Source of the DNA: Owenia fusiformis
Lineage: Eukaryota
Direction of reading: 5' to 3'
DNA: 64,000 nt
NCBI GenBank assembly: GCA_903813345.2
Contig: CAIIXF020000001.1
Coordinates: 10,664,001-10,728,000, forward strand
Numbering within the stretch: position 1 is the first letter of the stretch; the number at the start of each line of letters is the position of its first letter. Positions 1 to 64,000 of the stretch are shown here, one piece after another. Made by a program: the position numbers and the translations under genes. Under the pieces are notes generated by a model. The model was not told the origin of the DNA, ran no database searches, and saw only the letters and a list, made by a program, of their open reading frames with translations.

Positions 1-957
1 ATAGCGTGCCAAGCTTATAGTATTCACATACCAAATATGAACAAAATCACTCCACTAGTTTTCGAGATATACTAAAAAACGTTAAAATGGGGGCCATTTT
101 TCAAAATGGCTGCCTTCTACCAAAAGTGTCATAGACAGTGTGCCATGCTTATAGCATTCACATACGAAATATAAACAAAATCATTCCACTACTTTTCAAG
201 TTACAGCAAAAATCATAAAATAGCGTGTTAAGGCCACCATTTTTCAAGATGGCTGCCATGTGTTTCTTTGATATCTACATTTCTAGCTTTATTAAGGTCC
301 TATATAATTTCTTCCATTTAAAACATATTCACTGGTACTTACGCTGACGATACGTCAGCGTAACAAGATGGAAGAACTTCCGGGCTTTGTTTTCGGTAAG
401 ATATTTTTATTTCTCGATTCTACACCACATATAAGTCAAATTGTGGACAATAATTTGGCTTATATATACAAAACATAGAACTGCCTGCATATTCTCAAAC
501 TAGACCATCTTCCTTATCTTTGAGCCAAATTATTGTCCACAAGTTGACTTATAAGTGGTGTAGAATCAAGAAATAAAAATATCTTACTGAAAACGAAGCC
601 CGGAAGTTCTTCCATCTTGTTACGCTGACATGTTGTCAGCATAACTAGGTGAGTACCAGTGATATTACTATTACAGTTTTACATATTGTACCTAAATTAT
701 TGTAAAATCGGCACTAAAATGACAGCCATTTTTGAATAAGTGGCCATTTTGAAAATTGGCTTTCGAGCAGAACTTCTACCTCCATAGGGTATATGTGTAC
801 AAAATATGAACAAAATCGGGCCAATGGTGTTTGAGTTATTGCCCGGATGGACTGATGTATGGAAGGACGTATGTCCATATGGACGGACGGACGGATGGAT
901 GGATGGACGGATAGAGGCGTTTTCTATATCCCTCCCAACTTCATTTAATGGGATAAC
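1..957. mobile_element. Helentron-type non-autonomous element (pearl/HINE-like), truncated by window start
   Basis: Tandem core units, (GGAC/GGAT)n microsatellite; near-colinear with 31713-32606. Confidence 0.7.
330..661. mobile_element. Hairpin MITE, CAC..GTG ends, 5-bp TSD ATATT (Transib-like)
   Basis: Near-palindromic; ATATT on both sides; empty site present in the paralogous copy near 32330. Confidence 0.85.
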
Positions 958-992
958 AATTAAATCTTATTTATGAAGTTAGAATAGCTTAC

Positions 993-1128
993 AACATCAG
1001 TGATGATCTCTGGTCTATGGTTCCTCATATGCTTCACTGTCTGGAAGATGTCTATTTCCTGTTCTATCTTCATCTTTTCTCTTATACAGTTCAATGCTGC
1101 ATAGACACCACTGAACTGGGACCCATTC
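993..1128 (-). CDS. RPTP exon 32, D2 degenerate active site
   Basis: VNGSQFSG...[11 protein letters not shown]; 136 nt. Confidence 0.93.
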
Positions 1129-4100
1129 CTGCAATTAAAGTGCAACATAAACTATATTTCAATGCCATTTGTTCTTCGCGATCTAAGAATCTCTTTTTGA
1201 TTGCTCTGGGTCTAAGTGCATGCAAATGAAGCCATATTTCACAGCAATCAATAGTATAATTGCATTTAAAATACATACTAGTATTCCCCTGGTGATCCCT
1301 CATCTGTTAGTTCATCCAGTATAATCAATCTGATATTCTATTGTTCAAATTCATCCAGTGTAATCCACTACATATTCCCTGTTTTTTTATTTTTTAGTAA
1401 ACATATTTTTTATTTCTTGACAGTTCTCTAAAAAATAATCAATTATCCAAACGAAAACTTTGGAAAATATTCAGCAGAAGGCAAGCCTATGTTCAGAGCT
1501 GCATTGTTATGAAAGAATCCCATTGATTATTATGGGATACATAAAGGTCCCATCATATGCTACTTACACACAGTGAATAACTATGGGTCCATTCTGGGTC
1601 TTCTGCTGCCACTTCTCAACATCATCAAACAAGCCAAGGAGAGACATGTTGGATGTTGGGAGGCTTTTGTCATTGGGCCAGCACTGAAAGTCAAACTGTT
1701 TGATGTCCCTGGGCTCTTCGTCAACCTGGAGGACAATAAAATATCATAAAAATATTCTGTGTATGTTGATGGAGTGCAACATAACCATACAAACTGACAA
1801 AGGGTCCCATTGAGCCAGTTAGGTTACATCTGGGCCAGCTGATATTTCCAGTATAGGAAAATAACATGACAGCTGATTGAACGGACTTCAAAAACACTTT
1901 CCAAACAATCCATACATTTGATTTACATGCCCCATGTGAATACAACTATTATGAGTTTAATGTTTTAGCAGTTTGATATATGTGTATCTATACAACGAGT
2001 AACAAAAGAAAGTAAACCAAATACCATATATCTGTTATGCAAATCGGTAATAGCATCCAAGAAGCCATGAATGTCACTAAACATTTTGAACAATTTGCGT
2101 TTGATTTTTTCAACATTATATCTTTACCCCTCTTGCTGATTAAACACCTTTAAGCAAAACGTTTTGAGAACTGGAGGTCCTTATAAGTTCCTTGTATCTT
2201 ACTCTCTGCTACCCTTTGCATTCGTTAGATTTCTCTGCTACTCTTTGCATTCGTTAGATTTCACTTCTTAAAAGAGAGCTTCGTCTTCACTCTTTCAGTT
2301 TACAATAAATCTCTGATCTCACCGAGCCAATCAGAGTCCATCGTTAAAATATGGATGACTTTCAATATGGTTATTTCCTCTGACACCATGGCATAGTTAA
2401 TGGGGACGTATTTAACATGTGTTTCTTCTACTTCGCTGATTGGTTGAGAAAGGGTTGGCTTGGTAGATTTGAAATGATTTATTACCCGAGCTGTCACAGG
2501 CACCAATCTTTGGGGCAGGGCTGCTAAACTGTAATATAGTCTATACTAGGCAGAGGGTAGTTTGTAACTAGACTCTGCATGCAGGGTAACTTTCTGCTCA
2601 TTAGCATGGTGAAACATCTTCTCCTTTTATTTCTTAGACCACTTTTTGAGAAGTGGGATCTGATACATTATCTCATTCATTATCTTTGGACAGCATTCCA
2701 CCATGGATACTTATTGAAAGAAAAAAATGTTACGTTAATGACCAAAGGACTTACTCTTTTACTGCAAGAAAGTTTGAATTGTCTCTCTGTCACATTAGCA
2801 TTAGTGGAGTCCTCATTCAACAACTTTACTTGGAAGATCTCGTAAGTCTGTTCATCATCTGGCCAGTACTTAGCACAGTTCTACAACGTGATCATGAACA
2901 CATTCAACATTTATTCTACAAAGGTCTTCTAACAAGCAGTGCAGTAAATGGTTCAAATATTCACATTTACATTTTGTGTAAAGTTTGCTATACAAGATTG
3001 CCACATGTGCAAGTGAATTATTAGCTGGAATTATAGATAGTTTGAGGTGTCTTAGAGAAGGTTTTACTGTATGTGAAAAATTGAAAAATGGCACCATTTG
3101 ATGGACACACATGGTCATTCCTTATGGCCATTATGGACACACATGGTCATTCATAATGGCCATTATGGACACACATGGTGATTCCTTATGGCCATTATGG
3201 ACACACATGGTCATTCCTTATGGCCATTATGGACACACATGGTGATTCCTTATGGCCATTATGGACACACATGGTGATTCCTTATGGCCATTATGGACAC
3301 ACATGGTGATTCCTTATGGCCATTATGGACACACATGGTGATTCCTTATGACCATTATGGACACACATGGTGATTCCTTATGGCCATTATGGACACACAT
3401 GGTGATTCCTTATGGCCATTATGGACACACATGGTGATTCCTTATGGCCATTATGAACACACATGGTGATTCCTTATGGCCATTATGGACACACATGGTG
3501 ATTCCTTATGGCCATTATGGACACACATGGTGATTCCTTATGGCCATTATGGACACACATGGCCATTCCTTATGGCCATTATGGACACACATGGTCATTC
3601 CTTATAGCCATTATGGACAGTTTGATCAGTATGGACCCCTAATATGAGCATTAGTTAAGAAAATATCCAGTGTTCATATGTTCAAATTTTGTTGATGAAC
3701 AGATGGACTGACAAATTGATGGATGGCAGGACGATAACAAAAGATCACCATGTGTGCCATCACCATGTGAGCAAATTGTAAGAAAATAGAAAAATGTTAT
3801 GATATTTCATTTCTTCAATATCTGGGAAAAATAGAAAAAGATTGATGGCGTGAGTAACATAAGTATTACACAAATGTGAATAAAAACATTATAAATGAGT
3901 TGATATCAAGTATATCTTCATTCAAAAGTGAAACTGAAGGCAAAGCTTTATTACTTGATAAGCCAGGCTTTTAAGCCAGTCCCATTTTAATCATCAATTT
4001 CATATTGTTAATCAATTAGGATTTGTTGTAGCTTGAGGCAGGGAGTCAGTGAATCAATCAGGATATAGCTTCATAAAATAATACTAGTACACTCCCCTTA

Positions 4101-7100
4101 GTGAACTTTCGTAGAAAGTGAACAATTTGATTTTTGCCATGAACGTTTCAGGTCTATTGATACAAATAATGATGTGGAAAAGAAAATAAAAATTGAGTCA
4201 CTGACCTTTAAAACATAGTTACTTTAAATGTCATGTTGACCTCACTACTAAGTATCACTTTCAAATTTAAATGAAACAGACATATATCTGATTTCTGGGT
4301 TCTTATTTACATTTATTGGTCTAATCATCTAGCTATACCAAAGAAGCAGAAATATGGTAACTTTAACAAGAAAAACATTAACAAATGAAACGTGCCTGGA
4401 GAAAATCATATAAATGATTTTGAAACAATTTATCACCATAACTTATTGAGTCTCAACATCTTCTTTTGTTCTCCTATTTCTAACCATGATATGATGCTTT
4501 GGTGTCAAGAATTCCCATGCCTTACAGGAGGTGTAACTTACTGTGTGGTTGATAGTGGGTGCAGGGGTTAGGTTAGAAGAAGGGGGGTCAGGTGTGTCAA
4601 TTGAGAAATCTTCATTCTCAGTGAGAACCTCCTATATGACATAAACAAAAAACATTTATAGATGGCATGCAAGTGTAGCAAAACAAACAACAACACTAAG
4701 ATGTCATGCGAGTATAACAGGAAGAGGAGGGAAACACGAAGAGGAGGTAAAACCCCAGAGTTCAGAGATGACTCAGAATTACCTCTCTTGCTTACCAAAT
4801 TCATTTGTCCGAATTTCCATCGATGTGGTTGTTTAACTCAAATTAAACATATTCCTTACATCTGTCTTTATCTTGACTTGCAATTTTGGTAAACACGTCA
4901 AAACTAACATAATAATACTTGAATTCAAAAATCTGTTTTCATAACTTCCTGTCAATTGACTGCTCAATGGGTCATCTCTATATAGCTTTTCATTGAAAAT
5001 ATGGCTCTTCTCTGAACCCTGGGGTCTTTCCCTCTTTATAGCATGCAAGGATAGCTTCATACATGTACTATGGGTAGATTGGACACAAACTGCAGTGTAT
5101 CTAGATTTTACTTAGTATTCATAGGGAAATCAACAACACAAATATTTATGTGATTTACTCTAAAATAAAACTATTTGAGCAGTAACACGGAAAGCACTGT
5201 TTAAATGACTTAAAAAGCATTAAAATGAAACCGATCTCACTGGCGGATCCAGATGCTAACAATTGGGGGGCCCAAATTTCAAATTTTGCACTTGTGCAGG
5301 AAAATTAAATCCAAAAATTGGACCCAAATTTTGAACATTTAATACCCATTTATTGATGATTTGGCCTAAAAAAGCCCATAAAGGCCAAGTAATACCCCTG
5401 AATGGCCCATTAATTGAGGCCCTACAAATTTTTCTGGGCCCACCCAAGGAGGGGAGAAGGCGCCCCCCCCCCCCCTCCCCCCTAGATCTGCCTGTGGATC
5501 TCGTTGTTCCAGAGACTGTTTCAAGACTAACTAAAATCATTTCAAATAAGTCAATTTTAAGACATTTTGTCTAAGATAATCAATAGGTGGTGTTTGAGTT
5601 TACGCATTGTGCTAAATATCAAAGAGACATTCTAAAGGAAGCATACAAAGACAATACTGCCTAAGAAGAACATAATGTATGTAACTATATTCTCTATTTA
5701 ACTTACTACATGGTTTATGTATGCATTATCTGGTGGACTGTCTACCATGAGTTCAGAGCTAGACTCATCAAGGTTCTCCTATAGCAGGATAGTATACATT
5801 GGTTAGGTAGAAAATAGAAATGCTAGGTTTGTATTACATGTACATGTTGCAGGTGCTACGTATACATGCATATAAGTGGTCAATAAAGGGTTTATTGCTA
5901 CTTTAAGTCATGCCTTTCATTTCAAAATGATTCAATAATATGATGCACTTATTCTGCCCAGCCCTTTACCAACTTGAAGACGTTTTTTTTTTTATCAAAA
6001 GTTTAATTCAATGGAGGTATCATCCCTGTTTGAAATCGGTGTTCATTTAAGACAGTCTATGGCATGGGCCATTTTCCACCGCTGTATGGGTCAGTTGTAA
6101 AATGGCCCGACCTAGTAACCTACATGCATATTTCTCTGTAATTAATCAAAATTAAGGATTAAAGATGGCATGATACTCTAGCTCATTTGAATATCTACAC
6201 ACCAGTGTCAGTCTCTTTTTTGACGTTCACATCAATATGGAGCAATAGCAATGTGAAGAATTTGGGAAGTTTTCTTAATTATCTCAATTTCTCATGAACC
6301 ATTTTTTTTAAAAATAGGATCATAACGTAATTTAATATCTTGGCATCAAGTTTATTTGATTCATTTGAGTGACCAAAAAGCTTAAAGGGTAAAAAATCAA
6401 AGTGATCACGGCCTTGTGATTTCCAATATTTGATAAAACATTTTTTCACCCAGACTAGGTCATGACCTACTGGGCCATAATCCAACCCCATTAAAGATTG
6501 ATATGTACAAATTACTTAATCAAGTGCCATTAATCTGCTAGTATAGTGTCTTTGTGGTACAGAAGATGTTAGCATATAATATTGAGCAGTTCACATACTT
6601 TGTAATATTAAAATTGTTGAAATAAGACTAAAAGATTTGCAGTTCTGATATGTCAGTTCACAAGTTCTAGTTAAACAAGGGGGGGGGGGGGTATAGCATT
6701 CTACTACAAGAGTACAATGTGACACAGTTTACAAGATCTATAGAACGATATTAACTATTTTTAACCTCACACCTTTCCTACTATTTTTCCATCTGATAAA
6801 AGTGCTTTGGCATTTAATCATTTTTATGCTGAATTTAATTGTGATAAGACAATATGTGTGAAATTGAATAAAGCAGTAAATACGAATTATTACGTTTTGA
6901 CATATTTCATATGTAGAAACTGCTATGTACATGTACAGGGTGTCCCGAAAGTATGCCCCCCCCCCCTAGGCAGACATATTCCAGTGCCCTCATAGTATGT
7001 GTCATATATCATTTTAAAGCTTATCCAAAGTTACATTGATTTGCCAAGTATCATGGTTTAACTCCCGAATGGGAAAAAGTTACAGTCATTTTAAAAGTAA

Positions 7101-10100
7101 GTGTTTTGTCAAAATAAAGTTCAATTTTATACCACATTACTAGTCAATGTGCCCCCCTTGGCCATGTTAACAGCAGCGATTATTTTCAGATATGACCTTA
7201 AAAGCCCTTCAAATAGGGGTGTGGGATTTTATAACCCTCTTAAAACCTGTTAAGGGACTTTAGAAGAGTTTCCTTAGAGTTTCTACCCTCACCATTCTCT
7301 TTTTCAAACTCAATATCCCTCCGACCCGAAAAGAATTGCTGCTGTTAAGATGGCCCATGAGGACACATTGACTAGTGATTTGGTGTAAATTTGAACTTAA
7401 TTTTGACCAAACACTAAATTTTCAAATGCCTGTAATTTTTTCACATTTGAGAGTTGAACCATGATACTTGGCGAATCAATGTAACTTTGGATAAGCTTTC
7501 AAATGATATATAACACATACTATGACGACACTGGTATATGTCTGCCTAGGGGGGGGCCATACTTTCGGGACACCCTGTCTATCATTTTTATCTCTCTATT
7601 ATTCATTTACAATTGACTTGTTTCTTTTACCATTATTCAATGTGATTTTATTTCAAAAATAACGTTGTCTAATAATAATAATATGTTGTCTTCTGATAGC
7701 TTGTATTCTATATAGCTTCGTTTTTCTAAAAATAATTATACTTGTACATACAGAATGCATAGTTCATTTACTCAATGGACTTTTATATTGAAGGTGTTGA
7801 AATTCAACATCATAATATATTAGTAAACATAAGCCGAGTATGTGCTAAAACAATAGTCACTAAAACTAAAATAGAAAGATTTTTTAATGGATCTATTTGT
7901 GTTATACACTGTACGATCAACATAACAGATAATAATCAACTTATCCATTCTCATTTACTTTGCACAAGTCATCGGTGATGAGCAAGAAAAGGCTGCAAAC
8001 AATCATATTCAACAAGAAATACAGATTTGTTTGACTTCCAACCCCATCACAATGGTAAATGCACTATATGTATACTTCAAAAAGAAAGGCAATGTACAAA
8101 TGTTTAGATTCCATAGAACTAAAAACCCCGATAGATGCTTATTTGTTGCCTCAATATAATCACAAAAACAGAGATAAACAGATTTATAGAATAATATTTG
8201 CAAGAAATGACTTGTTAACAGTGATAAGATGAAAATATGTACACATTATCAGAAGAAATGGAATTATTTCCAAGTGAATCTCTATTAAATTCAATGAATG
8301 ACATTTCTATTATATCATACTGCAAAGGAGATTGTCATTAGAGAGATTTCGTACATCGTGAAAGTACAACTAATAACATATACTTATACTTATAAGTAAA
8401 CGTACTGTAAGGTGTTTCATAATGTGGGCTTTTCGTCAGGAAAGATCTTCTCGGACTGTAATAAATAAAGGTCAAAGGGATGCCATTTGTACTTTCTTGA
8501 ATTGTAGCATGTTTAGTTGATCCAAATATGTTTGTCTAGGATAAAATAGGCTCATATATAGTACATAATGTTATAGACCCATCTCTTCTCAAATTGACTT
8601 TTTGGAGATGCTCGTTATGAAACACCCTGTATGTCATTTGTTGAGCTACTGAATGGGTCGTTTCCAGGAATCGCTAGAACCTACTGGTTTGATTGGTGTT
8701 TCAAATTGATGGTTAAGGTATTTGATTGGATATTGTTCCTATTCAGTCAATTAATCCAACTGTATACGTTATCATCTACGTATTTATACCGTTTGTAAGT
8801 TCATTGAACTTATACTGATCATGAAAACTTTGAAATAATCAGCTTGTTTATGTAATGACTCACTTTAAAGGATAATGACTCACTTTAAAGGATCGTGTTT
8901 ATAATACACTATAACTACTATGACACGGAAGCAAGCATTTAATTATAATGTGCATAATCTACACGTGCAGATGACAGTGCATTCACAGTCTCTAGTTGAT
9001 GGAGCTTTTCTATATCGGGAATAGTTATGTTCCATTAAGTACAATTTAAAATTGATTTTAGTAAATATAATAGTTCGACAAGATCCTTTAAGTTATACAT
9101 ATACGTATAAGTTGTACTTTCACTTATGTGCGAAATCTCTACTCTATTCTGCCCCTAAAATGGTTATAATTTTGGAAAGATTGTTGTTAATGACAATTTA
9201 TTGGCTCTTTGTTATTTTTGACAAATATGGAAAAAGTGCAGATATTCTGGGATTAGTAAGAGAAAAACGCTTGAAAGTTGCGTGTAGGTGGGCATGTAGG
9301 TTCCTTGGGATTTCTTCCATAACAAAGGCATGACAACAATACATATGCATACATATTGTTAAATCTATCCTTTGGGTCTGGGATGACCTTCGTTTTTATA
9401 TGAGGAAGGCCCTTCATTTAAAATATTGATACCCAAGATAGATGATACTTCCAAAATTTTGTATGAATATACAACTATTGCAATTTTACTGTATAACTAG
9501 ATTCAACAATATTGAAATATTCATGTACTAGGAGTAATCTACACTCAATTTGTATAATCGTGTTTTGTTTAATTGAGTGAATCAGGTCGGGCCATTTTAC
9601 AATTTTAGTTAAGGTCATGGAATTAGGTCATTTGGGCCTTTTCTCCCATGGAAGCTATGACCTAATATGAGGTGGAAAATGGCCCATGCCATAGACTGTT
9701 AAGATAAGATATACAAGTATCCATAACGTCTCTTTACACATAACACTAATTTGTATTGTAATTGTAATAAAAATACTTTATGGACACCCTATATATTCAA
9801 GCATTCAAGTAAATGTGGTAAAATGCTATAATTTATTTATAATAATGAAGTTTTTTGGTAATTCCTTTATTCATGAAAGCATGACTTGTGTGAGATCTTA
9901 TTCTCAATATTACTACTAGATTTTAGAATAAACTATATTCCTCACATTAGTAAATTTAAAAATAGGTAAATGGATATAATATAATATACCATTAAGAAAA
10001 GAAAGAAATAAGTACATAATATTATATTAATATTATGCCATACATTATGTAGTGTTAAGTACATACATGCAATAATACATTCATTAACCAAGTTAATTCA

Positions 10101-13100
10101 TACATAATGCATTATTATACCACTTAATCTATATATTCTATATATATACCAGTGCATCTTATAGTATAACCTTATTGTGTTATCTAGATTAAATATTATT
10201 CCAATGTAACAGCAAGGGAAAAGGGTTTTTTGATCAGGAAAAACTTCAATTGATCAGGAAACCTTTCAGCACTCTCCCCATTATATTCTTGGGTGCAAAA
10301 TTGTTTTACATATTTTGATTAGGACATGTACAAACTGCTCAAAATAACCAATGCTTACCAAAATCTTAATAACAAAATGCAAATGTCAAAGGTGAAGTTG
10401 TATCAAAACTGGGAAGATTGCTATCCCCTGTAGCAGAACAGTTGTCATGCCAATAGAATATCGGGTGTACCAAAAATGAGACACTTTTTGCCAAGTAATT
10501 TCTCGGCAACTGATGAACCAAATTTTGGGAAAATTTGTACAAAGGAGCCCAGGAGTATCGGTAGCAAGGTACAGAAACATGACAAAGATCAGATAAATGT
10601 TGTGTGAGTACTAAGAAATGCAAGATAGCATGTCAAAATGTCCCATACCGGAGCAATACTATGAAAATTTTCATCGCACCAGAAAATGGGAAGGAATTTG
10701 ACAAGTGATTTCCCAGCAATAGATGAGCCAAATTATTTGAAAACTTTACTTGACGCACTTTGGGGTATCTTCTGCTTGTGCTATGAATATGTAAAATATT
10801 GGCTTCATACTATGTGTGTATTGTTGAATTAAAAACAGTATGTAAAAATAATCAATATCGATGTAAATCTCACTTATTAATCCTTTTCATGCAAAATACC
10901 TTTCCGTATTTATTCTAACAATATCACCTCCAATGAATTTTGAGAATGAATGGATTTTGGATATTTGGGAAGAATGAAATATATTGAGTAGACATGACAC
11001 ACAGACAAGCTATTTTGACTTATTTACAAATGCTATCACCAGTGATAGCATTTGTAAATCATCACAGTTTGATAGCTGGTACAAACACTATAGAGGTCTC
11101 ATCGCAGAGTTCCAATATGGGGATTTTTGACATGCTATTTTGAATCTCTTATTACTCGCAGAATATTTACTTGATCTTTTTATATTTGTACAACTTGCTA
11201 ATGATACTCTCAGGCTAATTTGAACAAATTGTCGGTGAATTTGGTTAATTAGTTGCCGAGAAAATACCTGGCAAAAAGTGTCTCATTTTTTGGGACACCC
11301 GATACATACAATAACTGTGTAACCATTGGTATAATATACAAATACAGCAAGTAGATCTACATACCTCTGAGTCATATGTGAGTTCATTCAGCATGACTAT
11401 ACTGTGTACATGGTGATCATGTATGAGTCTCCAGAAGTCTGTCACTGTGTGAGGCATGGGATGTTGGGTTATAATGTAGGCATTCTTTTGTTTGTAGCCC
11501 TGGAATGATGAATAGAACATGTAACTATGGCTAGGAGCTTGATTTGAAACAGGTATTATAAGAGCAAACGTTGTTGCATTCAGTACTTGATATACATAAT
11601 AGGGTCATAAATAAGTTTTGCAGATGATTGACTACCTCAGAAAATAGATTTGAGACTCATTAAATGCAAGTTAATATTATGCTTCATATGAATAAATGAA
11701 AGTTAGCATATTTTATTTACTTACATCTAAGTATACAGCATTGATGTAGTCTGTTCCACCATCCACCATTGTGATTAGGTAAGGCCGGTATAAGTTAGCT
11801 GAAATAGCATGCAATTCATAATTTCATATTCAACCATAGTTAAATACATGGACTCTCAACCAATCATATTGCTCAGTTACTGTTCATTATTATAGAACAA
11901 TAAATGCTTATTGGTAAATAACGATGTATTTTAAACTTTTCAAAACTGTGACATTACAATTGCTGATTTGCATTTAGTAAACTCACAAATTGGTACTCTT
12001 AAAAAGTGATTCTTGTTCTTTTTAGTGAACATTAAATGGCTAAAATGTTCAAGCATACAGTACTAAATGGAAGTGATCCTGCATTGAAGATAGTCCATCA
12101 ATTACATACCTGGTAACACAGACATGTCTCTGTTCTTCTCTTTGTTCCTGGGTTCTGTAGCATTGCTGATCTTCTCGGGTTCAACCTCAGTTCTCATCTG
12201 GTTTAAAATCTGAAAAATGAAAAGGAGAGTCAAATATTATAATAAAGATACCTCAATTACCCATATTATAATAAAATTAAACAAGGCATAAACATGCAAA
12301 ATGTCACCACCTGCCATTTGTTTACAGACACCGAACACAGTCCAAAAAACCTTGAAGAGTATAACAATATGCCATCACTTGTGTTGTTGACATGATGGAA
12401 CGCAAGTGTGACAAGTGGGAATTTGAAAAATAGGATTAATTTAGGTATTCACCCAATGCTGATTATTCTAGAGACATTCATTTTACCAAAGCAACTCAAT
12501 TTTGCCATAGCAACATCTATTTTACCAAAGCTATTTCATTTAAGTGGGTAAAGAGGGTGGCTCCATACAAGGTCAATGTATACCCAAAACCACAATAAAA
12601 ATCAATTTCACTTCTGAGAGTACATGTATATATGTCCTCTCTATGAAACAGAAATCCATTAATACCTCATACTGGCGCTGTAACTGAGACTTCCCTGTGG
12701 TGGCATCTATTTCACACAGTTGTTGATAAGTCTCCTGGAATTCTGAACATGGAATGTTTGTCTCCCCACAGATCAATGCCTCAACCAATGCATCATGCAC
12801 AAATATATATTGCTCCTAAAATATAAACAGTAAAATAAACATGTTACACAATATCTGAACACCTCTCAATCTTTCTTTTCAACTTTCAGCCTCTTATTGA
12901 TTCAAATGTCAAACTTCTATATCTGAGCACTTTTCTTTTCTGAACACTTTTTATTTCAATTTTTCATTATTTTTACTTATATTATTTTCAAACTCACCAA
13001 TGTCTGCACCATCTTTACTCTGTCAGCTCTCATATTTAGGACTGTGTCATATACATTAACGATCCCTGTCCTCTTAGCTGTGTGAATACACTTGTCTACA

Positions 13101-16100
13101 GTAATATAGGAGCCAGTCCTTCCAACACCAGCACTACAATTACAATAAACAATTACAATTTCAGTAGAACAATAACAATTACAGTAAAACAGTTACAATA
13201 ACAGGACAACAATATACAATGACAATGTTATTTTGGTACATGATAAAATAATGCAATGTATGACATAAGTATTTATGACAGGCTGATTATGTCAATATTT
13301 GCAGCCAATCATTGAAGGTTTACAAAAGTCCTTACAGATGTCAAAAAAGTGCTCCAGTCCAATCAATGTTTTGCTTAACATACAGGGTGGTAAAAAAACG
13401 GCACATGTATTTTCCTCATATCTTTGTCATTTTAGGAAATTTTTCCCGATATTTTACGCAATAGTACATCATTCAATCTCCTATCAGCCTACCATATTTC
13501 ATGACCATCAGACTAAAATGTTACAGCACTTTAAACAAGATGCCCAGGTGTGGCCATCACCGCACTTAGGCAAACCTGCACAAGTAGTCTATGACCCAAC
13601 TGCAATCCTCAAAGAGGTATAGCCTGAATGACAATTATGACCTCCTTTTTGAAGTCTGTAAGTGCCCTGAGGTCATTTTTGTACACTTCATCTTTGCCAT
13701 ATCCCACAGGTCGAAGTCAAGTATGAACATTTTGGATGAGGGTGCAGGTTTGCCTACAGCGCAATATTGGCCTCTGGGGCATGATGTTCAAAGTGCTGTA
13801 ACATTGTAACTATCAATCTGATGGTCATGAAATATTGTAGGCTGGTAGGAGATTGAATAATGTACACATGTACCAAATATCACTCATCTAAAATGACAAA
13901 GATTTGAGAAAAATAACAGCAGGGTTGCCGTTTTATTTGACCACCCTGTACAATCAGAGCCATATAAAGATCTTTATTGTAACTGCATGTATTTAAATTC
14001 TGTATTTATATTTGTATCATGTAATTGAGAAGCATTCAAATTAGTAACTATGCTATTTTGCTAATCTGAATAAATATAGTATTATAACATATAAAGATAT
14101 ATATAGTAAAAGGGGAGGAACTATTTCTCCCAGGACCCTCTCTTTCTGTGGCTTACCTGCAATGTACCAGTAATCTGCCCTTGTTATGTTCAGCATATGA
14201 ATTTACTTTACGTCGCAGACCCAGCAGTGACGTGGCATTTGGCACACCATGGTCCGGCCATGACGTAAACAGGAAGTGGTGAACGTGTCTAGCTGTCCCA
14301 CCCTGAGGAAATAGTGAATGTGCATGAATATACATAACAGAAGCACATACTTTTATTTTCGTATCATATCAACATTTCCTTAGCCAAAAGACAGACACAG
14401 CAAATAAAAATTTGACCTGGGTAGGACTGGAAACTTAGTCTAGGGAGAAAATTTCTTTCATTCAGGAGATGACAGATTCAAAATTTGGGAAATTCATATT
14501 AATACACTTTACAGAAAAATATGGTGTTAGAAAGGTAATATACTCGACTTTAAGAGTCATAATTACCTTTGCTACCTCCCACAAAACACTGCTTCCAATA
14601 TCACATTAAATGTTGTATAATAAATTCAATATATACTCACTCTTTTAGAAATAGCAAATGTCCTTATGATAAAGTCTGAGAGTTGTTGTGTTTCAGCTAG
14701 TTCCACAGTGAATTCGCCATACTCAAGAGAACCATCATCTGGCCAATACTGCTCACACTTTTTCTATAATGATGACATGATGTTTAAATATGGACAGTTG
14801 AAATAATAAATCTTGCTACAAGTAGTGTTGTCGCGATTAATCGATACATTGCGATATACATCGCCAAAGCTGATTCTGGCGATGCATCGATGTCAGAAAC
14901 AAAACATCGATGTTTTTAAAAAAATTTAGTTTGCTTAAAATCACCCTTTCTTATCTTATTTTGACGCAAATTGTTTACCTTTCTCATGTCTTTTTTCATT
15001 TTCCAATGTTTTCTGATATTCTTTCACTTTAAAACTGTTTTAAATAGTCGAAATGAACCATTAATCTAAAAAAATTACTTTACTTTCATTTCACCGTTAC
15101 TAGAAGTTCCCGGATTTACCACCGTACTCTTATTAATTTGTTCTGTTTGGTATTATAGTGCATTAGCGTTTGGTATTTCAGTGCACTTTTCTCGCCGACT
15201 TTTTCTCGATGTACATCGCAATGTGCATTGATGTTTACTACTGAAAATTGCCGATGCATCGATGTACGATTATGGCACATTGCGACAACACTAGCTACAA
15301 GCCCTTGTGACCCCCCCCCACAATACAACTCTCCATAAGTGGCGGAATAGAAGGGGTCTAGAGACTTGAAACAAGTCTAGGCTATATCTACAGTACAAAT
15401 TTCTTCCTTTTGATGACTGCAGGTGTATCATGGATTATCATACTAAAAGTGGACTGAAAGTTATCTAATATAAAATCGAAAACAGATCTACAATTCAGAA
15501 AATCTCAACCTCTCTATTTTTGGGTCATAATTAAAGTTGAACTGACCTTCCCATTCTCTACTAAGTTGGTAACCATGACGATCCTATTGCAGTTCTCCTG
15601 CCATACAAGTCTCCACATGTCAATAGCTGTGTACTTATTAGGCCCTGCAATATGTATACACAACATAAGTTACTATTGCAGTTCTACTGCTTTTAAAGCC
15701 TCCATGAGTCCATGTGTTCTTTTTATCCTTTGTATTATGAATCTTATACTGATTGTCATCCTAAATATGATAATCTCCCACTAAATGTCAAGGTCACTTT
15801 AAGATATACTTACAATACATACATAAATCTAATCTTACCCTGTGAAGCAATATATCCAGTGTTGCCTTCGTAGCCCTGCAAACAAAATAGAGGTGAATAC
15901 AAACTTGGTGATATGCACAATTTTTTAATTGACAAAAAACAACAGCAATCATATACTGTGGTTAATATATATGTTAAACAGTTATGACAATTCATCAAAT
16001 GTTGCGATTAGTTCACAATCAACGTCACAGGATAGGATTCAATTCATGAAATCATAAACGTAATAAATCGGGCTGTTTCAAAATAAACTTTTCTACATCT

Positions 16101-19100
16101 ACTCATGGAATGGATATTAATATTTATGATCTACAAACTTATCAAGAGCATAATTAAGTAATAATTAGTAAATTTCTACCACACTATTGGTCTAAGTCTA
16201 CAAGCTGGAAAAGTAGTCTAAAATTATGCAGCATTCTAATGTCTGTGTGGGACCTACCCCCACAGGGAAGGGGCAGGAATTTGACGAGCATTATTGTCCC
16301 AAAGGGCGATTTTGACATGTAATTTGACCCGGGAGTACAAACTTGTGAATTGCCCTTGTAATTGGAGTTTTGCCTATATCCGACCAGCTATTATTGCTCC
16401 CAGTGTGTGGATATTGACTAGGAAATTTTACAGCCCAATTTTTATTTTGCCAAAATACCCATCCCTTCCCTAGTGGGGTTCTCACATAAACCTTTGAATG
16501 GTGCATTAGTTAAAATAATTAGTTTTTTAAGCATCATAACATGTTATTTCCATGCATTATTTTCATGCAATTAGTATGTGACATTATTGAAGCCATTCTG
16601 TGACTTAAGTCTTCTGTTTTCCGTGAGTTAACTGAAAGCTGAAATATAAATTGTGATTAAGTGAAAAAATTAATAAGTAGAAGAGTATTAATAAAATGAA
16701 CAGGTGTCAACATGGTTTTAATATTAAAGGTGCAACAATAATTTTTTTAATTCATTTGATTCAACATTTTGTTACAACAAAATGTTATTTTCTTTGTTTA
16801 TTGCACAATTAACAAGGGCACCAATGAATTATAATGTCAACATTGTCATTGAATAATTCAGAAACAGGCAAACCATTTTCTACACAAGATGGAGATTGTG
16901 AAATGAGACAATTGAACAAGTTAACAATCCAGGATTATGAAGAGAAAAGGAATACGAAATGTTGAGATATGAAATCCATTAGAAGGTATTAGGAGTGGAA
17001 ATCCACAGTTCATCTTGATAATACCAAATATTTTTTAACATTTTAGGCAATAATTGAAGTAATTCCCCTGGGAATATATGCTCTAATGTAGAATATGAGG
17101 CTAATAATGGGTACCTGATGCCATCCACTATTAGAAAAATCTATAAGCTTCACGGGGCACCAAAAGTTAAGTATCCACATATAATGTTAAGTGGTGATGG
17201 TAGATGACATAACATGGTGAAGGTGAAAAGCAAGGTGACTTCCCAATTAATAAATTTCACAGTGATCTCCTTAATGATGTTAAAAGCACACGATTGTCAC
17301 GATAGTCCCTGAAAGCCTATGTCACGTCACACAGAGAAAATGTCACACATAGAATATGTGAGGTAGAACATATCACACCCTTTACCAGAGGGGCAGCCTA
17401 GACTAGTAAATCTAGAGACCCATCTTTCTATATGGAGGAGTCCATATAGGATCCTTTGTATACAAACCTTGATGTAACTAGCATTCACATAATCAGAGTC
17501 AGGATCGTCATCTTCCTGTTCAAGGATGACTCTACTGTGGTCATCTATGGGGGAAATATGGGGGAAGAAATCAACATTAGTTTCAACTCCTATATGAATG
17601 TTACAATATATGTACAGGCTCAACAGCAAGATCATTCAAGGGAACATATGGTGATAAAACATATACTGTCTGAACACTATATACTGTAGATATTGGATAT
17701 TATTCCATGGTTACATGGATATAGATCGTATATCAGGTGAAGATTTATTGATATATGGATCGATTAGATATTATATTTTAGCAAAAAATCCCCAAACAAT
17801 CGAATATCACTTCTCAAAAAGTGATAGGATACTCCTATAATAGTATTATGTTATTTCATCACCATAATTTCTCCTCAAAAGTCACCATTTTTTCTTCTTT
17901 TCTCATTTCATCATAGAATGATTATGGCTATTGGGCACATGCTTAATCTGGCAATACATGCAGGAATGGTTGTTTCATTTCATTTGAGTTAATGTGGGGA
18001 ATGGGATATCTACAGCAAATCAGTATCTAACTAATAAACAGATCAAAGAGTTGCATCTAGGATTGAATATAGAATGGGAACTCATTGAAGACAACAGTCA
18101 TCTTAAATTGCTAGTTCAACAATTGACTACTCCATTCATGTAATTATATAAGTCAGCATCCATGGGTTATATCGAACAATAAATAAAAGCACAACATCAT
18201 TTTTGTATATATCATGTCATAGTTCTTATTTATGCCTTGAACAAATTAAAGAACCATTCAAATATTCTTGGCAAATAAACTACAGAATTAAAGCGAATTA
18301 AATGGTACTTACATGCTATAATGTTAATAAATCTGTTTTTGTTTTTGTTTACATCCCGTGATGCCACTTCTGTAGGCTCAGTTAGGTCAAAGGGTATGCT
18401 CTAAAACAAAAAGTATTAACCATTAAAAACTTCAAAAATGATGTGTAATGCAATAGATAGGTTTACAAAATTGAAGAATAATGACAATGTAATTTTAATT
18501 TTACATTTTTTTCTTATTAATTTGATAAATGTTCCTGTATCAAAATCAAATAATTTTAATTTTCACATTGTGTCAAGTTAATTGATCAAAAACCTCATTG
18601 TGTTTGAAATCATAATTTACATTCATGAACATATGTCTCGTTTTCTAAAGCATGACATAAGGTATTCTTATGAATCATCCAAGGTCCGATCTTGTGTCTT
18701 TCATTCTTACATTATACTCCTTCTCAAAGAGTTCAGCTTTATTCTCCTTCTTGTGTTTGATATACTCCCAGAGTTCTTCAACTGGAATGTCATGATTCTC
18801 TCGTCTTATGGCGCTGGCATCACTCCCAACGCTGGTGACGCTGACCCCACTTTTGTTACTGATTCCACTTCTGTTACTGGGTTGCCTTGAAACGTCCTCT
18901 TTAACAAAGGTGGGATTGTCAATGCCTGACATGGCAGAGTTATGTTTGCCATTGGCATCATGCGCAGTTAGTCTGCCATTTGTCCTTGACTCTTGCGTTT
19001 CATGCATTTCTGGCATCTCAACTAGAACAGATAGGTTAGTAATAGAGAGTTAAAGTGGAGATGAGATGATGTGCAGGTAATTGAAAACAATATGCTCCGT

Positions 19101-22100
19101 GTAGTATATCACAAAGCATGCTCCCAGTAATATATCACAAGTGATCAGTTAAATGGATTATAAAGTAAGTCCATAATGTATTCTAGTAGTTAATTAAATT
19201 TGTGACATTAGTAACGATATCTTAATGAAATCAAACATATTTTTGATCACTCAATATCGTTCACTATCATTCAATATCATTCAATAACATTCCAATTAGG
19301 CTAGAGATTCTATAATTCATATCTACATGCGCACTTAATTAATTCACATTTGTTCAACATCTAAATAATCTTAATAACAAATCAAAATAAACAACACAAA
19401 AAAATGCAAATGCAACGATACACTGAAGAGACGATGCAACACAAAATGTTACAATAAAAATTAAAACATTCACAAGAATCAATTGCACAATGTATTCTAC
19501 TCAAACGAAGTAAAAGCCCATGACAACTTTTTTTCTATTCTCATAACTTTTGTAGATAGTTAGTGGGGTCTTGTTTTCCACATTTTATTTGACAATGACA
19601 ATGATCATACATGTTTGATACATGATACATGTTCACAACATCTAATGAACATTTACATGTTAGATATCGACAGGTTAGACATTGGTCTTTAACTTTTTTT
19701 TAGTAGTATAGAAGTTTATACAATAGAGTTCCATACAATATAATGAAGTACAATAAGAATCAGTCACACTACTATAACAGATCAACTGGGACAAGATAAC
19801 CCAGAAGAATAAATAAAAAGATCAAAAACCCAAAATAAAAAATACTGGTAATTATACAAAAAAATTATGAAAAACAACAGTAAATATGCCTGAAAACAAG
19901 GCCTATTTGACAAGTTTTACACAACACATTTTATATAATAAACATATTTCAGCAAAAGAACTGCAGTTTTGCCATTGTATTAACTATACATGCAGGGACT
20001 TACAGAAATATTGTTGGATGAATCCTGTAGAAATTAGAGGAGGTAAAGCATAGGAAAACACAAGTATTACTATTTATACATACAGGTTAAAGGAGAAAAA
20101 CATTTAATGTAACATGAATGGTACTTAGAATACCAACATTTAGTATGGAACATGCATATTTGACTTTTTCTTCACACAAAGTATTTTTAATATTTCCTAC
20201 AGATTCAAAGACACGAAGACACTAACCTCTAAGAATTTCTTCAATTTTGCAAATAAAATAGAGTTTTCTGCAAAAGAGTCAAGTTGTACCACTCTCTATG
20301 TTGGTTTAAATAAATGTGTAACTTACTGCTTGCGTGTCTGTTGGCTCCATGCATTGAGTCCCTCTGATGGACGTTCAATGTTTTGACATTCTTGGTATTT
20401 CTTTCTTTTCTTTTTCTCTCCCTACAATTCCACACACAGTACATTAAAAAGGGGGTTCAATGTACTTATATTATAAAAGAAATTAGAGATCTATAATTTA
20501 GGAATAAAGACCGAGATTTAATGATTTATGGCGTAATATATGACCACCAAAATCGTAAAGCTATTGTGACGTACACACTCCATATATAGAACAGTTATCA
20601 AATTTCTAGCCATTGTGACATCACAAAGCATATTAGAATGTAGTAATAAAGCTAACCTCTATAAATGAAAATGGTGTCTTTCTGTTTTTTTTTAGTTCTT
20701 CTTATGCATGAGTCACGAGCTATTGTTTTCGTCCACTTGTTTTTAATATTACAATCATAGCAAAGACCACAATTATATATACTCTAGGGGCGAGGAGGGA
20801 AATTCTCAATAAATGGAGTATAGTTGGTTTGGCAGCATTTTCAGTTAGGGGAGAGTCTTGGATGAAATTTCCACCTAGGTGATAGCTTCACAGAGTGGTA
20901 GGAAGTTCTTTTTTTTGAAGAGTTAGCCCCCTACCCCACAAAAACACCCCACCCCGGGGAAAAAAATTATTCACACTAAATAACCTTAGATATTTTGATG
21001 TGTGTAAGTGACATACATAGATATTATATATATGAATCATTTGCAGTATAATTGATGCTGATTACTCCTAAAAAAATTGAATATTAGTACAAAGTGTGTA
21101 CCCCAGGGGGCAAATTCGTGACCCATTTCCTTACTATTTTGATCCTAACTTTTCAACTAGACACTGTAAGAGGTTGAAAAAATTCATGTGAAGTGCCCAA
21201 TAGCAGGGTTAGTAACCCTGAGAGATGCAAAGCCATGGAAGAGTTAGGAGCTGAGAAAAAAATTGTTGATTTTTCGAAAAATTTGACATTTTTGACAACT
21301 GGATTTTGTGTATGACTATAGCTGACCCCTATAGTTACTGGATCCATCCCTCTATGATGATATAAATGGTTTTATAGTGTAGAACTAAGATGTAAAACAT
21401 AATTAAGATGGGTTTTAAGGAAGTTTAAGGTTTTAAACAAGTCCAAAATTTGAAAAATTGTAAATATAAGGTTTCAAATTTACGAATTCCAGGTAGAGCC
21501 AAGGCAGACCCCTATAGTTTCTAGATCCATCCCTCTATGGTGATACTTATGGTATTGCTGTATGGAACTAATATGTAAAACACAATTTAGATGGGTTTTA
21601 AGGAAGTTTAAGGTTTTAAACAAGTTCAAAATTTGAAAAATTGTAAATATAAGGTTTCAAATTTACGAATTTCAGGTATAGCCATGGCTGACCCTTATGG
21701 TTTTTACATCCATACCTCTATGATTAAATATACAGTTTTAGAGTGTGGGACTAAGATTTAACATACCCAAAATGAATTTTAAGAAAGTTTAAGGTTTTAA
21801 ACAAGTCAAAAATTTGAAGAATTGTAAATGTAAGTTTTCAAATTTATGAATTTCAGGTATAGCCAAAGATGACCCTTATGGTTTTTTTTACATCTATACC
21901 TCAGTGATGAGATATATATTTTTAGAGTATTTAACTAAAATGTAAAAGATGCATAAGATGAGTTTGAAGGAAGTTCAAGGTTTTAAACAAGTGCAAAATT
22001 TGAAAAATTGATTTCGAAAATTGGTCTCAAATTCACGTTATTCAGGTACAGCCTTGAATGAGCCCTGATAATCGAAGGTTATGAGCATAATAGTAACAAC

Positions 22101-25100
22101 TGTGATATCATAGCTTAGAGACCAGGTGTAGAATATATGCCTGTTGCAGCAGTTAGTCTGCTGCATATAGATGGAGTGAGAAGTCATGAACTACTGTAAA
22201 ATCTTTCTAATCTGAATGCTACTAGATATAGTATTTGGACCAGCTAAAAGCGTTCAAATTAGAAGTGTTTGAATTTTGAGGTTTTTACATCTGCAATATT
22301 CTGGATTTTGAAGAAATATGAATGCATTCTCAATGAAAAATATTAATAAATATTAATAATATTTATACTGACCACCCAAAAAGCTTAATAGCATTCCAAA
22401 ATCCAATTCAAAAGTTTTGATATCATAACAATTCAGTGTTAAACTGACAATATTTGAGCAATTTTGTAAGAAATATGTGATATTTGGTATAAAAAAGCTC
22501 AAGTTAAACAGGTTGATTTTTCAAATATGAGTGTTCACTGTTCGAATTAAGAGGTGTTCAGATTTCAATTTTTAAACATAGGAGTCAATGGGAGGAAGGA
22601 AAAATTGAACTGGGGAAAAGTGTTCAGATTGGTTGGTTTTCAGATAAGTCAGGTGTTGGGATGATTGGTAGGTGTTCACAATAGTCAGATGTTGGGATAT
22701 ACAGGTTTCACTGCTGATATATCATTTATACAAGATGATGAACTAGAACTACTGTACTAGGTGCCTTTGATAATTTTTACCACAATGTTATACTATGTCA
22801 GGAAAAGAAAGCACCCATGACACTGTGCTTGTACAACTTGAAAATCAACAACACTTTAACATTTGATAAAGGTGTCTACCAAATGAGTAATCCACATAAA
22901 TTCAAAACAAGCACTTGGCATGCTATTCCCTATGATCATTAGTTTCATTAGTTTCTCTAGAATCTAAAATTGACCTTGGGTTTATGAGAGTAGTAAATTG
23001 GAATGCAGTTATATGGAATATTGAATTGGCTGGAATTGGACACACCTTGCCTAGAAATGTGTGAGTAAACTATGATCTTATATGGATACAAACAGTTCGT
23101 TTGACAATGATCATCTATCTTATCCTGTAAAATCAGAACCTAAAAAGGGGTTTGAAATGGAGATCGATGAAACCATACCACAAATTGATAAAAGTTTCGT
23201 GATTGATGCAATGGCTATGACAAAGGGAAAATGAAGATTAACTTATATGTTGAAATTTGGAGAGTTTTGGAAAGCTATATTTGACTACTCCATCAAATCT
23301 AGTAAAGGAGCCCAAAGAATAGATTTCATATTAGACTTCAAGCTAGTTGTCTCCATCAGTAAAGGATTCTGAAAGAATGCGAAGAATGGATGCTTCCCCT
23401 ATTGAACTTTAATCCATAGAAGAAAATACACCATTACCTAAAAATATGAATGCCTTTGTCCAAGTAATATAAGACAAATTTTCAAAGATTACAAAGAAAT
23501 TCAATAAAGCACACGGTGACCAAGAGTTAACAGTGCAAATCGGCCCGGTCGTGTTTTTTTAAACTCTTTAGTCGTGTTTTGTTGAAAATTTGAGAGGTAG
23601 GTTGATAAATTTGGTCATGAAATTGCTGTCACTTGACTTTATGTAAAAGTAAGTAATTTATATTGCTTTCCATACTATATATCTTAACTTCAGGTATTCG
23701 TAAACGTGTTATTTGCACGAATCGTATGTTATAGTCTTGTTATATCGGGAAATGAGCAATTCTGTCAGTGTTATACATATTTTTTGCCTGAAAATCACTT
23801 GCCTGACTTGTATTCAATGAATACATCGATTCGTAAGGAAAGCATTCACAATATGTGCGAAAATCAAAAATTAGAAGAGCTTAAATAAGTAGCAATTGAC
23901 CGAATAATATTTTTTAGATTAAACTCTTTAGACGTGTTTAAAAGATTGCGGTTAATGACGTTGACCTGTTAGTGAAACATTCTAGACGTGTAGAGACATT
24001 GAGGTTTAACGATTTGGAAGTGGGAAACGGCACAATTAACATTATGTATTTCCCCAAAAATGATCACAATGTGGAAGAAGTTGTTGTCTGAGTGACACTA
24101 TCTTAATTATAAATGATTAACAATAATCAAATGTACGACATAATATGTCAAGATTGATCTATGGGATCATTACCGAATTTGATACTTAAATCAAAATGGT
24201 TAGAATCAGACACGCATGGTTAATGCAAGCGAGCTTTGCCTCGTCGCTCGTCATTTTGAAAATTTGACCAGTCATATTATTTTTTAATTGCCCTGTCGCT
24301 CATTAAATGGCTCGTTGCTATTTTTGAATTTGCCTCAAATACGTTTTAAAACGTCCCTATTGGCCTTAAACTCACTTTTCCCTGTCATGAACGTAAATAA
24401 ATTTATTTAAAATGAGAGGAAATGTTTAGTTTGTGATGCACTACATGTAAATGCATATATATGATCACCTAATGTAAGGAATAACTCCACCGTTATTAAA
24501 ATCGTATGCTCAATATCTATTAGGTTTGCCTCAGGATTTTTAACAATTTGATTCGATGTTATTCCCTAATTCGCCTCACACAATGCAATACAATTTCAAT
24601 TTTAATTTTCAAATTGCAATAGGTTAAAAACGCTACATATACTGCTATCGTTCTATGAGTGATCAATGAACTGTACTGTAACATAGTTTTCTAGCGAATT
24701 AAATTACAACATCTGTTGATCTTGTTAAATCATATATCTGTCTTTTTTATTTATTCTTATTTATTCATATCTTGACTACAAATTACAATAAACGGGTGAC
24801 ACATAATGTATATTCCCGTGTTTAGTACTAATACGATTATTTTCAGAAGCACAGACAAATTATTAAGCAACAAAACATGGTTATGTGAACAATATTACAA
24901 GACAATTCAAAGTCGTTAATTTTATCACGTCTAAAACGTTATCTTTACAATTCCAAAACGTTAACATGCTTTTTATAAGACACGTCCATGACGTTATATT
25001 GTCCCTTCTCCATAGTTAACTCCACTTTCTACATTTACGGTCATTTATGGCAATTTTAAGATAAATACAGTTAAAATATTTACACGATCTTTAGAGTAGT

Positions 25101-28100
25101 GAATATTATTCCACGTTGTTGAATGGATTGTCTGTTTAAACTTGATTAAATAACACTAAATGCAAATTAAGTACATATTTCTGGCACTTTTGGTATATAA
25201 TTCCGATTGATATGAAGTATGATGGATTTATCCCCAAAATAGATTCGTGGGTATGAAGAAGAACATCTTAGGTAGAAGTCAAGATATGTAAGTTTGTAAA
25301 ATATAGAATATTCTTACCATTTTGCTCCATTCTATCGAATGTCGCATCCCATGTTCTTACAAAACACGACTAAAGAGTTTAAAAAAACACGACCGGGCCG
25401 ATTTGCACTGTTAACTCTTGGTCACCGTGAAGCAGCATTCTAAAAGTGTGCCAAATGTCAAGATTGTTTTAAGTGGAACTATTGGAGAGAACTCAAATAT
25501 CTGTGAAAATGATAACTGAAATCTCCTGTTAAATTCCACTCCTGAAGAGGCTGATTTTAAAATTATTCACTCTGTTTTACATTCAGCAGAACATGTGGGA
25601 CTGCAGTAATTTGCATCAAATGACACTGATATTATAATTTTATGACTATCATTTCAATAAATGAAAAAAATTCTTCAACTATGCTAGAAAATGTCATCTG
25701 CAAAGTCAGTATGTAAACATTTTCTACAATGTCTGATTGTTTGAAACATATTGATCATATCACCATATATACTTTTTTGATCTACATGAAGATTTTAATG
25801 TGACAAGACCCTTTTACCCTAGAGTTCCTTATATCATTGCACTAACGGAAGTTTCTAGGCCCGGGGGGGGGGGGGGTATGATCCTTATAATCCTTATTTT
25901 CCCAAATAATTACTGTTGCCTGATGACAAATTGTTTCATTGGGAGTGTAGTGATTATAATTTGATAATTCATAACAACATTTTGTATTAGGAGATGATCA
26001 TTGCTTAATTACAAAAGGGGCATAACAAAATATAGAGAAAACATGTTTCTTTTAATTAACCATGTCTTTATGTATTTTGATAATGCAGAACATTACATCG
26101 AACATGTTGATGTGAAAAAGTAAAAATGCTATATCACATAATAAATATCATCAAATAATAATTAATTAGTTATAATCCATTTAATCAATCAATTACTCAT
26201 GTTACTACACTGTATACAATATCCCTAGGAGCAGTTACACTTACTGGGGGATTTATTAACCTCTCACCCCCTTAGGAACTCAAGGGTTAAGTCCTCAACT
26301 CTAATGATATTTTTCTTTTAACAATACATGTAACATGGATCAAACCTGACCACAATATTTTCAATATCTAATTTCTAAGCTAAGTCATACATTCAAAAAG
26401 AGGGACATCCAGGGCTATACCTGAAATCGTAAAGGAGGACTGAAAGTATCGCAACAGATTTCAGCAATCATATGTTGGATTTTGGCTGTTTTCTGAGGAT
26501 TTGAGGAGGTGCATATGTTAGGCCAATGCATTTCCTCCAGGAAAAGCACCCATAGAGATGATAAAATAATTTCTATTTTGAGACAGGGAAGGTGCAAACA
26601 ACCCACCCACATGCATAAAGATATATGTGTATAACACTGTATATGTATAAATATATGTGTTTTTACATACAGTTAACCCAATGGATCACATGAGTTTTCC
26701 CTATGGGAAAATAACAGGAAAACATTGTTTTCCGCTTTATCTGAAAGAAATTTATCCTTTTAATGGTTAACTATGTCTCAAAATGCAACATATTGATGCA
26801 ACAAACATTGAAAAACCAGGGGTGAACGGGGTTGAAAATCAGGACGACATTTCCCAAAAAACATGTGGGTGGATTGTTTTCACCTTCGCTGTCTCAATTT
26901 CAAATTATTTTATCATCTCTAAGAGTTCTTTTCCTGTAGGTAATGCAATGGCCTATCATATGCACCTGCTTACATCCTCAGAAAACAGACAAAATCCAAC
27001 ATATGACTGTCTGAAATCTGTTGCGATACTTTCCGTGCTCCTTTGAGACCTGATATTTCTCAATTTTTCAAATATTGCACTTGTAAAAATTCTTAAACTT
27101 CCTTAAAATTCATCTTCGGTATGTTTTACATCTTAGTTTCACACTCTAAAAGTATATGTTTCATCATAGAAGTATTGATGAAAAAGCCATAAGGGTCATC
27201 CATGGCTATACCTAAAATTCGTAAACTTGAAACCTTATATTTACAATTTTTCAAATTTTGGACTTGTTTTAAATCATTAACTTCCTTAAAACCCATCTAA
27301 ATTATGTTTTACATCTTTAGTTCCATGCTACAAAACCATAGATATCATCAAAGAGGGATGGATCTAGAAACTATAGGGGTCAGCCATGGCTATAGCTTGA
27401 ATTCATAAATTTGAAACCTTACATTTACAATTTTTCTAATTTTGGACTTGTTTAAAACCTATAACTTCCTTAAAACCCATCTAATTTATGTTTTACATCT
27501 TAGTTTCACACTATGAAAGCATATATATCATCAAAAATGGATGGATCTAGAAACTATAGGGGTCAGCCATGGCTATACCTGGAATTCGTAAATTTGAAAC
27601 CTTATATTTACATTTTTTCAAATTTTGGACTTGTTTAAAACCTTTAACTTCCTTAAAACCCATCTAAATTATGTTTTACATCTTAGTTCCACACTATAAA
27701 ACCATAAATATCATCATAAAGGGATGGATCTAGAAACTATAGGGGTCAGCTATAGTCATACACAAAATCCAGTTGTCAAAAATGTCAAATTTTTCGAAAA
27801 ATCAACAATTTTTTTCTCAGCTCCTACTTCTTCCATGGCTTTGCATCTTTCAGAGTTACTAACCCTGCTATTGGGCACTTCACATGAATTTTTTCAACCT
27901 CTTACAGTGTCTAATTGAAAAGTTAGAATCAAAACAGTAAGAAAATGAGTCACGAATTTGCCCCCTGGGGTACACACTTTGTACTGATATTCAAATTCTT
28001 TAGGAGTAATCAGCATCAATAATACTGCAAATTATTCATGTATATAATATCTATGTATGTCACTTACAAACATCAAAATATCTAAGGTAATTTAGTGTGA

Positions 28101-31100
28101 ACAATTTTTTCCCCAGAGTGGGGTGTTTTTGGGGGGTGGGGGGCTAACTCCTCAAAAAAAGAACTTCCTACCACTCTGCGAAGCTATCACCTAGGTGGAA
28201 ATTTCATCCAAGACTCTCCCCTAACTGAAAATACTGCCAAACCAACTATACACCATTTATTGAGAATTTTCCTCCTCGCCCCTTGAGTAATAATATAATA
28301 TGTAAGCTTTTATTCTGCAAAACTGAGAATATCCAACAAAAATTAAGAAAATTAATCTAAAGTTAGAGGATTGTTTCTCTGGGTGACCCTGTATATTAAT
28401 AAATACTTACACGAGGAAGTAAACAAGGAGAAGTATAACAATGAGGACAACAACAGCCGCAATGACGATTCCAACAATAGCAGCTCCCAAAGCATCTTCT
28501 GTAGCTTGGTGCGATGACTGAATCTTAGCCTCAGTGGATACTGAAGCTCTGCCAGCATTAGTGTAGTTCCCTATGACATTCTGAAGCATAAATGATCATT
28601 TTATATGTATTGCATTTTATGATAATTGTGAGATTAATTTTCACTAATAATGCACTGACCTAGAGCACTGCATCGACCTACTAATTCTTTTGTGCATCGT
28701 GACCTACTGATTCTTAAGTGCATCGACCTACTAATTCCTTAGTATATTTCAAACCACACATGTATGTCATAATGATATTTTATTCTACAAATGCTTGGTT
28801 AATTTGACATAAATAGTACCATGGTTACTTAGGGGTCATAAAAAAATGATAAAATAAAAATGATGTCCATTTTGAATCAATGTTCACTTATAAAATTATG
28901 TAGTTTGACAATTTCAAGCCAGTTAATGTGATGCTTTTGGAGTAATGAGCAAAAAGAACTGAAAACATGACCTTTATTTTTGAGGATAAAAGTGGCAGAC
29001 ATTTTTGAATTTTACTATATATTTTGCCAATAAATGGACAACTGAAGACTTTTTATAGACACATTTTAAAAGTGAAACGATTTCAATTGCCATGAAGGAT
29101 TTCGAATTTGGTAACACATAGACAGACGGACAGACGAATGAATGGACAGACAGATTCAGATTAATTCTCACCTCTCCATCTTTGTACATAGTCCCAATAT
29201 GGAATTCATATGTTTCTCCAGGGTCAAGATGTCTGTTATTAAAGCCATTGTAATTCCTGTTATCTCCTATCGTGAACTCATTCTTTTCCGCGATCATACT
29301 CGGGAGCACATCCGCAGCAACATACTGATCTATATTCTGTGCTTTGGCTTGCTCATACGTCAGTGCTGTGTCATACATTTCTTCACTTGATCGTTTTTTC
29401 CTTCTATTTGGAATTTTTACAACTATAAATCTTATAAGACTGGAAAGCAAAAAAAACAGACGGATAAACATAAAAATAGACTCGAAAAAGTAGATTTTGT
29501 TTTACTGTAAAAGATGATCTCAGGGAAAAGGCTGTCAAGATGACCAGGCTAGTTGAAAGTGTGTATATTCACTTTTATTATTTTGGCCTGACTGCAAAAC
29601 CAATCACCACCCAGATCACCTTATACTCATTTGAAACTTGCAAATTATTCAATACTTTCACCATTTGCTAAAATATGGGTAATTTTAAGTAATGGTTACA
29701 GTTAAGGACACAATGCTATTTTAAAACCATGAATGTTGACTACCAACATCTGATTCTTGCAATATATCTAATATTTTAACAGTTATAAGAATGAACTTGG
29801 GTTTAAAAAAGGGTCATATGTTAACAAAGAGTATATTCAATATGTTTATCTAATTTGAGCTCAATTGAGTCATTTATCCACTTTATTCTCCCGATACTAT
29901 GTTTTTCAACAAAATTGTCAATATTTTAATATGGGGAATTAACAGTATATAGTAATACTACATCCACACTACATCCAAACACTCTACTTTTATAATTATG
30001 AAATATTTGCTCACTCTGGTTGGTCAATCCCTTGTGTGTACATAGCACCCTCTTTAAATGTGATGTCTACCATTCCGTTCATAGATTCCTTGTTACCATC
30101 ACCAACTTTAACTTTCATATCATCCTTTGGGATCGCAGGAGGAGCTACAATTGAATATTCAATACTATCAATGTACTGGTTCTTTACACATTTTAAATGA
30201 ATTTCTATCTGTCTGTATGCTTTCTGTTCCAATCCAAAAAGTGAGAATAGGAAACAATTCAAAATATGTTGCACAATGTGTAAAATTTAGAGAACAAGTT
30301 TTTATAAAATCACAGGAAAAATACTGAAGAATCCTAGCGCAACAGTGATGATAATGACATCATTGACAAGTTATTCTCTCACAATCATGTGACTTTTCTA
30401 TATGTTTATCTGAAATCAACATCCAACATTTTAGAACCTCTATTATATGTTAATATAATGTGTTTCTTGTTCAAATCCAGGGCTTACGTTTTTTCATTGT
30501 TTTCTGTGTGATTGGATTAGATGCAGGCCCCGGTCCAATACTTGTAGATGCACTAACAAAGCAAGAGTAGTTGCTTTCAGATTCAAGGTTGTCAACTCTT
30601 ATTTCCAAAGTTGAGCTGTCCACTGTACTTGATCGTTGGAAATCTGAGGACTGATCCTCACACTTGGCCTACAGACATAGTACAATGAAAATTAAACTCA
30701 TAGTAATATTATTTGTACACATGGAAATATCAAAATAGGTTCTAAATAAAGCTATAAAATCTTGCATCATCTATTACATTTAACTTTAAGTTAATGCAGG
30801 TCATGGAACTCTGAAAGGTATTCAACTAGTTCCACTTACAAAAAAGTTCCACTTTCAAAGGTGTTCCACTAACAAAGGAGTTCCACTTACAGAGGACCAC
30901 TACCTAAAAGCCTTTACTGTACATTAACTTGTGAACAACCACATCTATGTACTGTACTTTATACTCACCGTGTAGTTGGTGATGATACCATTCTTCTCAA
31001 GAGGTTCTTCATACTCTAATCTTATATAGTCACTGCCATGTGACAAACGTTTGAGATTCCTCGGGGCGCTTGGAACTGGAAAACATCATGAAAACCAAAT

Positions 31101-34100
31101 ACTAAATAGATAATCAGATTACTATTATTTTATTCAATTCAAGAACATTTCTAGCATTTTGAAGTAATACGTAACAATATACTACAGAAAAATGAGAGCG
31201 ACTTTTGGGAATGTATAGAAAATGGCTGAATGAAAATGTTTGAATTATCCTGTATGATATTAGTAGTTTTTACTTGAACATTAAATGGTCTTCTTTGAAA
31301 ATTCAGTCTTACAACAACACAATATTGATCAATTAAAAGTTCACCAGGAAATGTTGTTTACATAGATAATACTACAGATCCTTTAAATTACCCCCTTCTT
31401 GAGTTCTAAGTTCTCCAACACTGCTGTTTACACTGTAATCATCATCATTTGTAATTCTGATCTTGAATACATATGTGGTGAAGAAATCTAGAGCTGGGAT
31501 GGTATATTCAGGAGTTTTTGTGTCTTCCATTTGCATAGCACTCCAAACAGTGTCTTCTTCTCTCTTGTATAGGATCTCTACTTTAGTCAGACTGTTACAG
31601 CCCCATGTGTCCATAGGGGGATACTGGAAAATATGCCAAATGGTGAAATAGGAATTCAAATATTAATTAACTGAAACTGGAAAAGTACTATTGATATTCA
31701 TCAGAAATAATAAACCAGAACAACGGCAACGCCAAAGCGTAGCGAATCCCATCGAACAGCCTTGGCTGGCATTTTTACAAACAAAGTATATAGCAAAAAT
31801 GGCAGCCATTTTTCAAAATGGCCACCTTCTACCAAAAGTGTCATTAGACAGTGTGCCATACTTATAATATTCACATACCAAATATGAACAAAATCGCTCT
31901 ACTACTTTTCGAGTTATAGTAAAATGCGTTAAAATGGCGGCCATTTTCAAAAATGGCCACCTTCTACCAAAAGTGTCATTAGACAGTGTGCCATGCTTAT
32001 AGTATTCACATACCAAATATGAACAAAATCGCTCCACTACTTTTCAAGTTATAGTAAAATACATTAAAATGGCAGCTAATTTTCAAAATGTCCGCCATTT
32101 TTCAAAATGGCAGCCTTCTACCAAAAGTGTCATTAAAGACAGTGTGCCATGCTTATAGTATTCACATACCAAATATGAACAAAATCGCTCCACTACTTTT
32201 CGAGTTACAGCAAAAATCGTAAAATAACGAGTAAAGGCCGCCATTTTTTAAGATGGCTGCCATGTGCTTTTTTAATATCTACATTTCTAGCTTTATTAAT
32301 GTCTTACATAATTTTTTACATTTAAAACATATTGCTATTACAGTTTTACATATTGCACCTAAATTACTGTAAAATCGGTACTAAAATGGCCGCCATTTTT
32401 AAATGAACAGCCATTTTGAAAATCGGCTTTCGAGCAGAACTTCTAACCCCATAGGGTATGTGTGTACAAAATATGAACAAAATCGGGCCAACGGTATTTG
32501 AGACTTGAGTTATTGCCCGGACAGACGGATGGACGTACGTACAGACGTACGTACGGACGGACGGAGGCGTTCCCTATATCCCTCCGAACTTCGTTCGATG
32601 GGATAATTAAAGTAATGGCTTGATATTTCATATGTTGTATAAATATTTAAAGTCTTACAGTCCAAGTGAGCTTGACAGAAGTTTTTGGACTTTCACTAGC
32701 TGAAACACTGTCTGTTATATTGCATCCTTCTGTGGGAGCTGGAAAAAAAATTAAAAAATTTAAATTTAAAAGGTAACAGTTTCTGCAACATTTTCTTATC
32801 ATTTCTTATTATGTTCATTTATTTTACATATAAGATTTCGATAGCTGAGGCATAAAGGACTATTGTCAGACTCCATATTAAAACCATGCTTTGCCTCATT
32901 TATAAAAGATATATTCTCATCTGGATTTTCAGCATAAAAGAGAGATCAAGGACTAGTAACTAATGTAAAGCAGAAAAAACATGAGGCCACCTTCAAAGAG
33001 ATGCACAAAGCGCGATACAATACCAAAACAATTATGTTAATTTTATGATAACCTCCACATAGGGTTGTTCCTTCAGCTCCTCTTGGTCCTGGTCTCCCTT
33101 GGTAAAGCTGACCTTTATACTCAGAGTAAATCACAACCCTGAATGCATAGGCCTTATTAGTAGCAAGGCCAGTAACAACCGTTGTATTTGTATTGCCTTC
33201 TCTTATATGGTCCACCTGACAAGAGATTAAATCTATAATTAACATTTTTGACTTTTAACTTTATTTTGATGCCTTTCTACTTATTACAAGTAATTTAATA
33301 CAATGAATAATGACAAAATTGAATATTGTATGTGAAGTACTTCAAAATCACAGATATCATAGCCTCAAGTTAATTAATGCACATGTATTGCATTTACTTG
33401 TCTTGTACAATAACACCAAAGTGTTCTTCCAAAGTGTGTTACCTTAGGTCCATCGGTGCATATGTCCCCCACACGAGGTACATCACAGTACTGTACAATG
33501 TAATGCTTTATAGTGACTTTGTCTGCATCACCTGCATCCACTCCTGATGTCCACTGGTTGAATGTTACACTGATTGAATCAGATGTAACACTTCCTTCAG
33601 CTAACACTGGTGGCTTTGTCATAACAGGCAGATCTAATGAACACAAAATATTGTTGTAGCAACAGCATCAATATGTTTTTGTACATTAGTTTTGGATATT
33701 GAACTCTGATGACCGTAAAATTAAAACAAAATTCCAATTGTATTGTTTCTCATGTATACTCTCATCTTTTGTGAATCTGAACATCTCAATATACATGACA
33801 ACCTTTCACTTCTCTGTATTACCTTTAGTCAAAGAGTTGTACAAGGGAAATAAAGTGATGAATGAGACAATCACCTTTGCAGAGTTCTTAAACATTTTCG
33901 GATTGAAATTCCTTGACATATTCAGGGAACAATATGAATTTTCAGAGCCGTTTTGCTTTGCACTGCTTCAAGAAACTCATTTCATCTTAATTTCCCTTAC
34001 ATTTTCAGGTCTGCAAGAACAACAATTTGCGACTGTTTTGGTCACTCTTAACTTAAAAGTCTCTTTGCATTACAATCAAAATATTGATATTGTATTTTAT

Positions 34101-37100
34101 TGGACTTACATATATCACATAGAGCACCTAAGTAGTAATCTGCACAACCACAAGAGCCATCAAATCTATCACATGTGCCCCCTGAGCATCCATCATCACA
34201 CCTTTGCTCACAGTTGTCTCCCCAGTAACCACTGGAGCATGCTAAAATATGTGTTTATAACACATGTAATCATAGTTGACAGAAGAAGAATAAATTACTA
34301 GTAAGCCAATCAGTGGGGTCTAACAACTAAACTTCAAATTAGTTGTCCCAGCCATTTTTTCTTCAATTTTAGAAAATGAAAGAATTTGTCCACATGCAAA
34401 CAAATGGGGGTAAATACAATAGTTTGACAATTATGCTTATTTTTCATCTATTCACCACCTTTTAAGGCTGCTGTCAATCATCTTGAGGCCAGAGGTGAAT
34501 CTGAGTTATGGTACATGCACTACACTAACATATTTTACTATGAGATCCTACCTCTCTGACAAGGTCCATTGTCTGCATCATCTGTCCATCCTGCACCACA
34601 ACCATTGCTACATTCTCCAGTTGCTTTGTCACATACATCATTGTTCTTACAATGACATGTCTTGTCACATCCACTTCCAAATGTACCTGCGTCACATGCT
34701 GTAACAAAGCAGGAAAAGGTTAAATGATGTTGTTTTTTATAAGGTCTGACTGGAGAATTTTAAAATAATTTTGCATTTGGTTCCTAATTATCTCCATAAA
34801 ATGACTTACTACTTGTACATACAGTACAATACCAATACTAGATGTACCTCAACTTTTTTCCATGAAAATAATATAGAAATCTAAATTATATTAGATCATA
34901 TTCATCAAATGAAAATCATATACACATGATGGATTGTGGTTTGGGGTAATATTTGGAAACACTTTCGGAATGAACAGGTTACTATTTGTGAAAATTGAAT
35001 ACAATACTATCATCTCTAATGGACCTACAATAATGATATAATCATATAGACGAACAGTGACTTCACTGCATCAATAAATATCATAATACCCCTTTTAAGT
35101 TACATACATATTGTCCCTTGAGATAAAACACAAATACAACACTTGAGAATAAAAAAAGAATATTGAAAAGTAAGACTGTTTATCATCTACAAGAGCGTAT
35201 TTGTTAATGTACATCTTTAGAATGGTTGATATTGACTTCAATTTCAGCATTATGACATACTGTACAGTACCAAAACTCTGCATCAAAGTACCACAGCATT
35301 ATTGTTCTCGATTCAGAGAGGTTTCCAGTGAGTATCTCCAATAGATATTCTAATTGGCAATCCTCAATATATTAGTAGGTGTTGGACAGTTTGTGATGGT
35401 CTAAATTATTAATTTCGCTCTTATTAATTCAGGTCTCCCTATAGCACAATAGCAATGTGAATGCCAAGAACATGTAATTATTTACAAGCATTAATGTTCA
35501 ATTGCTGCCATTTGGCAGGTTGTATTGTTATTCTTAACTTATGTTTAACTTCGGGGATAAGTTAGTTCATTATAATTAAATATGTATGATTGACTGGAGG
35601 TATGACTAATATACGATCTGTTCAAGTAAAATAATTGTATTCAGTCAAGCATAACTGCAGACTTATTTCAAGCATCCGTGACCCAAAAATGAGCACATTT
35701 CCACCTTCCCGATGGGTATATATAATATACATAATATGGATAAGCAATATTCAAGATTAATAAAAACCTGATATAAATAAAAACAAGCATTAATGATGAG
35801 CCATCATACACACCTAGAGTTTTCAATAGAATGTAAACCAAATTTTAGAAGATTTCAATACCCGCAGTGTTGTGATGATTTGCTTTAAAATGAATTGAAG
35901 CAAAATTTATAAGTGGCGTGCACATTCAGAATGACTCAAGATAGGAAGTTCTATCATCACACTTCTTTTCACAGCCATACAAACATCTATTTTATTTTCT
36001 ATATCTGATTGAATGCACAATGACACACCTTTGACCTCTGTATTGAAATTAAAAATTCATGGGAAAAATGTAAGCCTTCTCTGTGAATAGCACTTATAGC
36101 ATATTCTAGTTATGAGCAAAAATTGCCCTCAGCTTAATATGAAAACATGATTTCTGATTCATACTGTAGATTTATCCAGACATTAATTAATGTCAGAAAG
36201 AGTTTTGAATGTTTTACTAAGGTGTGGAACATTCATGAGAACAAGGGAGTAAATATACACCCTTGATCATATATATAGAATATTGGGTAATTCACAAAAA
36301 AATATATATTGTCCTAACTATAACAATTACAAAAAGTTAATTGTAGGAAATTGCAAGAATGATTGTTTAGGTAAAAAATACTGTCTACTACTGTCTGGGT
36401 AAAATAAGTTTTCCAGGAAATCTTTATTAATCTCGAGAATATGTTCTTTAACCAGAGTATTCTTAAAGATTTCAATGGATTTTAACAGATTAATTCCTAA
36501 AAAATGAAAAATGTTGTAAATTACAAATGTGTTTGGTTTATTTTTCTGACCAGTCTATGAAGAAATATTTCTTTGCCATTCATTAAAATTTGAGAGGGCA
36601 TTGAAAATGATGAAATCAATGGTTCATTGGAAAACATTCCATACATATGAGCAACAGTGTATTAAGATCACAATGACTTCTACTGTGTTGAAAGACCACA
36701 CAAACATGACAAAGATTTGTCATTTACATCGTTACAACATTATTTTGCTGCCTTAAAATAATATTAAAGGTGAAAAGTACAGGGTGTTATAAGCCAAGGT
36801 ACATAAAATTGGCTGTTTACTGTTATTTTTAACTTGTTATTTGCAGATGGATTTTCTGAACTTTAAATTATGTTTACTTTCATATTTTATTCATATAATT
36901 AAACATTCCATGTTAATAATCAATAGAATTTGAATAAAATCAATAGATTAAAGCGAACACACACAATATGATTCAATATCATAACAAATACTAGAAACAG
37001 CTTTGTTTCTGATATATTAAATACATATTGACCAATTAAAATAAATTCTGCTTAAGTTAATCTTATCAAAATACCAGGATTGTTTTTGCACATGTATTTG

Positions 37101-40100
37101 TATTCATTTTATTGGATTTGAGAACCATATGTTTTCCAAATCCTAAAATTACTTGAGTTTATATCTACTGATGTAAAAAAACAAGTATATTAATGTAAAC
37201 AGGTATATTGAGGTGAATATATAATTTAACAACACAATATCCGTGGATTACATGTAGTTTTCCTTTAAATGAGCCACTGATATAAAAATGTACTTAAATA
37301 AATATAAGATCATAAACACTTATTATTTAAAGAGGATTATTAACCAACCTATTACACGGGCATACGTGTATATGTTAAGTACATAAGTCCATCAACATGA
37401 TCATGTGGATGAATCGTTTTTGGATGTATTACTCTTTTGAAATATTGTTCCTATGTTCACAAAGTCACAGTAATATGAAGGATGAGTTTACTTACTAGTA
37501 TTTTAAGCAACCCACATTCATATTAAAGTCAAAAGAATGAAACAACAATATATCCTATATTTACTACAAAATTTTCGGAAATCAAATACCAAAAGAATAT
37601 AAATGTGAAAAACTATAGTAATACATTTATGCTTCTACATAAAAGTGCATAAAAGTTATATTGACATGAGTTTTTGACACATATTTTACCCTCCCAATGT
37701 CTACTCAAAAAATGATTTTAGAAATTAAAATCCTCAGTTACGCCAATTTTAGATAGAAAAGTTCACAACTTTGATTAACCAATCTGATGATAGTACTGCA
37801 TTAAGGTGAATAAGGATACATAGTATATAGTCCACCCGTATAGCTCAGCGGTAGAGCATGTACCTCCTACGCAATTGGTCCCGGATTCGAACCCCCGTTC
37901 AGGCAAGACTTAATTTGCTTGTTTGCGTAAAGTACTTCAGGGTGTTTGACTGAGTGGTCCACAACTCATATAAAAGGCTGTTGTATGTACTTGTATGCCT
38001 ATGTATAAGTGCACATAAAAGAACACAGAGTTCCTTCAAGGAGGGACTTCTGGGTCTATCTTCCAGGATAATTAGGTAAATTACGACCATATAGATATAC
38101 TCAAGAAGTATTGCTCACCATCATTAATGGTTAACAAAATACAATACACTTCATGGATTGTAAATTATTTGAGGTAAAGGTACATTGTGTACTTTCTTTC
38201 ACAACAATTTAAACCACTTTAGTGCAACTTAGAGTGTCATTGTGACATTGTAACAATGTCTTTCTTTGTTGCGGCTTTATGTATATTTACAATTTCTTAA
38301 AAAAGTGACATGGATTTTAAAGAATCTATAATGTATGCATAATAGATTCCTCGAAATTCAACTTTAAAATGATACAATACATATCAAATGCATTATCAAG
38401 TTGCAAAATATCACACCATCAGGTTGTGTATAAACTAGAAAACAGCAACTCCCCAGTGTAGCAGACCCCACAGAGCAAAATATATTTTATCACATCACTT
38501 GTCATTTTGAACATTTCATGATACAAATAACCAGGTGGTAGTAACATGGACATACGGCTTCTCTATATCCCTCACAAACTACCTTCAATGAGATACTATA
38601 GTAATTCAATCTTCAGTATGACACACACACATTTCTATAAAACACTCCTCCCAAATGAATTGAGGTTACCTACCTTGGTCACACCCTGTGCCCTTCCACC
38701 CAGCAGCACAGCCAGATGTACAGACTCCTGTCCACTTGTCACAATGCTCTGAACTGTCCTTACAATGACACCGGGAGGCACATGTGGAGCCAAAGTATCC
38801 CTTTTCACACACTGCAAATATCGTATAACACAAATGAATTTTTACATATGTGTTTGTAATGTACCATTAGAAATGATTCCGAGGTAATTTTCTTTTATTA
38901 CTATTTTTGTGGATGTGGGTTGATATTCTTTGTTAACATTCGAAAGTTCAAGAAAAGCAGGCAGAAAAATGAAATTAACTGTGACAACATCCGTAAACAT
39001 CCGCTAAATTTTGTTGAAAGAGGTTTAAAATCACCACCCAGCATATTCAAATGAAAGAGCCATGCAAATTTGCTTTTATAATTCTACCTAAGAACACAAT
39101 GTGCCTCTTCCACTTTGGAAGTGGAAACTCTGAAGAACATGAACTAAATTTGTAGTAAGTATAACTTACCATTTATCTTCACCTCACACAGAGACAGTAT
39201 AGTTTTAGAGTTTGTAACTCCCCTTCTGATGATCACCCAGTTTCTCTCTATGTTACTCAAGAACATGATCTTAATTTGAAGTTATTATGGCTTACCATTT
39301 ATCTTCACTTCACACAGAGACAGTATAGTTTTAGGACCTCCTCCTCTCCTGATGATCACCCAGTTTCCCTCTAAGTTACTGTCACATTGTACTACTCGGG
39401 TTTCTTTGTTTGGTAAAGTTTCTGTTCTACATAGAGCATTCTGATTGTAGTCCTGATCACTTCCCACATAGATCTTATATTCTACACTTGAGCTTGATGC
39501 TGCATCCAAAATATATAAATAAATTTTAATACATTTTCAACAGTAATAGGCAACAGCTAATGAACATATATGCATGGACTCATCAACAATTTCAACCAAA
39601 TACAGTTGGATGTAGTTAATTGGTGATAAATAATGAAAATGCACAACACAACACAATCAATGCCATGTTACAGGCACACTAAAGATGTATGTGGTATTTT
39701 GCAATTGTAGTTAGCCTCATATTATGAATGTTGAAACAAAATGGATAGACATCATGGTTTATATAGTTATGTTACTTTGTAGGACATGCTTCTATATATT
39801 CAATGAGAAGAATTCTCATTTATAGATAAATTGATATAATGCGTAAGTGTGACATCAAGGAACATCCAAGAAAAGCAGCACATAACTAACTGTTCTATGA
39901 ATGTTCATTCCATCTCAGAGTTCAATTTAAACTCTGAAATTCAATACATTTGATAAGTGTAAGAAACTGTTGTGTTTGCACTTATATGATAACTTACCTT
40001 GTTTGAAGTATGTGTAGCGATTGCCTCTTCCTTTAGAGTCAGGCTGAGCTGTAGTACCACAATTCATGCTACTGAATGCATAACATCCCTTTATTCCATC

Positions 40101-43100
40101 ACTAGCAGGTTCCATAGCAATCTGGAATCCTTTACAATCATCTCTACCCCTGCATCCTTCCAGGCAGGTTGAGAAGTCAAATTGTCCATTTGTTGTCAAA
40201 TCATTTATTGTAGGCCCTGTACAAGTTCCATTTTGAGCATCAAATAATGGATCTGAAAAATTATTTCTGTGAAATATTTCAACAACAAAAAGAAGTATTG
40301 GAAAGAGATACATTTGTAATTTCAGATCAAACAACACCAAAAGGTCTACCTTTTGCTTGTGTAGTAATCTCAATATTATTAATCTGATGACTTCCATCCA
40401 GCGGAACCCTCCAGTAGGGACCATCATCTGCATTGGTCTGGGAACATGTTGCAACGTTAAGATCATTTGCTCTGAAGGCATTGTAAGCAGATTCTATCTT
40501 ATTGTAGCTGGTATCAAACTGGTAGTAGCTTGAAGATTGCTCAGGTGACCTGCCCTGTGCCATGTTCACATAGCCACCATCTGGAAATCAAGAATCAAAG
40601 GTGAAAATTGGTCATGTTTAGCAGGTAGTATCTACTAACATGACAATCTTATTCATGTAAATGTTGCTACAAGCACATGGTCAATATCTTTAAGTAAAAG
40701 AAATATGTGACACTCAGAAAGAAATGGAATCATATTTAGAAAGAAACTTTAATTAGGCAGCATTTGAATATCACAAAGAATACAAATGTTTGAACTGCAT
40801 CATTTGAGCAACATAAGGCCATATCAATAAATGAAATTGATACGCTTGATAGAATTACAGACCAGTATGAAGCATGTCAGGCAAATTCAAAACCTTCGAG
40901 AAAGGTTCATGCTCATGATGTAATTTCTCAGTATGTACTTAGTATTGAAATGAGACTGATGCAATCAGGCATTGGAACTTACTATATATTAATTTGGTAC
41001 CATTTTAAAGCACATTTTATGTTTTCCAATACTTGGTGATGAATATTTATAAAAACACGCCTGGTGATCGTACAAAATGGATGGGGGGGATTAGGCGATT
41101 TCTGCAAAAAAAAACTCAACAAATTTGGAAGATCTATTTTTTCAAGAGAAAATTTACAACTGAATTGCCAAATGAATAGGCATGTTAGGTCATCTAGTAT
41201 TTTTTTTGAACTGATACCCTTCTAAGATATGAGATCTATTGAAAAAGGCGCATCATCACCAACGTGCAAAAGTCAATGTTTTTGCTATAAATCGGGCAAC
41301 AATGGTCTACACGACCTGTAATAAATAGGTATAAGGGACGTTATTATCACCATACTTATGACATTGCTCACTTTTTAAAGTTAGTTTCCATGCGTTATAC
41401 AAAAAATAATCGAAATAAATTAATATTGGATGGAGTGGGGATCACGTGTATGTAAGACATGCTACTTGAATTTATTCTTATGACTCCAAATTTTCCCATT
41501 TTTCATTCTCCAAAGATATAATATCCAGTTTCTTACTGGGGTACTGAGTTTAGTTTTTTCAAATACACGAGTTCTTATGAATTTGTTGACATATAAATCT
41601 TGAAATATCTTGATAAATCTATAAAAAATTGAGTTTTCTTGCAGAAATCGCCTAATCCCCCTCCATCCATTTTGTACGATCACCAGGCGTAAAAAAGCAC
41701 CAGTTGTGAATGATAGATAGAACCAGCCAATATGAACTTCAGTACATGTATACCAATTACAGGGATGAAATATTTATATTCAACCACATGTTATCATGCA
41801 ATGATTCCACATGCGTGTTCATGTGCAGTATGTCATGGATATGACTGTGTTTTGCATAATGATATTGGAATATTAATGTAAATGCCAACATGGGTAAATT
41901 AAGCCTCATGGTCTTGTCTTTACTCAATTAAATCTTTCATCCAGTATACCCCTTCCTTCCCACTGGCGGATCCTGGTGCGGGCCCAGAACAAAATTTTAG
42001 GGTGCCAAAATGTTTGTAGGGCCTCAAAAATAGGCCTTCTTGGACATTATTTTAGACCAAGTTTTCAAAAAAGGGCCTTGAATTTTCAAAATTTGGGCCC
42101 AATTTTTGGTTTCAGGGGGCCAAATGTGCGGAAAAATTTCCTGACTCAAACTTTGGGCCCCCCTTGTTAGCTTCTGGATCCGCCGTTGCCTCCTCTTAGC
42201 ACAAGTTAGAAGAGGAATAAGGAGTACAGTGGTTTCATCAATTGATGCAAGAGTACTGACTGTTGTAATTCCCCAAATATGAAACAGACAACATGGGTGT
42301 CATCATTTCAATTTCCAACGTTTAAAGCTTCTCAAAGCATATTTATATAAGTATGCATATGTATATAAAGAGTACCAGGGACCTTTGTGCACATCCTTCA
42401 TTATTTACCTAAAGTTAATCTACTGTGAAACAATCAGATATCAGGGCTTAAGACTCGCAAATTGTAAACAAGAATAAAAAAATACCTGTAATTTCCACCA
42501 GTGCTGATTTGTTGTACCTGTTTTTGAATAGCATCATGAGATTAACAAACTGACATCTGATTACCCTACTAAGTTCAAAAACTTATATCCTAGAAAACTT
42601 ACCAGTACAAGTTCATGGTTTAATACAGGTAGCTATTTTAGGAACTTGGCAAAAATGTAACAAGTAGTATCAAGAGTTCGAACCCTGCTAATTTTGTGAC
42701 AATATGTTGGAATAAGAATAAAAAGAACTCAATTATTAATTACATCTGGCAATGTTTCTTTATATAATAGTAATATGATGAAGCTACAATTTAAAGACTA
42801 CATCACATTAAAGACATGTCTGTTTACATCTGTAATTATATACAGATATATACAAGTTTATCAGAACTTAAGTACCATGAGATCAGGATGACATTACTAG
42901 TTATCAACCCACTCATATTTTGACTCAGGATATATGTATGAAAACCAGTTTTCTGCAAGTTGAAACAACCTTTGACAAACATATGAGAAATACAATTAAA
43001 GAATCTGATATCTGTTCATAAGAACACCACCCTAATGATACATCAGTTTATGAATTAGCACTACTTGCTTTAAGCTTGAAGTGCTACATCAACAATTAGT

Positions 43101-44569
43101 GACCGAGCTCGGGCATACTGGGGGTGCATTGGGTGCGACCACACTCTCCTTTTGAGCCAAGAAGAGGAAAGAAAAACTGTGTGCTCTAGCGAAATAGGTG
43201 GAGCAGCTAGACTTCAAGTTCAAGCAAGCTATGCTAATAGAGATACACCGCATTGGAAAAATCTGGGGTGAGCCCCTGCAGTGTTTAGTGATCATTTATA
43301 CAATGAATGCTGAAACAACAGTTTCGTCGAAATCTTATATAATTCTTCCATTATCAATATCATCACATGATCGTACTATAATCTTTTGGACCAATTGTAC
43401 AGAAGGTTGCAACTCCCATCCCCTAAACACAACAACTCACAAAATTAAAACATATGTTGCATTAAAAGTCTACTTAAACCGTTCATCTTTATCATTATTC
43501 TTTCAATACTCGTAAGTCTCAATGGAACTGACAAGGTTTGTAACAACATACATATATATATATATGTACCTGTGCTCTGTCAACTGGGGTCATCACAATG
43601 GACAAGGGTATAGATACAAACTTTTAGACCTTTCAATAGAAATAAAATAAAACAGGTATTAGTGAAAAGTAAAAGTGAGAAAACAGCGCATGAGTGTTAA
43701 ACAGTGACAAGTGAATAAAGACAGCATCCATGCGTGTAGCGCTATTATTATGAGTAGTACTCCACCATGGGAATAAGAGTTGAATGAAGTGAAAAATGAG
43801 CGTTTAGTGGGGGCGGTTCCCATCAGAAAAAATCTAAGCTTGGTTGTATTTGGAGTGTATGTAAAACCATCTGGTACGCCTGTGAGTACCAGGCCTACCA
43901 AGGCACCTTATAGGGCTTATAGTAGGGCCATGGGTTTTCAATTAGACTAGTTGAAACCCCATGGTAGGGCCTATATCTTATAGTGCCAAAGAGTTCGCTG
44001 AACACAGACGTGGACAAAAGGGCGAAGATGACACAAGAAACTGAACTGTTTCTCCTTTTAGACTCCAGAGCATGGATAATTCGCTGACATGTGATATCTA
44101 AACGTATTCCTGACTACTGCGATGCATTTGTTTTGGACAGTGGCCCAAAGATTGAAAGAATATCAGTTGTGCAACGAAATGGCAACAGGTTCAGGATTCA
44201 AGCGATATCAGTCAATGGACAATATAGCACAAAAAATAAAATGACAACATTATAGAAATGCAATTGCATAAACATATATCTAGTTATACACTCATTTTAT
44301 GCATTTTAATTAATGTGAAGCCTCCCCCTCCCTCCTCTGTAGATTTACATGGTTAATTATTTATTAACTTCCGGGTCGATTGGGCGTATAGTGGTCCACA
44401 GAAATAAAGTTGTTTTTACCTCAAGTGACACCTCTTACTTGGATTAAATTTTACAATTATATGTATATGACCCTCCTCCACAATAAAACACTATGAAATA
44501 TGACTTACCTATAGATTTGATGACCAAGACCAGGTGGCAAAGTAGAACCACTTTCCAGCGACTTTTCAT
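993..44569 (-). CDS. Receptor-type protein tyrosine phosphatase (FTL/PAN-EGFx3-FN3-TM-D1-D2), 32 core exons, 3' end outside window
   Basis: 32 GT-AG exons with compatible phases total 4680 nt with no stop. Motifs [40 protein letters not shown] in D1, plus a second PTP domain. Orthology to a named PTPR cannot be assigned. Confidence 0.93.
1568..1725 (-). CDS. RPTP exon 31, D2
   Basis: [10 protein letters not shown]...GPIVIHC; 158 nt. Confidence 0.93.
2755..2880 (-). CDS. RPTP exon 30, D2
   Basis: NCAKYWPD; 126 nt. Confidence 0.92.
3101..3619. repeat. 32-bp minisatellite, ~16 copies
   Basis: Unit GGACACACATGGTGATTCCTTATGGCCATTAT. Confidence 0.95.
4542..4631 (-). CDS. Candidate cassette exon inside D2
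   Basis: tag|90 nt|gtaagt, phase 0-0, [30 protein letters not shown]. Confidence 0.55.
5238..5496. mobile_element. Short hAT-like MITE (CACTGGCGGATCC ends)
   Basis: Imperfect TIRs; relatives at 41961 and 46311. Confidence 0.65.
5707..5778 (-). CDS. Candidate cassette exon inside D2
   Basis: tag|72 nt|gtaagt, phase 0-0, [24 protein letters not shown]. Confidence 0.55.
6053..9698. mobile_element. 3.6 kb TIR element with 6-bp TSD TTAAGA, unclassified
   Basis: CAGTCTATGGCATGGGCCATTTTCCACC inverted at both ends; second inverted block GTAAAATGGCCCGACCT; TTAAGA on both flanks. Confidence 0.8.
6936..7577. mobile_element. Tc1/mariner-type hairpin MITE
   Basis: CAGGGTGTCCCGAAAGTATG TIRs with long inverted arms; second copy at 59052. 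Confidence 0.9.
10461..11302. mobile_element. Tc1/mariner-type MITE
   Basis: TCGGGTGT..AAAAATGAGACAC TIRs, TA flanks. Confidence 0.8.
11365..11499 (-). CDS. RPTP exon 29, D2
   Basis: [19 protein letters not shown]...IVMLN; 135 nt. Confidence 0.95.
11725..11798 (-). CDS. RPTP exon 28, D2
   Basis: RPYLIT...DYINAVYLD; 74 nt. Confidence 0.92.
12110..12209 (-). CDS. RPTP exon 27, D2
   Basis: [12 protein letters not shown]; 100 nt. Confidence 0.92.
12666..12815 (-). CDS. RPTP exon 26, D1-D2 linker
   Basis: [19 protein letters not shown]; 150 nt. Confidence 0.95.
12998..13133 (-). CDS. RPTP exon 25, D1 active site and Q loop
   Basis: SAGVGRTG...MVQT; 136 nt. Confidence 0.95.
13383..13948. mobile_element. 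Tc1/mariner-type MITE
   Basis: CAGGGTGG..CCACCCTG, TA flanks, long imperfect inverted arms. Confidence 0.85.
14157..14302 (-). CDS. RPTP exon 24, D1 WPD loop
   Basis: [10 protein letters not shown]...LVHC; 146 nt. Confidence 0.95.
14641..14763 (-). CDS. RPTP exon 23, D1
   Basis: KKCEQYWPD; 123 nt. Confidence 0.95.
14823..15293. mobile_element. hAT-type MITE
   Basis: TAGTGTTGTCGC TIRs, exact 8-bp TSD GCTACAAG. Confidence 0.9.
15547..15644 (-). CDS. RPTP exon 22, D1
   Basis: DMWRLVWQE...IVMVTNLVE; 98 nt. Confidence 0.95.
15839..15875 (-). CDS. RPTP exon 21, D1
   Basis: GY...YIASQG; 37 nt. Confidence 0.92.
17468..17544 (-). CDS. RPTP exon 20, D1
   Basis: YDHSRVIL...DYVNASYI; 77 nt. Confidence 0.95.
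18313..18400 (-). CDS. RPTP exon 19, D1 pTyr loop
   Basis: [12 protein letters not shown]; 88 nt. Confidence 0.92.
18711..19021 (-). CDS. RPTP exon 18, juxtamembrane region and wedge
   Basis: IDNPTF...[10 protein letters not shown]...LFEKEY; 311 nt. Confidence 0.88.
20004..20024 (-). CDS. Candidate 21-nt juxtamembrane microexon
   Basis: tttctacag|GATTCATCCAACAATATTTCT|gtaagt; frame-preserving. Confidence 0.5.
20327..20421 (-). CDS. RPTP exon 17, basic stop-transfer segment
   Basis: [10 protein letters not shown]; phase 2-1 fits neighbouring exons; 95 nt. Confidence 0.85.
20780..28289 (+). mobile_element. Degenerate AcademX-like DNA transposon with ~1.2 kb TIRs
   Basis: TIRs with ~182-bp subrepeats, TA..TA ends, 3-bp TSD ATA; broken XPG-like motifs [38 protein letters not shown]. 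Confidence 0.8.
23512..25429. mobile_element. Transib-like non-autonomous element nested in the Academ-like element
   Basis: 71-bp perfect TIRs starting CACGGTG, 5-bp TSD AAGCA. Confidence 0.88.
28411..28580 (-). CDS. RPTP exon 16, transmembrane helix
   Basis: [24 protein letters not shown]; 170 nt. Confidence 0.92.
29172..29439 (-). CDS. RPTP exon 15, membrane-proximal FN3-like with furin site
   Basis: RRKKR; YVAA...[23 protein letters not shown], typical of RPTP juxtamembrane ectodomains; 268 nt. Confidence 0.92.
30015..30144 (-). CDS. RPTP exon 14, membrane-proximal FN3-like
   Basis: PPAIPKDD...; 130 nt, phase 1-2. Confidence 0.8.
30488..30668 (-). CDS. RPTP exon 13, FN3 repeat 3 (second part)
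   Basis: [24 protein letters not shown]; 181 nt. Confidence 0.88.
30969..31075 (-). CDS. RPTP exon 12, FN3 repeat 3 (first part)
   Basis: VPSAPRNL...NGIITNYT; 107 nt. Confidence 0.88.
31392..31623 (-). CDS. RPTP exon 11, FN3 repeat 2 (second part)
   Basis: [16 protein letters not shown]; 232 nt. Confidence 0.88.
31713..32606. mobile_element. Helentron-type non-autonomous element (pearl/HINE-like)
   Basis: Subterminal inverted repeat ATCCCATCGAA/TTCGATGGGAT, tandem core units, (GGAC)n microsatellite. Confidence 0.75.
32659..32738 (-). CDS. RPTP exon 10, FN3 repeat 2 (first part)
   Basis: TSVKLTWT; 80 nt. Confidence 0.85.
33053..33215 (-). CDS. RPTP exon 9, FN3 repeat 1 (second part)
   Basis: [15 protein letters not shown]; 163 nt. 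Confidence 0.85.
33443..33633 (-). CDS. RPTP exon 8, FN3 repeat 1 (first part)
   Basis: [11 protein letters not shown]...HYIVQY; 191 nt. Confidence 0.85.
34110..34241 (-). CDS. RPTP exon 7, EGF-like
   Basis: [14 protein letters not shown]...; 132 nt. Confidence 0.9.
34552..34698 (-). CDS. RPTP exon 6, EGF-like
   Basis: [16 protein letters not shown]...; 147 nt. Confidence 0.9.
37831..38095 (+). mobile_element. tRNA-derived SINE
   Basis: A box TAGCTCAGCGG and B box GGATTCGAACCC, but no clean cloverleaf; followed by a non-tRNA body. 3' end approximate. Confidence 0.65.
38674..38811 (-). CDS. RPTP exon 5, EGF-like (MEGF/Tie type)
   Basis: [16 protein letters not shown]...[10 protein letters not shown]; 138 nt. 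Confidence 0.9.
39164..39258 (-). repeat. Partial tandem duplicate of the exon 4 3' end with donor site
   Basis: Encodes [29 protein letters not shown] then gtaagt, vs [28 protein letters not shown] in exon 4. Confidence 0.9.
39296..39499 (-). CDS. RPTP exon 4, C-half of F-type-lectin-like domain
   Basis: KIYVG...NALC...C...GNWVII...LSLCEVKI; 204 nt, phase 1-1. Confidence 0.85.
39998..40252 (-). CDS. RPTP exon 3, PAN/Apple-like Cys module
   Basis: [16 protein letters not shown]...GCYAF...YTYFK; 255 nt, phase 1-1. Confidence 0.75.
40350..40580 (-). CDS. RPTP exon 2, N-half of F-type-lectin-like domain
   Basis: [15 protein letters not shown]...CSQT...PYWRVPL...IEIT; 231 nt, phase 1-1. Confidence 0.85.
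41057..41690. mobile_element. MITE with ~50-bp TIRs
   Basis: ACGCCTGGTGATCGTACAAAATGGATGG.. inverted at both ends. Confidence 0.85.
41961..42188. mobile_element. Short hAT-like MITE
   Basis: CACTGGCGGATCC..GGATCCGCCGTTG; same family as 5238. Confidence 0.7.
44509..44569 (-). CDS. RPTP exon 1, signal peptide
   Basis: [20 protein letters not shown], donor GTAAGT, phase 1. Confidence 0.8.
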
Positions 44570-45449
44570 GTTTACAATTTAATCTAAATGACGGATTCCG
44601 CGAAACGAATACATAAGTGTCCCAATAGCTAGGGCGACATCTTTAAATTCAAATATTATTATTTTCGACTTGTCATAGATCCCGGCCAGATTCTTTTGTA
44701 GTAGAATCAGTAGCTCAATTAATATTCTTGAAAGTTTCTAAAATCCGCTGTATAAAAACAAGTTCAATAATTAACACTTAATTATTCTTAACGTCTTCCA
44801 ATGTTCTTAATAAAACTTATGAAGCTAGTCTTTATTTTACAATAATTTATTATTTTTTCAATAAGAATTGCCACCATTCTTAGAGAGAATTTAAACATTT
44901 CCACCCATTTTTGCACTTTGAATCTATTATAACTCCACAAAATAACATATCATGAATCTTTTGGGAGATTGTAATTGAGATTGTAAGGATTGTAAGGTTA
45001 GGCCTAGGTCAATTGTACATACTTGTATTGCTTGTAATTTTGTCACCCGCATAGATCTGATATTCTGCCGTGGTATTTCCCCGGGTATTTCGAAGGATTG
45101 GAAGCATTAGAAGTTGCTGAAGTTACTACACACCAACCCGCGCAATCAACATAAAGTTATATAATGATTTGTAAAATGGTTGTGCCGTTGGTGTGCACAT
45201 CTGATTTTTAAACTTTAAATTCACATGATCAATGGCGTAGCTAAGCGTCATGTTATATAGGCCCTACAATAAACGCCCCAGTGGCGTTAACTAAATTTTA
45301 GGGAAAAATTGATTTATTAAGCATATATTGAATTGCCCCATACATGAAAATGGATAAAAATGGCCAATAATTTACATTATAATAGTCCATATTCGTCGGA
45401 ATTTCGATTTTAAAACGCCTGAGAACGCTTTAGGCTAAATGTAATCTCC

Positions 45450-45813
45450 CCGGTAATCTCATTTTAAACCTTCAACAATTTGGCCCAAAAATCTCCAAAG
45501 GAGAAGGGGAAATTAGCGCAACAGATTTTGGACAGTCATATGTTGGATTTTGGCCATTTTCTGAGGATTTAAACAATTGCATATGTTAGGCGAATGCATT
45601 ACCTCCAGGAAAATCACTTCTATTCAGGGGCTTTAAGATACCCATTATGGGTGACCAAACTTAGCTGAAAGCAATGATTTTTACCTATGGGAAAATAACA
45701 TGGGAAATATTGTTTTCCACTTTATGACTGTCCAAAATCTGTTGCGCTAATTTCCCTACTCCTTTGGAGATTCTTGGGCCAAAGTTGTTGAAGGTTTAAA
45801 ATGAGATTACCGG
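45450..45813. repeat. Inverted-repeat module related to 26440-27035
   Basis: ~90-bp arms; shares CGCAACAGATT..CATATGTTGGATTTTGG. Confidence 0.7.
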
Positions 45814-47338
45814 CTAATTTCCCTCCTCCTTTACTTGAAAAGTGCTCAAAATGGTGAAAAACTGCATGATTTTGAGAGTATTTTTGGCCAGGGGAGGGGT
45901 CGCTCGAGTCGCCCCCTCTTGAGTGAAACCTCTTGAAAGCCCATGGTGTTTTATGAGAAATAATACCCGAGGGCCTTGATTTTTCAGTGCTCTGAAATTG
46001 TGACTGAAAGTGCGATAAGTTGAAAATGTGCCCAATAAACGTACTGCTCCAAATGACAAGACCTTTGAAATTTCGAAAAATCGTCTGAAACAAAAATTGT
46101 TGTAAAAAGGAAAATGGATTGCTTTCAAATCATTTTTCTCTTCAAATCATTTTTTTCTAATTCTAGGAATGAATTAAAATTTTAAAAACCCTAGCATAGT
46201 TTTGGGCACTTCATTTTCTGAAAGATTTGATAGATTTCGTTTGATGACCTTTCCAAACTTTTAACTATTTTTCATTCACATTTTCAGAGGTTTGAAAAGG
46301 ATAACTTACACACTGGTGGATCCAGAAGATAACAAGGGGGGACATTTCAAGAAGGAACAAGATTTCCAGAAAAAATGTGGGCCCCACAGAAGCAGAGGTA
46401 ACGCTCGGAGTGATGAACTTCGAAAATTCGATGCCCATATTATGATGACTTGGCCTAAAAAGGTCTAAAAGTCCAAGATTTCCCAAAAAAGGCCCATTGT
46501 TGACGCCCTACAGAATTTCCTGGACGTATCTACAATACGAACCAAATTAAATGAATTTAATTAACTGAAACTAGGACATTTTCAACTAGGACGTTTCATC
46601 CTTCTACACCATTCTATTCTCATAATAGAAAAAAATTCTCTGAGATGTTATGTTAATTTCATTACTAAAGGGTTGATAGTTGCGATCACAACAATGTTGG
46701 TATTGTCTATTGTGCCCTTGGTCATGTCCCTTAGCAGACAATGACCTATAATTACAATGAAAATAATACCTATTCAGGGCCCTATTTGTTTGATTTACAT
46801 TTACAAAATGTTTAATCACATTCAATTACAAAAATGTCATTTTCATTAGTGGTTTTGAAAATGAGAACACAATTTTGTTTTTATTAGTTTGCCTTCTGGC
46901 CTCATTAGCATACACATTTAAGTTTTCCCAAGTTATATACACTAGACAATACCACGTATTAAAAGATAACATGATAGTTCAGTTTAACAAGTCAAGTAAA
47001 TATGAATCGAACAAATTAAATGGTACATTAAAAATATAATTCGGAAGTGAGGGAAACCGTCCTCTAATTAAGTATTCGTAGTTTGGAGAACGAGTTTCTC
47101 GCAGTGTAACTAATGGACGAAAACTCAATTTCTTACCTGGAGTATGTTTCCAATGCCATCGTGTCATGACAACATATTGGACCTAATTTTGAAGTAACGT
47201 ACACGGTATATGCAGATAAATGTTAAAAAACAGCACTATTCAAGCGAGGGGTGCTGCTTACGGAAGGACTTAACCAAGAAAAATATTAGAGATTTATTCT
47301 GTACGACTTGTTAGGCCTAGTTAGACATATCATAGAAG

Positions 47339-47394
47339 ATGAGTAGTATGCCAAGACCATACAGTTCTGCCAGTCACCCGCGGCAAGATACACG
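47339..47394 (+). CDS. Candidate alternative first exon A
   Basis: MSSMPRPYSSASHPRQDT, phase-2 donor GTGAGT. Confidence 0.5.
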
Positions 47395-48942
47395 GTGAGT
47401 TACTTACTGAACGTACTCGGTTCACATTGCATTGTCTTTTCATTATATACCCATTCTGATACTCATAGCATCTTTCTGTTTCACCTGAAACAGGGCTGAG
47501 AAGAAATGAGATGTCATGGTATATCATGATGTTATATACCATGCAGAGTCTCTCTGTGTAGGCTTTTAACATTGAGTTCCCTCTTCTTGATATTTCCCCA
47601 TTTTCCGCTGGCCATAAGGGTAGAAGCAGGTGTATACTCTTCATTTTTTGCATACTGCGTCCCTATAAAATGAATGAATTAGAATAACACTACTATTTTC
47701 ACAATTCTATTGATATTAGGGGTCAACTGCTCATATATGGACATATTTGAAGACCCAAAACGCCTTAGTTTCAGAAATATCACAAATTAGAGTGGTCCAA
47801 AAAGTGAGCCGCTAAAACGGGCTATATTTCCCTTATTATCTGCAGGAATCCTTTCATATTTTCACATGTTGTAGAGGAATGCATGTTTAAAGTTTTTGTT
47901 CGTATCATACATTTTATTAGTCTTGCATAAAGTATAAGTCCAAACCAAATATTACTGAAAATGGATAAAATGTGAACTTTAAGATCCGCGATTCTTCAAC
48001 CCTTCCCCTGACAATTTTTACCCGCTGTCTGAAAGACCTAATATTTTCTGACTTTATTTGGTTTTGAATTCCACACATTATGGTGTAAAAGCTAGCATCC
48101 TACCTTCTTTAGTTGCAAAATTATTGTGATCCAAAGAAATGTTCTAGGTTTGCAATTTGCATTGACGATTTCAAGTGAAATCGCAACATTCCCCTATATA
48201 TATACTATATGGTCTTAAAATGTCAATATCTCAATTCTAATGAAATATGGCTCAAAACGTTGAATATTGGATTTTCTTTTGAATTTTGTAAGATATTTAT
48301 ATGAAGGGCTTCTCGGATTCCGGGGCACAGGGGGCAAATATTTCACACAGGCCCCGTCTGCATAGTGTGTGATGAGCGGCGGAAAAGTACGCCATAACTT
48401 CACAATCCATTCCAAAATGGTGGATAAACCGCTCGGAGAAAAACTGCTACGCCTTGACCTATTTTTCAGTAAAGTGTGTCACTCCCGGGAAGTTTTTAAC
48501 TTTATTTAACGATAGAATTGAAAAACTGCAAGCGTCATTACAGTTTTTCAAAACACGTTGGACAGTAACTTGACATATTTCTTTTCATTATAACCTCAAT
48601 AATGTATGCCAATCTAATGTTGAATATGTATTGATCTAAATCTTAAAGCGGTAAAGGTTTTCATTTTGAATACCGAAAAAACAGAAAAAATCAAACACCA
48701 AATTGAAAAAAATGAGTCGATGAACAGCTGTTCTTTATTTAGCATCATTCATTCACAGAGATCTGAGCCAAAGATAAACAGTACATAAAAAGTGAATCTT
48801 TTTAGTGCGTCTTTGGTTGAATCATTTTAGAGCCGTGGAAGTAAATATTGACAAGGGAAGTAAAACTTTAAATATCACATTTGTAATGATCAGACTGACG
48901 ATTGATCCCACGATTGAACGCAAACGTTAAAAGAGACTGAAG

Positions 48943-49076
48943 ATGAGATATCCGCTCGTTTATAGCTATAGCGATGGCATACCAATCAAATATTATGAGA
49001 CAAATCAACCAGCAACATATTCACAAGTTGTATACAAGTATGCCTCTAACAAAACGGCTCTACCAATTATATCTTC
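48943..49076 (+). CDS. Candidate alternative first exon B
   Basis: MRYPLVYSYSDGIPIKYYETNQPATYSQVVYKYASNKTALPIIS, phase-2 donor GTAAGT. Confidence 0.5.
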
Positions 49077-49799
49077 GTAAGTACATATCATATATAGCAA
49101 TGACAATTACATCACTACCTTTATTAGAGAATCAGATCTAGCGAGTAAGCTAAACAAAAAACTTGTTTGAATTTTAGAATACTTTTGGCTCATATCATTC
49201 TTTGTCATGTCTATTTTTTATTCCAGGAAAAGTTGACTGTTCCGGTCACTTAGAACTACGCGTTTGCTTCAATGGTCATTTTTCTATATAAAAAAAATTT
49301 TAAGTCTCGTTTTAATGATTTTTAACCATTGAAGACTAACGTGGGGCTAAATCCCATTGTTGAAAACCCTTTAAAGGTTCATTTACTCTTACAAGGATCA
49401 CAATTCTAATGTGAAATCACAATCCACATGTCAATAAGATCATATAGTCACATTCCAATGGTGTTTGACATGTATGGTTTGATACCTAGATCTCCTACTT
49501 ATAAATCAAAAATATGTATCGATATACAATATACGAGGTACAGGTATATCTACAATTACTGCTTTACAATAAGTCATAATGCCGCTGTTTTTTGCCTGAT
49601 AACATTTTCCTGAACTGAATCCGGTTGGGTTTGATCGTCTTTACTACGCATAGCTAATAGGGTGGAATGAGATTTTTCAAATTAAAGAATATTTGGTTTG
49701 ACCTATACTTCTTGGACTTCTTTTGATATCTCAAAACCACACCATGCGTTTAAGGGAAATGCGTATGTTTGGAATTTTATGTAGTCCTCATTCACTGGT

Positions 49800-50193
49800 C
49801 AGTATCAAGCGGAGGTAACGGCCGTCACCTCCGCATCAAAGATGGCGGAGGGGAAGTGTAGCTTTCGATATTTTTAGTTTTCATCGAATTAAACTTTATA
49901 GCAAGTTGACATATAATGCTTTGATATTTGACTAAATCCGACTTATATGACATGGAAACTATGGAGTATGATAATTTGTTCATATATCATGCGTAGGTGC
50001 CATAATTGTTCAACGATATCTTCCACCGTTAAGGGAAGTTTCCATGTCATATAAGTCGGATTGAGTTCCAATATCAAAGCAATTTGTCAACTATAGTAGT
50101 CCAATTCGATGAAAACTAAAAATATCGAAATCGACATTTCCCGTCCGCCATCTTTGATGCGAATGTGACGGCCGTTACCTTCGCTTGATACTG
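49800..50193. mobile_element. Hairpin MITE
   Basis: CAGTATCAAGCG..CGCTTGATACTG with ~160-bp inverted arms. Confidence 0.85.
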
Positions 50194-51167
50194 TGTCATT
50201 GGAGTCACATGTTATTTTCAGGTATTTTATATACGATCATATTTGCACAAAGAGTGCGCTATAGTACCTCATTCTGATACTCATGGCATCTCTCTAGAGA
50301 TGGAGAGGGCGTGGCTTACCACGATGATGGTACCTCGAGAAATTTGGTTATAAAATGTATAAAAAGGGGAAAATAAAGTGACTTACTTATTTTGTACTAT
50401 TAAAAAGTAGGTCACTTAATTTTCTTAATTTCACACATTTTATACATTAAACAAAATATTCGCCACCCTCTTTTTTATGAGCAAAACGGAAAGATGTAGA
50501 CAATGTGGGTAAGGAGAAGTCTATATTTGAAAAGTAATATGTGACTACTATATGAGGATTGCGTCAAAATGGCCCAAAGTACACATTGACATGTAAAATC
50601 CCATTATGGAGACATCAATAGAGATACTTGTTAAGGAAAAAATATTATACTTAACTCCAAATCACAACAAAGCACCTCGTTTTTAACATTACAATCTTCA
50701 TCAATTTTAAACAAGCCAGTCGTTTAACCATGGGGAATGGCAAATCTTTTCCTTCGACTTATTATTTTTTGCCAACATTTTCATTGTCTAGGTCGCATTT
50801 TGAAACTCTAAAATGTAGCCCCAAGTGCGACACAACAATTTTACAAAAACATATGAGATGACACTTGAATGTATCATTAATTATGTTCAAAACAATACTA
50901 GGCCTACATCATCGATATAAAAGTTCAATTCATTAATAAATAAATATTTAACCCTTGAGTGCTAAATTGCCGCTCTTTTTCACATTGGTTCGAAAGACAG
51001 ACATTCAACGATGTTGACATGAAGCAACATGCTTGCTTAGCACGGGTGTAGCCAGGCACCAGGCAGGTTAAATATTCCAAAATATTGCAAAAATATTTCA
51101 GACGTTTTTTCAACGAAAACTGAAAAATGTGGAAGTTAAGTTCAGAGCTGAGATGGAAATACGCCAT

Positions 51168-51378
51168 CGGGCCCGTAGCCAGAATTTGCCAAGGGGGGGG
51201 GTTCAGTTTTCAAAAATTTCCAGGGGGGTTCACATTTGACAATTTTGGTCCAAATATGGCTAAAATCACTTGAGAAGTGCTCAAAATGGTGAAAATCTGC
51301 ATGATTTTGAAATAATTTTTGGCCTGGGGGGGGGGTCGCCCGAACCCCCCCCCCCCCCACCTCCCTGGCTACGGGCCT
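51168..51378. mobile_element. Short hAT-like MITE
   Basis: GGCCCGTAGCCAG..CTGGCTACGGGCC TIRs. Confidence 0.7.
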
Positions 51379-51798
51379 GTGTCATTCTGATTTATCATAG
51401 CAACTCTTTGTCTAATTCTCTTTCTATTGCAAGGGATATATACTAGTAAAGGCTGTTGATCCCATGATGGAAAGATACCTCTTTTAGCCTCAATTTCCTC
51501 ACCAATTAATTTTTGCCTCGCCTAATTAGATTCTGACTACACCCCAGGCCCTGATTATTATAAAATAAAGTGTTTTTCAAAATCGATTCCTTCTCAGTTC
51601 GTTCATTGGCGACTGAATCGCTTGAATCATTGTATTTTTTCTTAAAACAAACAGTAAGGAGAAAACATAATAAGCTCAGTAAAAAGGTGATTTCTGTTTA
51701 CTTTAAAAAATAGGTTAGGATAAATAGCCTGTGTAAAGAGGCGGTTTGTTTAAAATTGGATTATTGCTCTCAAAGAATATCATAATATCAAAGGAAAT

Positions 51799-51866
51799 AT
51801 GAATGGCGACAATCTGAACGGGAATAACTCATCGTTGGTTCAAAGGGTTAAACTATTTCCTGACAC
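51799..51866 (+). CDS. Candidate alternative first exon C
   Basis: MNGDNLNGNNSSLVQRVKLFPD, phase-2 donor GTAAGT. Confidence 0.5.
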
Positions 51867-51989
51867 GTAAGTACAACTGCAATCATCATTTATGTATATT
51901 GTCAATTGTATACCGTTTAAAAATCTTCGGAGTTCTTTAATACCACACGGGCGGACTGTTGAAAGACACGTTTCATAAAGGTTAGAAAT

Positions 51990-52042
51990 ATGCCCAGCTA
52001 CACAGGAATACCGACCCAAGCTTTAGTTCCAGCCAAGGCCAA
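51990..52042 (+). CDS. Candidate alternative first exon D (or internal exon from 51998)
   Basis: MPSYTGIPTQALVPAKA, phase-2 donor GTAAGT. Confidence 0.45.
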
Positions 52043-52057
52043 GTAAGTGTGATTGCA

Positions 52058-52450
52058 AATGAAAAGTCCGAATGAGGTTAGCTAAGGCCATAAGACATTT
52101 TTAAAAGACTGGAATTTTAGGTCAATTAATTCTTTTTTCTTTTGACATTCATTTATTTAGCTACTCTCATTTTTTGTTAAAAAGTGTATATAGTGAAAAT
52201 TGAACTATAGAACCTTGTCCAATCATATATTGTTAAATGAAATGAATTCAAATGAAAAAACCGAATGAGGTTAGCGAAAGCCAGATAAAACCCTTTTTTG
52301 TATGACAGGATTTTAATTCTTTTTCTTTTGACATTCGCGTGTTTAGGCTACTTTTATTTCATTTTTTTAAACAAAAAGTGTATACAGTGAAAATTGAAAT
52401 CTCCACCCTCGGACCATGGTCGACTCTGGAGGCAGAACTATACAGCCTTA
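52058..52450. repeat. Diverged tandem duplication, ~190-bp unit
   Basis: CCGAATGAGGTTAGC...TTTGACATTC...AGTGAAAATTGAA occurs twice. Confidence 0.75.
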
Positions 52451-53497
52451 TCTAATCATGTTTAAAATAGCTCTAATGCCGTTTTGCTGAGTTTGACTGT
52501 TCTTATCCGGTTCTTACTCGTATAACAAATGTCTAAACAAAGGAAGGATGATAAGTTATCTTTTATTTTGGTTATACTAAATAGTTTCCTTGTTTTTATT
52601 CAAAATCAATTTTTAAAATGCAATCCATGCAATAAAACTGTAATACATTATTAAAATGCAAATGTTATGTTTTTTCAATAGCCATAGTTTCAAAGTGAAG
52701 TGTATATTGAAACATAAAAACCACACCTAAAGTAAATAACCATGTTGTGCTACAGATTTTAATAAGTAAATATTTTCATGATTTGGGTAGCCTTATCGTG
52801 AAATATGTTGAAAATAATATAACTTCCGTAGTTAAAACTTAGGAAGACGCGGCACATGAAGCAACATTTAGAATTGCAAAAAATGATATCTTGGTCACAA
52901 ACGCAATGGATATTTCTGGCATCTTATCCTTCATCAAAAGGCTTCATTGCTCGTTCAATTTAGAAAGAAATGAAATACCATTGGACCAAGGATGCTAGTA
53001 TCTTTGCTAAAGGGACATTTCTTTTTTACATCTTAGTTTACAGCAAATAGTCTTCAGTCCTATATCAAACAAATATGAGAGGGGTATTTGACCTTACCCT
53101 AGAAACCAGTTTTATAGTTTCTGTTTACATTAAGTGACTTATAACTTATTTTTGTCGCAGGTATAATATTTGCAATAAACGCGGCATACATTATTAGAAA
53201 ACATTACGAAAAAAGCACGACGCCCATATAAGATATCAATTAAATAGATTAAAAGATCTGGATTCACAGCTGTTGCAGCTGTATTTTAATTATCTAATTA
53301 TTGCCCATGGAACATTAGTTTAAATCTTTATTGACAAGACAGACGAAAACGAACTACAGGATATATATGCAGTACCTTCACCATCAGGTTTTCTGGTGAT
53401 GATACAATTATCTTATCGGGTTTATTAAAGGAACTGGTTGACTAGTTATTTGCTTTCTAGTTGAAATATATCATATTCGCATACTGGACTTATCATT

Positions 53498-53529
53498 ATG
53501 GAATACGTGGTTTCATCGAAGCTAGTAGA
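53498..53529 (+). CDS. Candidate alternative first exon E
   Basis: MEYVVSSKLV, phase-2 donor GTAAGT. Confidence 0.35.
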
Positions 53530-53731
53530 GTAAGTGACAAAGATCATAATCCAAACACTGTTAGAGAGGATCAGAACTGTTAACCTCATGTGATTGTAAA
53601 CATGCCGAATATAATTGTATTTCAAAATGAATATCATCATCGTTCACATTTATGCTGTGTCAGTCTTCAGCTTGTGGAAATTGTTTTGATAAGTTTTCAT
53701 GGTTCAAAACATGTTATGTTCATTCTTTCAG

Positions 53732-54137
53732 GGGCCCTTGGCGTGGTTTTGCAGGAGGCGACTTCACCCACCCCACAGAACATAAACCAATGGTGATCGA
53801 CATCATAGGTTGCCACAGGGAAGTCACCGTCTGCGGGCATATAGAGCTGTTAAGGAGGCTACCGATCAGACACCGCAACCACCTGCAACTGATGGAGACG
53901 TATTCCCGGGAGCCGGGCAACTACGAAGGGAGACACAGCGAGTATTATGACAGCCACGCGAAGCTGCTGGATTACGGCCACGGATATATTGCTCTACGGT
54001 TGTACGATGATATAACCAGGCCTGAGCTTGGAGAGTTCCTGTTGGGGAAAGGTTGGAAGATGATCGGTTTTGCTGCAAATAAGGATGGGAATAAAACAAT
54101 TATCACCGAGAAATGGTGCAATATTAGAGACCATTGA
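53732..54137 (+). CDS. Terminal coding exon of an uncharacterised protein, KCTD C-terminal/GFRP-like
   Basis: Acceptor cattctttcag; ~135 open codons, GC-richer than the flanks; REVTVCGHIELL and LGEFLLGKGWKMIG..TEKW parallel the KCTD1/15 C-terminal pattern. Confidence 0.75.
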
Positions 54138-54993
54138 TGAACACGATATTTAAGCTGATGATGGACAATGTGCATTCGATATTGCGGGGGATGGAGGAAC
54201 TTCATCGGTGGAGTGTATATAGTTAGCATATGTAATCGTCTCATTTGCAAAACAGATTAGATACGACGTAATATAGTGTTCAACAGTACCAAAATATCTT
54301 TAGGCAGTACATGATCTATTTAGCTGATCTTCTTCCATATCAACTTCCTTTTTATCTGCAACCCTGCCCACAGGAAATGGCTTTCAACATTTTCTTCATT
54401 CTAGGCTTCAACTCGTTGCCCAAAGGCTCTGTTTGGCACTATTCCAATGGCTAAACTGGTAATGCCATTAGTATTTCAATCAAGCCGAAGCAAATATCAG
54501 AATTAAATCTGATGATCAAATTTGAAACTGCGAATACTTTGGATATTATAGCCATTAAAAAGTATAGGATACACTCATATATATGATTGTCAAAATTATG
54601 TGGGATGCGAGTCAAAAAGTATATCATACTACCCCACGTGACCACATTTAAAAAGGATACAGGGTACAGTTAAGTTGCAAATGAAGCGGGCCTTCTCTAT
54701 CTTTGTCCATTGAGCTTTATTGGTAATAATGCGTTGCAAACTGCCCGATGGATCTATACAATGTATAGTAGAACACTTGGAATATATGTAAAATCTAGTA
54801 TACCTCAGAACTATGAAAATAAACAAACGCCCTCCATTTGCAACTTCACTGTATCTTGTATTTCTTTTAAAAGAAGACAGGATACAGTATGGGGTCTAGT
54901 AGTGAGTATATAAGTATGAATAAATAACTACAACTACCATGTTGTCATTCATTGAGTCTTATTTAGTTATTTGAGGCTCTTTCAGGCAAATGT

Positions 54994-55097
54994 TAGCCTT
55001 GCCCCAAGTCGGTCTCTTTTACTTATCTTGATTTCTATTATGACCGTAATAATTCAAGATCAGATAAAGTAAAAAATACCGACTTGGGGCAAGGCTA
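54994..55097. mobile_element. 104-bp MITE with 9-bp TSD
   Basis: TAGCCTTGCCCCAAGTCGGT TIRs, TSD GGCAAATGT. Confidence 0.88.
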
Positions 55098-55885
55098 GGC
55101 AAATGTCAATGACATGATAAATGAGACGCTATTTCCTAAAGTTCTAATGTTTGTAATAGTTAGTCACGAATCCTCCATTTATATCCTTCTGGCCATATTC
55201 TCGTTAAAGATAAACTGATAGACTGAAGTTACCATGTTGAATAAACGGTACATAAAAACTGTGAGTTTAATGCTGGTGTGACTCAAGGATCAATCCTGGT
55301 TCCCTTATTGTTGGAGAACGTAACATGGGAACCTATAGAATCATTCCGATGAATAATTCCCTCTGGTCTGTTTGACTACTTATTCACTTGCGTTAAATGT
55401 TGGACATGACCTATTTTTAAATTGTTATGTCGGGGTTTTTAGACTATGCGGCAAATTTCCGCACCTGGAACTACGTGCGATGTATTCAATACGTGCGAAT
55501 GGCGAATAAAACACTATATTCGATATACGCTGTGTTAACAATAAGTAGATCAAATCAACGTTTTTTACACAGACAGCAATTCCCACAATGTACAAATTGA
55601 TACACCATTCAATTATATTTCAACTCTAAAATGACTTGTGTAATACATGTTTATATATATTTTATTTCCATGAAAGGGGAACGGGTAGCTAAGGATCAAT
55701 ACTAACTACTAACTACTACATAAGTTAACAAATAGGAGACGAGAGATGTAAGATACGCCAGTTACGCACAGTTAAAGAAATGTCTCAACTTGAAACAACA
55801 CTCCGTTGCTTTACATGACATCTATTTTCCTAAATTACAACTGTCACATTCTCCACTCTCTAATTGGTCTCTGTCTTACATGTGA

Positions 55886-56296
55886 CTAGGAAATGATATA
55901 CGATGCCACGTCATCCTTGCTCCAAGGGTATTTCACTTCTTTCTGTATTGAGTAAGAAATGAAGTCCTTTGAATGAAGGATGAACCACATTCTCCGGTTG
56001 TGAGTTTGTCCAGTGTAATATAAACCATATTCTTGAACGAAAATTGAATCAGTTTTATTCAGAGGCATGACTTCGAAATAAAAGACGATACAGATACTTA
56101 GTAAGACAAGCAAAGCCGCATTTATGGTAACCCTTCGAGAAAGTGAGGAATATTAACAGCGAATAATAAAAACACATATCTAATTCTATTTCCGATAAAT
56201 ACCTGCATCTTTTACAAGCAATATTTCCCGAAGCCCTCCATCTTTCACAAGTTTCATATTCTCCTTGCCATTCGGAATTCGAGGAATATTGCTCAT
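55886..56296 (-). CDS. Possible two-exon orphan ORF (~92 aa)
   Basis: 56296-56203 joined to 56070-55886 in phase 1 gives an open frame; weak donor, no recognisable domain. Confidence 0.25.
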
Positions 56297-56928
56297 GAAA
56301 GATATTCACCTCAATAAAATAATAGAGATAAAATGTATATTTACAACAAAGACAAATGAATGGATTGTCTACCTCACTAGCAGGTCTAAATATCTAAACT
56401 TTTATTTTCTTGTAAACAACCGATGATATAAATCACATAAAATGTTTCTGTTTGCAATTCGCAAATCTATTTTTTCTTGTCAACCCAATTATCCATAAGT
56501 GGCATCGGTCCCTCGGGCGCAGGCGCAGATTCACTTTTCTTCCAAACCACAGGTGGGCAGACCTTCCAGACACACAATGGGACTCCTGCAATGTAACGTG
56601 CAGATGTATCAAATGAGATGGATGTACAATTGTGCATTTAATCGACAGTTTACAAAACTAAAGGTGTTAAGTCCGGGTGCCACTTACAAATATAGCTTTG
56701 TATCTAATATAAAAGCCATCAATCTTTGTTCTTCCCTACCACAAAAATCTAATTAGTTAACACAGAAGACTGAGCTCTATGAATTATAAGTTCAGATTAG
56801 TTTACAGGTTCTGAATGATACGTACTTTTAGTTTGTCGCATTCCTCGTTTATTCATCTCTTCGTCATCTAGCATATTATCTGGAACACAAACATGATAGG
56901 TAAATTTTTGCAATATATGCACATGTAT

Positions 56929-56991
56929 CATCTTCGTTCACTCGGCTCCCGTCGGTAGATGAACGCAGTGAAGATCGAGCGTGCGAAGATG
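56929..56991. mobile_element. 63-bp element with 9-bp TSD
   Basis: CATCTTCG..CGAAGATG ends, TSD CACATGTAT. Confidence 0.7.
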
Positions 56992-59051
56992 CACATGTAT
57001 TGAAACTTGATTGCATATAATCATCGTCTGATTATCTGACATGCATTTATAGCTGCTCTTTTTCTTTAAGATTTAATATGTAATAAAAAACTTAATTTTT
57101 CGTACCTAGTTACAACAGAAGTTCACATTTCAGATTAATGGTATAAACAAAAATACATTTTCTTATTGACTTCTTCAAACATTCCCTGGAAAACCCTAGT
57201 TGGAAAATGTAATGGTGTCGTGATTTGCAAATAAGCAGCCACTCAACCATTAAAGTTATCATGTTAGTGTACATTGCAAAACAATGTTTCTTAATTAAAT
57301 TATGTTTTTTTTGGGTTGTTATATTTTATTTATTCATTTCTCTTATAATAAATCAGGTATGTAGAGTATCTAATAAAGGGATGCACTGGAAAATTCAGGA
57401 ACGTTAGAACAACGAATTGTACATAGTATCTGTTTTATTAATGGTCTTGGTTTGGGTTAAAATTAAATGGAGCGTCAAATATTAAATTTTGAACCACGGT
57501 TAGTATAACATCCAGTAGAAACGGTGTAACGTCCTCTTGTTCACCGTGATCAAATAATTTGTTTAATATAATTGATACCAAGTTATGATATGCTCGTGTA
57601 GTAATGAAATATATCGTATCAGTTATCAAAACACATTACCACGTATGAATGTAGGCAATGAATGAGAAAATTAGCTGAAGATTTCTGTTACACTTTTGTC
57701 ATCCTCTGTTCAATCGCCATCCAACATTTGCCTTGAGGTCTCTCTATTTCGTCGCTTTCCCATTTGGTAATATTTGTCTTAATAGGCAGTGTCTAATTTG
57801 ACACTAATACGTATGCCTGCTCTAATGGAATTAGAAATTCCCAATTATTTATTTGTTTCAACAATGATACAGACAATAAAACGCCAGATTTGCATTCTGT
57901 TGAAATTTCATTAGATGTTTACGCATTCATCATATTTATCATATTTCATTTTTCCTAATGATATGTGAAAGAACGAACCACTATTTTACAATATGACATT
58001 TAGTTTTGTGAAGGCGTTTTTTGTATTACTGTTACTGATTAGAAGATGCATACAACTTTAATGATATCTCCGTTTATTTGGCGATTAACCATATAACGAA
58101 GCCAATTTATATGAAAGAGTGGGCCGTCCTAAATGAAGTCATCTCATGGTAATCGACAACGTAGCTGAACCGAAGTTCAATACTGTACTGGGGCATATTT
58201 CAAATTTTAACGTTCGAGGTTCTTACCATGTAAATATCGATTCCAAAGTCTTCGTAAAGGTACCTTCTAAAACCTCATTTGTATAATTACATGACATTTT
58301 TCATTTTAGAGCATTTAAGAGCGTCCTTCATGGGTCAAAACGTCAGAAATACGCCGTCACGCGCAACATATTACCTCTAGATTTGTTTCGGTGAAACAAA
58401 TGACTCATGATATGGCAACAAAGCTACAAGTTCAATTACTGCCCGCTTTTTACAGACTGAGCAATGATACTTTAAATGGAATAATCTGATTGAACGTTTT
58501 TTTTAAATTTTGAAAACAACGAACATTTCTAAGACAACGGCTAAGTCTTATGTAAGTTTTGCAGTGGAAGGCATATTTCCTTTAAGTCAAACGTAACATT
58601 CAGTATTTGAGTTATACAAGTTTATTTTGAAAAGTAGGTAGTTACACTCCCCTCCAAAAGTTTAACAACCTAAGCTCCCCAATGAACTACGTGTTAAAGC
58701 CTCTTCATGTTTGCATTTTTATTTACATAACCTATAAAGAAAAAACTACTTTTAGAGCTGGAAATATAAATTGACATCATTGACATAAACCGATGGGAAA
58801 TGGCGGGTTTGCCGCAATTCCTATGACAGAATATGTATCCATTTGAGCCCTTGCAAACATACAAGTTAGGTAGTCAATTGAATTTGTTAACTTTATTCCT
58901 AAGAATTTGATACATTTCTTCAGGCTCAAAAAAGTTGCAGGTCTTCAAAGTCAAAAATATTTTTCAAAAAACTCCTCTCATTGAAATAACACCGAAGGCG
59001 AAAATAACTTTGAAGCTCTGTAACTTTATAATTCAGAAAGTAAACTTTCTA

Positions 59052-59695
59052 CAGGGTGTCCCGAAAGTATGGGGCCCCCCCTAGGCAGACATATTCCAGT
59101 GTCCTCATAGTATGTGTCATATATCATTTTAAAGCTTATCCAAAGTTACATTGATTTGCCAAGTATCATGGTTTAACTCCCAAATAGGAAAAAGTTACAG
59201 TTATTTCAAAAGTTAGTGTTTTGTCAAAATAAAGTTAAAATTTTCACCACATTACTAGTCAATGAGTCCCCCCTTGGCCATGTTAACAGCAGCAATTATT
59301 TTCAAATATGACCTTAAAAGCCCTTCCAAATAGGGGTGTGGAATTTTATAACCCTCTTAAAACCTGTTAAGGCACTTTAGAAGAGTTTCCTTAGAGTTTC
59401 TACCCTCACCGTTCTCTTTTTCCAACTCAATACCCATCCGACCCAAAAAGAATTGCTGCTGCTAAGATGGCCCGGGAGAACACATTGACTATTGATTTGG
59501 TGTAAAATTGAACTTAATTTTGACCAAACACTAAATTTTGAAATGTCTGTAATTTTTTCACATTTGAGAGTTCAACCATGATACTTGGTGAATCAATGTA
59601 ACTTTGGATAAGCTTTAAAATGATATATGACACATACTATGACGACACTGGTATATGTCTGCCTAGGGGGGGCCCCATACTTTCGGGACACCCTG
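59052..59695. mobile_element. Tc1/mariner-type hairpin MITE (same family as 6936)
   Basis: TA TSD on both sides; near-identical to 6936-7577. Confidence 0.92.
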
Positions 59696-60454
59696 TATAT
59701 ACAGATTAATAAAAATATTTTTGGTGAATCTTTTACTGGGTAGATATTCTGAAATCAGATCTTCTCCGAACCCACCATTCCCATTGGTTTACATGGGTAT
59801 GACGATTTTCACAAATTCATCAAAATCATTAATTTTCTTATTGTTTTTGAAGGGGAAAAATTGGAGGTATTGGAAAAAAAGTCAAGTTACATTTCCATCA
59901 ATATCAAGTATTCTCCTCGTAGGTTATGTTCGTAGTGCAATGAGGGAGCCGAGGTTGCCAAACTTTTGGAGTGAAGTGTATTATACAATGGTTTCGTAAT
60001 TTTGTTTTTTGGTAATACGAAAGATGATGTTTTGTATCGATTTCAGTATAGGAAGCACCTAAACGTATATCTTTTAAATTGGAGACAATGGTTTTTCGAA
60101 CATTATGTCTTTTAACAAAATTCTTGAAATGAGCTGAAACCTGTAACTTGTGGCTAAACTAAATGCAATGTAAATGGATATAATTATCAGCAATTACATA
60201 AGCGAAAAGATTAAATGCAATCTAACAAAGATATATTAGTAATATTGATGAAATTACTCTCTATTTATGATTTTACAATAACTGCTTTGAATAAATACTT
60301 TTCTTAACATTCATTTTATCACTTCCTGCCATTTCTTGCGGAATTTGCCGACATTTTAACAAAAAAAGTTTTCAAATACTTCAATCTAAAATACACAATT
60401 TTTTATAATACCACTGTATTCTGAGATCATGATTTTAAAATAGTAGTCACCAAG

Positions 60455-61070
60455 TAAGTACCTTTTGATTAAGGAATACCAATAGAGAAAGTATTTGGAT
60501 GTACTAGTCCTTTAAGTACCTTTTTGATTAAGCAATACCAATTGAGAAAGTATCTTGGTGCAATATTCCTTTAAGTACCCTTTTGATTAGCAATACCAAT
60601 AAAAAGTATATGAATGTACCACTCCTTTAAGTACCCTTTTGATAAAGCAACACGTACCAAAAGGGAACGTATATGGATGTACTATTCATTTAAGTACCCT
60701 TTTGATTAGCAATACCAATAAAATGTATATGAATGTACCACTCCTTTAAGTACCCTTTTGATAAAGCAATACGTACCAAAAAGGGAACGTATATGGATGC
60801 ACTATTCATTTACCTTTTGATTAGCAATACCAAAAAAAGTATATGAATGTACCACTCCTTTAAGTACCCTTTTGATTAAGCAATACGTACCAAAAGGGAA
60901 CATATATGGATGTACTATTCATTTAAGTACCCTTTTGATTAAGCAATAGAATAGAGAAAGTATTTGGATGTTCTACTTCTATAAGTATCCCCTTGTTTAA
61001 GCAATACTAATAGATCCACTGTACTACTATACTCCTTAAAGTACCCTCTTGATTAAGCAATACCTATAGC
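60455..61070. repeat. ~58-bp satellite with alternating subunits
   Basis: TAAGTACCCTTTTGAT anchor recurs about 10 times. Confidence 0.9.
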
Positions 61071-64000
61071 CTAAAGTATTTCTGCGCCTTGGGGTAATTA
61101 CTAAGTATATTCATACATAAAAACGATTTATTGGCAATATCGCTTATTATTCCTTTAAAACGAGCCCTCTTGGCCATGATGGTAACATATATAAATCAAA
61201 GTATAGCGTGTGAGACGCACGTCTGTTCATTTTTATGATATACTTTGGGGCAAGATGATGTGATTGAAAAACCACAACCAGGATTGCCATAAAATATTAA
61301 ATACTTTTTTTAACAGATTTGTCACGATTGATTTGTCAAATTGTTAGGAAAAGGCCAACTTCTTAAAAGTTTGGGCAAACTAACTAGTCTCGGTTACGAG
61401 AACGAAGTTATCAGTCTACTGCACGTTACGCCTGCTTCGGACAATTGTTATACTAGTATTTTTACATATTGTAGATTTAAATGTCCTCTTTTGAATATTC
61501 ATAATTTAATTTGGGTGATATTTCTATATTTTTCATAGAAAGAATTATTAGCCCAGGAGACTCTTCTCTTTTAGCAATTTCTTTTGCGTCTCCGTTGATT
61601 TTTTTAGCTTGAGTCAAGGTTATTGGGGGTAGAGAGGGGCAAAGTTATGATAGTTGGAACTTGATGCCAATAAAATTAAAATTCATAAAATATTGATTTC
61701 TAGTATTTTATTTCATGAAAATCGAGCCTTTTTTGATGTAGTACATAAGTTATGAATTTATAAAGATAAAAAAAACAATTAATCGCCAAATATTCGCGAA
61801 TCGCGTTCTCTTCACGATTTTTTTTTTTTTTCAAAAAACTACTTAATGAATTTTATTTTACATATTCCTGAATGTCTATTTTTACCATTTTCCAAATTTA
61901 CGATTTTTTTTCTATTCTCCCCTACCTCCAATTTTTCAATTTTACTAAATTTCGATGAATGTGCCGTTGTCATGTGGTTGTTAGGTAACATCATTGACCG
62001 AAATTATATTGGAACAATACCAAGTCATACATTTATACATCTGCATACTAAATCACTGATTGGCATTTGTTGTACATCTTGAAATATGAACGCTAAAGTA
62101 GAACTTGAAATTGCTGACTGTTCAATTTCACGTTATATTGATTACATTGGGATTTCGCGATAACTGCTATCTTTGAAAGTGTATAACTTCAGTTCTAGAT
62201 AAGCTTATTCCATGATTTTATTTGAAAGATAATAGATTAGCAGCGAAGCATTTTTTGGCACCAAAGAAATTATTGTGAAAGAGAATTGACAATTTATCAC
62301 AAAATGTCAAAAATTCACACCTCCTAGGTCACGTTGACCTCGAGTTGACCTTTGTCGACCCCCTTTTTTAAAAAATCAAAAATTTTCTGAAGAGGAAATT
62401 GAATAAGGTTTAAAACAATACCAACAGATTGAAATCAGACAAGTAATAAAAAATCGCAGGGGGACCCCCCCTTCCCCTTGCGACTTAGAAGTTAACTCTA
62501 CTAGTAGAGTACTATAATGATGCATGATAAGCCGATCGTATTGAGCAATTCGGCGAAACCGCTTGTACCGAAAACAAATTGTTAAATCAATTTGGTAGTT
62601 GAATTAGTATAGGTTACATCTGCATTGTACCATTGTCGTGGGCATGAAGACAATGAGAGTTGATGGAACAAGCGATCACTGAGATTTAATCAATTTAAAG
62701 TATCTGAACCTCTTGGATGAATTGGGTAGAACGACAACTCAGTCAATGGGAGCTTATATTCGAAAATTAATGAATTAATATATTCTAAATAATAATTATT
62801 TCTGAAGTAAATCCACCTACCAATATTTAAGGAATGTCTTTTTTGGTTATTTCCATTAGTTTCGTAATCTGCCAATAAAGCTTTTCTTCCTTCTATGGGA
62901 CCTGATAACATTTTGTGAATCAGCATGTTTTCGCTGTTTCGCATTTCGTGTAGTGTATCTATGATATTTCCTAATGGATTGTCCTGTCAAGAGCAAAATA
63001 ACACAACGAATAAATTTTGATTTTAGCAAGTACTTTTCATTCCTGTTCAAGAGAGACAATCTGAAACAATTTTGTGAATTGTCCCAAATATTGTTATCCT
63101 CTAAGTCGCAATGGCGCAAATGAAATACAAGATGAACTATATGTTCACTGCCTTACCTGTTTCGTAAAAGATCGCTTCGTTCGTGAGATTGTAGCAGCTT
63201 CGTTTACAGAGATGAAGAAGCAACTGAAGACGAGGAAGGAAATCATATCCTGCTTTCCTCCCATTTTCTAGTTACTCCCGGTGCTAGTCTAAAAAACGTC
63301 TCTGCTGAGCTGCGTCGTTTTCCAAAGAGCGCTTCTTGTTAGTGATTATTGCGCCAAATAACAAGGTCCGGGTGAATATATCTAAATATATCCCATTACA
63401 TACTCCTCGTTGGATCTATATATCTTGTTAAATTCAATTGAATAAAACTAATGATAATACACAGGTATACTAAAATAGGATAACGCCCGGCTAAAGTGCG
63501 CTCCGAATGTGTGTGATTTATACTTCTTTTAGTAGTGATTTGAAACGAGAAACATCTCGCATCCTTTTATGACAGAACGTAGGGAAGCCTCGGGTCATTT
63601 TTAACATCGGAGTATCGAGATGTACCCAACTCCTACCCGTAAAACTGACGTAGAAATTAGGATTATCGTATCATCAAAGCTATTTTTGTCATGACAATTT
63701 CATTTAGGCCTTTACTTGGACATATATTGCGTCATGAAAATCAACATATTTATTACAAACCTACACTTTATTAATTATTAATTCAATAAACTAAATTAAT
63801 TTACTTCATTGTTTATTTATGATTAATTGCATTCATTTTTTCAAAACAATTATTTGATTAGTCTATATAATATACTATACTAGTACTAATGCTCCGAAAT
63901 CGGAGAAATTAAAAGAAAAACGACTTCGCTATTTCAGTACGATGTTACTAATCACAGGATAATCATTCTGATTTATAAGTCTCTCTTTCATCTATAAAGC

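Follow-up and report, generated by a model that had tools for sequence, protein, structure and literature searches.

A PAN/apple domain lies in the sugar-binding loop of a split F-type lectin domain in a receptor tyrosine phosphatase of Owenia fusiformis

Results

Exon 3 of a receptor tyrosine phosphatase gene from Owenia fusiformis was confirmed as a PAN/apple domain lying in the CDR4 sugar-binding loop of an F-type lectin domain. In the reading that we consider probable, this is a fixed nested module: the PAN domain was inserted in the F-type lectin, the fucose site is gone, the exon is normally included, and the whole unit was duplicated.

The gene lies on the minus strand of the analysed stretch of DNA (the window, 64,000 nucleotides). 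It encodes an F-type lectin domain, three EGF-like domains, FN3 domains, a transmembrane segment and two PTP domains, and two protein models have been deposited for it (P0001 and P0002). The receptor-PTP hallmarks are all present, including signal peptide, single transmembrane segment, tandem PTP domains and active D1 motif. The coding part of exon 1 (44509..44569), with the start codon and a signal-peptide-like stretch, ends in phase 1 and corresponds exactly to residues 1-20 of P0001. The N-half of the lectin is encoded by exon 2 (40350..40580, 231 nt), the PAN/apple domain by exon 3 (39998..40252, 255 nt) and the C-half by exon 4 (39296..39499, 204 nt, ending LSLCEVKIN), with phase-1 introns of 97 nt (40253..40349) and 498 nt (39500..39997) between them. 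These three exons are open, flanked by AG/GT and in phase 1-1, and they are joined in the same order in P0001 and P0002. Coordinates and frames thus agree with the symmetric phase 1-1 exon between two lectin halves that the original prediction had described. The 3' end of exon 4 is duplicated in tandem (39170..39247), and the copy, which has a donor of its own, serves as an extra 78-nt exon in P0002. The remaining exons encode the three EGF-like domains (38811-38674, 34698-34552 and 34241-34110), three FN3 domains plus a PTPRU-type FN3 with an RRKKR motif (29172..33633), the transmembrane segment (28411..28580), and PTP D1 and D2 (993..18400; Pfam Y_phosphatase, E 1e-133), the last exon being outside the window. 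A stretch of 16 residues is intact in PTP D1.

Exons 2 and 4 are predicted to form one F-type lectin fold

Exons 2 and 4 had been proposed to be the two halves of one F-type lectin, and their pairing was predicted both with and without the insert. Profile evidence was split: exon 2 alone matched F5_F8_type_C_2 (PF22633, E 8e-5, below the curated cut-off), but exon 4 alone had zero Pfam matches. A profile built from 19 nested N-halves matched FBP32 at E 4.5e-9, and the C-half profile, which contains 2 canonical rows, matched it at E 0.0015.

The insert-free lectin was represented by a two-chain prediction with exon 2 and exon 4 as separate chains. The score was 0.86 (best of 3 controls, 0.02), above a mark that was passed by 51 of 78 solved pairs and 2 of 108 mismatched pairs. 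The two-chain runs shared at least 97% of contacts, with a partner pLDDT of at least 87. It is likely that the pass was reached through resemblance to solved F-type lectins. The full-module model, with exon 3 included, matched fish F-type lectins along its entire length (Z 14.7, rmsd 2.1, 122 residues; Z 14.6, rmsd 2.6, 133 residues), and Foldseek gave E 6e-7 and 3e-6 against them. Its alignment contained only 3 PAN rows and had some misaligned ends. pLDDT fell below 50 in residues 78-164 (the PAN part) and 18-53, so the placement of PAN relative to the lectin is not fixed by this model. The F-type jellyroll from exons 2 and 4 is a feature of predicted models only.

The fucose site is predicted to be lost

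CSQT in place of C-x-H-T, and TQAK at the NRxD position, were both found where the original prediction had placed them, TQAK being the end of exon 2 in CDR4. The fucose motif HX24RXDX4(R/K) is absent in the alignments, where P0001 has Gln68, Gln95 and Ser186 against His, Arg and Arg. The replacement thus extends beyond the His and the first Arg to the third triad residue, Arg86 (now Ser), and from these residues fucose binding is predicted to be lost. The two structural disulfides (C50-C146 and C108-C124 in AAA) are kept: C66 and C245 are in predicted contact, and C206 and C221 are conserved. At the cation motif h2DGx the window has ANDL. Exon 2 also encodes an extra YYQF..KIE hairpin.

The lectin could still bind sugar through a rebuilt site (e.g. 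the YY(E/Q)F hairpin or QTN/RTN), with PAN as a spacer or co-receptor. Nested N-halves hardly vary at S, YY, A-x-D, C and TN, and between paralogues the N-half is slow, with changes at 6 of 77 residues. However, these conserved residues could be structural, and the pocket is lined by the very loop that carries the insert. PAN (22/80) and the C-half (18/67) change faster, as is often the case for recognition surfaces, although this comparison was made post hoc. We consider a rebuilt sugar site unlikely.

Exon 3 encodes a PAN/apple domain

The claim that exon 3 is PAN-like was borne out by its family and by the structure model, but not by exon 3 alone, for which Pfam gave no PAN match and only Toxin_5 (E 0.17). 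Among 21 aligned family exons, 18 matched PAN_1 at E<=1 (best 3.4e-5); no such match was obtained for exon 3 and its two closest paralogues. The exon 3 model (pLDDT 80) shows the predicted five-strand sheet around one helix that is the hallmark of PAN, and its top structural match reached Z 8.8 with rmsd 2.5 over 72 residues. The top 28 matches are proteins which we take, in part by their titles, to have the PAN/apple fold, and the next match dropped to Z 3.2. Foldseek with the same model gave nothing at E<=0.001 (best 0.012). The core pattern C-x3-C-x5-C-x2-F ... C and six Cys are invariant in the 21 aligned exons. Exon 3 is also conserved among paralogues, with dN/dS about 0.1 (0.12 against one paralogue).

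We also considered whether exon 3 is an annotation artefact, that is, an intronic relic or part of another gene. The missing Pfam match of exon 3 alone and an in-frame stop inside the PAN exon of one related copy (at C11; 1/21) would fit such a relic. This idea was largely refuted by spliced joints on both sides, purifying selection, the invariant Cys and a fixed order in 21 modules, and it is now highly improbable.

Exon 3 is probably included in the transcripts

Transcription of exon 3 is supported: both inclusion joints are present in RNA contigs (40350-40252 in X2 and X3, 39998-39499 in X2) of a close but non-identical copy. The evidence comes from three contig sets of one study, presumed to be RNA, and contigs drop rare forms. 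Likeness between these contigs and the window is only about 89-95%, and on the shorter flank the joints are covered by 20-24 letters. Of 13 listed sites, the contigs have the letter of a paralogous locus (C12) at 11, so they represent an allele or an unassembled paralogue rather than this exact copy.

The original prediction had further held that exon 3 can be skipped in frame, giving two ectodomain tips. By arithmetic an in-frame skip is possible, but the skip joint (40350-39499) was not seen among the 15 of 72 joints listed. Since both deposited isoforms include exon 3 and all 21 related modules keep the PAN exon, the idea of two tips is unsupported. As part of the fixed nested module reading, exon 3 is probably included as a rule.

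A regulated cassette, in which exon 3 (or the WSC and PAN exons of relatives) is skipped by tissue or stage to give bare-lectin and cargo tips, was also considered. In its favour, every cargo unit is phase 1-1, pairing of the lectin halves is predicted even when the insert is left out, alternative exons occur elsewhere in the gene, and the exon 3 acceptor scores low-middle for the gene (2.7, range -1 to 13.7). In contrast, no donor among the 32 scored in this gene exceeds that of exon 3 (12.4), the intron upstream has a length of just 97 nt, and the bare lectin would be without its fucose triad. Regulated skipping therefore seems doubtful.

The nested module forms a family

Nested modules of the order N-(WSC)-PAN-C were found 21 times at five places in the Owenia genome, with the order kept. 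The cargo is PAN alone in 6 and WSC plus PAN in 15, and deposited spliced fragments carry the N-PAN-C and N-WSC-PAN joins. The WSC cargo, located at three of the places (C5, C256 and C11), is a candidate assignment, judged by Pfam WSC similarity and a Y-x-G-C...GG-x-W-A pattern. C5 contains a gap at 4,182,875-4,183,374, into which C256 may fit. Four of the five C11 WSC frames matched Pfam WSC (E 5e-5 to 0.04, all below the cut-off), as did one of two second-half frames (E 0.05), and an Atlas model gave TM 0.85 over a cluster of 110 aa, 17% of which has WSC. The motif list has Gln in 15, Arg in 6 and His in none of the 21 modules at the His site, and the h2DGx Gly is retained solely in the 5 modules of C11.

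In a tree of the lectin halves the 21 nested modules fell on one side and 16 canonical domains on the other (support 96/94), although long branches may produce this grouping. The PAN tree did not place the PANs of the window and C12 together with the others (2 changes); it neither shows nor excludes a single PAN origin.

The insertion site is a phase-1 intron of canonical F-type lectins

In the Owenia genome, 25 of 28 canonical F-type lectin loci have a phase-1 donor in the CDR4 loop, and phase 1-1 is the rule for free PAN exons (18 of 20). No PAN-profile match was found in the 1.5 kb behind canonical F-type lectin loci (0/30). Because the phase-1 intron already exists in the CDR4 loop of canonical relatives without the module, exon 3, with its phase 1-1 flanks, can be described as a class 1-1 exon within an intron that was there before it. 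This pre-existing intron, the repeated family module and the WSC in 15 of 21 copies had been missed by the original prediction.

Alternatively, the module could derive from a tandem array of PAN and lectin units in which deletions removed one C-half and the next N-half via phase-1 introns, or from two separate insertions in the same intron. Owenia does have tandem signal-PAN-lectin genes (at all 3 of the loci that were inspected), the introns involved are all phase 1, and the PAN tree requires 2 changes. However, two steps would be required, the tandem PANs seen share an exon with the signal peptide, and the lectin halves of the 21 modules group together with derived motifs in common. Such origins appear unlikely.

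Searches outside Owenia

Protein searches by word index with exon 3, residues 21-250 and the 19-row N-half profile gave Owenia only, plus one weak unrelated match; the profile search scored the top 8000 candidates, and together these searches are weak evidence for absence elsewhere. With the PAN profile against 1.84 billion representatives, 4 of the best 150 of 891 matches also had a lectin-half match, and within those best 150 the nested order was seen only in the one from Owenia.

Discussion

Our results suggest how a fixed nested module could have formed. The ancestor would be a lophotrochozoan-type receptor phosphatase with F-type lectin, EGF, FN3, transmembrane and PTP-PTP parts. A class 1-1 PAN exon would have entered the phase-1 intron in the CDR4 loop, an event that we infer from the position, phases and folds shown above. 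The lectin halves would still close as one sandwich with both structural disulfide pairs kept and the fucose triad lost. The first and last strands of PAN are side by side, so the insert may cap the old pocket and leave the host folded. The F-type lectin would then be a pedestal, and PAN or WSC plus PAN a membrane-distal recognition surface, which may bind protein or glycan and regulate the phosphatase through clustering. The target would most likely be non-self or cell-surface. The unit would later have been copied within and between genes. The original prediction of a graft is supported for the PAN insert at the sugar loop and the missing fucose site. A non-binding lectin scaffold showing swapped-in recognition domains is the best reading of these predictions.

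A bolder and improbable extension is that the CDR4 intron is a socket. The dead-lectin pedestal would take none, PAN or WSC plus PAN, through recombination of introns among copies or through splicing, giving an annelid a variable non-self repertoire that includes a predicted 14-module receptor.

On the preferred reading of a fixed module, the binding loop of a lectin has come to carry other recognition domains, in about 20 copies and with two cargo loads. It offers a clean test case of an insertion replacing the function of a domain rather than adding to it, and a natural F-type lectin scaffold whose CDR4 tolerates from 85 to about 190 additional residues. Such ectodomains are missed by Pfam because neither the divided host nor its insert reaches the cut-off.

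The literature searched, with subscription papers (among them the Bishnoi survey of F-type lectin architectures) outside its scope, gave no description of the nested F-lectin/PAN form. By term search, the available text of two F-type lectin reviews (PMC12221842 and PMC5712786) has no mention of WSC or apple, the latter having one unseen word starting with 'pan'. None of the terms PAN, WSC, apple and lectin occurs in a 2026 survey of domain insertions, neither in its text nor in 3 supplements, although its tables may use other identifiers.

Among known systems, the MEGF/galactose-binding-domain receptor PTPs of Biomphalaria sudanica (SudRes1), a receptor class tied genetically to parasite resistance in snails, are similar in being single-pass receptors with a galactose-binding-like domain, multiple EGF and tandem intracellular PTP domains, and in having clustered paralogues with variable ectodomains (PMC12297450). 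The galactose-binding domain of SudRes1 is described there without an inner domain, and the likeness noted here is one of architecture.

AAA (1k12) and MsaFBP32 (3cqo) share the fold, the disulfides (~ C50-C146 and C108-C124) and the terminal L-C-E with the Owenia lectin (PMC5712786). The differences are His52/Arg79/Arg86 changed to Gln/Gln/Ser, no vicinal Cys82-83, h2DGx changed to ANDL, and the 85-residue domain in CDR4; the MsaFBP32 intron is on the opposite side of the barrel (PMC5712786). In oyster bindin, each F-lectin repeat has a mid-domain intron that serves as a recombination site, and some repeats are without the triad (PMC5712786). There the lectin halves are swapped and no foreign domain is involved, and the likeness noted here concerns the presence of a mid-domain intron.

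The Owenia insert has the predicted fold and the core disulfide pattern of PAN/apple domains (plasminogen, factor XI, HGF, MIC4) and of WSC (Wsc1), which has the same fold; these known domains are free-standing or tandem (PMC9024836), whereas in Owenia one or two sit inside another domain. The same two domains stand side by side in tandem PAN and F-type lectin proteins (Owenia L082, L090 and L096, Lineus P0007, amphioxus P0011). Lectin plus PAN clusters of the ESM Atlas (0.93, 0.90), from Mollusca and Cnidaria, match in composition, the domain order not being visible.

The FN2 of MMP2 sits within the catalytic domain, which stays active. It exemplifies class 1-1 shuffling into pre-existing phase-1 introns, the same mechanism as proposed here (PMC3927616). 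In contrast to FN2 in MMP2, the host in Owenia is predicted to have lost its own binding site, and the insertion site carries differing cargo loads.

Gene structure of the nested receptor

A receptor tyrosine phosphatase gene on the minus strand of the window has a nested architecture, in which one exon (exon 3) lies between the two halves of an F-type lectin domain (exons 2 and 4). The three exons of the original prediction are real: exon 2 (40580-40350, 231 nt), exon 3 (40252-39998, 255 nt) and exon 4 (39499-39296, 204 nt), all on the minus strand, each with AG/GT splice flanks, an open frame and phase 1-1. The sole protein returned by the exon 3 query was P0001 (1609 aa, labelled Owenia fusiformis), with exon-wide identity, and it was placed exon by exon on the window from 44569 to 993. 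P0001 begins with a signal peptide and the split domain; three EGF-like exons follow, then FN3 domains and one TM helix, and the order closes with two PTP domains, the D1 motif being intact. Exon 3 was also present in P0002, a second deposited isoform.

P0002 lacks a 24-residue exon of PTP D2 (5707-5778, minus strand) that is found in P0001. The last third of exon 4 is tandemly duplicated at 39170-39247 (minus strand, spacing 123-126 nt) with its own donor, and P0002 employs this duplicate as an additional exon, repeating the last two strands. In RNA contigs exon 5 was spliced to this second donor, which may be an artefact of mapping contigs from an allele with one copy only. Intron 1 contains a MITE-like element of ~630 nt (41057-41690; terminal inverted repeats ~56 nt) with very high contig depth, and a 168-aa open frame (53631-54137, plus strand) lies upstream of the gene.

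The host is an F-type lectin fold without the fucose triad

Exon 2 matched Pfam F5_F8_type_C_2, but below the cut-off, and exon 4 alone gave no Pfam match. A profile of 19 related N-terminal halves, containing no canonical (insert-free) lectin, retrieved FBP32, an F-lectin of fish, with E 4.5e-9. When exons 2 and 4 were folded as two chains, the score was 0.86 in three runs (best control 0.02); the runs had 97% or more of their contacts in common, and partner pLDDT was never below 87. Of the reference pairs, 51 of 78 solved and 2 of 108 mismatched ones attained this mark, and likeness to a known fold can be enough for two halves to pass. The AlphaFold2 model with exon 3 included had a mean pLDDT of 58, with a confident sandwich core and values <50 at residues 78-164 (the insert) and 18-53. 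It matched 3cqo (Z 14.7, rmsd 2.1, 122 residues) and 1k12 (Z 14.6, rmsd 2.6, 133 residues), with both chains covered end to end. In these predictions exons 2 and 4 form one F-type lectin fold.

In F-type lectins the residues that hold fucose are His52, Arg79 and Arg86, the second of which lies in the sugar-binding loop CDR4 (PMC5712786). Alignment to canonical domains placed Gln68, Gln95 and Ser186 of P0001 at these positions, while the cysteines of both structural disulfides are kept. The fucose triad is lost, in line with the loss of the fucose site that had been proposed. The lectin would act as a pedestal, its inserted cargo may bind a ligand, and the receptor may serve recognition.

An additional conserved segment, YY(E/Q)F...K, lies in the region of CDR1 (window 40351-40578); it occurs in all 21 nested modules described below and marks the nested lineage. 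It was modelled as a hairpin with low confidence, and may brace the cargo.

The insert is PAN-like

Exon 3 alone gave no Pfam PAN match. Six Cys are invariant across the alignment of 21 related exons. Matches to PAN_1 at E<=1 were obtained for 18 of these exons (best 3.4e-5), but not for exon 3 or the two paralogues nearest to it. The best solved matches of the PAN-exon profile were MIC4 (E 0.0014) and factor XI apple 4 (E 0.03). The exon 3 model reached pLDDT 80 (the remaining four models, 51-71). Foldseek returned nothing at E<=0.001 with it; a wide structural search gave a best Z of 8.8 (rmsd 2.5 over 72 residues). The top 28 rows are PAN/apple-fold proteins, and the next row drops to Z 3.2. 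The PAN-like identity thus rests on the exon family and the predicted fold, not on a Pfam match of its own.

Exon 3 is conserved and included in transcripts of a close copy

The RNA data were contigs of three runs presumed to be RNA, from one study. Contig sets X2 and X3 both showed the exon 2-3 joint, and X2 also showed the exon 3-4 joint; the intron ends read CT..AC, and the shorter arm of the joints spanned 20-24 letters. These contigs are ~89-95% like the window and carry the letter of C12a, one of two paralogues on contig C12, at 11 of 13 listed sites, yet C12a itself is only 70-82% identical; the contigs therefore represent either a divergent allele or a paralogue missing from the assembly. 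Exon 3 is thus included in transcripts of a close copy. Skipping of exon 3, suggested earlier to give two ectodomain tips, is unsupported as a regulated event, since no exon 2-4 joint was found among the 15 joints listed of 72 and both isoforms include the exon. Its donor scores best in the gene and its acceptor is middling.

The dN/dS of exon 3 was 0.12 against C12b, the other C12 paralogue, and saturated against C12a; that of the flanking lectin halves was 0.06-0.10. Substitution ratios indicate that exon 3 is under purifying selection. In a post hoc comparison, the two recent C12 copies differed at 22/80 residues in PAN, 18/67 in the C-terminal half, 6/77 in the N-terminal half and 9/136 in the EGFs, a hint that the distal surface may diversify.

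The module has expanded with two cargo loads

Single-exon searches of the genome, followed by reading of the loci, identified 21 modules in which the N-half comes first, PAN next and the C-half last (1 in the window, 2 on C12, 7 on C5, 6 on C256 and 5 on C11). The cargo is PAN only in 6 (window, both on C12, three on C5), and a WSC-like domain precedes PAN in 15. The WSC-like part is a single phase 1-1 exon on C11 and two exons (1-2, 2-1) on C5 and C256; its Pfam WSC matches were all below cut-off. WSC shares the PAN/apple fold (PMC9024836). The N-PAN-C, N-WSC and WSC-PAN joins are present in deposited partial proteins. At the triad His position 15 modules have Gln and 6 have Arg; no module keeps His.

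On C5 a module stops at an assembly gap (4,182,875-4,183,374) after the first WSC exon, and the unplaced contig C256 opens with the missing second one, so the two may be one receptor gene with 14 nested modules. PTP domains terminate the C11 cluster. A TM exon was found on C5 and C12, and no PTP in the stretches read there. The tandem C12 paralogues (10,154,700-10,189,200) have the window gene's ectodomain at 70-90% identity and diverge past the third FN3; the TM exon belongs to the second, and the 110 kb read held no PTP domain.

One C11 copy is broken: its PAN exon contains an in-frame stop, and the module is interrupted by a 37-kb intron (C11:16,968,700-17,005,376) that holds long transposon-like frames (877, 391 and 319 aa). 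The 3' end of the N-half and the 5' end of WSC are each partly duplicated next to their parent exons (C11:16,952,481-16,952,609 and 16,951,281), resembling the exon 4 duplicate of the window.

A tree of lectin halves alone (37 rows; canonical set of 14 Owenia domains with a C-half found plus 2 outside) separated nested from canonical domains with support 96/94, a split to which long branches may contribute. The tree of PAN domains, 20 of them nested and 18 outside, requires two changes and is compatible with one or two origins.

Insertion site and comparison with known systems

The intron at the insertion site was pre-existing. Among the 30 top canonical Pfam loci of the genome, 2 were discoidin-type; in 25 of the remaining 28 the best donor was phase 1, in the loop directly after N-R. 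None of the 30 had a PAN-profile match in the 1.5 kb behind it. Free PAN exons were phase 1-1 in 18 of 20 examined. These phases fit the rule that modules of class 1-1 are inserted into phase-1 introns already present (PMC3927616). The insertion mechanism is a known one.

Protein searches and a PAN-profile search covering the best 150 of 891 matches found no nested form outside Owenia. Tandem PAN and F-lectin is an ordinary arrangement, seen at three Owenia loci and in a nemertean and an amphioxus protein, and probably also in the Atlas clusters. Searches of the open-access literature yielded no account of a domain nested in an F-lectin, and the nested architecture appears undescribed. Oyster bindin F-lectins recombine within a mid-domain intron (PMC5712786), which may correspond to the Owenia CDR4 intron. 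The closest described receptors are the snail MEGF/galactose-binding-domain RPTPs, which lie in a schistosome-resistance region (PMC12297450).

Follow-up and report, generated by a model that had tools for sequence, protein, structure and literature searches.

The use of alternative promoters and first exons gives N-terminal protein variants in animal genes. In the best known arrays of variable first exons, those of UGT1A and the clustered protocadherins, the variable exons are tandem paralogues, each of which encodes the main functional domain. A third point of comparison is the fold shared by the C-terminal domains (CTD) of KCTD proteins and by GFRP-like proteins, which forms pentamers in known relatives. 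Here we describe a locus of Owenia fusiformis lying within a window of 64,000 nucleotides (the whole stretch of DNA that was analysed). This is probably a small animal gene having at least two alternative promoters, with first exons 1a and 1d that carry their own ATG and are spliced in phase 2 to a constant exon beginning at 53732.

Five splice donors with a common reading frame

The constant exon is present in both of the spliced contigs described below.

53732..54663, plus strand: constant terminal exon, coding sequence 53732-54137

Its coding sequence comprises one base of a split codon and 134 codons, followed by TGA, and the 3′ UTR extends to at least 54663. As 53732-54137 is 406 nt in length with TGA at its end, the acceptor (cag|G, 53731/53732) requires an upstream exon ending in phase 2, as the initial annotation had stated.

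Scanning the plus strand from 45000 to 53731 for GT[AG]AGT gave exactly five sites, for which the last exon bases are 47394, 49076, 51866, 52042 and 53529. The initial annotation claimed that every such donor follows an open in-frame ATG with A at -3 and ends in phase 2. This is true of all five, and the full scan of this interval found no non-conforming site. The phase-2 ATGs lie at 47339 (also 47348), 48943, 51799, 51990 and 53498, each with A at -3, while four of the five sites have no open ATG in either other phase. The peptides were described as unrelated and 10-44 amino acids in length; they have 18, 44, 22, 17 and 10 full codons, each with an additional split codon, and none of the ten peptide pairs scores above shuffled sequences. 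In the corresponding DNA comparison the pair of candidate exon 3 and exon 1d alone beats the shuffles, yet the test windows for these two physically overlap. Repeat analysis found no repeat family linking the five exons.

Taking each site and phase separately, an open ATG preceded by A at -3 is found at a background rate of 12-13% when every GT position is counted (394-484 of 3287 or 3616), and at 25 of 180 site-phases for GTRAGT sites outside the region. The coincidence of phase and ATG was compared with shuffled sequence, in which the 300 nt ahead of every donor were shuffled with their dinucleotides preserved. Of 5000 trials, none reached five conforming sites with A at -3, and 5 did so if any ATG was accepted; the per-site chance was 0.08-0.09 and 0.21-0.25 respectively. 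Elsewhere in the window the longest streak of consecutive conforming GTRAGT sites, over both strands and all phases, is 2 (or 3 without the rule for A), compared with 5 here. Weaker donor-like sites in the same interval are at background, with 0 of 6 for GTRAG[ACG] and 3 of 15 for GTRA[ACT]T. The pattern of ATG and phase at all five strong donors thus exceeds chance, with the caveats that the rule for A at -3 may be post hoc, picked after inspecting the sequence, and that, with many windows scanned, chance alone will now and then produce a pattern at p of 1e-3 to 1e-4.

The interval also contains a number of repeats.

47436..47802, unstranded: high-copy repeat in intron (contig depth sum 347 to 13680, compared with 0-30 in flanking bins)
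49800..50193, unstranded: inverted-repeat element in intron (96-nt arms, 91% complementary, 202-nt spacer)
51106..51472, unstranded: high-copy repeat in intron (summed contig depth 1382-15018)
52050..52409, plus strand: unit of about 193 nt present twice (spacing 193-194)

The first of these sits just after the donor at 47394, and the copies of the 193-nt unit begin right after that at 52042. The inverted-repeat element looks like a MITE, and a related copy of the 51106-51472 repeat is found at 45833-45899 with 90% identity. A repeat origin of the five exons was rejected, because their bins are unique and of low depth, situated between the high-copy repeats.

Two first exons joined to one acceptor

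Junctions were taken from the assembled contigs of two RNA-like runs, X1 and X4, which come from different studies and are guessed to be RNA. Both behave as RNA, since unique intron bins are at or near depth 0. A contig of 1280 nt in X4 (record 17, depth 29.4) has 46954-47393/4 spliced to 53731/2-54569 with GT..AG borders. In X1 a contig of 1060 nt (record 3, depth 38.4, 0 mismatches) has 51915-52042 spliced to 53732-54663, again with GT..AG borders; this junction skips 1689 nt.

46934..46939, plus strand: TATA-like hexamer, 20 nt upstream of the exon-1a contig start
46954..47394, plus strand: first exon 1a, to the limit of the X4 contig; coding 47339-47394, donor GTGAGT after 47394
51895..51900, plus strand: TATA-like hexamer, 20 nt upstream of the exon-1d contig start
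51915..52042, plus strand: first exon 1d, to the limit of the X1 contig; coding 51990-52042, donor GTAAGT after 52042

Exon 1a encodes 18 codons and the split codon CG|G (R). Joined to 53732-54137, the segment 47339-47394 gives the public Owenia fusiformis protein P0002 (153 aa, 100% identical), which does not use the donor at 52042. The leader of exon 1a (46954-47338) contains nine upstream ATGs, so that either the real start of the transcript is further downstream or the 1a form is poorly translated. Exon 1d encodes 17 codons and the split codon AA|G (K), and 51990 is its sole ATG. The X1 contig begins at 51915 without any upstream exon, a contig end being no proof of a transcript start. Both contig starts, which need not be the transcript starts, have a TATAWW sequence exactly 20 nt ahead of them; TATAWW occurs 12-35 nt upstream of 8.2% of positions in 45000-53731.

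The initial annotation would have been undermined if a single donor were used, or if the exons were chained into one transcript. Neither is the case. X4 uses 47394 and X1 uses 52042, so that two distinct 5′ exons share one acceptor in RNA-like contigs. The depth in X1 is 0 in the bins containing exon 1a (46702-47435), and hence 1d is the main form in that run. Exon 1d in turn is uncovered in X4, where the value of 1.97 in bin 51840-52206 is due to one intronic contig of 151 nt (record 18, 52049-52199). From the junctions of X4 and X1, and the zero depth of each run on the first exon of the other, it follows that the exons are not chained and that more than one donor is in use; across these runs 1a and 1d are mutually exclusive. 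A chained arrangement was rejected on the direct joint of 47394 to 53732 in the X4 contig, which passes over all the other candidate exons between them.

These are the two informative runs (n = 2), each supplying one junction, and assembled contigs carry no transcript starts or junction counts and drop rare forms. Run X2 covers 30 of 30 bins and has one contig that is unspliced across the acceptor (53660-54683); as it behaves like DNA or unspliced RNA it is silent on splicing. In run X19 (raw RNA reads, about 6 in 100 of which were read) neither the constant exon nor any of the five candidates was covered (depth 0), and as this is so across the whole gene it says nothing about junction use.

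In the mechanism that we favour, transcription would start from at least two alternative promoters, each yielding a separate short first exon that carries an ATG. Exons 1a (ending at 47394) and 1d (ending at 52042) would each be spliced directly, in phase 2, to the acceptor at 53732, giving two mRNAs that encode the same folded core of about 115 residues with different N-terminal tags of 18-19 residues, and the choice of first exon would differ between samples. Each first exon probably has a separate TATA-type promoter, with translation beginning at its own ATG. The main effect of the switching may be regulatory, on the time and place of expression, rather than on protein function. This takes in what is directly present in the data, namely the two junctions, their exclusivity in the two runs and the reading frames, together with the disorder of the 1a tag in its model and the conservation of the core considered below. 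The proposed swapping of N-terminal tags on one small domain is consistent with the reading frames of 1a and 1d; for the other three exons no junction is listed.

This conserved animal gene would gain a second mRNA and protein form, apparently absent from existing records, the sole Owenia protein found (P0002) being that using 1a. Of the four donors that the public model lacks, one was confirmed at first look, and an argument from phase and ATG made on raw sequence can therefore point to real alternative first exons.

Three further candidate first exons

The remaining donors define three candidates from their sequence anatomy.

48943..49076, plus strand: candidate first exon 2, 44 codons and split codon TC|G (S), donor GTAAGT
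51799..51866, plus strand: candidate first exon 3, 22 codons and split codon AC|G (T), donor GTAAGT
53498..53529, plus strand: candidate first exon 5, 10 codons and split codon GA|G (E), donor GTAAGT

None of these exons has coverage in X1 or X4. For candidate 2 the depth of its bin in both runs is accounted for, by arithmetic, by short repeat-matching contigs near 49146 and 49201. In the bins of candidate 3 the X1 depth beyond the exon-1d contig is near zero (0.18 in bin 51473-51839), and the X4 depths are 0 and 1.97, the latter accounted for by the contig at 52049-52199. For candidate 5 the depth is 0 in X1 and X4 (bin 53308-53674). Among the joints listed for the X1 and X4 contigs, which are the stronger ones, none runs from 49076, 51866 or 53529 to 53732; the 15 weaker joints beyond these could include poorly supported junctions.

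One reading is that just 1a and 1d are real and that the other three conforming donors are coincidences in AT-rich intron DNA. We give this close to an even chance. Neither informative run provides RNA evidence for the other three, and only the two exons backed by contigs have a TATA-like hexamer 20 nt ahead of the presumed transcript start. Against this, it is improbable that three out of three further donors should conform by chance (about 7e-4 to 0.012, obtained by multiplying the per-site rates), and conforming streaks elsewhere in the window never exceed 2-3.

The same improbability argues for the full model, in which all five strong donors belong to promoter-bearing first exons used according to stage or tissue, placing five tags on one domain. 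This we regard as unlikely. It is consistent with the conformity of five out of five GTRAGT sites, a result that the shuffles never reproduced, and with the background level of the weaker sites. Moreover the two informative runs each used a different exon from the list, so that more samples could reveal more. Set against it are the lack of any listed junction or exon coverage for 49076, 51866 and 53529 in X1 and X4, and several features of the candidates themselves. In candidates 2 and 5 another ATG precedes the exon's own, by 57 and 99 nt; none of the three has the arrangement of TATAWW at 20 nt, judged against the ATG; and the exon-1d contig begins just 49 nt downstream of the donor at 51866. 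In addition the criteria were set post hoc, within a scan of many windows.

Taken singly, each of the donors 49076, 51866 and 53529 has somewhat less than an even chance of being a first-exon donor. The claim of five first exons is partly supported, with 47394 and 52042 both joined to 53732, and 49076, 51866 and 53529 unseen in X1 and X4. A compact five-promoter array, with all the strong donors in 6.4 kb working and five unrelated disordered tags placed on a KCTD-CTD/GFRP-like domain, is unlikely. If it did exist, mixed rings with different sets of tags could form, and strong donors here would be under selection to stay in a frame that suits the acceptor.

The domain encoded by the constant exon

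An internal in-frame ATG at 53790 lies directly before the conserved core, so that an untagged core could also be produced. In homologues the alignment begins with the core; their N-termini are short and dissimilar, most having just about 10 residues ahead of the core methionine. The relative P0004 keeps the reading frame across the equivalent junction, with a similar motif there (R-G-S-W-R compared with R-G-P-W-R), and as it has no methionine before the core it needs an upstream ATG. In the predicted model of P0002 the pLDDT is <50 at residues 1-4 and 11-35, and >90 in the core from about residue 40. The exon-1a tag is thus disordered in the predicted model, where the whole of the folded core lies within the constant exon.

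Neither the constant exon nor its extended frame has a Pfam match at E up to 1, and none of the nine relatives scanned has a BTB domain. Sequence searches of solved structures, made with the single protein and with a family profile, gave chance-level matches alone (E >= 0.14), and the best score in a Protein Atlas search was 0.83, below the useful range. Among 1.84 billion representatives the family makes up 15 clusters at 50% identity. Judged from these sequence comparisons, the constant exon encodes a rare stand-alone animal domain family with a conserved core. The domain itself has some interest, as a rare stand-alone family with no Pfam model and the predicted fold of KCTD C-terminal domains.

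The position of ATG 53790 is relevant to a further reading, in which the first exons serve chiefly as alternative 5′ leaders: initiation at 53790 would yield the functional protein, and the tags would be unnecessary or rarely made. The start of the conserved core right at this methionine, the short N-termini of most homologues, the nine upstream ATGs in exon 1a and the disorder of its tag in the model are all in keeping with this. We nevertheless think it improbable. The in-frame ATG at 51990 is the first in the assembled 1d transcript and has A at -3, so that a scanning ribosome should use it, and P0004 requires an initiation site upstream of its core. A last reading, that the 52042 junction arose artefactually (from a chimeric contig, rare cryptic splicing or a processed DNA copy), leaving the gene with a single first exon, is very improbable indeed; the junction comes from one contig in one run of guessed type, but that contig is long, deep and free of mismatches, with exact GT..AG borders, a consensus GTAAGT donor and the same acceptor as the annotated form.

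Comparison with known systems

The predicted fold of the core resembles the KCTD C-terminal (H1) domains and GFRP. A Foldseek match of the predicted model (core pLDDT >90) to the KCTD domain fold has E = 6e-4, and the core superimposes on KCTD1 (9foi, Z 9.5), KCTD12 (6m8s, Z 8.2) and KCTD16 (6qb7, Z 8.2), with 83-93 residues aligned, rmsd 2.1-3.4 and 10-15% identity; unrelated entries have Z <=5. Unlike the KCTD family, the protein has no BTB/T1 domain and no sequence match in Pfam or to solved chains, and it is stand-alone, at about 125 aa. GFRP (GTP cyclohydrolase I feedback regulatory protein; 6z80, Z 6.1) and the T. cruzi protein Q4D6Q6 (6xyb, Z 7.9) are likewise small and stand-alone with a similar fold; no sequence relation to either was detected in Pfam and PDB sequence searches. 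A fold shared with GFRP or Q4D6Q6 does not show a shared function.

The initial annotation likened the locus to the UGT1A and protocadherin clusters. The likeness is one of wiring, with units of promoter and first exon placed upstream of shared constant exon sequence, and to that extent the analogy stands. It fails for the exons themselves. In contrast to those arrays the variable exons are not paralogues, by the comparison of peptide pairs and the search for a linking repeat family; they encode just 10-44 residues, with the folded domain wholly in the constant exon; and two of the five units are seen in RNA-like contigs, from two informative runs.

The closest correspondence is with ordinary alternative first exons. 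There are mutually exclusive 5′ exons with their own ATGs, joined to one acceptor and used in a sample-dependent manner, and nothing essential differs. What is unusual is that all lie within 6.4 kb, that the tags are very short and that the strong donors of the interval are without exception frame-compatible. The locus is probably an instance of ordinary alternative-promoter use, which is commonplace in animals.

Two first exons are spliced to the constant exon

The 134-residue open frame translated from 53733-54137 is 100% identical to the public protein P0002 ('unnamed protein product [Owenia fusiformis]', 153 aa), which is composed of the peptide encoded by 47339-47394, a split arginine codon and the constant exon. 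The first of the five alternative first exons proposed in the initial annotation is therefore the annotated one. The constant exon runs for 406 nt up to its TGA from an acceptor (cag/G) at 53731/53732, and thus requires a donor in phase 2. The exons are

47339-47394, plus strand, coding part of exon 1a
48943-49076, plus strand, candidate first exon 2
51799-51866, plus strand, candidate first exon 3
51990-52042, plus strand, coding part of exon 1d, the fourth of the five
53498-53529, plus strand, candidate first exon 5
53732-54663, plus strand, constant exon, coding to 54137

Sequencing runs were matched via the constant exon, giving 18 runs that contain it (none recorded as RNA, 12 guessed to be RNA) together with three raw-read RNA runs. 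Three runs with assembled contigs (X1, X2 and X4) and one of raw RNA reads (X19) were compared with 44500-55500. A contig of 1280 nt from X4 (depth 29.4) joins 46954-47394 to 53732-54569 with GT..AG borders, which matches the annotated junction and leaves out all four other candidate exons. In X1, from a different study, a contig of 1060 nt (depth 38.4, zero mismatches) joins 51915-52042 to 53732-54663, skipping 1689 nt, again with GT..AG borders. More than one donor is thus in use, and the second, that of exon 1d, is not used by P0002, the sole Owenia protein found for the gene. A prediction made from sequence was therefore right for at least one donor absent from the public protein model. 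The depth of X1 over exon 1a is zero, and the small depth of X4 in the exon 1d bin is explained by one intronic contig of 151 nt, so that in these two runs the exons are mutually exclusive. Since bins of unique intron sequence are at or near zero depth in both, X1 and X4 behave as RNA. X2 has coverage in every bin and runs unspliced through the acceptor, and X19 has zero reads on the gene; both are uninformative on splicing.

The donors at 49076, 51866 and 53529 have no junction among the joints listed for X1 and X4, with fifteen weaker joints outside that listing, and by arithmetic on the depth tables coverage of their exons in these runs is nil beyond short repeat-matching contigs. Two of the five proposed exons, ending at 47394 and 52042, are thus seen spliced to 53732, while the other three stand as candidates.

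The neighbouring gene lies upstream on the opposite strand, where exons of a receptor-type protein tyrosine phosphatase occupy 11245-33667. Its domain matches are

11245-11604 and 17327-17635, minus strand, Y_phosphatase
28974-29501, minus strand, Fn3_PTPRU and membrane-proximal PTP domain
31372-31662, minus strand, weak Fn3-like match

Strong donors share a phase and an ATG

A full scan of the plus strand found exactly five GTRAGT sites in 45000-53731, and each of them is preceded in phase 2 by an open in-frame ATG that has A at -3, as had been claimed; none is non-conforming. At four of the five there is no open ATG in any other phase. The window is AT-rich (31-37% G+C). When all GT positions are considered, an open ATG with A at -3 has a background rate of 12-13% for each site and phase; GTRAGT sites elsewhere, counting both strands, have it in 25 of 180 site-phases. 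The longest conforming GTRAGT series elsewhere in the window is two consecutive sites (three without the A rule), and conformity among the weaker donor-like sites of 45000-53731 is at background level (GTRAG[ACG], 0/6; GTRA[ACT]T, 3/15). Dinucleotide shuffling of the 300 nt upstream of each donor reproduced full conformity in 0 of 5000 trials, a result to be read knowing that the A rule is possibly post hoc and that many windows were scanned; allowing any ATG context, 5 of 5000 trials did so. The observation is thus correct and leaves out no site, and the pattern exceeds chance.

Accidental conformity of all three unverified sites has p ~7e-4 to 0.012 (product of per-site shuffle rates). On this basis we give each of these candidates slightly less than an even chance of being real, and consider it rather unlikely that all five are used.

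Anatomy of the first exons and the intron

TATAWW hexamers occur at 46934 and 51895, and each of the two contigs starts exactly 20 nt after one; only 8.2% of positions in 45000-53731 have such a hexamer 12-35 nt upstream. While contig ends cannot prove transcription starts, this placement fits two separate TATA-type promoters. With the ATG as reference point, none of the three unverified candidates shows this arrangement. In candidates 2 and 5 the start codon is preceded by another ATG, at a distance of 57 and 99 nt respectively.

The ATG at 51990 (A at -3) is the single ATG in exon 1d, and is therefore, in the assembled mRNA, the first AUG. In the X4 assembly, exon 1a has a leader of 385 nt (46954-47338) with nine upstream ATGs before 47339, each opening a short frame that stops before the main ATG. 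Such a number is not usual in a translated mRNA; either the start of most transcripts lies further downstream, or this form yields little protein.

All five exons sit in unique sequence between the intron repeats, which are

47436-47802, high-copy repeat
49800-50193, inverted-repeat element
51106-51472, high-copy repeat
52050-52409, two tandem copies of a ~193-nt unit, beginning directly after the verified donor at 52042

The second copy of the tandem unit has no donor. One very abundant repeat is present at 45601-45967 and 51106-51472; the copies have in common a stretch of 67 nt (90% identical) as well as tracts rich in either G or C, and in RNA-like runs summed contig depth reaches 1e3-1e4 in bin means and ~1e5 at single places. 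A 135-aa frame at 45722-46129 has no Pfam match. The final 101 nt of the intron (53631-53731) contain no stop in the constant exon's frame and include an ATG at 53652 (T at -3). If left unspliced, a transcript from just upstream would encode an N-terminally extended protein, although this could easily be chance.

The constant domain and its tags

The constant domain has no match in Pfam and no sequence match among solved structures, whether by protein or by family profile. It has 13 relatives of 97-160 aa (48-72% identity), and only 15 clusters emerged from an exhaustive profile search of 1.84 billion representatives. Among these, a distant member, P0016 (408 aa), has a hydrophobic N-terminus, with a SUEL-type lectin domain and a low-complexity Ser/Thr-rich linker before the conserved domain, so the domain is also found at the C-terminal end of a longer protein. 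The aligned region begins at the core (…V-L-D-V-I-G-C-H…) and ends at a conserved C-terminal E-K-W-C-N-I, and the relatives' N-termini are short and unalike. One relative, P0004, begins with only M-C-V and then preserves the reading frame, together with an R-G-S-W-R motif, through the position corresponding to the exon junction; no Met lies ahead of its core. This argues for use of the upstream ATG and for freedom of the tag to vary in content.

The AlphaFold model of P0002 has a mean pLDDT of 77.9, above 90 in the core and under 50 at residues 1-4 and 11-35, from which the exon 1a tag, the only one modelled, is predicted not to be a domain. Structural matches of the model are the KCTD1 C-terminal domain (Z 9.5), the KCTD12 and KCTD16 H1 domains (Z 8.2), T. 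cruzi Q4D6Q6 (Z 7.9) and GFRP (Z 6.1), well above unrelated rows, none of which exceeds Z 5; Foldseek agrees (E 6e-4). The likeness to the KCTD domains and GFRP is in predicted fold only, and lacking a BTB domain the protein is not a KCTD family member.

The five exons encode 18, 44, 22, 17 and 10 codons plus split codons for R, S, T, K and E. None of the ten peptide pairs is more similar than shuffled sequences, in agreement with the earlier view that they are unrelated, and there is no DNA similarity among the exons save between candidates 3 and 4, whose test windows physically overlap. The variable exons are therefore not paralogues.

Proposed function and comparison with known systems

We propose that at least two units of promoter plus first exon are used in different samples, each supplying an ATG in the sole phase accepted by the constant exon. 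Given that the tags are short, that they differ from one another and that the only one modelled is disordered, the switch would mainly set when and where the gene is on, perhaps also translation efficiency. A tag-specific function is possible; an untagged core initiated at the internal ATG at 53790 is a further possibility.

A search with the species name and 'alternative promoter' found no relevant literature on an alternative promoter in Owenia fusiformis. The suggested likeness to the UGT1A and protocadherin clusters holds for the wiring. It does not extend to their defining traits, variable exons that are paralogous and encode domains, since the exons here are unrelated and the 1a tag is disordered in the model and not a domain. 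The locus is an example of ordinary alternative first-exon use.
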